From: Synechococcus sp. A15-28
GTDB taxonomy: Bacteria; Cyanobacteriota; Cyanobacteriia; PCC-6307; Cyanobiaceae
Reading direction: 5' to 3'
DNA: 32,000 nucleotides
NCBI RefSeq assembly: GCF_014280175.1
Contig: NZ_CP047931.1
Location: forward strand, 930,001 to 962,000
Shown here: piece by piece, positions 1 to 32,000 of the stretch
How positions within the stretch are numbered: position 1 is the stretch's first letter
How the letters are laid out: every line of letters begins with the position of its first letter
The notes under the pieces: model-generated
The model's database searches: none
Told to the model about the DNA's origin: nothing
What the model saw: the letters and a program-made list of their open reading frames with translations, nothing else
Made by a program: the position numbers and the translations under genes

Positions 1-2287
1 CACCGACTTCTGCATTGAACGCCGTGGTGAAGTGATCGACTACGTCACCGAACGCTACGGCGACGACAAGGTGGCGCAGATCATCACGTTCAACCGGATG
101 ACGTCCAAAGCAGTGCTGAAGGATGTGGCCCGGGTGCTGGATATTCCCTATGGCGATGCCGACCGTCTGGCGAAGTTGATCCCGGTTGTCCGCGGAAAAC
201 CCGCCAAGTTGAAGGCCATGATCGGCGAGGAGTCACCAACGCCGGAATTCCGAGAAAAATATGAATCCGATCCGGTGGTCAAGCGCTGGGTGGATATGGC
301 GATGCGAATCGAGGGGACCAACAAAACCTTCGGTGTGCATGCCGCCGGTGTTGTGATCGCTGCTGATCCGTTGGATGAATTGGTGCCATTGCAGCGCAAC
401 AACGATGGTCAGGTGATCACGCAGTACTTCATGGAAGATGTGGAATCCATGGGGTTGCTGAAGATGGATTTCCTGGGGTTGAAGAACCTCACGATGATTG
501 AGAAAACCCTGGAGTTGGTGGAAGTCAGCAGCGGCAACCGCATTGATCCCGATAAACTTCCTCCGGAAGATGAGGAAACGTTTTCTCTGCTTGCTCGGGG
601 TGATCTCGAAGGGATTTTCCAGCTGGAGTCGAGCGGTATGCGCCAGATTGTTCGTGACCTCAAGCCGTCATCCCTGGAAGATATTTCATCAATTCTTGCC
701 CTGTACAGACCCGGCCCTCTTGATGCAGGTTTGATCCCAAAATTCATCAATCGTAAACATGGCCGCGAAGCGATTGACTTCGCTCACGCGATTCTGGAAC
801 CGATTCTGAGTGAAACTTACGGAATCATGGTTTACCAGGAACAGATCATGCGCATCGCGCAGGATCTTGCGGGATATTCACTGGGGCAGGCGGATCTGTT
901 GCGCCGGGCTATGGGTAAGAAGAAGGTGTCGGAAATGCAGAAGCACCGTGGCATCTTCGTGAAGGGTGCATCAGAGCGCGGTGTTGATGACAAGGTTGCC
1001 GACGAATTGTTTGATCAGATGGTGCTCTTTGCTGAGTACTGCTTCAACAAGAGTCATTCCACGGCCTATGGCGCCGTGACCTACCAAACCGCATACCTCA
1101 AGGCGCATTATCCTGTGGCCTACATGGCTGCTTTGCTCACGGTCAATGCCGGTGCGGCCGACAAGGTGCAGCGCTACATCGCGAATTGCAATGCCATGGG
1201 CATCGAAGTCATGCCCCCTGATGTCAATGCCTCCCTGACGGATTTCACCCCCAACGGCGATCGCATTCTGTTTGGTCTGTCCGCCGTTCGAAATCTCGGC
1301 GATGGTGCCATTCGTCAGTTGATTCGTTCACGGAACAGCGATGGTCCCTTCCGATCGCTTCCTGATCTCTGCGATCGGGTCCCTTCGTCGGTGCTCAACC
1401 GCCGCGGGCTGGAGTCTCTGATCCATTGCGGCGCTTTGGATTCCATGGAGCCTTCCGCCAACCGGGCTCAATTGATGGCTGATCTCGATCTTCTCCTCGA
1501 CTGGGCCTCGTCAAGGGCCAAGGATCGAGATAGCGGTCAGGGCAATCTGTTCGACCTGATGGCAGCTCCGGACGATTCGGATGGTGCCTCTGATCTCAGC
1601 CTCGCCCCGAAGGCTGCTCCCGTGGCTGATTACGGTCCCGCAGAGAAGCTGAAGCTGGAAAAGGAGTTGCTCGGCTTCTACCTTTCGGACCATCCGCTGA
1701 AGCAGCTCACACCCAGTGCCCGCCTCCTTGCACCCATTGGCTTAGGAGCCCTTGAGGAGCAACCGGACAAGACCAAGGTCAGTGCAGTCACGATGATCAC
1801 CGAGTTGCGTCAGGTCACCACCCGCAAAGGGGATCGGATGGCGATTCTTCAGCTGGAAGACCTTTCCGGCAGCTGCGAAGCAGTGGTTTTTCCCAAGAGT
1901 TATGCCCGACTGGCGGACCATCTGATGACCGAAGCCCGTCTGTTGGTGTGGGCCGGCGTGGATCGACGGGACGATCGCGTTCAGTTGATCATTGACGACT
2001 GCCGGGCCATTGATAATTTAACCGTGCTTCTGGTGGAGCTTTCCTCTCAGCAAGCCAGTGACATCGCCATTCAGCACAAGTTGAGGGAATGTCTGAACCA
2101 ATACCGACCGGACCGGGAGGAGCTGGGCGTCAAGGTGCCCGTTATTGCAGCGGTCCGCGATAGTCAATCAGTTCGCTACGTCCGGCTGGGTTCTCAGTTC
2201 TGCGTCAAAGATGCTGATGCAGCTCTGCAAGCGTTATCAGCCCAGGCCTTCAATGCCCGGAGTTCGGAGCCAATGGTGCTCGGTTGA
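1..2287 (+). CDS. dnaE: DNA polymerase III alpha subunit, C-terminal ~750 aa (5' end lies upstream of the window)
   Basis: Reading frame is open to the window start. Pol III alpha motifs present: 'GLLKMDFLGLKNL', 'LYRPGPLD', 'FAEYCFNKSHSTAYG', plus an OB-fold-like C-terminal part. Confidence 0.95.
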   Translation, partial: TDFCIERRGEVIDYVTERYGDDKVAQIITFNRMTSKAVLKDVARVLDIPYGDADRLAKLIPVVRGKPAKLKAMIGEESPTPEFREKYESDPVVKRWVDMAMRIEGTNKTFGVHAAGVVIAADPLDELVPLQRNNDGQVITQYFMEDVESMGLLKMDFLGLKNLTMIEKTLELVEVSSGNRIDPDKLPPEDEETFSLLARGDLEGIFQLESSGMRQIVRDLKPSSLEDISSILALYRPGPLDAGLIPKFINRKHGREAIDFAHAILEPILSETYGIMVYQEQIMRIAQDLAGYSLGQADLLRRAMGKKKVSEMQKHRGIFVKGASERGVDDKVADELFDQMVLFAEYCFNKSHSTAYGAVTYQTAYLKAHYPVAYMAALLTVNAGAADKVQRYIANCNAMGIEVMPPDVNASLTDFTPNGDRILFGLSAVRNLGDGAIRQLIRSRNSDGPFRSLPDLCDRVPSSVLNRRGLESLIHCGALDSMEPSANRAQLMADLDLLLDWASSRAKDRDSGQGNLFDLMAAPDDSDGASDLSLAPKAAPVADYGPAEKLKLEKELLGFYLSDHPLKQLTPSARLLAPIGLGALEEQPDKTKVSAVTMITELRQVTTRKGDRMAILQLEDLSGSCEAVVFPKSYARLADHLMTEARLLVWAGVDRRDDRVQLIIDDCRAIDNLTVLLVELSSQQASDIAIQHKLRECLNQYRPDREELGVKVPVIAAVRDSQSVRYVRLGSQFCVKDADAALQALSAQAFNARSSEPMVLG

Positions 2288-2288
2288 T

Positions 2289-2705
2289 TCAGTCGGTCTT
2301 GCTTTGCTGCTTCTGAGCTTTGATCGACTGGCGCATCCTTTGAACGTTGGGTGTCAGATTCTCCAGACCCAGCAATGAACCGGGCTGTGGATCCCAGCTT
2401 GAACTCAGCACTCCGAAGCTGAGACCCACGAGCCCGAGCAGGAAGAAAAAACCGGACCCTGCGAGCGTAAGACCCGGTGCGATGTCTGCAACTCCCTTGG
2501 TGATCAGCAGATAGCTCCCGACAAACACACCCATGCCTGCGACGGTCGGTAAACCGGTGAAGACGGCCACGCGCCGGGCCATCCGGTCAGCGACATATCG
2601 CGGAATGGCTTCCTGACGGATGGCTGGATCACTAGCTCCGCTACTGGACCCCACTTTCCTGGCCCCCTTGGGTTCAAAGGGCAGTGACTGTCGGTCCTCA
2701 GGCAT
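2289..2705 (-). CDS. PAM68-like (DUF3464) thylakoid protein, putative PSII assembly factor
   Basis: 138-aa ORF. Polar N-terminus, then 'IPRYVADRMARRVAVFTGLPTVAGMGVFVGSYLL' and a second TM, which is the pattern I recall for cyanobacterial and plant PAM68 proteins. Its stop is 1 nt from the dnaE stop (convergent). Confidence 0.7.
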   Translation of the reverse strand: MPEDRQSLPFEPKGARKVGSSSGASDPAIRQEAIPRYVADRMARRVAVFTGLPTVAGMGVFVGSYLLITKGVADIAPGLTLAGSGFFFLLGLVGLSFGVLSSSWDPQPGSLLGLENLTPNVQRMRQSIKAQKQQSKTD

Positions 2706-2716
2706 GGTGCGCTTGC

Positions 2717-2986
2717 TTAGCCGCGGATGCCCAGTTTGGCGATGATTTCTGTGTACCGTTGTTCGTTCTTGTTGCGCATGTAGCTCAGCAGGCGCTTGCG
2801 GCGTCCAATCATCTTCAGCAGCCCCTGGCGTGAAGAGAAGTCGTGGATGTTGTTCTGAAGGTGGCTGCTGAGGCGGTTGATCCGCTCGCTCAGCATGGCG
2901 ACCTGGACCTCAGCGGAACCCGTGTCGGTGCCGTGGGTCTGGTGGGTGTTGATCAGCTGTTGCTTCTCGGTGGTATCAAGCGACAT
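2717..2986 (-). CDS. rpsO: 30S ribosomal protein S15
   Basis: 89 aa. '[21 protein letters not shown]...[23 protein letters not shown]' is typical S15. Confidence 0.95.
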
Positions 2987-3041
2987 GCGCGGGGTGCAGC
3001 CCTGTCAGTGCAAACAACTATTTTACCCGGTCAAGGGGCCC

Positions 3042-3647
3042 TCACTCCGACATCAGTTGGATACAGGCCCTCAGCCAGGCGTCGTCGTCTCCACCCGGTG
3101 GGCCTCCCCTGTCGTTGAGCCGTTTGAGAGCGGAGTGGATTTCTTCGGTTTCGTAGCCGAGGGTCTCCAATGTGGGGATCAGCTCCTGAGAAGCGGGATG
3201 GACCTCTGAGGGCTGACCATTCCCAAAGTCAACTCTGTCCTCCAGTTTTGAGCGCAGTTCGAGTGCCATGCGCTCCGCGGTGCGTTTTCCCACCCCCTGG
3301 GCACGACAAAGGGATTTGATGTCGGACTGGACTAATGCCCTCAGCAGCTCTTCCAGTTCGAGGGCATCAAGGAGGGCCAGTGCGGCCTGTGGTCCAACAC
3401 CGCTCACCCCGATGATGTCACGGAAGAGATCCCGCTCCGCGATGGATGCAAATCCGAAGAGTTGAAGGCTCTCAGCGCTCACCACTTGATGAACCCATCG
3501 CTCGTAATCCCTCTCAGTGATGAGGGCGCTCCAGTCCCGTTGAATCAGTTGCACTTCGTAGCCGATTCCCCCCGTGACAATTAGCGCAAAGCTGCGACTG
3601 CCTCGTTGAAAACGGTGCTTGATACTTCCCCGTAACCAGCCGATCAT
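3042..3647 (-). CDS. ruvA: Holliday junction branch migration complex subunit RuvA
   Basis: 201 aa. N-terminal 'MIGWLRG...GIGYEVQL' OB domain, HhH region 'GVSGVGPQAALALL ... CRAQGVGKRTAERMALEL', and a C-terminal domain III. Confidence 0.9.
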   Translation of the reverse strand: MIGWLRGSIKHRFQRGSRSFALIVTGGIGYEVQLIQRDWSALITERDYERWVHQVVSAESLQLFGFASIAERDLFRDIIGVSGVGPQAALALLDALELEELLRALVQSDIKSLCRAQGVGKRTAERMALELRSKLEDRVDFGNGQPSEVHPASQELIPTLETLGYETEEIHSALKRLNDRGGPPGGDDDAWLRACIQLMSE

Positions 3648-3717
3648 GGCTAACTGTCTATGGCTAAATCTTAAGGGTTGCCTCGCGAAGATGGGATTAA
3701 CAGTCTGTAGTCAATGC

Positions 3718-3745
3718 TTGACGTCTAATAAACCAGGACTATGAT
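3718..3745 (+). promoter_or_regulatory. Candidate sigma70-type promoter for the AT-rich operon (TTGACG-16 nt-TATGAT)
   Basis: TTGACG at 3718-3723 and TATGAT at 3740-3745, 20 nt upstream of the mrpC ATG. This would give a very short leader, so the call is tentative. Confidence 0.3.
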
Positions 3746-3765
3746 TCATACGAAAAAGAATCTTA

Positions 3766-4110
3766 ATGGTATTAACTCCTGAAAAATTAAGATTAATACC
3801 CATGGTGGTGCTGATTGTGATCGGCTGCTTTGGTCTGCTGACTTCGAAATCGATTCTGCGGTCGCTCTTTTCGCTTGATGTGATCGATACAGCAACAATT
3901 AGTATTTTTGTTCTAATTGCCGCGTCGGCCGGGTCTCAAACACCAATTGTTTCTGATTTTCGCTACAGCTCCTATTCGGATCCATACCCGCAAGCCATTA
4001 TTTTGACCGCAATTGTGATTGGTTTTGCTGCCCAAGCACTTTTGTGTTCGATTGCCCTTCGCCTAGGGCGTAGCTCGCCATTACTGCGATACAAAAATCT
4101 GGAGAAATGA
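3766..4110 (+). CDS. mrpC: Mrp/Mnh cation:proton antiporter subunit C (NuoK-like)
   Basis: 114 aa, 3 TM, NuoK/MnhC-like. 'SLFSLDVIDTA' and 'PYPQAIILTAIVIGFA'. ATGA overlap with the next gene. Confidence 0.8.
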   Translation: MVLTPEKLRLIPMVVLIVIGCFGLLTSKSILRSLFSLDVIDTATISIFVLIAASAGSQTPIVSDFRYSSYSDPYPQAIILTAIVIGFAAQALLCSIALRLGRSSPLLRYKNLEK

Positions 4111-5654
4111 TGGAATTAAGCATTCTTTTCCCGGCTTTAATTTTTTTGCCAGCAGCCCTAGGCTTTTTAGGTTGCATTTCTCCAAGGATAGTTTTTCCGA
4201 TAAGTATTGCAATGCTGCTTTCTTACGCAGCTCTCGCAGTAAATTCAATTAATTCTGATTTCTCTTACGCATTCACCCTGATCGGCGATGGTGGAATTCA
4301 GTTTTCAATTGACCAATACACCTTTCCCTTGGTATTTGGGAGTTCCGTCACACTCCTGATTTCTTTCGGCCTTTTCTACAAGAAATTTTCTCATTACTTT
4401 TACCAAGTCTGCTTAGTTCTTTTTACGGCTTTACTAATTTCATTTAGTACTGTTGATCTGGTCAGCATGTTTATTGCATTAGAGCTGGTTGGATTTGCAG
4501 CATTCCTGCTCATTGCTGATCGTAATGATAAAAAATCTTTGTTCAATTCTTTTCAGTATTTAATCGGTGGCGGATTGGCCATGCTGATTTATTTGGTTGG
4601 AGTTGTGCAGGCATTTACCTATACCGGCACCTTTCTTATTGCTGACCTTGTGCGTGCTCCTGAAACAGCACTTTGTTTGATTGTTGCAGGCCTACTCACA
4701 AAATCTGGTGTTTTTCTTTGCGGGCTTTGGGTTCCTAATATTTACTCCCATGCCAATTGCCAATCTTCAGCAATCCTGTCTGGATGTGTGACCTGTGCTG
4801 GAATAGCTCCAATTGCACGGATGAGTCAAACTCTCGCACCAATTGGAGATTCCATGGTGGTTATTGGTGTCATTAGTGCCGTGGTTGCTGCAATTTATGC
4901 AGTTTTTGAACGTGAGAGTGGTCGCGCTCTAGGCTGGAGTTCTGTATCACAACTCGGAATTGCAATTTTGTCACCGACCTATGCGTGTATTTATGCGATG
5001 CAGCATGGGATTTGCAAAGCCCTTCTATTTTCGACGTTACACACAAATTCAAGCAGTCAATTACCCCATAACTCTCACAGCGCACTTGGACATCACGGTC
5101 ATCAGTTGTCTACGAAGCATCCACCGATAGAGGAGTTTCTCCGGGTTTTAGTGTTTGTCATTGCCAGTTTATCAATTATGGGTTTTCCCTTCTTAACTGG
5201 CTTTGTCACAAAAAACTGGGTCAAAAGTGACTTACCATATGAAGCCAAAATTATTTACACTACTGCAGCATTATTAACATCGACAGTTTACGCACGTCTG
5301 ATTTACGATAGAACATCTCATTACATCAAAAATTATGGAACGAAATCAATAATTAATCTCCAACACATTAGTCGTAATGTTATTGATATTCTCTCTACGC
5401 CCAGACTTTGGATTTTGATATTCTCCTTTTCGCTTTTAATTGCTTATTCCTTTACTCAAACAGACATTTATTACGCTTCTTCGATAAGTTCTGCAATCAC
5501 TTCTGCAATTCTTGGTGGAATTCTTTTTGTCTCCGTGGTTGGAATCCAAGCTGATGAATTCGTCAAACCTGTTACGAGGACTTTGGATCTCGTGGGAGCG
5601 CCTTTTCTCGTCGCAGCTCTTTTGCTGGCCAATCTCCTGTATTTAAAAATCTGA
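4107..5654 (+). CDS. mrpD: Mrp/Mnh antiporter subunit D (NuoN/M-type antiporter-like subunit)
   Basis: 515 aa polytopic protein. 'LVSMFIALELVGFAAFLLIA', 'LTKSGVFLCGLWVPNIY', 'LGWSSVSQLGIAIL' and 'HGICKALLF' match proton-conducting antiporter-family hallmarks. Confidence 0.85.
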   Translation: MMELSILFPALIFLPAALGFLGCISPRIVFPISIAMLLSYAALAVNSINSDFSYAFTLIGDGGIQFSIDQYTFPLVFGSSVTLLISFGLFYKKFSHYFYQVCLVLFTALLISFSTVDLVSMFIALELVGFAAFLLIADRNDKKSLFNSFQYLIGGGLAMLIYLVGVVQAFTYTGTFLIADLVRAPETALCLIVAGLLTKSGVFLCGLWVPNIYSHANCQSSAILSGCVTCAGIAPIARMSQTLAPIGDSMVVIGVISAVVAAIYAVFERESGRALGWSSVSQLGIAILSPTYACIYAMQHGICKALLFSTLHTNSSSQLPHNSHSALGHHGHQLSTKHPPIEEFLRVLVFVIASLSIMGFPFLTGFVTKNWVKSDLPYEAKIIYTTAALLTSTVYARLIYDRTSHYIKNYGTKSIINLQHISRNVIDILSTPRLWILIFSFSLLIAYSFTQTDIYYASSISSAITSAILGGILFVSVVGIQADEFVKPVTRTLDLVGAPFLVAALLLANLLYLKI

Positions 5655-6088
5655 TGGCAAATTTTCTAAGACTGTGCCTTGTTTTGATTTTCCGGCTGAC
5701 GTGCTGGTGCCTTGTCACATCAAACCTCGACCCTAAAAACATTCTATTTGGCCTTCTTATATGCATTTTAATTCCATTTGGTGACTTCAGAAAGCTTCAG
5801 CTTAATGTCCTCATCCCAGAAATACTATTGACTTTGAGATTGCCAATCGATATGTTAAAGGAAAGCATTCAATTAATGTTCATCTCTGAACCTTGCGACT
5901 CATTTGTAGAGGAAAAGGTGAGCGATCGCGCTCGAAGAGGTTCCAAGTATGCCGAGTTTCTTGACTTGTTCCGTATAACATTTACTCCAATGTCATTGGT
6001 CACACGCCGTAAGGATGTGGACTCCTGGAGAGTGCATCTTGTCGTTAATTCTACTGAGGTCAACTCAGAAGGAGGTGATCAAGCATGA
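5654..6088 (+). CDS. mrpE: Mrp/Mnh antiporter subunit E
   Basis: 144 aa, two N-terminal TMs, and a C-terminal 'FRITFTPMSLV...WRVHLV' resembling the MnhE 'ITLTPGT...H' motif. Start overlaps the mrpD stop (TGATG). Confidence 0.7.
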   Translation: MANFLRLCLVLIFRLTCWCLVTSNLDPKNILFGLLICILIPFGDFRKLQLNVLIPEILLTLRLPIDMLKESIQLMFISEPCDSFVEEKVSDRARRGSKYAEFLDLFRITFTPMSLVTRRKDVDSWRVHLVVNSTEVNSEGGDQA

Positions 6089-6363
6089 CTACGATACAAG
6101 CCGTTCCAGTGAGCGTTGTTGAGTATGCAGTTATTTACGGCATGCTAGTTATAAGCATGGTTCCTGTCATTGCTATTTCACGCACAAGAGATACCCCTGA
6201 AAGAATCGCATATGCCTCTAGTTTCGGAAGTAAATTAGCTTTAATCATTATCACAGCGGGCATCTTTCGTGGTGATTGGATGATTGGTTGTATTGGAGCT
6301 TTCATTCTTATTGTTGGGGATGCAGGAATGTTGATTCTTTCCCTTTTGGAAATGAAAATTTAA
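6085..6363 (+). CDS. mrpF: Mrp/Mnh antiporter subunit F
   Basis: 92 aa, 3 TM, in the position and of the size expected for MrpF. GGAGG precedes the ATG, with an ATGA overlap onto mrpE. Confidence 0.6.
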   Translation: MTTIQAVPVSVVEYAVIYGMLVISMVPVIAISRTRDTPERIAYASSFGSKLALIIITAGIFRGDWMIGCIGAFILIVGDAGMLILSLLEMKI

Positions 6364-6364
6364 C

Positions 6365-6631
6365 ATGTTAGAAAATACTTCTACTTCTATTGTCTTTATT
6401 GGTCTTGTTTTCTGGCTCTGGGGAACTTTGCCTATTTTAAATCGACAACATTCAATCTTTTATAAATTACATACTCTTACTGTCGCTGACAGCGTTGGTT
6501 CACTTCTCATTATTTCCGCTTTATTGTTGAGGGCACCTCAATACTGGCCTCTGTTCCTGGTAACAGCTATTTCTCTTTCACTGTGGAATACTGTTCTCAG
6601 CTACATCCTTGGCAATACTTCTGATCGTTAA
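6365..6631 (+). CDS. mrpG: Mrp/Mnh antiporter subunit G
   Basis: 88 aa. 'GTLPILNRQHSIFYKLHTLTVADSVGSLLI' resembles the MnhG 'G..R.pD.y.RlHa....dt.G' motif. Confidence 0.7.
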   Translation: MLENTSTSIVFIGLVFWLWGTLPILNRQHSIFYKLHTLTVADSVGSLLIISALLLRAPQYWPLFLVTAISLSLWNTVLSYILGNTSDR

Positions 6632-6633
6632 TC

Positions 6634-7170
6634 ATGACTGAATACCTTCGAACGCTACTGCTCTTTCCATTTGAGCTTCTTCTTCCTGTTCTGGGACTGT
6701 TGCTGATTCAGTCCGAGTCGCCTATTAATAGTTTAATATATCGCTCATTTCTCGGAAGCATTGCCGCTCTTATTTATGCACTTATTGGTGCTCCAGATGT
6801 TGCTCTAACAGAGGTCATGGTTGGCACTCTCCTCTCATCATTGATTTATATTGTCACGATACGTTCCTGCTATACAGTCGTTATAATCGTTGACCGAAGT
6901 TCCCCTCCTGATACTGCGTTAAAAGACTCACTCAAATTAATTTTTGACGAACTCCATCTTAAAGTTGTTTATCAAGAGGAGGATATGACTGAATCAATGG
7001 AACACAACTTTCAGTTCCTCTCCTCATCAAAACTATCTGGCTCCCCACATACACTGATGTGTAGAACAACATTCTATGTTGAAGTTAAAACTTTGTTAGA
7101 CGATATTTGTCAAACTACTGCATACAAGCAAAATACTGCACTCTTTCAACTGAAGGAGGCGTTCTCATGA
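6634..7170 (+). CDS. MbhD/DUF4040-like membrane subunit (MrpA C-terminal-like) with an unusual ~85-aa soluble tail
   Basis: N-terminal 3-TM block 'YRSFLGSIAALIYALIGAPDVALTEVMVGTLLSSLIYIV' is like DUF4040/MbhD. The C-terminal half is hydrophilic. The NuoL-like MrpA N-terminal domain is absent. Confidence 0.6.
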   Translation: MTEYLRTLLLFPFELLLPVLGLLLIQSESPINSLIYRSFLGSIAALIYALIGAPDVALTEVMVGTLLSSLIYIVTIRSCYTVVIIVDRSSPPDTALKDSLKLIFDELHLKVVYQEEDMTESMEHNFQFLSSSKLSGSPHTLMCRTTFYVEVKTLLDDICQTTAYKQNTALFQLKEAFS

Positions 7171-7880
7171 CAATCCTATCCAATCTTCGTCGATTCAGGT
7201 TCACAACTGAAGTAGCAAAATCTGCTCTTTACCTTGCTGCTATTACAGCAGTGATGGCTATGATCCTATTTACGCGAGATGACTCCATAGCTCGCGATAC
7301 TGAACAGATTGTTCAATACTTATCTGACTATACGCAGATTCCTAACGTTGTAACTTCAGTCATTCTTGGGACAAGGCTCTTCGATACGATCGGTGAGGTC
7401 ACTGTATTTACGATTGCTGGTTTAGGTGTGAAGATACTTCTTCACGACGAAGACGCTGAAGAGCAGTTCGTGGGAATTGATGACCAAGTTATTCGTCTTT
7501 TGTTGGACTTTGCGGCACTTTTGAGCTGCTTCCTTGCCATCGATCTTGCCGTTAAAGGGCATTTGACGCCTGGTGGTGGATTTGCCTCTGGTGTTGCCGG
7601 TGCTACATCAATTACACTCCTTATGATTACAGGGCGCATTCAGACAGTGGAAGCCTTCTACTTCGGAGCCAACGCCCCTGCTGTTGAGAAAATAGCCGTT
7701 GTTCTATTCATTCTTGTCGCCTTATTTACCTTCAGTTCTTTCCTTGTATCTGATTCTGTGTTTGCATCAATACCTCCAACAATTTATATTCCAGCTCTTA
7801 ACATCATTGCTGCATTGAAGGTTACTATAGGTTCTTGGTCTATATTGCGTCTTTTCATTGTTAAGAGAGGGGTTCTCTAG
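7167..7880 (+). CDS. mrpB: Mrp/Mnh antiporter subunit B
   Basis: Start chosen at ATG 7167 (ATGA overlap with the upstream stop, GGAGG at 7154-7158) rather than the track start 7107. Motifs 'NVVTSVILGTRLFDTIGEVTVF' and 'GHLTPGGGFASGV' are MnhB hallmarks. Confidence 0.8.
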   Translation: MTILSNLRRFRFTTEVAKSALYLAAITAVMAMILFTRDDSIARDTEQIVQYLSDYTQIPNVVTSVILGTRLFDTIGEVTVFTIAGLGVKILLHDEDAEEQFVGIDDQVIRLLLDFAALLSCFLAIDLAVKGHLTPGGGFASGVAGATSITLLMITGRIQTVEAFYFGANAPAVEKIAVVLFILVALFTFSSFLVSDSVFASIPPTIYIPALNIIAALKVTIGSWSILRLFIVKRGVL

Positions 7881-8656
7881 TGATGGCCTATAGAGAGTCG
7901 GATGACTGGTACTTCGGTGATTACCTAGGCCGTATGCCTGGCCGTAGTTATTCACTATTTCTAAACTTTGTTATTATACTACTGTTTGCGCAAATTGCTT
8001 TAACAACTGAACCAACTGCTCACAGCAAGACTGGCGATATATTCCTTGATTTTGCCCTTGAGCTCATTGAGATTTTTTTTGTATGTGATTATATTGGTAA
8101 AATTGCAAACTCTTGGTCTAGATCTGATTACGGCCTGAAAAACCTTTTTGCCATACTATTTTCAAGGTTTGCTTTAATTGATTTTGCTCTTGTGTTTTTA
8201 CTATTGACAGACTTATTTGATAATGATTCTTTTGTAGTAATTTTTACATATGTTTTCAAGGCGCTTTTGTCAATGTACTTTTCTAGTTTTCAATCTGTCA
8301 TCAAGCGCGTCGGATTTATCGTTCTTGATTCACCTGCGTATACTTTTTTCCCGCTTGTCTTGCTCTCAATGGTGACCTATATAATGGCATTTTGTATTTA
8401 TTTGTTGGAGAGAACAAATGATGCTGAACACTTCGGTTCGATTGTACGAGCTTTTTGGTTCTCTATTGTCACGATGACAACTATTGGATATGGCGATGTT
8501 ACACCTACGACTTCGCTCGGAAAAATTCTTGCCATTGCATTCGGTATCATAGGGATTGTATGTGTGGCATTGTTGACGGCAAATATTCTTGAAGCAAATT
8601 CAAAATTTAATGAGCTCCAGTCTGATGCAAAATGCAAAGGTCTGACTCTGAATTAG
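7880..8656 (+). CDS. 6TM potassium channel (Ion_trans type) without cytoplasmic regulatory domain
   Basis: Canonical K+ selectivity filter 'TMTTIGYGD' between two C-terminal TMs, with about four TMs upstream. Start is GTG 7880 or ATG 7883, abutting the mrpB stop (TAGTGATG). Confidence 0.85.
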   Translation: MMAYRESDDWYFGDYLGRMPGRSYSLFLNFVIILLFAQIALTTEPTAHSKTGDIFLDFALELIEIFFVCDYIGKIANSWSRSDYGLKNLFAILFSRFALIDFALVFLLLTDLFDNDSFVVIFTYVFKALLSMYFSSFQSVIKRVGFIVLDSPAYTFFPLVLLSMVTYIMAFCIYLLERTNDAEHFGSIVRAFWFSIVTMTTIGYGDVTPTTSLGKILAIAFGIIGIVCVALLTANILEANSKFNELQSDAKCKGLTLN

Positions 8657-9411
8657 CTGTGTTTCAGAATGATCAAAGATCTACTCGAGACCATTCCCTT
8701 AATCACGTGCTTGACGTTGGCACACCCTATAAGATATTCGAAGCATATATATCATCCTATTCGCAATTCATAGACTTCATTAAATTTGGCTGGGGAAGTG
8801 CATTGATTGATCCTGAGTTTAAGTTGAAGAAGCAATTGTGTGATGAGTTCGATATTGTTCCTATGCTCGGAGGTACCTTTTTTGAATATATGATTCACCA
8901 CCATAGTTTCAACCATTTTATTGATACTGTCTCTAGCTTTGGGCTTAAATGCGTGGAATTAAGTCGAGGAACGATTGACATTGAGGATGCTTTATATGCA
9001 TCATATATTAAGTCTTTAGTGACTGATTTTTTTGTGATGAGTGAGGTCGGACGTAAGTCTGCACATCCTTCCTTGGCTCTTACTTCTTCACAATGGCTTT
9101 CTCATTGCGAATTATCTGCCAATGCAGGAGCTTCCTTGGTGATTTTGGAATCTCGGGAGTCTGGACGATCTGGTTATGTTTCGACAAGCGGTGATGTTAA
9201 TGCTGTGATGATTGACTCGATCACAAAAGTAGTTCCTGTGGATTCTCTTCTTTTCGAAGCTCCTATCAAATCGGTGCAGACTTTCTTGATCAAGCGATAC
9301 GGGGCTTCGGTTAACCTAGGGAATTTGGCTTTGTCAGACTTGATGTCTGTTCAGTCCCTGCGATTTGGGCTCCGCTCAGACACATTACTTGATGTTCAGG
9401 AAAGTCTTTAG
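8632..9411 (+). CDS. comA: (2R)-phospho-3-sulfolactate synthase family protein (ComA/YitD-like)
   Basis: 'FIDFIKFGWGSALI', 'GGTFFEY', 'VELSRGTI', 'VMSEVGRK', 'VILESRESG', 'LLFEAP.K..Q', 'GASVNLGN' and 'LRFGLRSDT' match my recollection of M. jannaschii ComA and B. subtilis YitD almost block for block. The start may instead be GTG 8659. Confidence 0.85.
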   Translation: MQRSDSELAVFQNDQRSTRDHSLNHVLDVGTPYKIFEAYISSYSQFIDFIKFGWGSALIDPEFKLKKQLCDEFDIVPMLGGTFFEYMIHHHSFNHFIDTVSSFGLKCVELSRGTIDIEDALYASYIKSLVTDFFVMSEVGRKSAHPSLALTSSQWLSHCELSANAGASLVILESRESGRSGYVSTSGDVNAVMIDSITKVVPVDSLLFEAPIKSVQTFLIKRYGASVNLGNLALSDLMSVQSLRFGLRSDTLLDVQESL

Positions 9412-9483
9412 ACGTGCTTTTCGTGTTTGTTTGATCCATGGTCATTCCCCTACTTTCCGCCTATCATGAGTTAGTACATTACC

Positions 9484-10377
9484 TTGAAAAAAGCGGTGGC
9501 AAGAGTTACTAGATTTGCATTTGTCCTTTTAATTGGAATAATATTTTCTCTTGGCTTTACTTTTCCTTTGAACGTCGAAGCTGCTGAAAATAGTTTTATC
9601 AATGATATTCAGCAGCGCGGTTTTCTAAAGGTTGGCTTGCCACCTTATAATACTCCCCCCGCTTATTATATTGACCCAAAGACTGACAAACTGTCGGGTT
9701 ACGATGTAGAGTTGGCGCGGCAATTGGCGGGCAAGTTAGGAGTTAATGTCGAATTTGATCGGACATCTGAGAGCTTTAATTCTCTTGTGAAAAGGGTTGG
9801 AGCTGGCGATTTTGATCTGGCAATCGGCAAGCTTGGGCTCACTTATAACCGTTTGTATGATGCATTCCCAATTCAATACCTCAGCTTCCGCCACGCTCTA
9901 CTTGCGAATCGCAAATTCATTTCTTCCTTAAAGGTTGATCCTGACGATCCTGAATTTGGCAGCGCCCTTAAAAGTTCGCAAATACGTATTGGTTCGATCT
10001 CGAACTCTACTTGGGAGACAGAGGCAAGGGTCAATTTCCCTAATTGTGAGTTCGTTGGTTTCTCCAGCTGGGATGAAGCTAAAAAAGCTCTGTTTGATGT
10101 AGATCCCAAAACAAACATGTCAACTATTGATGCGATCTATCGTGATGCGACCGAAATCAAGCCAATTGTATATAAAAATCCTGATTTGTCGTTGGATTTC
10201 GTTCCAGTTCTCTTTGATGACACTATTGACCGTAAATCTATATACCTCTCGGAAGCTGGGCATATTGCTTTCTCGGACTTTCTGAATACATTCATTCGTC
10301 GTGAATGGGGAGAGGTAAAAACTGATCAGCGAATTCTTGATGATTTTCAGTCTTACTACCAGCCATCAATTAATTAA
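9484..10377 (+). CDS. Periplasmic solute-binding protein, family 3 (polar amino acid/organic anion SBP fold)
   Basis: TTG start (or GTG 9496). Sec signal 'FAFVLLIGIIFSLGFTFPLNVEA|AE'. SBP_bac_3-like 'GFLKVGL...PPAYYIDPKTDKLSGYDVELARQLAGKLGVNVEF'. Confidence 0.75.
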   Translation: MKKAVARVTRFAFVLLIGIIFSLGFTFPLNVEAAENSFINDIQQRGFLKVGLPPYNTPPAYYIDPKTDKLSGYDVELARQLAGKLGVNVEFDRTSESFNSLVKRVGAGDFDLAIGKLGLTYNRLYDAFPIQYLSFRHALLANRKFISSLKVDPDDPEFGSALKSSQIRIGSISNSTWETEARVNFPNCEFVGFSSWDEAKKALFDVDPKTNMSTIDAIYRDATEIKPIVYKNPDLSLDFVPVLFDDTIDRKSIYLSEAGHIAFSDFLNTFIRREWGEVKTDQRILDDFQSYYQPSIN

Positions 10378-10392
10378 TTTCTTCCTTTAGTC

Positions 10393-11775
10393 ATGTCCTT
10401 CTCAACCTCTAATAGTTTTTTTCATCGGCTTTTCTCTATTCTTCCTGTACTGCGTAAGCCGCGAAACTTTTTCTTCTATATTCTTCCTTTTTCGATTGTC
10501 TTTGGTCGCATTATTCCGCCATCCTATGCATCAGCTTTGAATGAAGCTGGTCTGGCGATGGTTCAACTTATTGCTTTCCCGGCCATTCCTTTGGTCTTGT
10601 CGGCGGTGATGATCTCGATTTGTAATATATTTAGTGCGAATAACCGATCACGACTTAGTAGGGTTCGCTTCTCTGGTCGTTTCTTGATATCTCTGTCGTT
10701 GACAATCCTCTTGGCTGCTTTGCTAGCCATTCTTCTCTCGATCTATCAGTCGCCAGGTGTGTTGTCGCCAGAAGGTAAATTGTCAATTGGTCGGTTTATG
10801 CTTGACATTACTGATATACGTATCGGATCTGCTCTGGTTGATTCGGAAGCTGCGAGTGATTTTTGGATTGCGAAGATTGTTCCAAGTAATATCCTCGCTG
10901 ATGCGTCACAAGGCCAGACGCTACGAGTGATTAGTGGTTCGGTTTTGGCTGGTATTGCAATGTCAAAGCTCAAGCCTTCTTTAACTGACCCTTTGATTTC
11001 AGTATTGAGAAGCGTCAATTCTACATCTGTTCAGGTATTGAATATTGTTCTCAATCTTGCTCCTCTTGTTCTGATCTGTTTGATATCAGGCGCGGTGTCA
11101 ACCATAAATGCTGAGATTGTTGTCGCCTTGTTGAATTTCACGATCTGTGTATTTTTGACAGCTATAGCATCGCTCGGGATTTCACGCCTTGTTTTTCGGA
11201 GATTTACATCCACGAGCGAGCGTGACTCGCTCTCGTCTAATCCCATCGACTCGGTATTTCTGCTCAGTCTTTCGACCGGGAGCAGCATGACTGCCTATCC
11301 CTTGATGTATGAAACATTAATCGGAATTGGGAGGGACGAGTCTGAGGTTGAAGCGTCAGCCTCGCTGAGTTTGTTAATCGCTCGCCTAGGCAATGTCACG
11401 TACAATGTCATTGCGATCATGTTCGCTTTGAATCTTTATGAAGTAGGCATAACTCCTGTGCGGTTTTTCGAAATCCTCGTTCTAGGTGCGGTTACTGGAA
11501 TATCAGCAGCAGGTTTGACGGGCGTTGCGACTGTCCCCACCATCGGAGTCGCTCTTGCATACTTCCAGCTTCCTGTTCCACCTGTGCTTGTTCTTCTTCT
11601 TGCGATTGATCCGATTCTTACTCTTCCACGTGCTGCGACGACAGGTGTTTTGGCTATGGCCATCTCTGTTATCTCCTCAGGACGTTCTACTTCGACAGAA
11701 TCTTCTTCGAAGTCTGGATCATCCTTTTCACTTCTCAGTCAGGATGGTGAAGCTCCCTCATTGGAAGGAGGCTGA
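10393..11775 (+). CDS. Divergent dicarboxylate/amino acid:cation symporter (DAACS/SDF, GltP-like)
   Basis: 460 aa polytopic protein. HP1-like 'STGSSMTAYP', TM7-like 'GNVTYNVIAIMFA', HP2-like 'GISAAGLTGVATVPTIGVAL', TM8-like 'AIDPILTLPRAATTGVLA'. Ser-rich C-terminal tail. Confidence 0.7.
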   Translation: MSFSTSNSFFHRLFSILPVLRKPRNFFFYILPFSIVFGRIIPPSYASALNEAGLAMVQLIAFPAIPLVLSAVMISICNIFSANNRSRLSRVRFSGRFLISLSLTILLAALLAILLSIYQSPGVLSPEGKLSIGRFMLDITDIRIGSALVDSEAASDFWIAKIVPSNILADASQGQTLRVISGSVLAGIAMSKLKPSLTDPLISVLRSVNSTSVQVLNIVLNLAPLVLICLISGAVSTINAEIVVALLNFTICVFLTAIASLGISRLVFRRFTSTSERDSLSSNPIDSVFLLSLSTGSSMTAYPLMYETLIGIGRDESEVEASASLSLLIARLGNVTYNVIAIMFALNLYEVGITPVRFFEILVLGAVTGISAAGLTGVATVPTIGVALAYFQLPVPPVLVLLLAIDPILTLPRAATTGVLAMAISVISSGRSTSTESSSKSGSSFSLLSQDGEAPSLEGG

Positions 11776-12227
11776 TGAAGCTCCTGCCAGGCATTGTTGA
11801 ATTGGTTGAAATCCTTAGCAAATTCTTTATTTCTTTGCTGACGGTCTGTCTGTTGACGGCTTGCTCTGTGCGCAATGAACCACCGCGTGCCATTGTCATC
11901 GAGGCTTTGCAGTCTCAAATCCTCACGACTCAAGTCTCCATTGCCCAGAGTCTGGACTTAGAGCCATTAGCTTCTGCACCAGATGTCAGTCGTGTTCGCG
12001 TTGACCATCAAGAAGCTCTGCAGGTTGATGGAGAGCGTTTCGTTCATCTGGAAGGAAGTTTTGATTGGCAATTGCCTCGAGATAGTGTTCGCGTAGACAG
12101 TACTTTTGATCTTTACCTTCAGCGTGGTTCGCGTGGTGAGGGCTGGAATCTGGCCAGACCTGTCACCAGCGATGGTGATGAGGCCCAGCGTTGGTTGCTC
12201 TATCCCCTCGGCTTGCCCGCAAGTTGA
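11775..12227 (+). CDS. Hypothetical lipoprotein
   Basis: Strong GGAAGGAGG lies 6 nt upstream. Start overlaps the upstream stop (TGATG). Lipobox 'LLTAC'. Composition is intermediate between the island and the backbone. Confidence 0.5.
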   Translation: MKLLPGIVELVEILSKFFISLLTVCLLTACSVRNEPPRAIVIEALQSQILTTQVSIAQSLDLEPLASAPDVSRVRVDHQEALQVDGERFVHLEGSFDWQLPRDSVRVDSTFDLYLQRGSRGEGWNLARPVTSDGDEAQRWLLYPLGLPAS

Positions 12228-13115
12228 TCAGGTCTGACGGCTGGAGAGGCTGATGAACGAGGCGCTCAGCACCAACGCTGCACCCATGCATGTGAATGCG
12301 GTGATCGATTCGTTTAACCAGATCCAGCCCCAGCTCGCTGCAAACACCACCTGCACGTAGTTCAACGATGTCGCCCTCGCCGCCGGCAGGCAGCTCAGCC
12401 CCTTGGTGACCCAGATCTGGCCAAGTTGGGTCAAGACACCGACTCCGAGTAACCAGAGCCAGTCCAGTCCCACTGGCCAGACTCCGTTTTGAATCACCAT
12501 CGGCAGCGTCAAGGGAATTGACACGAGTGGGAAATAGAGAATGATCACCAACGGGTGTTCCTTGGTGGATAAACGGCGGACGCACACGTAAGCCAGGGCC
12601 GTAAACAGGGCTCCGCCCAGGGCTGCCATCACGGGTTGTGTTGCCAGTCCGATTTGGCCCGCACCAAGCCATTCCGGCTGGATCACCATCACCACGCCGA
12701 TCCAACCCAGCACCACGGCGATGCCGATGCGACGACGCAATCGCTCCCCAAGCAACAGCCAGGCTGCACCCGCTGTAAAGGTTGGGTACGTGTACTGCAG
12801 AACCGTTGCGGACGCCAGTGGTAGCGAGGTGATCGCTTCGAAGAAGCAGAGGAGAGCAATGCTCCCGCAAATGCCACGCAGCAACAGCAAGCGTCGGTTG
12901 CTGCCCAGGGGATTGATTCCTCCGAGCGCCATGGCTGTTCCCGTCAAGGCGATGCTCACAACCGATCGAACCAGCACGATCTCGCTGACGGGGATTCGCC
13001 CCCCCAGTTGCTTGACGCACACCGTCATCAGGCTGAAGGCCAATGAGCTCAGAACCAGGGCCCTTGCCCCCTGGATCTCCTGGCGCTGCCACCAAGCCAA
13101 GGTCTGCTCATTCAT
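12228..13115 (-). CDS. EamA/DMT-family transporter
   Basis: 295 aa, about 10 TM, two EamA-like halves. Its stop abuts the stop of the convergent upstream gene with zero spacer. Confidence 0.8.
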   Translation of the reverse strand: MNEQTLAWWQRQEIQGARALVLSSLAFSLMTVCVKQLGGRIPVSEIVLVRSVVSIALTGTAMALGGINPLGSNRRLLLLRGICGSIALLCFFEAITSLPLASATVLQYTYPTFTAGAAWLLLGERLRRRIGIAVVLGWIGVVMVIQPEWLGAGQIGLATQPVMAALGGALFTALAYVCVRRLSTKEHPLVIILYFPLVSIPLTLPMVIQNGVWPVGLDWLWLLGVGVLTQLGQIWVTKGLSCLPAARATSLNYVQVVFAASWGWIWLNESITAFTCMGAALVLSASFISLSSRQT

Positions 13116-13134
13116 GCGTGTGCTCTAGCTCCTG

Positions 13135-15225
13135 ATGGGTGGACGCGGACCTGTGACTTCGCAGAATGGCCCCATGGTCAATGCCCGTCTTCACCCCCGC
13201 ACGATCGACGCCGTCAAGGAGCGGGCCGACATTGTTGATGTGGTGGGTGACCACGTTGTTCTGAAGAAGAAGGGACGGGAGTTTGTCGGCATCTGTCCGT
13301 TCCACGACGACAGCAAGCCGTCGATGACGGTGTCTCCCGCCAAGCAGTTCTACTACTGCTTCTCCTGTGGTGCCGGCGGCAACTCCATCAAGTTCCTGAT
13401 GGAGTTTCAGCGACAGAGTTTCAGCGACGTGGTGCTTGACCTGGCCCGGCGCTATCAGGTGCCTGTCGAGACTGTTGACGGCCCTCAGCAGGAGCGGCTG
13501 AAGCAGCAACTCTCCAGGCGAGAGAAGCTGCAACGTGCTCTGGCACTGGCGGCTGGTTGGTTTCGCAGCCAGCTGCGCAGTCCAGTGGGTGAGCCAGCCC
13601 TTGCTTACCTCACTGAAGCTCGTGGCCTTTCACCATCCACCCAGGAGACGTTTGGCCTTGGCTATGCCCCCGATCAATGGGACGGGCTGCTGAAGCATCT
13701 GCAGCAGGTGGAAGGACTCCCCCCTGAGCTCTTGGAGGCGGCTGGTTTGGTCGTTCCCCGCAAAGGTGGAAACGGCTTCTACGACCGTTTTCGCCATCGG
13801 GTGATGGTTCCGATTCACGACCGTCAGGGCCGTGTGATCGGTTTCGGTGGCAGGAGTTTGGACGGCAGCGAGCCCAAGTATCTGAATTCGCCAGAGACGG
13901 AGGTTTTCGAGAAAGGCAAGCATCTTTTCGGTCTCGACAAGGCCACCAACACCATTCGCAAGCAGGACCGCGCTGTGGTGGTGGAGGGCTACTTCGATGT
14001 CATCGCTCTGCATGCAGCCGGGATCACCAATGCGGTGGCGTCCCTTGGAACGGCCCTCAGCAGCCAGCAGATCACCCAGCTCTGTCGCGTCACCGATGGC
14101 AAGCGCATCGTTCTCAACTTCGACGCCGACGGCGCTGGCGTGCGTGCTGCTAACCGCGCCATCGGTGAAGTCGAGCAGCTGGCCCTGCAGGGCCAGCTTG
14201 AGCTGCGGGTGCTGCATCTGCCCTCCGGCAAGGACCCGGATGAGTTCCTGAAGGACCATGGCGCCGGGGATTACCGGGCCCTGCTTGACCAGGCGCCCCT
14301 CTGGTTGGACTGGCAGATCGAACAGGCCCTCGCTGATCGCGACCTGGCCAAAGCGGATCAATTCCAGCAGGCGGTCTCGGCCCTCGTGGCTCTGCTGGGC
14401 AAGCTGCCCCAGTCGGCGGTGCGCACGCACTACCTCCAGCGCGTTGCTGAACGCCTTAGTGGAGGCCAGGGCCGACTGGCGCTGCAGCTGGAGGAGGACC
14501 TGCGCCAACAGGTCAAGGGGCAGCGTTGGCATGGTCGCTCCAGCCGCCATGACCAACCTGGCGACATCAGTCAGCGGGAGCGCTGTGAGGCTGATCTGCT
14601 GCGGCTTTATCTGCATGCCCCCCGACACAGGGGAACGATCCGCCAGGAGTTGCGGCACCGGGAACTGGAGGATTTCGCGATTCCCCATCACCGGCTGCTG
14701 TGGGCATCGTTGACGGAACTTGAGGAGACCAACCTGGGAGTTGGTCGCCTGGAAGCCATCAGCTGTGGTGAGGATGACGGGGATGGTCTGGACGGGCTTG
14801 ATCTGCCCCGTCTGCTCACGGACCAGTTGCTGTTGGAAAACAGTTCGCTGCTGTCTCGGCTGACGCCATTGCTGGAGCCGGGGGAACTGGAGCGTGTCGC
14901 TCTGGCGGAACCGCTCGAACAGCTTCGAGGCCTCATGGCACTGCTGGAGCGGCAGAAGAGTTTCAAGCGCTGCCGCCATCTGCTCGAAGCCTGGGGTGGG
15001 CAGCGTCTGCAGACTTTGGAAGCCTGCATTGCCGTTTTGGTTCAAGAGAACCAGGAGGATCAGCAGGACGTGGATATGGAAGGTCGCATCGAGACGCTCT
15101 TCGAGCAGCTCAACCGTGATGCGTTGCACTACCAGGAGCTCTACTACACCGAGAGAAAGCACATCCAGCACCTCGATCAGCAACGTCGCGGCGGCTTCCA
15201 GACGGTTGATGCCTTGTCGGCCTGA
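13135..15225 (+). CDS. dnaG: DNA primase
   Basis: Zinc-ribbon 'CPFHDDSKPSMTVSPAKQFYYCFSCGAGGN', RNA polymerase core, and TOPRIM 'VVVEGYFDVIAL ... NFDADGAG'. An alternative start is ATG 13174. Confidence 0.95.
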   Translation: MGGRGPVTSQNGPMVNARLHPRTIDAVKERADIVDVVGDHVVLKKKGREFVGICPFHDDSKPSMTVSPAKQFYYCFSCGAGGNSIKFLMEFQRQSFSDVVLDLARRYQVPVETVDGPQQERLKQQLSRREKLQRALALAAGWFRSQLRSPVGEPALAYLTEARGLSPSTQETFGLGYAPDQWDGLLKHLQQVEGLPPELLEAAGLVVPRKGGNGFYDRFRHRVMVPIHDRQGRVIGFGGRSLDGSEPKYLNSPETEVFEKGKHLFGLDKATNTIRKQDRAVVVEGYFDVIALHAAGITNAVASLGTALSSQQITQLCRVTDGKRIVLNFDADGAGVRAANRAIGEVEQLALQGQLELRVLHLPSGKDPDEFLKDHGAGDYRALLDQAPLWLDWQIEQALADRDLAKADQFQQAVSALVALLGKLPQSAVRTHYLQRVAERLSGGQGRLALQLEEDLRQQVKGQRWHGRSSRHDQPGDISQRERCEADLLRLYLHAPRHRGTIRQELRHRELEDFAIPHHRLLWASLTELEETNLGVGRLEAISCGEDDGDGLDGLDLPRLLTDQLLLENSSLLSRLTPLLEPGELERVALAEPLEQLRGLMALLERQKSFKRCRHLLEAWGGQRLQTLEACIAVLVQENQEDQQDVDMEGRIETLFEQLNRDALHYQELYYTERKHIQHLDQQRRGGFQTVDALSA

Positions 15226-15263
15226 ACCCCTTGAGCGGAGGATGGTTCTGACCTGATCCCGCG

Positions 15264-16277
15264 GTGATGGGCCTGTTTGAGCGCTATCTCTCCCTTTGGA
15301 TTGCTCTGGCAATTGTGGTGGGCGTGGTCCTGGGGGGCCTGCTGCCTGATCTGGCGGCCTGGATCGCCTCGCTGGAGGTGGCCCGCATCAACCTTCCCAT
15401 CGCCGTTCTCATCTGGGGGATGATTGTCCCGATGATGCTGGCGGTGGACTTCTCCGCCATCGGCGGCATCCGCCAGCAACCACGCGGACTGCTGATCACC
15501 GTGGCGGTGAACTGGTTGATCAAGCCGCTCACGATGACGGCTTTGGCCTGGGTGTTCATCCGTGGCGTGTTCGCGGCCTGGATCCCGGATGCCATGGGCC
15601 AGGAGTACGTGGCCGGCATGATTCTGCTGGGGGTGGCTCCCTGCACCGCAATGGTGTTTGTGTGGAGTCGCCTCAGTGATGGGGATCCCAACTACACCCT
15701 GGTGCAGGTGGCCGTGAACGACCTGATCATGGTGTTCGCCTTTGCACCGATTGCGGCACTGTTGCTGGGGGTGAGTGATGTGCTGGTGCCGTGGGACACG
15801 ATGATCACGGCGGTGGGCCTGTTCGTGGTGGTGCCCTTGGCGGCGGGTTGGTTGATGCGGGTGTTGTTGAAGTCTCCCGGTCGGATCGAGCGCTTGGAGG
15901 CTCAGCTCAAACCGCTGTCGATCACGGCGCTGATCGCCACCGTGCTGTTGCTGTTCATGGTGCAGGCCCAGGCGATCCTGTCCAATCCCCTGGCGATCGT
16001 GTTGATTGCGATTCCGCTGATCCTGCAGACCTATTTGATCTTCTGGCTCACGGCGCAGTGGATGCGTCTCTGGGGGCAACCGCGCACGGTTGCAGCCCCC
16101 GGCGCCATGATCGGCGCCTCCAATTTTTTTGAACTGGCGGTGGCTGTGGCCATCAGCCTGTTCGGCTTGAATTCCGGCGCCGCCCTCGCCACTGTGGTGG
16201 GCGTGCTGGTGGAGGTGCCGGTGATGCTGTCGCTGGTGGCGATCGCCAACCGCAACCAACGTCTGTTCCCCGCCTGA
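15264..16277 (+). CDS. acr3: ACR3-family arsenite efflux transporter
   Basis: '[17 protein letters not shown]', '[16 protein letters not shown]' and the ACR3 signature '[13 protein letters not shown]'. GTG 15264 and ATG 15267 are both possible starts. Confidence 0.9.
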
Positions 16278-16278
16278 G

Positions 16279-16536
16279 ATGTCTGAATTCTTCGAAGCGA
16301 TCTGGCACGGCGAGGGCATCGGCGACGGTGCCGACCTGGAGGAAGCTCTCCAGTCCTATGTCGTGGTGAAACCTGATGACGGCGACTGGGTGGAGGCCTG
16401 TGCCGCTGATGGGGCGGATCCAGTGATTGAACGCTTTCCTTCCTTTGACGCCTATCTGGACAATGCCGATCCGCTGGAGACCATTGCAGTGTCGCCGCAG
16501 ATGATTGCTGAGGCGATCGCGCTGTTGCCGGTCTGA
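16279..16536 (+). CDS. Hypothetical small acidic protein
   Basis: 85-aa ORF, 1 nt after the acr3 stop. GC3-rich codon pattern. No recognisable motif. Confidence 0.5.
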   Translation: MSEFFEAIWHGEGIGDGADLEEALQSYVVVKPDDGDWVEACAADGADPVIERFPSFDAYLDNADPLETIAVSPQMIAEAIALLPV

Positions 16537-16832
16537 TGTCGGACGCTCAGCTCGATTTCGCGGCCCTTACGCCCGTGAACCATCTCTGGCCCGCCTTCGT
16601 CGAGCGTCTTGGCACCGACAAAGCCCAGCGAGCCGTGCGGCAAGCCCTTGATCTTCAGGGCATGCGTGGCCATGACGGCACGTTGCCGGTTCTGTTTGTC
16701 GAAACCGGTGGTCTTGCACTGGCGAGTACCGATCTGGTGCGGGAGCAGACGGGACTCAATGCCCATGGCGATCGGATGGTGCTACTGCTCAGCAGCCGCG
16801 ATCAGGTGATCCAGTTGCTGCAGCAGGCTTAG
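16536..16832 (+). CDS. Hypothetical protein
   Basis: 98-aa ORF whose start overlaps the upstream stop (TGATG). No recognisable motif. Confidence 0.5.
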   Translation: MSDAQLDFAALTPVNHLWPAFVERLGTDKAQRAVRQALDLQGMRGHDGTLPVLFVETGGLALASTDLVREQTGLNAHGDRMVLLLSSRDQVIQLLQQA

Positions 16833-16854
16833 AGCTCTGTTCTCTGCTTCCTGC

Positions 16855-18135
16855 TCAGCGATCGGCGTGCACCACCGGAATATCACTCAGCCGGGTGGTG
16901 GCGGTGCGCCCCAGCCGCTCCCGTCGCATCATCCAGCTCGGGTGGATTCCGCAGGCGGCCCACTGCACCGTGCCTCGGCCATAGCGGCGATTGAGCTGGT
17001 CAATCGTCCGCATCAGCTGCTCCCGTCGTTGTTGCTGTTCCTCACTCATCGGCACCAGGAGATGGGACTGGAGCAGTTCTGTTCCCTGCAGGTGCTGCAT
17101 CAGCACCCCCGCCTTCGCCAGCTGCCGGTGTGGCCGGAAGATGCGGTCCACGAGGGGGAGTGCTGCCTCCAGTAGCACGCTGGTGTCGTTGCTGGGCAGA
17201 TCCAGCCGGGTGCTGGCGGCCTGGCTGTAAAAGGCGGGGATGAAGGGGCTGGTGCGGGTGTACACCGTGAGGGCGGCAGCCCGTTGGCGTTGCTTGCGCA
17301 GCTTCTCTGCAGCGCGCACCACATAGGTGGCCACCGCCTGACGCAGTTCCTCCCGTGTCGTGATCGGCCGGCTGAAGCTGCGGCTCACGCAGGTTTCCTG
17401 TTTGGGGGCTGGTGCCAGCGCCAGCGGCAGGCAGGCATGGCCGCGCAGCTCCCGTTGCAGCCTCAACCCCACCACGCCGCACTTCGCCCGCAGTTCACCG
17501 CTGGGCATGTCCCGCAGCAGGCGGGCGTTGCAAACCCCCCGCAAGCGGCACCAGCGCGCCAGTTTGCGGCCGATCCCCCAGACGTCCTCGATCGCGATGG
17601 TCTCGAGCCAGCGATCGGGATCCGTGCCGTGGCCCAGATCGAAGATGCCGGCATGGGCGGGAACCTGCTTGGCCAGGCGGTTGGCCAGTTTTGCCTGGCT
17701 TTTGCTGGCCCCCAGGCCGATGGCGATCGGCAGGCCCAGCTCCTGTCGGACCCGGGCCCGCAGGGACCGGCCCCAGGTCTGCAGGTCACCATGCTTCGGA
17801 CGACGGACGCGCCCGAAGGCTTCGTCGATGGAATAGATCTCGAGTTCTTCGCAGTGGATCTCCAGCAGGCTCATCATCCGCTGGCTCATGTCGGCGTACA
17901 GGGCGTAGTTGGAACTGCGCACCACCACGTTCTGGCGTTCCAGCTCCTGACGAGCCTTGAAATAGGGAGTCCCCATTGCAATGCCGAGGGCCCGGGCTTC
18001 AGCGCTGCGGGCCACGATGCAGCCGTCGTTGTTGGACAGCACCACGACGGGTTTGCCGATCAGGCTGGGGTCGAGGCTCTGTTCGCAGGAGGCGTAGAAG
18101 TTGTTGCCGTCGATCAGGGCGGTGGCAAGGCTCAT
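16855..18135 (-). CDS. umuC: Y-family translesion DNA polymerase V catalytic subunit
   Basis: 'ALIDGNNFYASCE', 'VVVLSNNDGCIVARS', 'YSIDEAF' and 'IEDVWGIGRK' are typical of UmuC. Confidence 0.9.
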   Translation of the reverse strand: MSLATALIDGNNFYASCEQSLDPSLIGKPVVVLSNNDGCIVARSAEARALGIAMGTPYFKARQELERQNVVVRSSNYALYADMSQRMMSLLEIHCEELEIYSIDEAFGRVRRPKHGDLQTWGRSLRARVRQELGLPIAIGLGASKSQAKLANRLAKQVPAHAGIFDLGHGTDPDRWLETIAIEDVWGIGRKLARWCRLRGVCNARLLRDMPSGELRAKCGVVGLRLQRELRGHACLPLALAPAPKQETCVSRSFSRPITTREELRQAVATYVVRAAEKLRKQRQRAAALTVYTRTSPFIPAFYSQAASTRLDLPSNDTSVLLEAALPLVDRIFRPHRQLAKAGVLMQHLQGTELLQSHLLVPMSEEQQQRREQLMRTIDQLNRRYGRGTVQWAACGIHPSWMMRRERLGRTATTRLSDIPVVHADR

Positions 18136-18136
18136 G

Positions 18137-18568
18137 TCAGAGCGGATGGATCACGTGGATGGCCACCCCCCAGATCTGCACGTCACCGCATCGATGCAGC
18201 TCCAGGGGCGGATAGGCGGGATTGGCAGCCTCCAGGCGCAGGCGGCCCTGGTGCTGGGTCAGGCGTTTGAGGGTGAACTCCCCATCCAGCACCGCCACCA
18301 CCACCCGCCCCGGCCGTGGGTCCAGGCTGCGGTCCACCACCAGCAGATCGCCGTGGTGAATGCCGGTTCCGAGCATGGATTCACCGCTGACGCGCAGAAA
18401 AAACGTGCTGGTGGGATGCTGAATCAGCTGCTCGTTGAGGTCGATTCCCACCTCCATGTAGTCATCGGCCGGTGAGGGAAAGCCGGCGGCCACCCGCTCA
18501 CCGGCCAGAGGGAGGGCTAGGCGCGAGCGTCGATGCTGGAGGGGCAGCGGGCCGTGCAGGAACTTCAC
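18137..18568 (-). CDS. umuD: Pol V autoproteolytic subunit (S24 LexA-like peptidase)
   Basis: 'AGFPSPADDY' cleavage-region motif, catalytic 'GESM' Ser and 'FTLKRL' Lys. GTG start. Sits 1 nt upstream of umuC. Confidence 0.9.
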   Translation of the reverse strand: MKFLHGPLPLQHRRSRLALPLAGERVAAGFPSPADDYMEVGIDLNEQLIQHPTSTFFLRVSGESMLGTGIHHGDLLVVDRSLDPRPGRVVVAVLDGEFTLKRLTQHQGRLRLEAANPAYPPLELHRCGDVQIWGVAIHVIHPL

Positions 18569-18581
18569 AGGCCATCATGGT

Positions 18582-18595
18582 AGTACATCTGTACT
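18582..18595. promoter_or_regulatory. Cyanobacterial-type LexA (SOS) box AGTAC-ATCT-GTACT
   Basis: Perfect palindrome 'AGTACATCTGTACT' fits the RGTACNNNDGTWCB consensus reported for cyanobacterial LexA. It lies 14-27 nt upstream of the umuD GTG. Confidence 0.6.
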
Positions 18596-18661
18596 GTAGT
18601 CAGCCTGGTCTGTGCTGGCGTGCCGCCGTTAATTTGTTAATTCAGGTTTTCTCGAACAAAC

Positions 18662-19438
18662 GTGATGGCGGAGGTTGTGCCGTCGGCCCTGGGACAGGCG
18701 TTTTATCTCAGCCCTGAATTTTCAGCTCTGACCGTCGAGACCAGGGATTACAGGCTCCATCCCGTCCTCGGAGGAATCAGCAGCACCCGTTGGCATGCCT
18801 ATCAACGGTTTGAACGGCGCCAGTCGTATCTGGTGGAGCAGTTGGCCAATCAGCCGATGGCAGCGTCGGCGCTTCAGCTGGTCGGTAAGACCGGCGACGG
18901 ATCTGCAGGCCCGGAGCCCCCAAAAAGTTGGGCCATCCAGCGGGTCCAGTCGAAGAAAGCGCGTTTGAAGGAGCAGGGCGTCCTGGAAGGCCAGCGCGGT
19001 CGAAATCGGCTGATCGGCAGCCGTGGAGACGATGTCCTGATGGGCTGGGGCGGACGAGATGTGCTGATCGGGGGACGGGGAGACGACCTGTTGTCCGGTG
19101 ATGCAGGAGCCGATGTCTTTCGCTTTCGTCGGGGCGATCGTCGCGGTCAACAACCCCACACCGACACGATCGTTGACTTCAATCCAGAGCAGGGGGATCG
19201 CCTCAAGATCGCAGGCGTCCGTCGGGATGTCGGAATGGAGGGGTTCTCCGGTCAACCGGGGGAGATTCAGGCCATGGTCTTGATGGCTGATGTGCTGAAT
19301 GACGGGGAGGGCAGCCTGGAAACCTGGAGAATTCAGGGTGTGACCCTGGCCATTGATGACGATGGGGATCAACGCGTCGATGGTTTGATCGAGCTGCCGG
19401 GACTCGGCGAGTGGCGGACGGACTGGATGATCGTTTGA
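18662..19438 (+). CDS. RTX (hemolysin-type Ca2+-binding) repeat protein
   Basis: Tandem nonapeptides 'GSRGDDVLM GWGGRDVLI GGRGDDLLS GDAGADVFRF', then the 'DTIVDF..EQGDRL' region usual after RTX blocks. Divergent from umuD. Confidence 0.75.
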   Translation: MMAEVVPSALGQAFYLSPEFSALTVETRDYRLHPVLGGISSTRWHAYQRFERRQSYLVEQLANQPMAASALQLVGKTGDGSAGPEPPKSWAIQRVQSKKARLKEQGVLEGQRGRNRLIGSRGDDVLMGWGGRDVLIGGRGDDLLSGDAGADVFRFRRGDRRGQQPHTDTIVDFNPEQGDRLKIAGVRRDVGMEGFSGQPGEIQAMVLMADVLNDGEGSLETWRIQGVTLAIDDDGDQRVDGLIELPGLGEWRTDWMIV

Positions 19439-19471
19439 GAGGGGCTCGGCTCAGGTCCTGTTTTCGGGAGG

Positions 19472-19885
19472 ATGCACGATTCCGATCCCAACGGCATGGC
19501 TGACGCTCCATACCTGGTTGCTCTGGCTCTCTTCGATCAAGGCGGCAAGCGCGCCATGCCACTGGCCGGCAAGTCCCAGACTGAAGTGGTCGCAGAGGGT
19601 GAGGCGCCGGGATCGCTCGGCAAGGAGCTGGCCCTGGATCTGCTGCTGCGGGTGTGGCAGCGCAGCGATGAAGGTCCCCTTCAGAGGGCAGCGGCGGCGG
19701 CGAGCCTGCTGCTGGTGGAGTTGCCGATGGAGCGCCTGCCGGAGGACCTGCCGCAGATTAAGGCCGGCTGGCTCAGCAGTGGTGACACAACCACCTGTCT
19801 GAAGGCGCTGCAGCGGATCTCGTCCAGGGCCTGGAGAGTGTCCAGCGAAAAGTTCAAACCGGTGGCGCTGACGCCGATGTGGTGA
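19472..19885 (+). CDS. Hypothetical protein
   Basis: 137-aa ORF in the high-GC backbone. Its 3' end overlaps the convergent gene by about 32 nt. No motif recognised. Confidence 0.4.
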   Translation: MHDSDPNGMADAPYLVALALFDQGGKRAMPLAGKSQTEVVAEGEAPGSLGKELALDLLLRVWQRSDEGPLQRAAAAASLLLVELPMERLPEDLPQIKAGWLSSGDTTTCLKALQRISSRAWRVSSEKFKPVALTPMW

Positions 19886-20456
19886 GGGGCTCCTGAGCCC
19901 AGATGTTCACGGCCACGGAGTAACGCTCCCCTTCAAAAGCATTTATCCGGTGCAGCAGTCCGGGGGAGAAGAGCACAAGGCGGTTACGCACCGGGGGGAT
20001 CGAGATCACGGAACGGAACTGAGGCAACGGACCCGTATGGCCTGTGGGGATGGGTGGGTTGTCCGCCAGCAGCAGCTCCCCACCGACGCAGCTCACATGG
20101 GGATAGAAAACTGTGGACAACAACGGCAGCACATAGGCGCCGCTGCGCCGCCCTTCAATCTCGTCCTTGTCGATGTGCCAGTCGAGATCGTTGTTGACGT
20201 TGCACCACCACTCCACCCCAGCCCGCTGGGTACAGAACGGATTGGTGACAGGCAGTAAATGGTCGGTGAGGAAGCGCTCCATCAGCTGTCGCTGCTCGGG
20301 AGCATGGATCGAGCGCATGGTGCGTCCATCGTCAGCACGCCAGCTGAACAGGGCGTCACCGGGATGGATCTGCTTGAGCTCCCCATGAACCAGGCAGAGC
20401 TGCCGCAGGGCCCCCAGCAGATCCGTCGGAAGCAGGTCGTCGACCACGTGCAGCAT
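19854..20456 (-). CDS. Putative 2OG-Fe(II) oxygenase superfamily protein
   Basis: 200 aa. Possible HxD...H triad ('WHIDKD' ... 'LLHRI') followed by 'ERYSVAVNIW'. Assigned from motif only. Confidence 0.5.
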   Translation of the reverse strand: MLHVVDDLLPTDLLGALRQLCLVHGELKQIHPGDALFSWRADDGRTMRSIHAPEQRQLMERFLTDHLLPVTNPFCTQRAGVEWWCNVNNDLDWHIDKDEIEGRRSGAYVLPLLSTVFYPHVSCVGGELLLADNPPIPTGHTGPLPQFRSVISIPPVRNRLVLFSPGLLHRINAFEGERYSVAVNIWAQEPLTTSASAPPV

Positions 20457-20460
20457 CGGC

Positions 20461-20895
20461 TCAGGCGCGGTGGTAGGGGCTTCCTTGCAGGATCGCCTGG
20501 GCGCGGAACAACTGCTCGATCAGCATTAACCGGGCCAGCTCATGGGGGAAGGTCATCGGCGACAGGCTCAATTGCCACTGGGCACCCTGCTTGAGAGCCG
20601 GGGTCAATCCATCGGCGCCACCAATGACGAAGGCGAGCCGTTGATTGCCAAGCGTCTCAAGACGTTGCGCGAAGGGGATGGATCCGACAGCAACCCCCTC
20701 TTCCATCAAGGCGATCAGATGCTCATCCGATCGGAGATTGGCGCGGATGGACTCCGCTTCCTTGTCGGGCGTGCTGTCTCGGATCTCGATGATCTCCAGT
20801 CCGGGAAGACGTTTGCAGTAGAGCGCGATGCCGTCCTGAATCCAACCGCGGCGGACTTTGCCCACGGCCAGGATGCGACAACGGGATGGGTTCAA
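20461..20895 (-). CDS. rlmH: 23S rRNA (pseudouridine1915-N3)-methyltransferase, SPOUT family
   Basis: 144 aa. 'RILAVGKV', 'VIGGADGL', '[24 protein letters not shown]'. Confidence 0.9.
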
Positions 20896-21314
20896 GGGTT
20901 GTCCTCGTCGTCCTCCAGCAGCAGCTGGCCAAAGGCCACGTAGAGACTTTCCTCTTCACTCCCAGGTGTGACCTTGGCAGGTTTTGGGCGCGTGTTCTTT
21001 CCTTTGCCGGAACTTGCCTTCGGCAGCGGCGGAAGCTCCTGGGCCAGGCCTGACCGGCTGCCTTCGGTTGATGGCTGGGGGCTGCGCTTGGCCTCCAGTT
21101 GTTTCAGCCGGGCCATGAGGTGTTCCGGCACCGTTCCGTCCTCACTGACCTTCATCAGTTCGCGGAACAATTCCTCAGGGTTGTCCTCGGTTTCCACCTT
21201 GTGGCGCACCTGCTGTGCCTTCGGGCTCGCGGGCGGTTTCGGTTCTGGCAACGCTTGGGGAAGCGTCCGGCCGAGCTCGCGCAGGCGATCCAGGCTGCGG
21301 GGGTCGAAACTCAT
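20892..21314 (-). CDS. Hypothetical protein (Pro/Lys-rich, acidic C-terminus)
   Basis: 140-aa ORF whose stop overlaps the rlmH start by 4 nt. Confidence 0.55.
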
Positions 21315-21318
21315 CGGA

Positions 21319-21825
21319 TCAACTGCAGCCGAGGCTGTCCCGGGTGGACCGTCCGGTGACCGGATTCGTGCCTTCTGCGACCGAACACAGACTCTTGAGT
21401 TGATCGCCCCGCATCGGAACGTCGGTGAAATCAGCTCCGCTGATGATCACGTCCACGAAGCGGGTGTTGAAGGCGAAGGCTCCTTCCAGAACGGCGTTGG
21501 ACAGGTTGGTGCCCGTCATCACCGAGGCATCCAGGGTGGCCTCCCGAAGATCCGTTCCACTCAGGTCTGCATCCTGAAGCTTGGCGCCGTAGAGCGATGC
21601 CCCCCTCAGGTCTGATCCGGACAGATTCGCCTCGCGCAGGTTGCTCAGGTTGAAGGTGGCGCCGCGCAGGTCTTTACCGGAATAGTCCGCCCCGATCAGA
21701 ACCTGCTTGGCCACGTCCATGGCTGCACTGACTCGAGCGGGAGCAGTCAGGACAAGCAGCAGTCCGAGGACTGCAACTCCAACAAGAGACAACAGGCGGG
21801 AACGCATCCGAAGCACCAGTGACAT
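21319..21825 (-). CDS. Pentapeptide-repeat protein with signal peptide (thylakoid-lumen type)
   Basis: Start placed at internal Met (21825, alternative 21807), which gives the signal peptide 'RSRLLSLVGVAVLGLLLVLTAPARVSA'. Long A(D/N)LXX run: 'ANLSGSDLRGASLYGAKLQDADLSGTDLREATL'. Confidence 0.8.
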   Translation of the reverse strand: MSLVLRMRSRLLSLVGVAVLGLLLVLTAPARVSAAMDVAKQVLIGADYSGKDLRGATFNLSNLREANLSGSDLRGASLYGAKLQDADLSGTDLREATLDASVMTGTNLSNAVLEGAFAFNTRFVDVIISGADFTDVPMRGDQLKSLCSVAEGTNPVTGRSTRDSLGCS

Positions 21826-21880
21826 CGAAACCTTAATGGTCTTGAGCAAGGGGGAATGCTTCAACGACTTTGCTGATGGG

Positions 21881-22066
21881 ATGCCAATGGAGACGCAAGA
21901 CCGCGGCGCTCGGGCAGAAAACAGAGTGTCGTTTCTTTTGGAGCGAAAGGGCTGGCAATTGCTGGAGCGCAACTGGAGCTGCCGCTGGGGTGAGCTCGAT
22001 CTTGTGCTTCACAGGAACGAACGTCTGCTTGTGGTGGAAGTGAAGGGGCGCCGTTCCTTGAATTGA
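21881..22066 (+). pseudogene. yraN: Truncated YraN/UPF0102-family endonuclease gene (N-terminal half only)
   Basis: 'ENRVSFLLERKGWQLLERNWSCRWGELDLVLHRNERLLVVEVKGRRS' is the family core. The ORF stops 2 codons later, so the usual ~50-aa C-terminal half is missing. Composition changes at this point. Confidence 0.6.
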
Positions 22067-22127
22067 CTAGTCATAGCAGGCAGTTTGTGGAACTTTGTAC
22101 CGTTTTTGTGGCCAATTGTGCGAGGTT

Positions 22128-22370
22128 TCAGCGCCAGATCCTTGCGACGACCCAAGCAAACACCGAGCACAGAACGGCAAACAGGATCAATGGGATGGCC
22201 CCAGCCACCACCGTGGTGACCAATGGAGGCGCGCTGGAACTCAGATCCCAGAGCAATGACCTCATGCCTTCGCTCCTCACGCACCAGACCGGCAGGAGGA
22301 ACATCGACGGCACAAATAAGGCCGACAGAAATGCGGTGACGGCGATTCGCTGTGGTCTGGTCATGCCCAA
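22128..22370 (-). CDS. Hypothetical small membrane protein (2 TM)
   Basis: 80 aa with two clear hydrophobic helices. Preferred over the overlapping + strand ORF 22063-22374, which has an implausible composition. Confidence 0.4.
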   Translation of the reverse strand: MGMTRPQRIAVTAFLSALFVPSMFLLPVWCVRSEGMRSLLWDLSSSAPPLVTTVVAGAIPLILFAVLCSVFAWVVARIWR

Positions 22371-22408
22371 ATGATGGCTAAGGCAGATGGGCTGGGCTCC
22401 TAAGGCGG

Positions 22409-22753
22409 GTGAAGCCAGACTGCTCTTGGGTCAGCACTTCACCAAGAACGTCGATGATCTGGTCTTGGATTTCATTGGCAGCAGTTCTGGGCTTGATAGG
22501 CGGCTGCGCTTCGTCTCCTACCGATCGAGAACGCTGCATTTCCAAGATCAAAGATCAGCTACGAGATCCAGAAAGCCTGCAGATGATGTCTTATGAACTG
22601 ATGCACGAGGACACGCGCAAAACCGTTTACCGGCTTGACTACAACGCCAAAAATGCTTTCGGCGGCTACGTGGGAAGAAAGTCCTTTGTATGTCGGCTGC
22701 CGAAGTTGCCCGAAATATTGCTGAAGTCAAAACAAGCGAGGCAGGCCGGCTAA
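22409..22753 (+). CDS. Hypothetical lipoprotein
   Basis: GTG 22409 or ATG 22454 as start. 'ISLAAVLGLIGGC' is a lipobox. Confidence 0.55.
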   Translation: MKPDCSWVSTSPRTSMIWSWISLAAVLGLIGGCASSPTDRERCISKIKDQLRDPESLQMMSYELMHEDTRKTVYRLDYNAKNAFGGYVGRKSFVCRLPKLPEILLKSKQARQAG

Positions 22754-22757
22754 GCGC

Positions 22758-22967
22758 ATGAGAAGGCTCGTGCTCCTCCTGCCGCTGATCACCCTGCTGA
22801 CTGCCTGTCAGTCGAAGAGGGAGATCTGCGCCAAGTGGGGCGCTGAACAGTTTAAAACTTATGCTGAAGCGGCTGAAAGGCTTGGGATCAAGCTAGACCC
22901 AGAAAATGAAGGGCGGGATGATTGGTACCAGATAAATACTTTCTGCAGTTACTACAGAAGCAATTAA
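22758..22967 (+). CDS. Hypothetical small lipoprotein
   Basis: 69 aa. 'MRRLVLLLPLITLLTAC' is a textbook lipoprotein signal. Confidence 0.6.
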   Translation: MRRLVLLLPLITLLTACQSKREICAKWGAEQFKTYAEAAERLGIKLDPENEGRDDWYQINTFCSYYRSN

Positions 22968-22983
22968 ATACTTTTCACCTTCG

Positions 22984-23445
22984 TTAGGAATCGTCAAGTA
23001 ACTCGGCAATAATCCTTTGCGCTGACTCCTCTTGGTCAGCTCCAATCAATTCCTCAAGAACCCTCGCAGCAACTTGTAGACCACCATTCACTGAGCTGGT
23101 GTCGTACTTCTCTGCAGCATCCTCTTCACCGGTGTAAGTCTCCCCGTTGCCGTAAAACTCGTAGGAACCTGAGGTCAGGCTCCAGCCTGCGGTCCAAGTG
23201 CACTCAATAAAGCTCTTGTCTTCTGCGATGAAGACTTCCGCTGTGGGTTCTGCTTGGACTTTTGCTGACGCGGTACCTTTCCAGCCCATGCAGACCAAGG
23301 CATTGACTCTCTCGAAATCACGGTTGCCGGGATGCGCTTGTAACTCTGTGAAGTCGAAGTCAGTCAAATCGAGCTGAGGTAATTCAAAGACTCTGCTTAG
23401 AATAATTCGATCACGTTGGGCATTAGCTGTCCTCAGCCAGCTCAC
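22984..23445 (-). CDS. Hypothetical acidic protein
   Basis: 153 aa, GTG start, coding-like codon pattern. No motif recognised. Confidence 0.55.
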   Translation of the reverse strand: MSWLRTANAQRDRIILSRVFELPQLDLTDFDFTELQAHPGNRDFERVNALVCMGWKGTASAKVQAEPTAEVFIAEDKSFIECTWTAGWSLTSGSYEFYGNGETYTGEEDAAEKYDTSSVNGGLQVAARVLEELIGADQEESAQRIIAELLDDS

Positions 23446-23454
23446 TCACGCAAC

Positions 23455-23492
23455 CACCGCCAGAACCTTCCCAGCACGCCGTCAGGGCAGTC
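23455..23492. repeat. 38-bp perfect direct repeat, copy 1
   Basis: 'caccgccagaaccttcccagcacgccgtcagggcagtc' is identical to 23878-23915. Confidence 0.95.
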
Positions 23493-23562
23493 ACGCAGTC
23501 ATCATCGACACATGTTTGGCTGGAAAACCATGAGATACTCAACTTCCTCTTTCTATCAAGCA

Positions 23563-23865
23563 ATGGCTAAGGGTTACTGGAATCTCTCAGGCGCCGTAAC
23601 TAACCCAGAAGGGATGGGTCCTTACCTCCAAGCTGTTGAGCCTTACCTGGCGAAGTTCAATGCTCGCTTTCTTTGCAGAGATCTCAAAACCGATGTTCGT
23701 GAAGGTGACGCAGGTCACTTGACCGTGATCATCGAGTTTGAATCTCTAGCTTTAGCCAAGGCCGCTTACGACGCCCCTGAGTACCAAGAGATGCTGAAGC
23801 TCCGTCAGCCTCACTCCAAAGTCTCACTGTCAATCATTGAGGAAGGCGATCACGCTGGTCACTGA
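23563..23865 (+). CDS. DUF1330-family protein
   Basis: Start at internal ATG 23563. 'MAKGYWNLSGAVTNPEGMGPY...KFNARFL...VIIEFESLALAKAAYDAPEYQEM..LR' matches my recollection of DUF1330. Confidence 0.75.
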   Translation: MAKGYWNLSGAVTNPEGMGPYLQAVEPYLAKFNARFLCRDLKTDVREGDAGHLTVIIEFESLALAKAAYDAPEYQEMLKLRQPHSKVSLSIIEEGDHAGH

Positions 23866-24071
23866 TTACCCCGAAGACACCGCCAGAACCTTCCCAGCAC
23901 GCCGTCAGGGCAGTCCCGCACCACACACCGCTGCTGCATTTCCTTGCAGTGCTGTAAGTCGATCTCTTCGGGTAGCGGCGCATAGCCCGACATCCAGACG
24001 TTGATCTGCCGATCCCAGACACCACGGTTATTTAGCATTGAAGTAAGCCAGTCGATGTAGTCGCGGTTCAT
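23859..24071 (-). CDS. Hypothetical 70-aa protein
   Basis: Coding-like codon usage. The C-terminus runs through repeat copy 2. Confidence 0.5.
   Translation of the reverse strand: MNRDYIDWLTSMLNNRGVWDRQINVWMSGYAPLPEEIDLQHCKEMQQRCVVRDCPDGVLGRFWRCLRGNQ
23878..23915. repeat. 38-bp perfect direct repeat, copy 2
   Basis: Identical to 23455-23492. On the minus strand it encodes 'DCPDGVLGRFWR' at the 3' end of ORF 23859-24071. Confidence 0.95.
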
Positions 24072-24107
24072 CTGTCGCCTGTTTGTGATTAAGGCGGGAC
24101 CGGCTCC

Positions 24108-24320
24108 TCAACAACCGGCCACTGTTGGAAGCGCAAACTCCAGAGTGCTCCGCTTCTTGCGGTGCTCCCCATGAGAGTGCTTTGAGGAGAGGTGCAGCAG
24201 GTTTGATGCCTTGGTCTCATCCTCCACCTTGGTGAGTCGGTTGACCAGGTTCCAGGTGTCTTGAGAAGACAATTCGCCGTCGTCGCCCCACTTGAGCGAT
24301 GAGAGGTCAGTGGGGGACAT
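24108..24320 (-). CDS. Hypothetical 70-aa protein
   Basis: GC3-rich codon pattern. Preferred over the overlapping 24089-24376 frame. Confidence 0.4.
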   Translation of the reverse strand: MSPTDLSSLKWGDDGELSSQDTWNLVNRLTKVEDETKASNLLHLSSKHSHGEHRKKRSTLEFALPTVAGC

Positions 24321-24364
24321 GGACGTAGGTTTTGGGGCATCGAACCTAAGAGGTTGAAAACCAT

Positions 24365-24391
24365 AAAAGTCCCCACTACGAAAGGACTTTT
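24365..24391 (-). terminator. Possible intrinsic terminator hairpin
   Basis: 'aaaagtcc'/'ggactttt' 8-bp stem with an 11-nt loop. On the minus strand it is followed by ATGGTTTTC, about 108 nt downstream of the 24499 stop. Confidence 0.35.
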
Positions 24392-24498
24392 ACTAAAGAA
24401 ATAATGAAGAATGGTTCCTAGTGATACCTATTGGGAGGGATTGATATTCACAGCGGCATAATCTGGTTGCCGTGCTTGAAAAAGATCGTCATCTATTT

Positions 24499-24813
24499 TC
24501 ATTGAAAACTATTGATCTGAGTATCTGTCATGCCTTTAACCTGTTGGTAATATTTCAAAATCTCGCTTTCGTGATCTTCTAGACAAGATATTAAGGGTGC
24601 TAATTTCTTATTCATCTGGTTATAAAATCTTAATCGATTGCGCTCTGCCTCGACTCCTGGGTAAGTCAATGCCATGCCATTAAATCTTTTGATCTGATCC
24701 ACAACGCTGTGAAATGATTGTGCGTAAGAAGCACACGAATCGGGGGCTAGAGGTCTCGTCATCGAAGGACTAGCAATCAAGAGTAAGGGAATGGCGACCA
24801 AGACGTTTTTCAT
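24499..24813 (-). CDS. Hypothetical secreted protein
   Basis: 104 aa. Signal peptide 'MKNVLVAIPLLLIASPSM'. AT-rich. ATGA overlap with the upstream ORF. Confidence 0.6.
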   Translation of the reverse strand: MKNVLVAIPLLLIASPSMTRPLAPDSCASYAQSFHSVVDQIKRFNGMALTYPGVEAERNRLRFYNQMNKKLAPLISCLEDHESEILKYYQQVKGMTDTQINSFQ

Positions 24814-25040
24814 TCTTGCTCTTGATCGGGAACTCGACTCACTAGGGCGGCGAGAGATATTAATCCTCCGGTTATCACTATCAGGGCACTTGCCTGGTCT
24901 CCCGTTTTGGTGATGCCAATCGCAAGCATCAGACCTGATGATGCGAATAGAGCAGACCTAATCCACTTGTTTTTAATATGCACTGACAAGTAATTAAAGG
25001 GTGAAGGTCTAATCAGTGAGGAAGACCTCGCATCATCCAA
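24810..25040 (-). CDS. Hypothetical 2-TM membrane protein (TTG start)
   Basis: The stop overlaps the next start (ATGA), which supports translation. Only a TTG start is available. A 30-codon hydrophobic ORF (25013-25105) lies just upstream in another frame. Confidence 0.4.
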   Translation of the reverse strand: MDDARSSSLIRPSPFNYLSVHIKNKWIRSALFASSGLMLAIGITKTGDQASALIVITGGLISLAALVSRVPDQEQE

Positions 25041-25148
25041 GACTCATACATAAAGATGAGAAGGAAGAAGAAGACAATTCCGATGACCAGTAGTTTTCCG
25101 TTCATTCCCAATCTTCTCTTTCCCAAGGCATAACGACGTTGCACTGAT

Positions 25149-25451
25149 TCAGGTGCACCAGTTCAGTTTTTCGACAAGTACTGGACCGGAAACAGGATCC
25201 GTAACACCAAGATCAGCAGAGATCTCTTCAAGAAGGTCTCTTACAGAATCCAGATGAGCAATCATCTGAGGTCTTGCCGCCACAAGAGACTCCTTTTCCT
25301 TGAAGACCCCCGTGAAGACAAAGGATCGTTCACCTGTTTGGGCAAAATACCCATTCATATCTGTAGGTGCTTCCCACGCGCGAACTGCCTCGACATACTT
25401 TTCGACCTCGCCCTCCTTCACTATTGTCCGAACAGAAGTCAGAAACGACAT
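25149..25451 (-). CDS. Hypothetical 100-aa protein (size and pattern reminiscent of ABM/Dabb ferredoxin-like fold, tentative)
   Basis: Clean ATG ORF with a coding-like composition. The function call is weak. Confidence 0.5.
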   Translation of the reverse strand: MSFLTSVRTIVKEGEVEKYVEAVRAWEAPTDMNGYFAQTGERSFVFTGVFKEKESLVAARPQMIAHLDSVRDLLEEISADLGVTDPVSGPVLVEKLNWCT

Positions 25452-25758
25452 AATCGATTAAATGATAACGATCATATCATCCATAGCAAAAAGAAAATGT
25501 TTCAAAGATCACTCTTCCTCCCAGTCCTCCCCAACAGAGGCACATTTATAGAAGAGGATGTCTGCCTGGTATTCAAGTTTGATTTTCTCTTACATATGAC
25601 TTTGCCTCGTGGATGCAGGGGATGGTGTTTTCAGGACCATAACCACGTTGTTCTGGATTGTCTGTATCTCTAAACTCCAGTCATACGCTCCGTTTTGTGG
25701 ATCTGGTTAGAAGTAGCGAGGTCCTGGTAACGGATTAACAGACCCAAATCGGAATTCA

Positions 25759-25782
25759 GGGGTGTTTCGGTGCCCCTTTTTT
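25759..25782 (+). terminator. Orphan rho-independent terminator-like hairpin plus T6
   Basis: 'ggggtg-tttcgg-tgcccc' (4 GC plus 2 GU pairs) followed directly by TTTTTT (25777-25782). There is no credible + strand CDS upstream. Confidence 0.4.
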
Positions 25783-26083
25783 GGTGCTTGATCGCTCTTT
25801 GGGCGTCCAATCAGGTCAGCAGACGTTGGATTGCTTCTGGTTATCCACCAAACCCTGCTGATGATGCCCTGAGCAGTGCACAGGCGAGCCAGTCGGCGAA
25901 AACCTTTGGATTACTGACCCAAGCAGATTCATCCCTTTAGAACCGCCACACCTAATAGTCGTTGGCGTCGATCAACCATCCTTCTCACATCAAGCCACCT
26001 CCGGGCACCAGCCATTCTCGTGCTCACGCCTTAGCATCCACTAATCAATCGACGACAGCCTTCTGAGCTATAGCTGCAGACGC

Positions 26084-26341
26084 TCAAAAGTTGAGTTGCC
26101 CTGAGAGCCATAGCTCGTGCCACATCGCAGCAGGAGACGAGCTCAGTGCCAAAAAGCAAGTCGTAAAGATGGCTCCGGTGGTCAAGCCAACGCCCATCAC
26201 GATCAGCGCAGTCAGTCCCTGCTCGTCGGTCAGCGGACGGTTGTCTAAGAAACGGCGCTTCGCCATTGGCTGGATATCGCTGTTTACGTTCTGCCAATCG
26301 AACCAGCTGAGTGGCAACAGGCCATTGCACTCATACTGCAA
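26084..26341 (-). CDS. Hypothetical small membrane protein (possibly starting at internal Met 'MAKRRF')
   Basis: Basic N-terminus then TM 'GLTALIVMGVGLTTGAIFTTCFLAL'. Three overlapping ORFs compete here, and this frame looks the most protein-like. Confidence 0.35.
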   Translation of the reverse strand: MQYECNGLLPLSWFDWQNVNSDIQPMAKRRFLDNRPLTDEQGLTALIVMGVGLTTGAIFTTCFLALSSSPAAMWHELWLSGQLNF

Positions 26342-26730
26342 CTTCTAGGCACGTCCTTCTCACAATCGGCTGATTGCTCTTCTGAGGCAATGCGCCTTAA
26401 TGCCGATAACTTTGTGCCCTCAAGGCACACAAACTGAGTTCAATGCGATCGGAGGCGCCATGACAGACGAAACTCCACCCCAGCAGATCGCAGTAGCTGA
26501 CTGACTTTCTGGCCCCTGCTCCAACAGTCTCAAAAATGACCTGGGTTGGTCCATTGGTAGGCACGCATTGGTCCGCCACGCCATTCGACGCTCCGCTTGC
26601 ACCGTTTCAGGTGCCCTAGGAGAAAATGATCCTTCCCCTAGAGCAAATGGCCCCAGGGCGCCTCTAGCCAGAAGCTTCGACCCTCTTTCTTCAGAAATGA
26701 TGGGTTGAACCATGCACAAGCGAGCGAGCG

Positions 26731-26768
26731 AGGCCGTCTTTCCACCGGGAAGGACGGCCTTCCGCTTA
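26731..26768. repeat. Hairpin-forming repeat element, copy 1
   Basis: 13-bp stem 'aggccgtctttcc'/'ggaaggacggcct' with loop accg. 31/38 nt identical to 30091-30128. Confidence 0.6.
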
Positions 26769-26825
26769 TTCAGGGTCAGTCACCGCTTCGATCTCAGTGA
26801 AGGGGAACGAAACCTAGTTGAGCAT

Positions 26826-27002
26826 TCAGGACACCATCGAAAGATCCGATCCGTCATCAATTTGAAGATAGGTCCTCAGGCAGGCGGTGACGCATGTCCC
26901 ATCATCGAGGTCGCACTCGCTGATGCAGACAAAGTATTCATCTAGGGCCTCCCATCGTTCAGTAATGGATTGATGCTCGTGTTCATTTTTAAGTGAATAC
27001 AA
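26826..27002 (-). CDS. Possible Cys-rich small protein (no ATG, TTG start only)
   Basis: 58 codons, below the ORF-track cutoff. '...ERWEALDEYFVCISECDLDDGTCVTACLRTYLQIDDGSDLSMVS' with GC3-rich codons. Confidence 0.3.
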   Translation of the reverse strand: MYSLKNEHEHQSITERWEALDEYFVCISECDLDDGTCVTACLRTYLQIDDGSDLSMVS

Positions 27003-27218
27003 CTGTTTGTCCCAAGTGAGGCATTCTTACCATCACTTTTCGCGCCAGGTCAATTTATATATTACAGAAGATAAAATACCTAGGGAGATGCTCTTAGGTG
27101 CTAATACGTAGTTCCTTTGACCCCTCAAGGGAGTTTTCGTCTATGTAACGGAATGAGTAAAGTACCTATTGATCTAGGAGTGGAAAGGAGTAGAGATAAG
27201 TCAGCGACAAGGAGAAAG

Positions 27219-27398
27219 ATGGTCACGATCTGTTCAGGTTTTTTCGATCTGTGCATTCCCCTCAATGCATTTGACAAGACGCAGCCAGAGCAAGCTGATG
27301 AACCCAATCAAGCGATGAAATCTCAGCACGATCTGTACTGGGAGGAGCGTTGCGACAGGTCCCCCACTGCGCCTGGATGCAAGATCTACGACGACTGA
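27219..27398 (+). CDS. 59-aa protein with CP12-type C-terminal disulfide loop
   Basis: Start at ATG 27219, preceded by AAGGAGA. C-terminus 'CDRSPTAPGCKIYDD' fits the CP12 C-terminal pattern C-x3-P-x4-C-[RK]-x-Y-D-D. The CP12 core 'AWDxVEEL' is absent. Confidence 0.5.
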   Translation: MVTICSGFFDLCIPLNAFDKTQPEQADEPNQAMKSQHDLYWEERCDRSPTAPGCKIYDD

Positions 27399-27506
27399 GC
27401 ACAGCAAGTCTCAGCTAACGTCATCAAGGCAACGCAATCGGTTCTCTTTGGTTCAAACAACAAGTCCTGACTGACTTAGCCACAATTGTTGTTGACATCC
27501 ACTGAT

Positions 27507-27531
27507 CACCCCGCGTCTTAATTGCGGGGTG
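27507..27531 (+). terminator. Hairpin downstream of the CP12-like ORF (no U-tract)
   Basis: 'caccccgc'/'gcggggtg' perfect 8-bp stem with a 9-nt loop. Confidence 0.25.
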
Positions 27532-27614
27532 AAATGAATCTGCAGCGGGAATTTATACAAATCACGACCTTGATGGCTTTTTAACACCAATTGATCAATC
27601 AATGGTGAGATTTA

Positions 27615-29003
27615 ATGAAAAACAAAATCGTCGTTCTCGACACGAATGTTCTGCTTCACGATCCTGAGGCTCCACACCGCTTTGGAGATCTGAGGGTTGT
27701 GATCCCAATGCAAGTGGTTGAGGAAATTGATCGCTTCAAAAAAGATCACTCTGAAAAAGGCCGAAACGCCCGGCGAATTTCAAGACTCCTGGATTCCTTT
27801 CGAGACCGCGGATGCCTTGCCGATGGTGTTCCCATTGAGGGCACGAATCACGGCCTGCTTCAGGTAATTTTCTGTCAGGCCCATGCTCTTGACGCCTTAC
27901 CGGCAGAGCTTCAGGGGGGCGGCGGCGACAACAACATCCTCGCAGTGGCCCTTGAGCAGCTGCGGTGCGGTGGGCTGAAACAGGCCCCGGAGGTTGTGCT
28001 GATCAGCAAAGACATCAACCTGAGAATCAAGGCCGACGCGGTAGGCCTGCAAGCCGAGGACTACGTCAATGACAACGTCTCGATTGATGACCTCTATGCA
28101 GGGTTCCGGGAACTCAGCACTGATGCAGTGACGATCTCGAGTCTGCATGACGAGGGTCAGCTCCCTCTGGACGCTGTCACCGATCCAGAGGGGCAACACC
28201 CACAGGCAAATGAAGGCGTGGTGCTGGTGGATGAGCGCAACGACAGCCACACCTTGCTTGCCCGGCGTCAAGGAAACAGCAACTCACTTGAACCACTTCA
28301 CTGGCTGAATCGTGCCCATTTGGGACGGATCAAGGCGAGAAATCGGGAGCAAAGTTTTGCGCTGGATTTGCTGCTCGATCCGTCCGTTGCTCTGGTGACC
28401 CTAGTGGGCAAGGCAGGCACAGGCAAAACGCTGCTGGCCATTGCCGCTGGTTTGCACCAGGTGGCCGACACCCATCACTACGCCCGTCTGCTGGTGACAC
28501 GTCCGCCAATCTCCCTCGGCAAAGACATTGGCTACCTGCCTGGAACGCTTGAAGAGAAACTTGGGCCTTGGATGAAGCCGATCATCGACAACATCGACTT
28601 CATCACCGGCTCTTCTCCCGGCGAGGAATCTGAGCAGACGAAGAAGCAGCGGCACCGCGAACCACGCAACGCCTGGGCTGATCTGCAAGGAATGGGTTTG
28701 TTGGAGGTTGAAGCGATTAACACCATCCGCGGGCGCTCAATTCCCCAACAGTTTCTGGTGGTGGATGAAGCGCAAAACCTGACGCCCTTGGAAGTGAAGA
28801 CGATCGTCACGCGGGTAGGTGATGGAACCAAGGTTGTCTTTACCGGTGATCCACATCAAATCGACAACCCATACGTGGATGCCGAAAGCAACGGGCTCAC
28901 ATGGCTGGTGGAAAAGCTCAAAGATCAGCCACTGGTAGGACACATAACCCTCACCAAAGGAGAGCGCAGTGAACTGGCTGAACTAGCCGCCAACATCCTC
29001 TGA
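27615..29003 (+). CDS. phoH2: PhoH2: N-terminal PIN nuclease domain fused to a PhoH-like ATPase
   Basis: PIN acidic residues ('VLDTNVLL', 'QVVEEID', 'GGGDNNIL', 'ISKDINL'). Walker A 'GKAGTGKT', Walker B 'LVVDEAQN', and PhoH motif 'FTGDPHQID'. Confidence 0.9.
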   Translation: MKNKIVVLDTNVLLHDPEAPHRFGDLRVVIPMQVVEEIDRFKKDHSEKGRNARRISRLLDSFRDRGCLADGVPIEGTNHGLLQVIFCQAHALDALPAELQGGGGDNNILAVALEQLRCGGLKQAPEVVLISKDINLRIKADAVGLQAEDYVNDNVSIDDLYAGFRELSTDAVTISSLHDEGQLPLDAVTDPEGQHPQANEGVVLVDERNDSHTLLARRQGNSNSLEPLHWLNRAHLGRIKARNREQSFALDLLLDPSVALVTLVGKAGTGKTLLAIAAGLHQVADTHHYARLLVTRPPISLGKDIGYLPGTLEEKLGPWMKPIIDNIDFITGSSPGEESEQTKKQRHREPRNAWADLQGMGLLEVEAINTIRGRSIPQQFLVVDEAQNLTPLEVKTIVTRVGDGTKVVFTGDPHQIDNPYVDAESNGLTWLVEKLKDQPLVGHITLTKGERSELAELAANIL

Positions 29004-29027
29004 GGCAAGACAACACCATCGTTATTA

Positions 29028-29924
29028 ATGACTGTTGAACACATGACTCAATTTCCAGAAACCTCAACACCTGAGCAAGCCAATCTGGATGCCATTCTGA
29101 ATTCACCTACTTACAGAATTGCCCATGAAGATCCCGAGTTGATGAACAGCAATGTCATGCGTGGTGTGCGCATGCTGCTTGAAATCACCAAGCCGGATCT
29201 GCATCTGGAGACAGCCGGGATAGAATCGACGATCATTGTCTTTGGTGGTGCCAGGATCGTCGACAGAGACACCGCTCATCAGCAGCTAAAAGATGCAGAG
29301 AAAAATTTAAACCAAGATCCAAATTCATCAACTCTAAAGAGGAAAGTGATTAATGCTCAGCACTTAATTGAACTTTCTCGTTTTTATGACGCCGCTCGAC
29401 AATTTGCCTACTTGGCGTCCCAGCATGGTCAGGCCAGCAAGGGGCAAGGCCATGGCTGCGCATCTCATGTAATCGTGACTGGTGGTGGTCCCGGAATCAT
29501 GGAGGCTGCGAACCGTGGCGCATTTGAAGCAGGATGCCGATCAATCGGACTCAACATCGCACTTCCCTTTGAACAACACCCCAATGCCTACATCACTCAA
29601 GATCTTTGCTTCAAATTCAATTATTTCTCACTCCGCAAATTTCACTTTGTGATGCGCTCTGTGGGAGCTATTTTATTTCCAGGAGGTTTTGGCACGCTTG
29701 ATGAACTGTTTGAGTTGCTGACCTTGCGGCAAGTTGGAACTAAAGGGCGCATGCCAATTGTGTTATTTGGGACAGAGTTCTGGACGAAGCTTGTGGACTT
29801 CGACTACCTCGCCGAATTAGGCTTAATTTCAAATGATGACCTAGCTCTAATTCGTTTTTCGGATACTGCCGAGGAAGCCTGGGAATACATACAAAGCAGC
29901 ACTGAGCCAGTCCGCGGGCAATGA
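29028..29924 (+). CDS. LOG/TIGR00730-family (PpnN-like nucleotide 5'-monophosphate nucleosidase) protein
   Basis: 'VTGGGPGIMEAANRGAFEAG' and 'PGGFGTLDELFELLTLRQ' are the LOG-family signatures. Lies 24 nt downstream of phoH2. Confidence 0.85.
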   Translation: MTVEHMTQFPETSTPEQANLDAILNSPTYRIAHEDPELMNSNVMRGVRMLLEITKPDLHLETAGIESTIIVFGGARIVDRDTAHQQLKDAEKNLNQDPNSSTLKRKVINAQHLIELSRFYDAARQFAYLASQHGQASKGQGHGCASHVIVTGGGPGIMEAANRGAFEAGCRSIGLNIALPFEQHPNAYITQDLCFKFNYFSLRKFHFVMRSVGAILFPGGFGTLDELFELLTLRQVGTKGRMPIVLFGTEFWTKLVDFDYLAELGLISNDDLALIRFSDTAEEAWEYIQSSTEPVRGQ

Positions 29925-30090
29925 AGAAATAATGCCATTAATTGATATTGATTTGGTTGCTATTATGTGCTTGACTCGTAGAGGCATGTAAAGCGATCAA
30001 CAAGAGAGTTCAACCTATTCCTTTCATGGGTGGTCTGGTCTCCCAACCCTTATCACATCACATGTTTAAAGATGCGTAAGCTAGCGACAT

Positions 30091-30128
30091 AGGCCTTCTT
30101 TTCACCAGGAAGAGCGGCCTTCCTCTTT
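30091..30128. repeat. Hairpin-forming repeat element, copy 2
   Basis: 'aggccttcttttcaccaggaagagcggccttcctcttt'. It shares 25/30 core positions with copy 1 and folds similarly, with one bulge. Confidence 0.6.
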
Positions 30129-30300
30129 AGGGAGTTACGAAAAATAGGGCCATCCTCCTGCAAGTTAGTCTTATTAAACCTGGGTTGTTTGGCAAAAAGT
30201 CCGCCGTAAAGCCTTGGTACGGTTAGTACGAAAAACTTTTGCGACAAAAACCAACGGGCTGCTGTCTTCTGCTTACTAGTTTTAATGTATCTACTGTTGT

Positions 30301-30573
30301 TTGATGGCCTTCCGAGTGCGCCTAAGAAGCATGTCCGACTATGGGTATGCAGTTCTCTGGGAGAAAGTTCGAATTGAATATTTCACCAGTGTTGGTGATC
30401 AACAACGCGCTGACCAATGCAAAAAATACCTGCAGGAGCTGGAGTGGCGCTTGGCCATGTTGCCTTCGACTGATCATCTTGAGCAGCTAGAGCAAAGCTC
30501 AGGTGATCCATTGGCAGATGCCGGCTGGATTCCCTCTGAGGAAAAACATCAATTCCATGCAAAAAATAGTTAG
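30301..30573 (+). CDS. Hypothetical protein
   Basis: 90-aa ORF (TTG 30301, ATG 30304 or ATG 30331). No motif recognised. Confidence 0.4.
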   Translation: MMAFRVRLRSMSDYGYAVLWEKVRIEYFTSVGDQQRADQCKKYLQELEWRLAMLPSTDHLEQLEQSSGDPLADAGWIPSEEKHQFHAKNS

Positions 30574-30615
30574 CGTCATATTTTTCGTGGCAACTCACCG
30601 AATGAAACCAATAAA

Positions 30616-30831
30616 TTAGTACTCACCTGGTATACCGAATTCAGCTCTGCAGTTATTGACATCGACTCTGTACTGAGTCCACTTTGTATTCTTTTCAGAA
30701 GCGGCCAGCACACATCTTTCATATGTTTTTGGTTCTTGCTTTTGTTGGTCATCTTCTTCAGCAGCTTTAGCTACTGGACATGCAACAGTGATTATCGCGC
30801 CAACAATAATCAGAAAGGATTTAATCTCCAC
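30616..30831 (-). CDS. Hypothetical small secreted protein
   Basis: An internal GTG start (30831) gives the signal peptide 'EIKSFLIIVGAIITVACPVAKA'. The mature part has 2 Cys. The longer track ORF would overlap the upstream gene. Confidence 0.4.
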   Translation of the reverse strand: MEIKSFLIIVGAIITVACPVAKAAEEDDQQKQEPKTYERCVLAASEKNTKWTQYRVDVNNCRAEFGIPGEY

Positions 30832-30868
30832 TCCCTCATCCCATTGACTTATTATTTTAAACCGATGT

Positions 30869-31249
30869 TTACCTGCAGTGCGTTTGGTGCGTGAAGCGTC
30901 CACGGAAGTGAGCAGCAAACTGCGCATCCAGTTGTGGCTGCACAACCATTGCTCGCAATGCGTTCAACGCACCAACAGCTGAGGCGTACTGACCATCGCG
31001 TTCAGCCTTGGCCGCCAGGCGTTGATACTGCGTTGCCAACCAACCCACCATCTGCTGAAGCTCAACCAAGTCCAAGGCGTTCGCTAGTTCACTCTGAGCG
31101 ATTTCTAGGTCACGCAGACTCGTTCGCCTGCTGCACCCCCACTTCACAGTCAGCTGAGACGCAGCATCAGTTGGTGGAACACAACTGCTGATCAGCTGTA
31201 GAGCCTCGTTACGACGCTGCTGGCGTTGTTGTCTAGTAGTTATTGCCAT
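30869..31249 (-). CDS. Hypothetical protein with an HTH-like segment
   Basis: Start at ATG 31249 (track start 31282 is GTG). 'ASQLTVKWGCSRRTSLRDLEIAQ' looks like a helix-turn-helix and is followed by a helical region. Confidence 0.45.
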   Translation of the reverse strand: MAITTRQQRQQRRNEALQLISSCVPPTDAASQLTVKWGCSRRTSLRDLEIAQSELANALDLVELQQMVGWLATQYQRLAAKAERDGQYASAVGALNALRAMVVQPQLDAQFAAHFRGRFTHQTHCR

Positions 31250-31292
31250 GTTAGGGAGCGGCAAATTTTTGAGTTGGGGCACTGATAATAAT

Positions 31293-31318
31293 AATCATTC
31301 TTTGTTCCAATAATGATT
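31293..31318. promoter_or_regulatory. Inverted repeat AATCATT-N12-AATGATT in the divergent intergenic region upstream of the metallothionein gene
   Basis: 7-bp arms at 31293-31299 and 31312-31318, each preceded by AATAAT/ATAAT. Candidate operator. Confidence 0.3.
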
Positions 31319-31383
31319 CTCTTTCTTATGCTTAGGTCACATTACTGTTCTAGTATTGAAATGAAATTACGAGGTCAACTCAA

Positions 31384-31554
31384 ATGTCAACAGCCGTCAA
31401 CTGTGCATGTCCTAAATGTACTTGCGAGGTCAGCGAGGAGAGCGCAATTGTTCTTCAGGGTAAGTTCTTCTGTTCGACAGCCTGTTCAACAGGGCATCCC
31501 AACAATGAGCCCTGTCATGGTGAAGGTTCTTGTGGGTGTAAATGCGGTGAGTGA
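31384..31554 (+). CDS. smtA: Bacterial metallothionein (SmtA/BmtA family)
   Basis: My own translation: 'MSTAVNCACPKCTCEVSEESAIVLQGKFFCSTACSTGHPNNEPCHGEGSCGCKCGE' (10 Cys, 2 His). The pattern C-A-C-x2-C-x-C-x-V...A-I...G-x2-(Y/F)-C-S-x-A-C-x2-G-H matches Synechococcus SmtA. It falls below the ORF-track length cutoff. Confidence 0.85.
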   Translation: MSTAVNCACPKCTCEVSEESAIVLQGKFFCSTACSTGHPNNEPCHGEGSCGCKCGE

Positions 31555-31627
31555 TCAGGGTCACTGATGACGTTGGTGTGGCTTGAGGCGTTCGTTTGGT
31601 GAAGGCCATGTCAATCAGATCAGCTTC

Positions 31628-31642
31628 GGGGGGGGGGGGGGG
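31628..31642. repeat. G15 homopolymer tract
   Basis: 15 consecutive G counted directly. A T7G6 tract follows at 31685-31697. Confidence 0.95.
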
Positions 31643-31858
31643 AGGATTTGGCGGTTTTTAGCTGAGAAGCATTGGTGTTACTGGTTTTTTTGGGGGGTGC
31701 CGTGTATAGGTTGTGTCCGCGGCCCTTGCCCGGAGATTTATTGGGCCAGCTGCATTGTCGTTACCTAGCTTCATGATCGTGTGTACGTAAATGACGCTTC
31801 TGAAAGATCCGCCGGCATTGTATTTAGCTTTTCAGCAATTAATTTTCTCTCATGTTTC

Positions 31859-32000
31859 ATGGCCCATTTAAATGCTGGCGAACAAGCGATGTGTAAAGCG
31901 CAACTACTCCAATTGGCGCGTGAAATTGAAATAGAAACAAACATACGACGAATGGAAATTGCTAGAGAGCGTTTCTCTTCAAAGACTGATTCAGTTGTCG
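31859..32000 (+). CDS. Possible 5' part of an ORF running out of the window
   Basis: 'MAHLNAGEQAMCKAQLLQLAREIEIETNIRRMEIARERFSSKTDSVV' is open to the window end. Confidence 0.25.
   Translation, partial: MAHLNAGEQAMCKAQLLQLAREIEIETNIRRMEIARERFSSKTDSVV

Follow-up and report, generated by a model that had tools for sequence, protein, structure and literature searches.

The interval from position 3648 to about 11850 (~8.2 kb) of the DNA analysed here, a 32,000-nucleotide window of the Synechococcus sp. A15-28 genome, constitutes a flexible island in the genomes of marine picocyanobacteria, and its cargo is an 11-gene operon-like cassette between ruvA and hyp150. The island is a real, swappable and apparently undescribed gene cassette, and it is very probably exchanged horizontally as a unit. 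Overall, an exchanged Mrp/SBP/SDF island with an ion and counter-anion role is probably the best explanation.

An AT-rich co-directional array between ruvA and a DMT gene

The AT-rich array lies co-directionally between ruvA and a DMT transporter gene. Twelve open reading frames were counted across 3766-12227, all on the + strand as an earlier note on this DNA had described, although that note gave 13 genes. Since the twelfth (11775-12227) belongs to the syntenic backbone, the inserted array comprises 11 genes. The features are as follows.

3042..3647, − strand: ruvA, left flank (Pfam RuvA_N, HHH_5, RuvA_C)
3648..3765, + strand: island leader with a conserved predicted sigma-70-type promoter (−35 TTGACG at 3718-3723; −10 TATGAT at 3740-3745)
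3766..4110, + strand: mrpC, NuoK/MbhG-like subunit (PF00420, 4e-18)
4107..5654, + strand: mrpD, NuoN/MbhH-type antiporter-like subunit (PF00361, 2.4e-26)
5654..6088, + strand: mrpE-like gene (sub-threshold PF01899; position fits the group-3 gene order)
6085..6363, + strand: mrpF-like gene, 92 aa, hydrophobic (by position and size only)
6365..6631, + strand: mrpG (PF03334, 7.8e-14)
6634..7170, + strand: short 'MrpA', MbhD-like (PF13244 MbhD, 2.9e-14)
7167..7880, + strand: mrpB, MbhE and MnhB domains (PF04039, 2.3e-12; PF20501)
7880..8656, + strand: six-TM K+ channel gene (PF07885, 1.8e-18; PF00520)
8632..9411, + strand: comA, phosphosulfolactate synthase family (PF02679, 1.3e-59)
9484..10377, + strand: gene for a secreted SBP_bac_3 binding protein (PF00497; N-terminal signal-like segment)
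10393..11775, + strand: gene for an 'R-type' SDF (DAACS-family) transporter (PF00375, 6e-35)
11775..12227, + strand: hyp150, lipoprotein-like, right flank (adjoins ruvA in Cyanobium, Prochlorococcus and empty-site contigs)
12228..13115, − strand: DMT/EamA transporter gene (PF00892; backbone; GC back to 0.60, GC3 0.74)

GC content was 0.417 over 3648-11774 versus 0.561 in the remainder of the window, and GC3 was 0.32-0.43 in array genes versus 0.64-0.82 in flanking genes. Tetranucleotide profiles of the island correlated with those of the two flanks at r = 0.02 and -0.25, compared with r = 0.81 between the flanks, and in codon usage every array gene was nearer to the array than to the backbone. 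The island is compositionally alien; the hand counts of G+C on single lines in the earlier note (25/60 at 4141-4200, 18/60 at 8041-8100 and 39/60 in dnaG at 14041-14100) were exact.

The island is exchanged at a locus that is empty in relatives

In Cyanobium and Prochlorococcus, the gene order is ruvA-hyp150-DMT-dnaG with nothing between, and the direct adjacency of ruvA and hyp150 in both represents the ancestral state. Of the 25 hyp150 loci found in metagenomes, 22 carried the array, two were cleanly empty and one held a deletion scar, a tally biased toward occupied loci because the search patterns were taken from the hyp150 of carriers. The cleanly empty loci lie on backbones 97-98% identical to occupied ones (97.75% over 10.4 kb for empty L105 and occupied L109). 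In the scar (L124), codons 1-20 of mrpC are fused to codons 386-459 of the SDF gene (E = 1e-14); island loss is internal deletion. The empty ancestral locus, the presence or absence among such similar backbones and the alien composition bear out the proposal that the array is foreign, here to the ancestral locus. With 22 of 25 loci occupied, however, it is not a strain-specific acquisition.

When empty L105 was compared with occupied L101, nucleotide identity was 94-98% for dnaE, pam68, rpsO, hyp150 and DMT versus 71% for ruvA, a contrast that suggests homologous recombination as the route of exchange. ruvA is a backbone gene whose allele swaps along with the island, and the island moves among Synechococcus lineages via homologous recombination in the flanks. 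On the right side, homology to the empty site restarts at about 11850; GC3 of hyp150 is 0.45 in the window versus 0.64-0.65 in L105, L107 and L109, and the allele with island-like GC3 is found in the window and in L091. The DMT gene is syntenic in all relatives compared. In agreement with the earlier observation, no tRNA or flanking direct repeat was found at the island, and the Pfam matches included no integrase domain; the island has no att site either. No island donor outside the picocyanobacteria was identified.

The island is old, shared and flexible: it is widespread at the ruvA-hyp150 locus in wild populations, and by divergence it orders relatives just as the backbone does. It appears common in metagenomes and is seemingly rare in culture, A15-28 being the sole named strain among the ComA clusters looked up; ComA of the window is identical to QNI42112.1 from this strain. 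Several Synechococcus lineages carry an identical gene set and order at the ruvA-hyp150 locus. In Prochlorococcus, the module genes occur in the same order at a different locus, and the module is thus a unit. One such contig carries the module together with a Pcb gene (L095, 531 bits), and L128-L130 are similar. Since protein identity in the Prochlorococcus versions is 41-70% (47% for ComA), the order Mrp, channel, ComA, SBP, SDF has been held over long divergence. The Prochlorococcus versions have MIP aquaporin and Na/Ca exchanger genes as neighbours, which share an ion and water theme. A VOC gene is present or absent among module versions.

The cassette has an operon-like layout behind one predicted promoter

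Most array genes overlap or abut. We found ATGA overlaps at 4107-4110, 6085-6088 and 7167-7170, TGATG junctions at 5652-5656 and 11773-11777 and a TAGTG junction at 7878-7882, exactly as previously listed. The channel gene (7880-8656) and comA (8632-9411) overlap by 25 nt, and the other intergenic gaps in the array are 1, 2, 15 and 72 nt. The predicted promoter in the leader matches at 10 of 12 positions and is the top promoter-like site of the region. When the regions upstream of mrpC from ten Synechococcus-type lineages, the deletion scar among them, were aligned, only the CTTGAC and TA...T blocks were invariant. The leader had no Rfam match, and no excess of terminators was found in the array. 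The cassette stands behind one conserved predicted sigma-70-type promoter, which, with a gene order kept at two types of loci, agrees with the view of a single operon-like unit.

The island Mrp is a putative minimal group-3 antiporter

Pfam confirmed the reported content of Mrp subunits, an Ion_trans_2 K+ channel, ComA, SBP_bac_3 and SDF. From its gene content, the island Mrp is a minimal group-3 (cyanobacterial/Mbh-like) putative cation:proton antiporter with a single MrpD. MrpC (133.8 bits against NCBIfam NF005620, cutoff 91) and MrpB (263 bits against NF009218, cutoff 184) pass the NCBIfam equivalog cutoffs, and MrpD matches the NCBIfam MrpD models below theirs. Pfam detected no second Proton_antipo_M protein in the array, so mrpD is the sole antiporter-like subunit of the cluster. 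The short 'MrpA' covers part of what is the C-terminal region in Bacillus MrpA; it has no N-terminal antiporter-like domain, and its NCBIfam matches are confined to MrpA positions about 613-720. The candidate MrpE is assigned only weakly, as PF01899 scores under the Pfam threshold both in the window and in two orthologues (E 4e-3 to 1.8e-5). No Pfam or NCBIfam match was obtained for the MrpF-like protein in the five orthologues examined; its gene is kept in all occupied loci.

The membrane module MbhA-H of the Pyrococcus membrane-bound hydrogenase combines one antiporter-like subunit with small subunits. The island likewise has a single antiporter-like subunit, accompanied by small subunits of the MbhD/E, MrpB, C, E, F and G types, two of its proteins being labelled MbhD and MbhE by Pfam. 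Unlike in Pyrococcus, there are no hydrogenase, NuoH-like or peripheral-arm genes near the island Mrp, which is a stand-alone putative transporter. The group-3 Mrp of Aphanothece halophytica (mrpCD1D2EFGAB) functions as a Na+/H+ antiporter, and the island shares its unusual order C-D-E-F-G-A-B (PMC5703873). As in group-3 Mrp/CPA3 systems, 'MrpA' and 'MrpB' are short; however, those systems have two or three MrpD-type antiporter-like subunits, whereas the island has only one, and the island Mrp resides on a mobile island, always linked to the SBP+SDF pair.

The K+ channel and ComA are accessory parts

The translated K+ channel contains the selectivity filter TTIGYGD; its S4 lacks a regular Arg ladder, and a cytoplasmic gating domain is absent. 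ComA aligns over residues 8-252 to PDB 1u83 (3.6e-47) and scores 181 bits against TIGR03849, below the cutoff of 280. It thus has full-length homology to ComA/YitD (M. jannaschii 1qwg, B. subtilis 1u83) but falls under the NCBIfam equivalog cutoff and, unlike these, is embedded among ion transporters, with no ComB or ComC gene in the island. The window has no VOC-family gene after comA, whereas Prochlorococcus and other bacteria do, and this ComA-VOC pairing remains conserved between Prochlorococcus and a non-cyanobacterial contig of high GC.

ComA alone is missing in the natural variants L134 and L135, and ComA together with the channel in L125, L132 and L133; no comA remnant was found in any of the five. 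What stays invariant as the core is therefore a group-3 Mrp with a single MrpD, together with SBP and SDF, and the channel and ComA are accessory parts of the module. Because both are absent in common natural variants, K+ and sulfonate cannot be its essential logic, and the sulfonate theme of the earlier note does not belong to the core.

The binding protein and the SDF transporter probably form a pair

The SBP gene adjoins the SDF gene in every case. Aligned to GltPh-type structures, the SDF protein keeps R397, but NMDGT is replaced by A-R-L-G-N, D394 by Thr, N401 by Thr and D405 by Ala, so that the known Na+ sites and the amino-group contact are gone. The name anion/cation symporter given to it earlier does not suit a protein without the Na+-site residues of its family. 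It shares the fold family (PF00375) of GltPh, GltTk, GltP and DctA and retains the serine-rich HP1, the HP2 glycine motif and the substrate-binding Arg397. Unlike these Na+-coupled transporters, it is part of a large branch in which Arg occupies the Met311 position (105 of 124 relatives), and it is paired with an SBP, to which relatives are fused.

Natural SBP_bac_3-SDF fusions made up five of ten long relatives, and the island SBP aligned over its full length to the SBP domain of one SBP-TM-SDF fusion (P0460; 28% identity, E = 2e-31). The fusion of distant SDF relatives to SBP_bac_3 domains argues for the island SDF being a binding-protein-associated transporter, of a kind that we did not find described. 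SBP and SDF probably act as a pair. Where the SBP is fused C-terminally there is no linker TM helix, and these SBP domains may therefore be cytoplasmic and regulatory. The substrate hints disagree: the T-x-x-R and Asp positions with which HisJ/GlnBP-type proteins hold an alpha-amino acid are intact in the SBP, whereas the SDF protein has Thr in place of the expected amino-group-binding Asp. L093 carries a further SBP+SDF pair, accompanied by an acetyltransferase gene.

Binding-protein-dependent secondary transporters include the TAXI-GltS class, reported in 2025 (PMC12344293). As in TRAP, TTT and TAXI-GltS systems, a binding protein is genetically coupled to a non-ABC secondary transporter, and both separate and fused forms exist. 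Unlike in these systems, the binding protein is an SBP_bac_3 protein, normally an ABC partner, coupled to the SDF membrane family, and in some fusions the SBP domain lies on the side presumed to be cytoplasmic. No published description of an SBP_bac_3 and SDF pairing was found.

Proposed role and alternatives

In our working model, Mrp would expel Na+ using the proton-motive force, while the channel would admit K+ down the membrane potential. The matching negative charge would be an organic acid, which the binding protein would capture outside and pass on to the SDF protein. In cassettes of the full version, ComA would also produce such an acid inside the cell, turning PEP and sulfite into N-free (phospho)sulfolactate. 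We regard this ion and counter-anion physiology as possible but tentative, and a reading in terms of ions and a sulfonated osmolyte as plausible.

Alternatively, the island might scavenge nutrients in oligotrophic water, with SBP and SDF providing high-affinity uptake of amino or organic acids as N, C or S source, Mrp only balancing the ions or pH perturbed by transport, and channel and ComA being optional passengers. The invariant Mrp, SBP and SDF core with dispensable ComA and channel, the amino-acid-type residues of the SBP, the second SBP+SDF pair with acetyltransferase gene in some genomes and the affiliation of A15-28 with clade III, a clade of warm, oligotrophic water, all suit this idea. 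We nevertheless consider it unlikely: neither the amino-group-binding Asp nor the Na+ sites are present in the SDF protein, the obligatory link to a Na+/H+ antiporter is left unexplained, seven Mrp genes are a heavy accessory to one permease, and an ion theme is the better match for the ion and water-channel genes that adjoin the module in Prochlorococcus. A sulfur-centred module with the ion transporters secondary is improbable, whether ComA turns sulfite into (phospho)sulfolactate for detoxification or storage, or runs in reverse on sulfolactate or cysteate imported by SBP and SDF. ComA is a strong family member, its conserved pairing with VOC suggests a two-step sulfonate pathway, and the SDF protein retains the Arg that binds an acidic group; yet variants without ComA or any remnant of it are abundant, the Synechococcus version contains no VOC, ComB, ComC, kinase or lyase gene by Pfam, and we know of no case of ComA running in reverse.

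That a recombination hot spot gathered functionally unrelated genes, co-direction and tight spacing reflecting packing, has similarly little probability. Sub-blocks do vary (loss of ComA, loss of channel and ComA, presence or absence of VOC), the adjoining ruvA is hyper-variable, and L093 has an additional low-GC islet beside DMT, but the Mrp, channel, ComA, SBP, SDF order is retained in Prochlorococcus although the module lies at another locus there, start and stop codons overlap, and one conserved promoter is accompanied by no excess of terminators. An ancestral, vertically inherited operon made AT-rich by membrane-protein composition or low expression is very improbable and already contradicted by the empty sites in Cyanobium, Prochlorococcus and contigs 97-98% identical to occupied ones. 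Island and backbone identities do rank relatives alike (L011 > L093 > L091), and island GC remains at 35-45% even in lineages with saturated synonymous sites; however, the shift extends to GC3 and is not confined to amino-acid composition, the neighbouring DMT membrane protein has a GC3 of 0.74, and the Prochlorococcus copy lies elsewhere.

The island among known picocyanobacterial islands

The combination of Mrp, channel, ComA and SBP/SDF appears undescribed so far, in line with the earlier note: no published description of the island was found in the literature searched, and this cargo is not mentioned in the text and supplements searched from comparative papers. Like the flexible genomic islands of marine picocyanobacteria, such as those catalogued in PMC7522525, it has a low GC content, is carried by some close relatives and missing from others, occupies a fixed hot-spot locus and brings transporter genes related to the niche.

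An eleven-gene, low-GC array between ruvA and hyp150

All ORFs covering 3766-12227 lie on the + strand, as the earlier note had described, and a re-reading of coordinates and sequence reproduced its six overlapping or abutting gene junctions and its three hand counts of G+C exactly; an additional overlap, of 25 nt, joins the channel gene and the comA gene. GC content is 0.417 at 3648-11774 and 0.561 elsewhere in the window, and GC3 is 0.32-0.43 in array genes compared with 0.64-0.82 in flanking genes. The tetranucleotide profile of the island is uncorrelated with those of the two flanks (r = 0.02 and -0.25), while the flanks correlate with each other at 0.81, and codon usage sets every array gene apart from every backbone gene. 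The array therefore looks foreign by GC, tetranucleotide and codon-usage analysis alike. Pfam agrees with the gene content proposed earlier, namely an Mrp-type cation:proton antiporter, a K+ channel, a phosphosulfolactate synthase (ComA) and a binding protein next to a symporter.

The count of 13 genes did not stand. We found 12 ORFs, and the twelfth (11775-12227), here called hyp150, encodes a lipoprotein-like product without a Pfam family. In Cyanobium-type MAGs and Prochlorococcus SAGs the gene order is (dnaE)-pam68-rpsO-ruvA-hyp150-DMT-dnaG...umuC, with ruvA directly beside hyp150 and DMT denoting a DMT/EamA transporter gene. hyp150 is thus a backbone gene, and the insert consists of 11 genes. 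The compositional boundary that the note had drawn at 12227 is real all the same, as the hyp150 allele of the window has island-like composition: its GC3 is 0.45, against 0.64-0.65 in other lineages, occupied or empty alike. A donor allele of hyp150 was probably part of the tract that was imported.

In an alignment of empty and occupied loci, homology ends at the ruvA start codon (~3647) and restarts at ~11850, within the 5' end of hyp150, with no target duplication visible. The first 20-25 codons of hyp150 (11775-11850), up to a lipobox-like 'LLTAC', are not homologous to the empty-site allele, and its start codon overlaps the stop codon of the transporter gene SDF. The island thus gives hyp150 a different 5' end and probably supplies its transcription. 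Upstream of mrpC, we could read only a -35, a -10 and a loose 'TTAACA' as conserved in the alignment, in which no NtcA-type (GTA-N8-TAC) or other operator was recognisable. An Rfam search of the leader and of the 72-nt gap between ComA and the binding-protein gene returned no riboswitch or known RNA at E <= 1.

RuvA beside the island is very divergent: in contig L011 it shares 70% amino-acid identity with the window, compared with 96% for DnaE. Its appearance suggests either a zone of recombination breakpoints or hitch-hiking of the ruvA allele with the island. A RuvA-based genome scan for close relatives returned only one close species, because RuvA evolves too fast.

Distribution, variants and core of the array

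The ComA of the window is identical to QNI42112.1 / WP_286187911.1 of Synechococcus sp. A15-28, a cultured strain of clade IIIb (PMC8786288) and the only named organism in the ComA clusters looked up. Seventeen metagenome contigs encode an identical ComA, the long ones sharing the flanks of the window. The same locus is occupied in Synechococcus backbones whose DnaE amino-acid identity to the window runs from 100% down to 89%, and relatives are ranked in the same order by island identity and by backbone identity.

Prochlorococcus-type contigs (L095, L128-L130; 25-42% GC, L095 with a Pcb antenna gene at 531 bits) carry the same genes in the same order at a different locus, where the module adjoins an aquaporin or a Na/Ca exchanger. 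This version has one extra gene, of the VOC/glyoxalase family, after ComA (L095 10001-11138; also L128, L129 and L130). The ComA-VOC pair recurs on a non-cyanobacterial contig of 64-78% GC (L131 8001-9195), on which we found no Mrp, channel, SBP or SDF genes. ComA and VOC have the look of a conserved two-gene unit, which the Synechococcus version has lost.

Two kinds of reduced array occur naturally. A ComA-less Synechococcus variant (L134, L135) has 560-715 nt of AT-rich non-coding DNA in place of comA, with no remnant of the gene, and this lineage is well represented, 45 indexed blocks of the contig collection containing its SDF protein. Channel and ComA are both missing in L125, L132 and L133. 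From these variants, the invariant core is the seven Mrp genes plus a secreted SBP_bac_3 binding protein (SBP) and a DAACS-family transporter (SDF); channel, ComA and VOC are accessory.

Exchange of the array at a fixed locus

Metagenome contigs scanned with hyp150 patterns yielded 25 loci. The array is present in 22 of them, a tally biased by patterns that had to be drawn from carriers only, hyp150 being too little conserved with Cyanobium and Prochlorococcus; two loci (L105, L106) are cleanly empty and one (L124) holds a scar. In the scar (717-1168), the promoter region and codons 1-20 of mrpC are joined to SDF codons 386-459, the last 74 codons of that gene (E = 1e-14).

The array is not shared by all close relatives: L105 and L106 are empty and L101, L107 and L109 are occupied, at flank identities of 97-99%. 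L105 matches L109 at 97.75% identity across 10.4 kb and L107 at 99.5% over 553 nt of right flank. Gene by gene, the comparison with L101 was as follows.

Nucleotide identity of genes flanking the site, empty locus L105 versus occupied locus L101
dnaE: 96.9%
pam68: 93.7%
rpsO: 96.6%
ruvA: 71.0%
hyp150: 96.5%
DMT: 98.4%

Since ruvA, which abuts the island, is divergent and the other flank genes are near-identical, the island appears from these alignments to be exchanged via homologous recombination in its flanks with a divergent donor, ruvA being replaced together with it. The lack of an integrase and of att sites agrees with exchange through the flanks. The proposal that the array is a horizontally exchanged, operon-like unit was borne out by empty sites on near-identical backbones and by the same gene order at a second locus. 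Vertical inheritance of the array is contradicted by the empty sites, and the conservation of gene order at two loci speaks against unrelated genes having accreted at the site. A classical integrative element was considered and rejected in favour of flank recombination, as the occupied locus has no tRNA, flanking repeats, target duplication or integrase; the note, too, had seen no integrase, tRNA or flanking direct repeat. A phage vector was rejected after a search of the IMG/VR viral contigs gave no ComA. Two contigs, L096 and L098, stop within 77 nt and 307 nt of the ruvA start, the latter including only 192 nt of mrpC, and such ends at the ruvA/array junction are what assembly forks would leave if the population is heterogeneous there.

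Origin and persistence of the low GC content

The island remains at 35-45% GC inside backbones of 55-62% GC (the window, L011, L091, L093, L101), even in lineages as far apart as 79.5% dnaE nucleotide identity, a divergence at which synonymous sites are expected to be largely turned over. A single old transfer does not account for this lack of amelioration. Low GC may be kept either by repeated exchange within an island-specific gene pool or because GC-biased conversion or selection acts more weakly on a segment that part of the population lacks. In Prochlorococcus the GC content of the module, roughly 30%, matches that of the host, and the module may plausibly stem from low-GC picocyanobacteria. 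Its layout in Prochlorococcus, with VOC, looks ancestral, as the ComA-VOC pair is found elsewhere. Searches with ComA and SDF revealed no donor: ComA gave a picocyanobacterial series of 93-43% identity and then matches at ~40%, whose few organism names are actinobacterial, and SDF fell to relatives at 31-33% identity.

A single-MrpD Mrp cluster, a K+ channel and a ComA family member

MrpB, C, D and G match PF04039, PF00420, PF00361 and PF03334 above the Pfam thresholds, and the NCBIfam models NF005620 and NF009218 score above their cutoffs on Mrp genes of the window. MrpE matched PF01899 only below threshold, in three of five orthologues; MrpF gave no match in five orthologues and was assigned by position and size. 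The order C, D, E, F, G, short A, B is the group-3 order mrpC-D-(D)-E-F-G-A-B, and an Aphanothece group-3 cluster with the same C-D-E-F-G-A-B order works as a Na+/H+ antiporter (PMC5703873).

The island cluster departs from Mrp/CPA3 group 3 in its number of antiporter-like subunits. That group requires at least two (the MrpA N-domain plus MrpD, or D1/D2/D3), whereas the island has one. The array encodes a single PF00361 protein (4107-5654) and no second NuoL/M/N-type subunit, and its 'MrpA', of 178 aa, aligns solely with the C-terminal region of long MrpA models and has no N-terminal domain. This subunit set is that of the membrane module MbhA-H of Mbh. By eye, the translated MrpD keeps the TM5 Glu, TM7 Lys and TM12 Lys.

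The channel (PF07885, 1.8e-18) has six TM helices and no cytoplasmic domain, and its translated filter 'TTIGYGD' follows the T-x-G-Y-G-D pattern. The S4-equivalent helix shows only a scattered K, K and R without regular spacing, and NCBIfam Kv models fall far below their cutoffs. There is a weak Lig_chan match, below threshold. The idea that SBP and channel form a split GluR0-like ligand-gated K+ channel was discarded: SBP stays beside SDF where the channel is missing, and its relatives are fused to SDF and not to channels.

ComA covers profile positions 5-243 of 243 of PF02679 (1.3e-59) and is homologous over its full length to solved enzymes (PDB 1u83, 3.6e-47; 1qwg, 2.7e-39). Its score against TIGR03849 is 181 bits, below the equivalog cutoff of 280 bits, which by sequence makes it a family member and not a certified functional equivalent. 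No ComB phosphatase or ComC dehydrogenase gene was found in the array or the rest of the 32-kb window; the remainder of the A15-28 genome may contain them, or a second mrp cluster.

The SBP-SDF pair

SDF matches PF00375 (6e-35) with 'STGSS', 'GISAAGLTG' and the R397 equivalent conserved, so that HP1, HP2 and the TM8 Arg are kept. SDF is a divergent member of its family: in a search of 1.84 billion cluster representatives, only 760 matched at E <= 1e-3 and only 14 at E <= 1e-30. Relative to GltPh-type structures, N310-M311-D312-G-T314 is replaced by A-R-L-G-N, D394 by T, N401 by T and D405 by A. NMDGT, N401 and D405 are residues of the three Na+ sites in GltPh/GltTk, and Asp394 (GltPh) is the contact with the substrate alpha-amino group in the amino-acid subfamily. 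By this alignment, SDF lacks both the known Na+-site residues and the amino-group contact. Arg occupies the Met311 position in 105 of 124 full-length relatives and thereby marks a large uncharacterised SDF branch, canonical NMDGT occurring in only 3-4 of the 124. Position 394 is Thr in all island copies; among the broader relatives it is Asp in 87/124 and Thr in 4/124.

SBP has a signal-like N-terminus, and its gene adjoins SDF in every occupied locus. Among ten long SDF relatives, five are fused to SBP_bac_3 and another two bear dCache and cyclase domains. The SBP domain of one such fusion, P0460, is matched over its full length by the island SBP (E = 2e-31); the best match of the island SBP to solved amino-acid binders is far weaker, about 1e-9, and confined to the N-lobe. 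Adjacency, the fusions and this match indicate that SBP and SDF are genetically coupled. P0460 consists of a signal peptide, SBP, one TM helix and SDF, which places its SBP domain outside the membrane. In C-terminal SBP fusions no TM helix links the two domains, and the ligand motifs are missing from one of these proteins, so the SBP domain of such fusions may be cytoplasmic and regulatory.

The fused proteins of the Arg-type branch (P0435, P0519, P0460, P0446, P0458, P0462, P0425) are of two kinds: some carry SBP_bac_3 at the N- or C-terminus, and others, of 1200 aa, join SDF to dCache and adenylate/guanylate cyclase domains, an architecture that suggests transporter-receptors. In one Synechococcus lineage (L093 10874-14363), DMT and dnaG are separated by a further low-GC islet, which encodes a small acetyltransferase-like protein and a second, divergent SBP_bac_3 and R-type SDF pair, 28-32% identical to the first.

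Hints at the substrate conflict. Island SBPs keep the T-x-x-R and Asp positions, which in HisJ/GlnBP-type proteins bind the alpha-carboxylate and alpha-amino groups, whereas SDF lacks Asp394. The pair resembles TRAP, TTT and TAXI-GltS systems in the genetic coupling of a binding protein to a secondary transporter. It is not a member of them, as their membrane part is of the DctQM, TctAB or GltS type and that of the island is SDF with SBP_bac_3; by analogy, the pair would at most work like these systems.

A possible role in ion and organic-anion balance

We infer that Mrp would move Na+ out at the expense of the proton gradient and the channel would let K+ in, the counter-charge being an organic acid imported through SBP and SDF. 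In full versions of the island, ComA would also make counter-charge, as (phospho)sulfolactate. Such an ion and osmotic theme fits the neighbours that the module has in Prochlorococcus, namely aquaporin and Na/Ca-exchanger genes. The earlier note had coupled ion fluxes to a sulfonated solute; that idea can be an add-on at most, since ComA and the channel are dispensable, and the same dispensability bears on a sulfur-centred module as an alternative. A further rival is a nutrient-uptake cassette in which Mrp has a supporting part; SBP and SDF belong to the invariant core, and so do the Mrp genes. Our own broader proposal is a tentative one that we consider rather doubtful in its entirety: SBP_bac_3 with an Arg311, Na+-site-less SDF might be an unrecognised class of binding-protein-associated secondary transporter, widespread in that relatives occur as fusions, which in marine picocyanobacteria would be hard-wired to a single-MrpD Mrp as a mobile cassette setting ion/organic-anion balance, with N-free (phospho)sulfolactate made by ComA as an option.

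None of the gene families in the island is new, and marine picocyanobacteria typically carry flexible islands of low GC. Within the incomplete part of the literature that we covered, the cassette is undescribed, with earlier notes possible, e.g., in Cyanorak or TCDB; the same coverage gave no account of a group-3 Mrp with a single MrpD that is linked to a transporter pair, of ComA in picocyanobacteria, or of a Na+-site-less SDF branch associated with SBP_bac_3. No phototrophs in the ocean are more abundant than Synechococcus and Prochlorococcus, and niche adaptation is thought to reside in their flexible islands. The island looks common in wild populations (22/25 loci, under biased sampling), with one named culture strain in the ComA clusters looked up, and culture-based catalogues may under-represent it. 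A15-28 offers a direct experimental handle, and the natural series of full, ComA-less, channel- and ComA-less, scar and empty loci could tie genotype to salinity, pH and nutrient niches. Two questions arise: whether an Mrp with one antiporter-like subunit exchanges Na+ for H+, and whether an SBP-fed branch of glutamate transporters works without Na+.

Other features of the window

GC is lowered (0.42-0.48) at 24250-25750, 26750-27500 and 29000-32000, in tracts whose small ORFs match no Pfam family, e.g., 24499-24813 (- strand) and 25254-25673. Two recognisable genes lie among these tracts, which may be additional islets around them:
27615-29003, PIN-PhoH gene
29028-29924, LOG/lysine-decarboxylase-like gene

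To the right of dnaG, the backbone (15264-21972) encodes an SBF-like transporter, a 2OG-Fe(II) oxygenase, a SPOUT methyltransferase and a pentapeptide-repeat protein, together with:
16855-18568, - strand, umuC/umuD-type genes
18662-19438, RTX-repeat protein

L132 and L133 have a larger RTX-repeat gene (452 aa), located between dnaG and umuC.

Follow-up and report, generated by a model that had tools for sequence, protein, structure and literature searches.

Do carriers of the SDF/DAACS family ever work together with a periplasmic solute-binding protein (SBP)? The question is raised by a gene pair of the marine cyanobacterium Synechococcus sp. A15-28, which lies in the stretch of 32,000 nucleotides that we analyzed (the window; genome coordinates 930001-962000). 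The first-pass annotation of this DNA had described an SBP gene followed 15 nt later by an SDF/DAACS gene, and our reading of the open reading frames confirms this arrangement (Table 1). The strings GNVTYN, GSSMTAYP, and DPILTLPRAATTG and the Ser-rich tail reported for the carrier are likewise all found in its translation.

The gene pair and its genomic island

Table 1. Features of the gene pair and of its surroundings, in positions of the window
Feature	Position	Strand	Basis or remark
Mrp/Mbh-like cation:proton antiporter genes	3766..7880	+	Pfam matches
6-TM K+ channel	7880..8656	+	Pfam Ion_trans, Ion_trans_2
ComA-type phosphosulfolactate synthase	8632..9411	+	Pfam ComA, E 1.3e-59
SBP_bac_3-fold solute-binding protein (predicted periplasmic)	9484..10377	+	297 aa, TTG start
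Predicted signal peptide of the SBP, residues 1 to ~34, ...NVEA/AEN	9484..9585	+	Read from the translation
SBP motif AIGKLGLTYNR (K116, T120, R123)	9820..9852	+	Family signature A-I-[SG]-K-L-S-x-T-x-x-R
SBP motif YRDATE (R220, D221)	10138..10155	+	Family signature Y-R-D-E
Spacer between SBP stop and carrier start, 15 nt	10378..10392	+	Read from the sequence
Divergent SDF/DAACS carrier (GltPh-fold), 460 aa	10393..11775	+	Pfam PF00375, clade placement
Carrier HP1 serine motif STGSSMTAYP, residues 294-303	11272..11301	+	Alignment
Carrier TM7 ARLGN replacing NMDGT, residues 330-334	11380..11394	+	Alignments
Carrier TM8 DPILTLPRAATTGVLA	11608..11655	+	Alignments, GltPh numbering
Carrier Ser-rich C-terminal tail, predicted disordered	11674..11739	+	Translation, pLDDT
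orf150, lipoprotein-like, LLTAC lipobox, start overlapping the carrier stop	11775..12227	+	ORF reading

The pair shares a low-GC island (GC 0.37-0.43, compared with about 0.6 in the flanking DNA) with the Mrp-like genes, the K+ channel gene, and the ComA gene. Of the 201 species of the family, 4 have this mobile island with the pair; it was probably acquired by gene transfer. The neighbors differ between lineages. Mrp genes occur in the Synechococcus loci and are absent from the Prochlorococcus and other loci. The K+ channel gene accompanies the pair at 14 of 18 picocyanobacterial loci, including those of Prochlorococcus, and is absent at L004 and L014; it is the commonest third partner in the picocyanobacteria only. 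ComA is present at 8 of the 18 loci (A15-28 and seven related ones) and absent at 10, and at 86 loci outside the picocyanobacteria neither the K+ channel nor Mrp nor ComA was found (0/86). A further gene, orf150, is a Synechococcus-specific accessory gene (L002, L005-L010, and L015) that is missing from the Prochlorococcus loci and the 86 others; its product had no match in Pfam or NCBIfam and only cyanobacterial hypothetical proteins as relatives in the ESM Atlas.

Going by its island neighbors, the pair may contribute to scavenging or to ion or osmotic balance, although these partners are lineage-specific. The first-pass annotation had connected the pair with ComA and a sulfonated substrate, a link that proved weak, given that ComA stands at about half of the picocyanobacterial loci and at none of the others. 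ComA-derived sulfolactate as the substrate is thus unsupported by co-occurrence and would be speculation for the Synechococcus branch alone. We also considered a split version of a GluR0-type ligand-gated K+ channel and rejected it, as the channel is a lineage-specific partner. The channel protein contains the Ion_trans and Ion_trans_2 domains only and no SBP domain, and the ComA gene separates it from the SBP gene.

Signatures, co-occurrence, and fusions of the two proteins

The first protein matches Pfam SBP_bac_3 (PF00497) with an E value of 1.1e-10 (41.8 bits, cut-off 26.4), and its alignment profile matches AncCDT-1 and amino-acid SBPs over both lobes (E 7.6e-18). Its AlphaFold model (pLDDT 85) has two lobes and is paired by Foldseek with the SBPs 5kkw, 5t0w, and 9e2b at probability 1.0. 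As read from the sequence and from its conservation among orthologues, the N terminus is a predicted export signal: MKKAVARVTR is followed by a hydrophobic core and an AxA-type end (...NVEA/AEN), all aligned orthologues have a comparable hydrophobic leader ending in A-A-E-N, and a hydrophobic leader is present in 54 of the 54 family SBPs with a complete N terminus. The motif with R123 aligns to SGMTITPER of AncCDT-1, the ligand-carboxylate loop, and YRDATE aligns to DAMVTD of the same protein. Both R123 and D221 are invariant in the 71 paired SBPs, and K116 is found in 66 of them.

A subfamily HMM built from picocyanobacterial orthologues only gave 100-190 bits with the SBPs beside distant carriers of the clade described below, against at most 68 bits with solved ABC-type SBPs, and did not match the other three SBP_bac_3 proteins of the same genome. 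By these scores, the SBP is placed in a distinct SDF-linked subfamily, some members of which carry an N-terminal peptidoglycan-binding domain while others are fused to the carrier.

The second protein matches Pfam SDF (PF00375) at E 6.1e-35 (121.4 bits, cut-off 27.9), with residues 35-428 covering profile positions 13-384 of 387, and its PDB profile matches are 9bgz and GltPh. The model of the carrier is of moderate confidence only (pLDDT 73), and Foldseek relates it to 9bgz, GltPh, ASCT2, and EAAT1 (probability 1.0, TM-scores 0.6-0.77). The predicted structure thus has the GltPh-type fold of eight TM helices plus the hairpins HP1 and HP2. From residue 434 onward the pLDDT falls below 50, and the Ser-rich tail in this region is only weakly conserved across orthologues.

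The SDF family is marked by NMDGT in TM7 and by the Na+-site residues N310, M311, D312, N401, and D405 (PMC12668577). The carrier deviates from this signature in that ARLGN stands for NMDGT, with Arg at the Met311 position, T417 for N401, and A421 for D405; the H+-type signature (L311, N405) is not present either. The substrate site is kept in part. The HP1 motif, which in alignments corresponds to STCSSAATLP in 9bgz and to STSSSAATLP in a canonical SDF, retains STGSS, and D390 and R397 of GltPh are conserved as D406 and R413. Changed are D394, which is Thr (T410), and T398, which is Ala (A414); DctA has Ser and Ala at these positions, so that the S/T394-R397-A398 pattern in TM8 is that of E. 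coli DctA (sequence taken from NC_000913).

These features are shared by many carriers. In a tree, all SBP-linked carriers, the fusions, and the A15-28 carrier form one clade (support 100, branch length 1.19) that is separate from the canonical SDFs. In the motif alignments examined, the SBP-linked carriers lack NMDGT; the clade motif is xxR[FY]G, and Arg occupies the Met311 position in 65 of the 71 paired members. HP2 reads GLTG where canonical SDFs have GVPG. HP1, HP2, D390, and R397 are conserved throughout the clade, and position 394 is D or E in most of it. The clade is found in many cyanobacteria, Glaciecola, Spirochaetota, Wallbacteria, and many metagenome lineages. The earlier remark that the carrier motifs are atypical therefore holds with respect to canonical carriers, but they characterize a large clade and are not unique to this gene.

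The two genes stay together over large distances. An SBP gene followed by an SDF gene on the same strand was found at all 18 picocyanobacterial loci with upstream DNA, among them Prochlorococcus pairs that are about 50% identical and a family-level relative with 30-34% identity. Among 80 metagenome loci, which were retrieved with a carrier-only alignment of 13 sequences, 65 had at least 700 nt of upstream DNA, and in 62 of these a strong match to the same SBP subfamily lies immediately upstream of the carrier; the SBP is immediately downstream in one more, and one has an SBP-TM-SDF fusion. Spacers at related loci mostly range from -23 to +100 nt, and a few clade members (L060, L104, and L105) have no adjoining SBP. 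As a negative control, we inspected 24 ordinary SDF genes of a single bacterial family, none of which had an SBP beside it; nor does an SBP adjoin E. coli dctA. With these counts and the SBP-free controls, the adjacency is far above chance, and the pair proves to be kept together in very distant genomes, as the first-pass annotation had asked to be checked. A phylum tally of 228 of 401 genomes was discarded as a count of the clade, since its threshold also admits ordinary SDFs of a non-photosynthetic family.

The distances between the SBPs and those between the carriers are correlated with r = 0.96 over 71 pairs, a value that none of 999 Mantel permutations reached. That the genes stay adjacent and diverge together shows a functional unit but not a hand-off mechanism. 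SBP K116 and carrier R397 are both present in 65 pairs and both missing in 5, but we do not count their joint loss as evidence, as it amounts to about one event on the tree.

Natural fusions give a topology for the unit. P0355 and L087 consist of a signal peptide, an SBP, one extra TM, and an SDF carrier, with SBP parts of the same SDF-linked subfamily (156 and 120 bits, respectively), and the SBP is therefore outside the cell and tethered to the carrier. In contrast, the C-terminal SBP_bac_3 domains of the clade carriers P0265, P0269, and P0293 are probably cytoplasmic, because no TM lies between carrier and SBP domain, and they are generic in sequence (28-57 bits); we rejected them as support for a hand-off. 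Also rejected were P0037 (602 aa), a read-through into non-coding-like sequence rather than a fusion, and P0203 (350 aa), which has a mis-called start.

A proposed uptake mechanism and its alternatives

We consider it probable that the pair forms the two parts of an as-yet-undescribed binding-protein-dependent secondary (elevator) transporter for a carboxylate-bearing solute. The exported SBP_bac_3 protein would bind such a solute, scarce in the surroundings, in the periplasm; the loaded SBP would then dock on the outward-facing side of the SDF carrier, with its GltPh-type elevator fold, and pass the solute on for import. The carriers of the clade would do this with the Na+-site residues of their family lost (NMDGT replaced, N401 and D405 gone), with an Arg fixed at the Met311 position, and with the HP1 serine motif, D390, and the substrate-binding R397 kept. 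The idea of an SBP-assisted elevator carrier, already raised in the first-pass annotation, has thus gained comparative evidence (conservation of the pair, lack of ABC parts, and fusions), but its ComA and sulfonated-substrate part has not.

For most of the clade, an acidic amino acid is the probable substrate, because position 394 is D or E and Asp/Glu racemase-family genes are frequent neighbors (a catabolic-type gene at 29 of the 80 metagenome loci). By analogy with DctA, the T394/R397/A398 reading of TM8 suggests for the Synechococcus branch an acid without an alpha-amino group. The direction of transport and the energy coupling, which like docking and substrate we infer, have to be weighed with what we count against an uptake reading, namely, that all known ion-coupling residues of the family are lost in the carrier and that the clade includes signaling-type members (P0290, P0359, and L082), C-terminal SBP_bac_3 fusions, and the few carriers with no adjoining SBP.

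A bolder version of this reading, tentative and rather unlikely as a whole, would see in the pair an independent origin of SBP-dependent secondary transport, the third or fourth, here on the archetypal elevator fold. The Arg at the Met311 position would replace the bound cation, the SBP would largely set directionality and affinity, and transport would be ion-uncoupled or differently coupled.

Could the pair be a sensory or regulatory module instead? The SBP might report its ligand to the SDF protein, which would act as a transceptor or co-sensor, or it might gate the K+ channel or Mrp, with little or no net transport. DctA acts as a co-sensor for DcuS, and in P0290 and P0359 a carrier of the clade is fused to a TM-dCache-TM-guanylate cyclase receptor, while the carrier at L082 follows a BvgS-like hybrid histidine kinase with SBP_bac_3 domains. 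The lost ion-coupling residues and the K+ channel gene at most picocyanobacterial loci would fit such a role as well. However, no signaling output domain is encoded in the island or beside the majority of the 80 metagenome pairs, the clade conserves the transport-domain elements HP1, HP2, D390, and R397, and K+ channel, Mrp, and ComA are all missing from the 86 loci outside the picocyanobacteria. The catabolic-type racemase-family genes fit substrate import, and the SBP domains of the L082 kinase are generic (33 bits) and outside the SDF-linked subfamily. Comparative evidence has weakened the sensory alternative, and we regard it as unlikely.

It is even less probable, to the point of being hard to credit, that the SBP feeds an ABC transporter encoded elsewhere in the genome and that SBP and SDF protein provide independent high- and low-affinity routes for the same substrate under common regulation. 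The A15-28 genome does contain orphan SBP_bac_3 genes and, at 781-785 kb, one polar-amino-acid-type (PAAT) ABC system that has an SBP of its own; and it is established that several SBPs, such as HisJ and LAO, can share one ABC translocator. The first-pass annotation had noted that ABC components are lacking around the pair, and indeed neither BPD_transp_1 nor ABC_tran has a match inside the 32-kb window, the nearest ATPase matches being at 920.5 kb and 995.2 kb; the SDF gene is the only one in the genome. Across loci, cognate ABC genes are missing near the pair at 109 of 110, with a PAAT permease-like ORF at the remaining one, against an SBP-carrier adjacency that 62 of 65 highly diverse loci retain. 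The SBPs moreover form their own subfamily, co-diverging with the carrier, covalent SBP-TM-SDF fusions need no ABC partner, and a mobile island (4 of 201 species) would require a compatible ABC translocator in every recipient.

Least probable of all is export or exchange, in which the carrier would release an anionic solute such as ComA-derived sulfolactate and the periplasmic protein would bind or buffer it: ComA adjoins the pair in A15-28 and seven related loci and the residues for coupling uptake to Na+ are missing from the carrier, but ComA is absent at 10 of the 18 picocyanobacterial loci and all others, SBPs to our knowledge serve importers or sensors rather than exporters, and fused and peptidoglycan-anchored SBPs fit the capture of an external ligand.

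Comparison with known transport systems

The uptake reading would place SBP dependence in the best-understood elevator family, SDF/SLC1 (GltPh, EAATs), and thus provide a structurally tractable test case. If true, an ion-uncoupled or differently coupled, SBP-gated elevator would directly test SBP dependence as an intrinsic possibility of elevator carriers. A clade without any known ion-coupling residue of its family also bears on the evolution of coupling (compare PMC12668577). At present, its members are uniformly annotated as an ordinary glutamate/dicarboxylate symporter and an ABC substrate-binding protein, which is misleading. In marine Synechococcus and Prochlorococcus, the pair would represent a flexible capacity for uptake, carried on an island and perhaps of importance in adapting to niches.

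Compared with canonical SDF/DAACS proteins (GltPh, GltP, DctA, EAATs, and ASCTs), the carrier has the same fold and architecture, HP1 serine motif, D390, and R397. It differs in having ARLGN (xxR[FY]G in the clade), in the loss of N401 and D405, and in its GLTG in HP2. Furthermore, a dedicated SBP gene adjoins the carrier in nearly all clade loci, unlike in the canonical members examined, which have no SBP. The SBP in turn resembles polar-amino-acid ABC-type SBPs (HisJ, LAO, ArgBP, and AncCDT-1) in its two-lobed fold and in the conserved ligand-carboxylate Arg (R123) and Asp of the DAxxxD motif (D221). Unlike these, it has no cognate permease or ATPase and carries the additional conserved residues K116 (66/71) and R220, in the KLS...R and YRDE signatures.

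With the TRAP (DctPQM) and TTT (TctABC) systems, the pair would share the combination of a periplasmic SBP and an elevator carrier for organic acids, and it shares the adjacency of the genes; TRAP and TTT transport is driven by an ion gradient and not by ATP. Its SBP and membrane-protein families are unrelated to theirs, however, and it has no small Q or TctB-like subunit. TRAP carriers are, in addition, Na+-dependent, whereas the Na+ sites are absent from the carrier described here.

For a long time, TRAP and TTT were the only SBP-dependent secondary carriers, until TAXI-GltS was proposed as a third class in 2025 (PMC12344293). This system, BP0403-BP0402 of Bordetella pertussis (Jaques et al., Commun Biol 2025; PMC12344293), is the nearest precedent for our pair. 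Its authors predicted further classes and asked whether the elevator mechanism is what permits SBP use; TRAP, TTT, and TAXI-GltS carriers are elevator-type or thought to be so (PMC12344293). A literature search for a system of SBP and SDF/DAACS carrier found no paper describing the pairing. In both TAXI-GltS and our pair, the SBP gene is joined directly to that of a secondary carrier of a kind that usually operates without a partner and is thought to be of the elevator type, TRAP, TTT, or ABC membrane parts are missing, rare natural SBP-carrier fusions exist, and the proposal stems mainly from gene context and SBP properties. Two marks of SBP-dependent carriers are present in the pair, namely, an SBP gene conserved beside the carrier and natural fusions with the SBP outside the membrane.

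The differences from TAXI-GltS lie in the families. The SBP described here is of the SBP_bac_3 (PF00497) and not the TAXI type; the carrier is an SDF/DAACS protein (PF00375, GltPh fold) and not GltS/ESS, from a clade without the Na+-site residues of its own family. Because the SBP belongs to PF00497 and the carrier to PF00375, the pair could only be a new class beside TRAP, TTT, and TAXI-GltS, and not a member of any of them.

The gene pair and the two proteins

The complete 2.34-Mb source genome, of marine Synechococcus type, has a low-GC stretch at 3648-12227 (GC content, 0.37 to 0.48, versus about 0.6 in the flanks), in which the genes are co-directional. This 13-gene array is bounded by ruvA and the gene for an EamA-type transporter. 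Of the family's 201 species genomes, just 4 have the carrier, as fits an island-borne flexible gene; together with the composition, this makes the array resemble a flexible island gained by horizontal transfer. The substrate-binding protein (SBP) and carrier genes in it are 15 nt apart, and the 32-kb window holds no ABC permease or ATPase gene. The first-pass annotation had reported an SBP next to an SDF carrier without ABC parts. Its observation is confirmed for the genes, the spacer, the leader, and the lack of ABC parts in the window, and the four carrier strings that it quoted are all found in the translation.

Principal features of the low-GC array (window positions)
Feature	Position	Remark
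Mrp/Mbh-like antiporter subunits	3766-7880	
6-TM K+ channel	7880-8656	
ComA-type phosphosulfolactate synthase	8632-9411	
SBP_bac_3 protein	9484-10377	+ strand
SDF carrier	10393-11775	+ strand
Lipoprotein-like ORF (orf150), 150 aa	11775-12227	start overlaps carrier stop

The SBP begins with a leader that is basic, then hydrophobic, and ends in VEA/AEN, signal peptides being judged here by sequence and hydropathy alone; a hydrophobic leader is present in all 54 SBPs with a complete N terminus. What follows is a complete family-3 binding protein with two lobes. In a search with a profile built from 17 orthologues, AncCDT-1 and amino-acid SBPs match across both lobes (E, 7.6e-18), and the predicted model (pLDDT, 85) can be superposed on solved SBPs, among them 5kkw, 5t0w, and 9e2b. 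Retained are R123, the family's loop Arg for the ligand carboxylate, and D221, the Asp of the DAxxxD motif; both are invariant in 71/71 paired SBPs. The protein is an SBP_bac_3 member without ABC partners.

The carrier has the GltPh fold (predicted model pLDDT, 73), with TM-scores of 0.6 to 0.77 to GltPh, ASCT2, EAAT1, and the ancestral uncoupled transporter 9bgz. Its motifs are altered: ARLGN stands in place of NMDGT and, in HP2, GLTG in place of GVPG, and the TM8 sequence is DPILTLPRAATTGVLA. By GltPh numbering, the carrier retains D390 and R397 (present in 67/71 and 65/71 paired carriers, respectively), while D394 is replaced by T, T398 by A, N401 by T, and D405 by A; carriers of the Prochlorococcus branch retain D394. 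By the signatures listed in PMC12668577, no Na+-site residue is left and the H+-type signature L311/N405 is missing too. Judged by fold and profile, the carrier is an SDF/DAACS superfamily member, yet one that fails the ion-site signature. Any compensating charge would most obviously be supplied by the Arg that is conserved at the Met311 position. The carrier follows the pattern of E. coli DctA (NC_000913), whose TM8 has S394, R397, and A398.

The start of orf150 is the final base of the carrier stop codon. Its product has an LLTAC lipobox, matches no known family, and is conserved (59 to 79% identity) in Synechococcus loci only; it could be a third component.

Conservation and co-divergence of the pair

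Among the 18 picocyanobacterial loci from genome collections that reach upstream DNA, all have the SBP gene directly upstream of the carrier on the same strand, including those of Prochlorococcus (about 50% identity) and of a family-level relative (30 to 34%). The other neighbors are less constant: ComA is present in 8 and missing from 10 of these loci, Mrp is missing from the Prochlorococcus loci, and the K+ channel is missing from 2 picocyanobacterial loci that reach far enough upstream, 2 others being too short to show it. Within picocyanobacteria no other third partner is as constant as the channel, and three Prochlorococcus loci (L003, L017, and L018) share a conserved unit of K+ channel, SBP, and SDF carrier that lacks Mrp and ComA. 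No homologue of Mrp, the K+ channel, ComA, or orf150 occurs in the 86 loci outside picocyanobacteria.

When 1.84 billion representative proteins were searched with a profile, a few clusters of picocyanobacteria came first, followed by relatives in a continuum, among others from Gloeomargarita, Prochlorothrix, Pseudanabaenaceae, Spirulinaceae, Glaciecola, Spirochaetota, and Wallbacteria. Nearly all lack NMDGT and carry xxR[FY]Gxxx[YF][FY] in TM7 and AIDPIxDPxRT in TM8. Three sequences labeled as Rubripirellula, Verrucomicrobiales, and Paracoccaceae MAGs (L005 on JAAXIK010000309.1, P0010, and P0204) are 66 to 85% identical to Synechococcus genes and are most likely mis-binned picocyanobacterial contigs, with transfer as a less probable explanation.

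Metagenome contigs were scanned with an alignment of distant carriers alone, containing no SBP information, and the resulting 80 loci were then searched with an SBP HMM. Upstream sequence of 700 nt or more is present in 65 loci, and in 62 of these a strong SBP match lies directly upstream; the other three have the SBP directly downstream, a single SBP-TM-SDF ORF (L087), or none (L060). When rebuilt from picocyanobacterial SBPs only, the HMM still scores these carrier-adjacent SBPs at 100 to 190 bits (median, 155), against 68 bits for the best solved ABC-type SBP and 45 bits for a generic SBP, and does not match the genome's other three SBP_bac_3 proteins. The 24 ordinary SDF genes from a phylum-level genome scan, all of one non-photosynthetic bacterial family and several retaining NMDG, serve as a negative control: none had an adjacent SBP, as against 4 of 6 true members of the carrier clade in that scan.

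In a tree of 111 carriers, all SBP-linked carriers, the fusions, and the window protein form one clade (support, 100; branch length, 1.19), apart from the control and the canonical SDFs. The carriers of picocyanobacteria sit on a long branch among other cyanobacterial members, in a FastTree phylogeny whose long branches make the internal order uncertain. Where clade members were scored as lacking an SBP, the contig mostly ends too soon upstream; L060, L082, L104, and L105 are true exceptions. The last two, from one genus (genomes G557 and G333), encode clade carriers (about 400 bits) with AVDxxVNPFRA in TM8. On neither side does an SBP gene lie within 1.5 kb, and these carriers may have lost SBP dependence secondarily or may be served by an SBP encoded at another site.

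Pairwise distances of SBP and carrier over 71 loci correlate at r = 0.96, a value reached by none of 999 Mantel permutations, and at 0.88 among distant pairs; the two genes have therefore been passed on together, with no exchange of partners. SBP K116 and carrier R397 are lost together in 5 pairs, a coincidence that the tree reduces to roughly a single event and that carries little weight. We are highly confident that SBP and carrier form a conserved, co-inherited functional unit.

Tethered and variant forms

Two genuine Rosetta-stone fusions, P0355 (a Wallbacteria MAG protein) and L087, consist of leader, SBP, one extra TM, basic residues, and carrier. Their SBP portions belong to the pair subfamily (156 and 120 bits), and the extra TM is exactly what would be required to hold the SBP outside with the carrier N terminus inside.

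Other clade carriers (P0265, P0269, P0293, and L099:632-1969) have a C-terminal generic SBP_bac_3 domain with no TM between, so these domains are probably cytoplasmic. Three such fusions were discounted as support, given the generic domains and missing TM; a ligand-binding domain inside the cell on an elevator carrier would be unusual by itself. Clade carriers of 578 to 631 aa (L059, L063-L067, L069, L071-L073, L078, and L082) bear a C-terminal extension of 150 to 190 residues without a Pfam match.

At L021:3696-4829, an SBP of the pair subfamily has an N-terminal peptidoglycan-binding domain (PG_binding_1, in a Pfam search that covered this locus), and SBPs of 370 to 410 aa in L022, L030, L035, L039, and L041-L043 have a similar N-terminal extension of about 100 to 170 residues. 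An Asp/Glu racemase-family gene lies just upstream of the SBP in 29 of the 80 metagenome loci. Anchored SBPs and racemase neighbors hint at uptake of D-/L-acidic amino acids, perhaps from cell-wall turnover.

Two 1,200-aa proteins (P0290 and P0359) combine SDF carrier, TM, dCache, TM, and guanylate/adenylate cyclase, with TPR repeats in one, and are candidate transporter-receptor chimeras. In L082, a BvgS-like hybrid histidine kinase (1411-4932; SBP_bac_3, HisKA, HATPase, REC, and Hpt) directly precedes the clade carrier, where the free SBP would otherwise be, and 3 kb downstream is an ORF resembling a PAAT-type permease.

Possible function and relation to known systems

The most economical mechanism, and the one toward which we lean, is binding-protein-dependent secondary uptake, in which the exported SBP would serve import via the SDF carrier. 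It draws on the export of the SBP, sometimes tethered to the outer face of the carrier, on the substrate-site elements that the carrier retains, on catabolic neighbors that fit import, and on the unavailability of an ABC partner. An acidic amino acid is the probable substrate for most of the clade, judging from the racemase neighbors and from position 394, which is D or E in 51/71 pairs; in the Synechococcus branch, T394/A398 as in DctA suggests that the substrate acid may lack an alpha-amino group.

The main rival, a sensing or regulatory role of the pair, appears doubtful: the dCache-guanylate cyclase fusions and the kinase next to the L082 carrier speak for it, whereas most loci lack any output domain. 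Cooperation of the SBP with a distant ABC system is unlikely; the sole polar-amino-acid-type system of the genome is 150 kb off and has its own SBP, and a PAAT permease-like ORF is near the pair in 1 of 110 loci. Export by the pair is likewise unlikely.

A full-text literature search, with subscription journals largely outside its scope, found no description of an SBP-SDF system. According to the authors of TAXI-GltS, only TRAP and TTT were known before theirs, and further classes are predicted among elevator carriers (PMC12344293). The SBP-SDF pair is proposed to work as a system like TRAP, TTT, and the recently proposed TAXI-GltS and belongs to none of them, both of its protein families being different from theirs.
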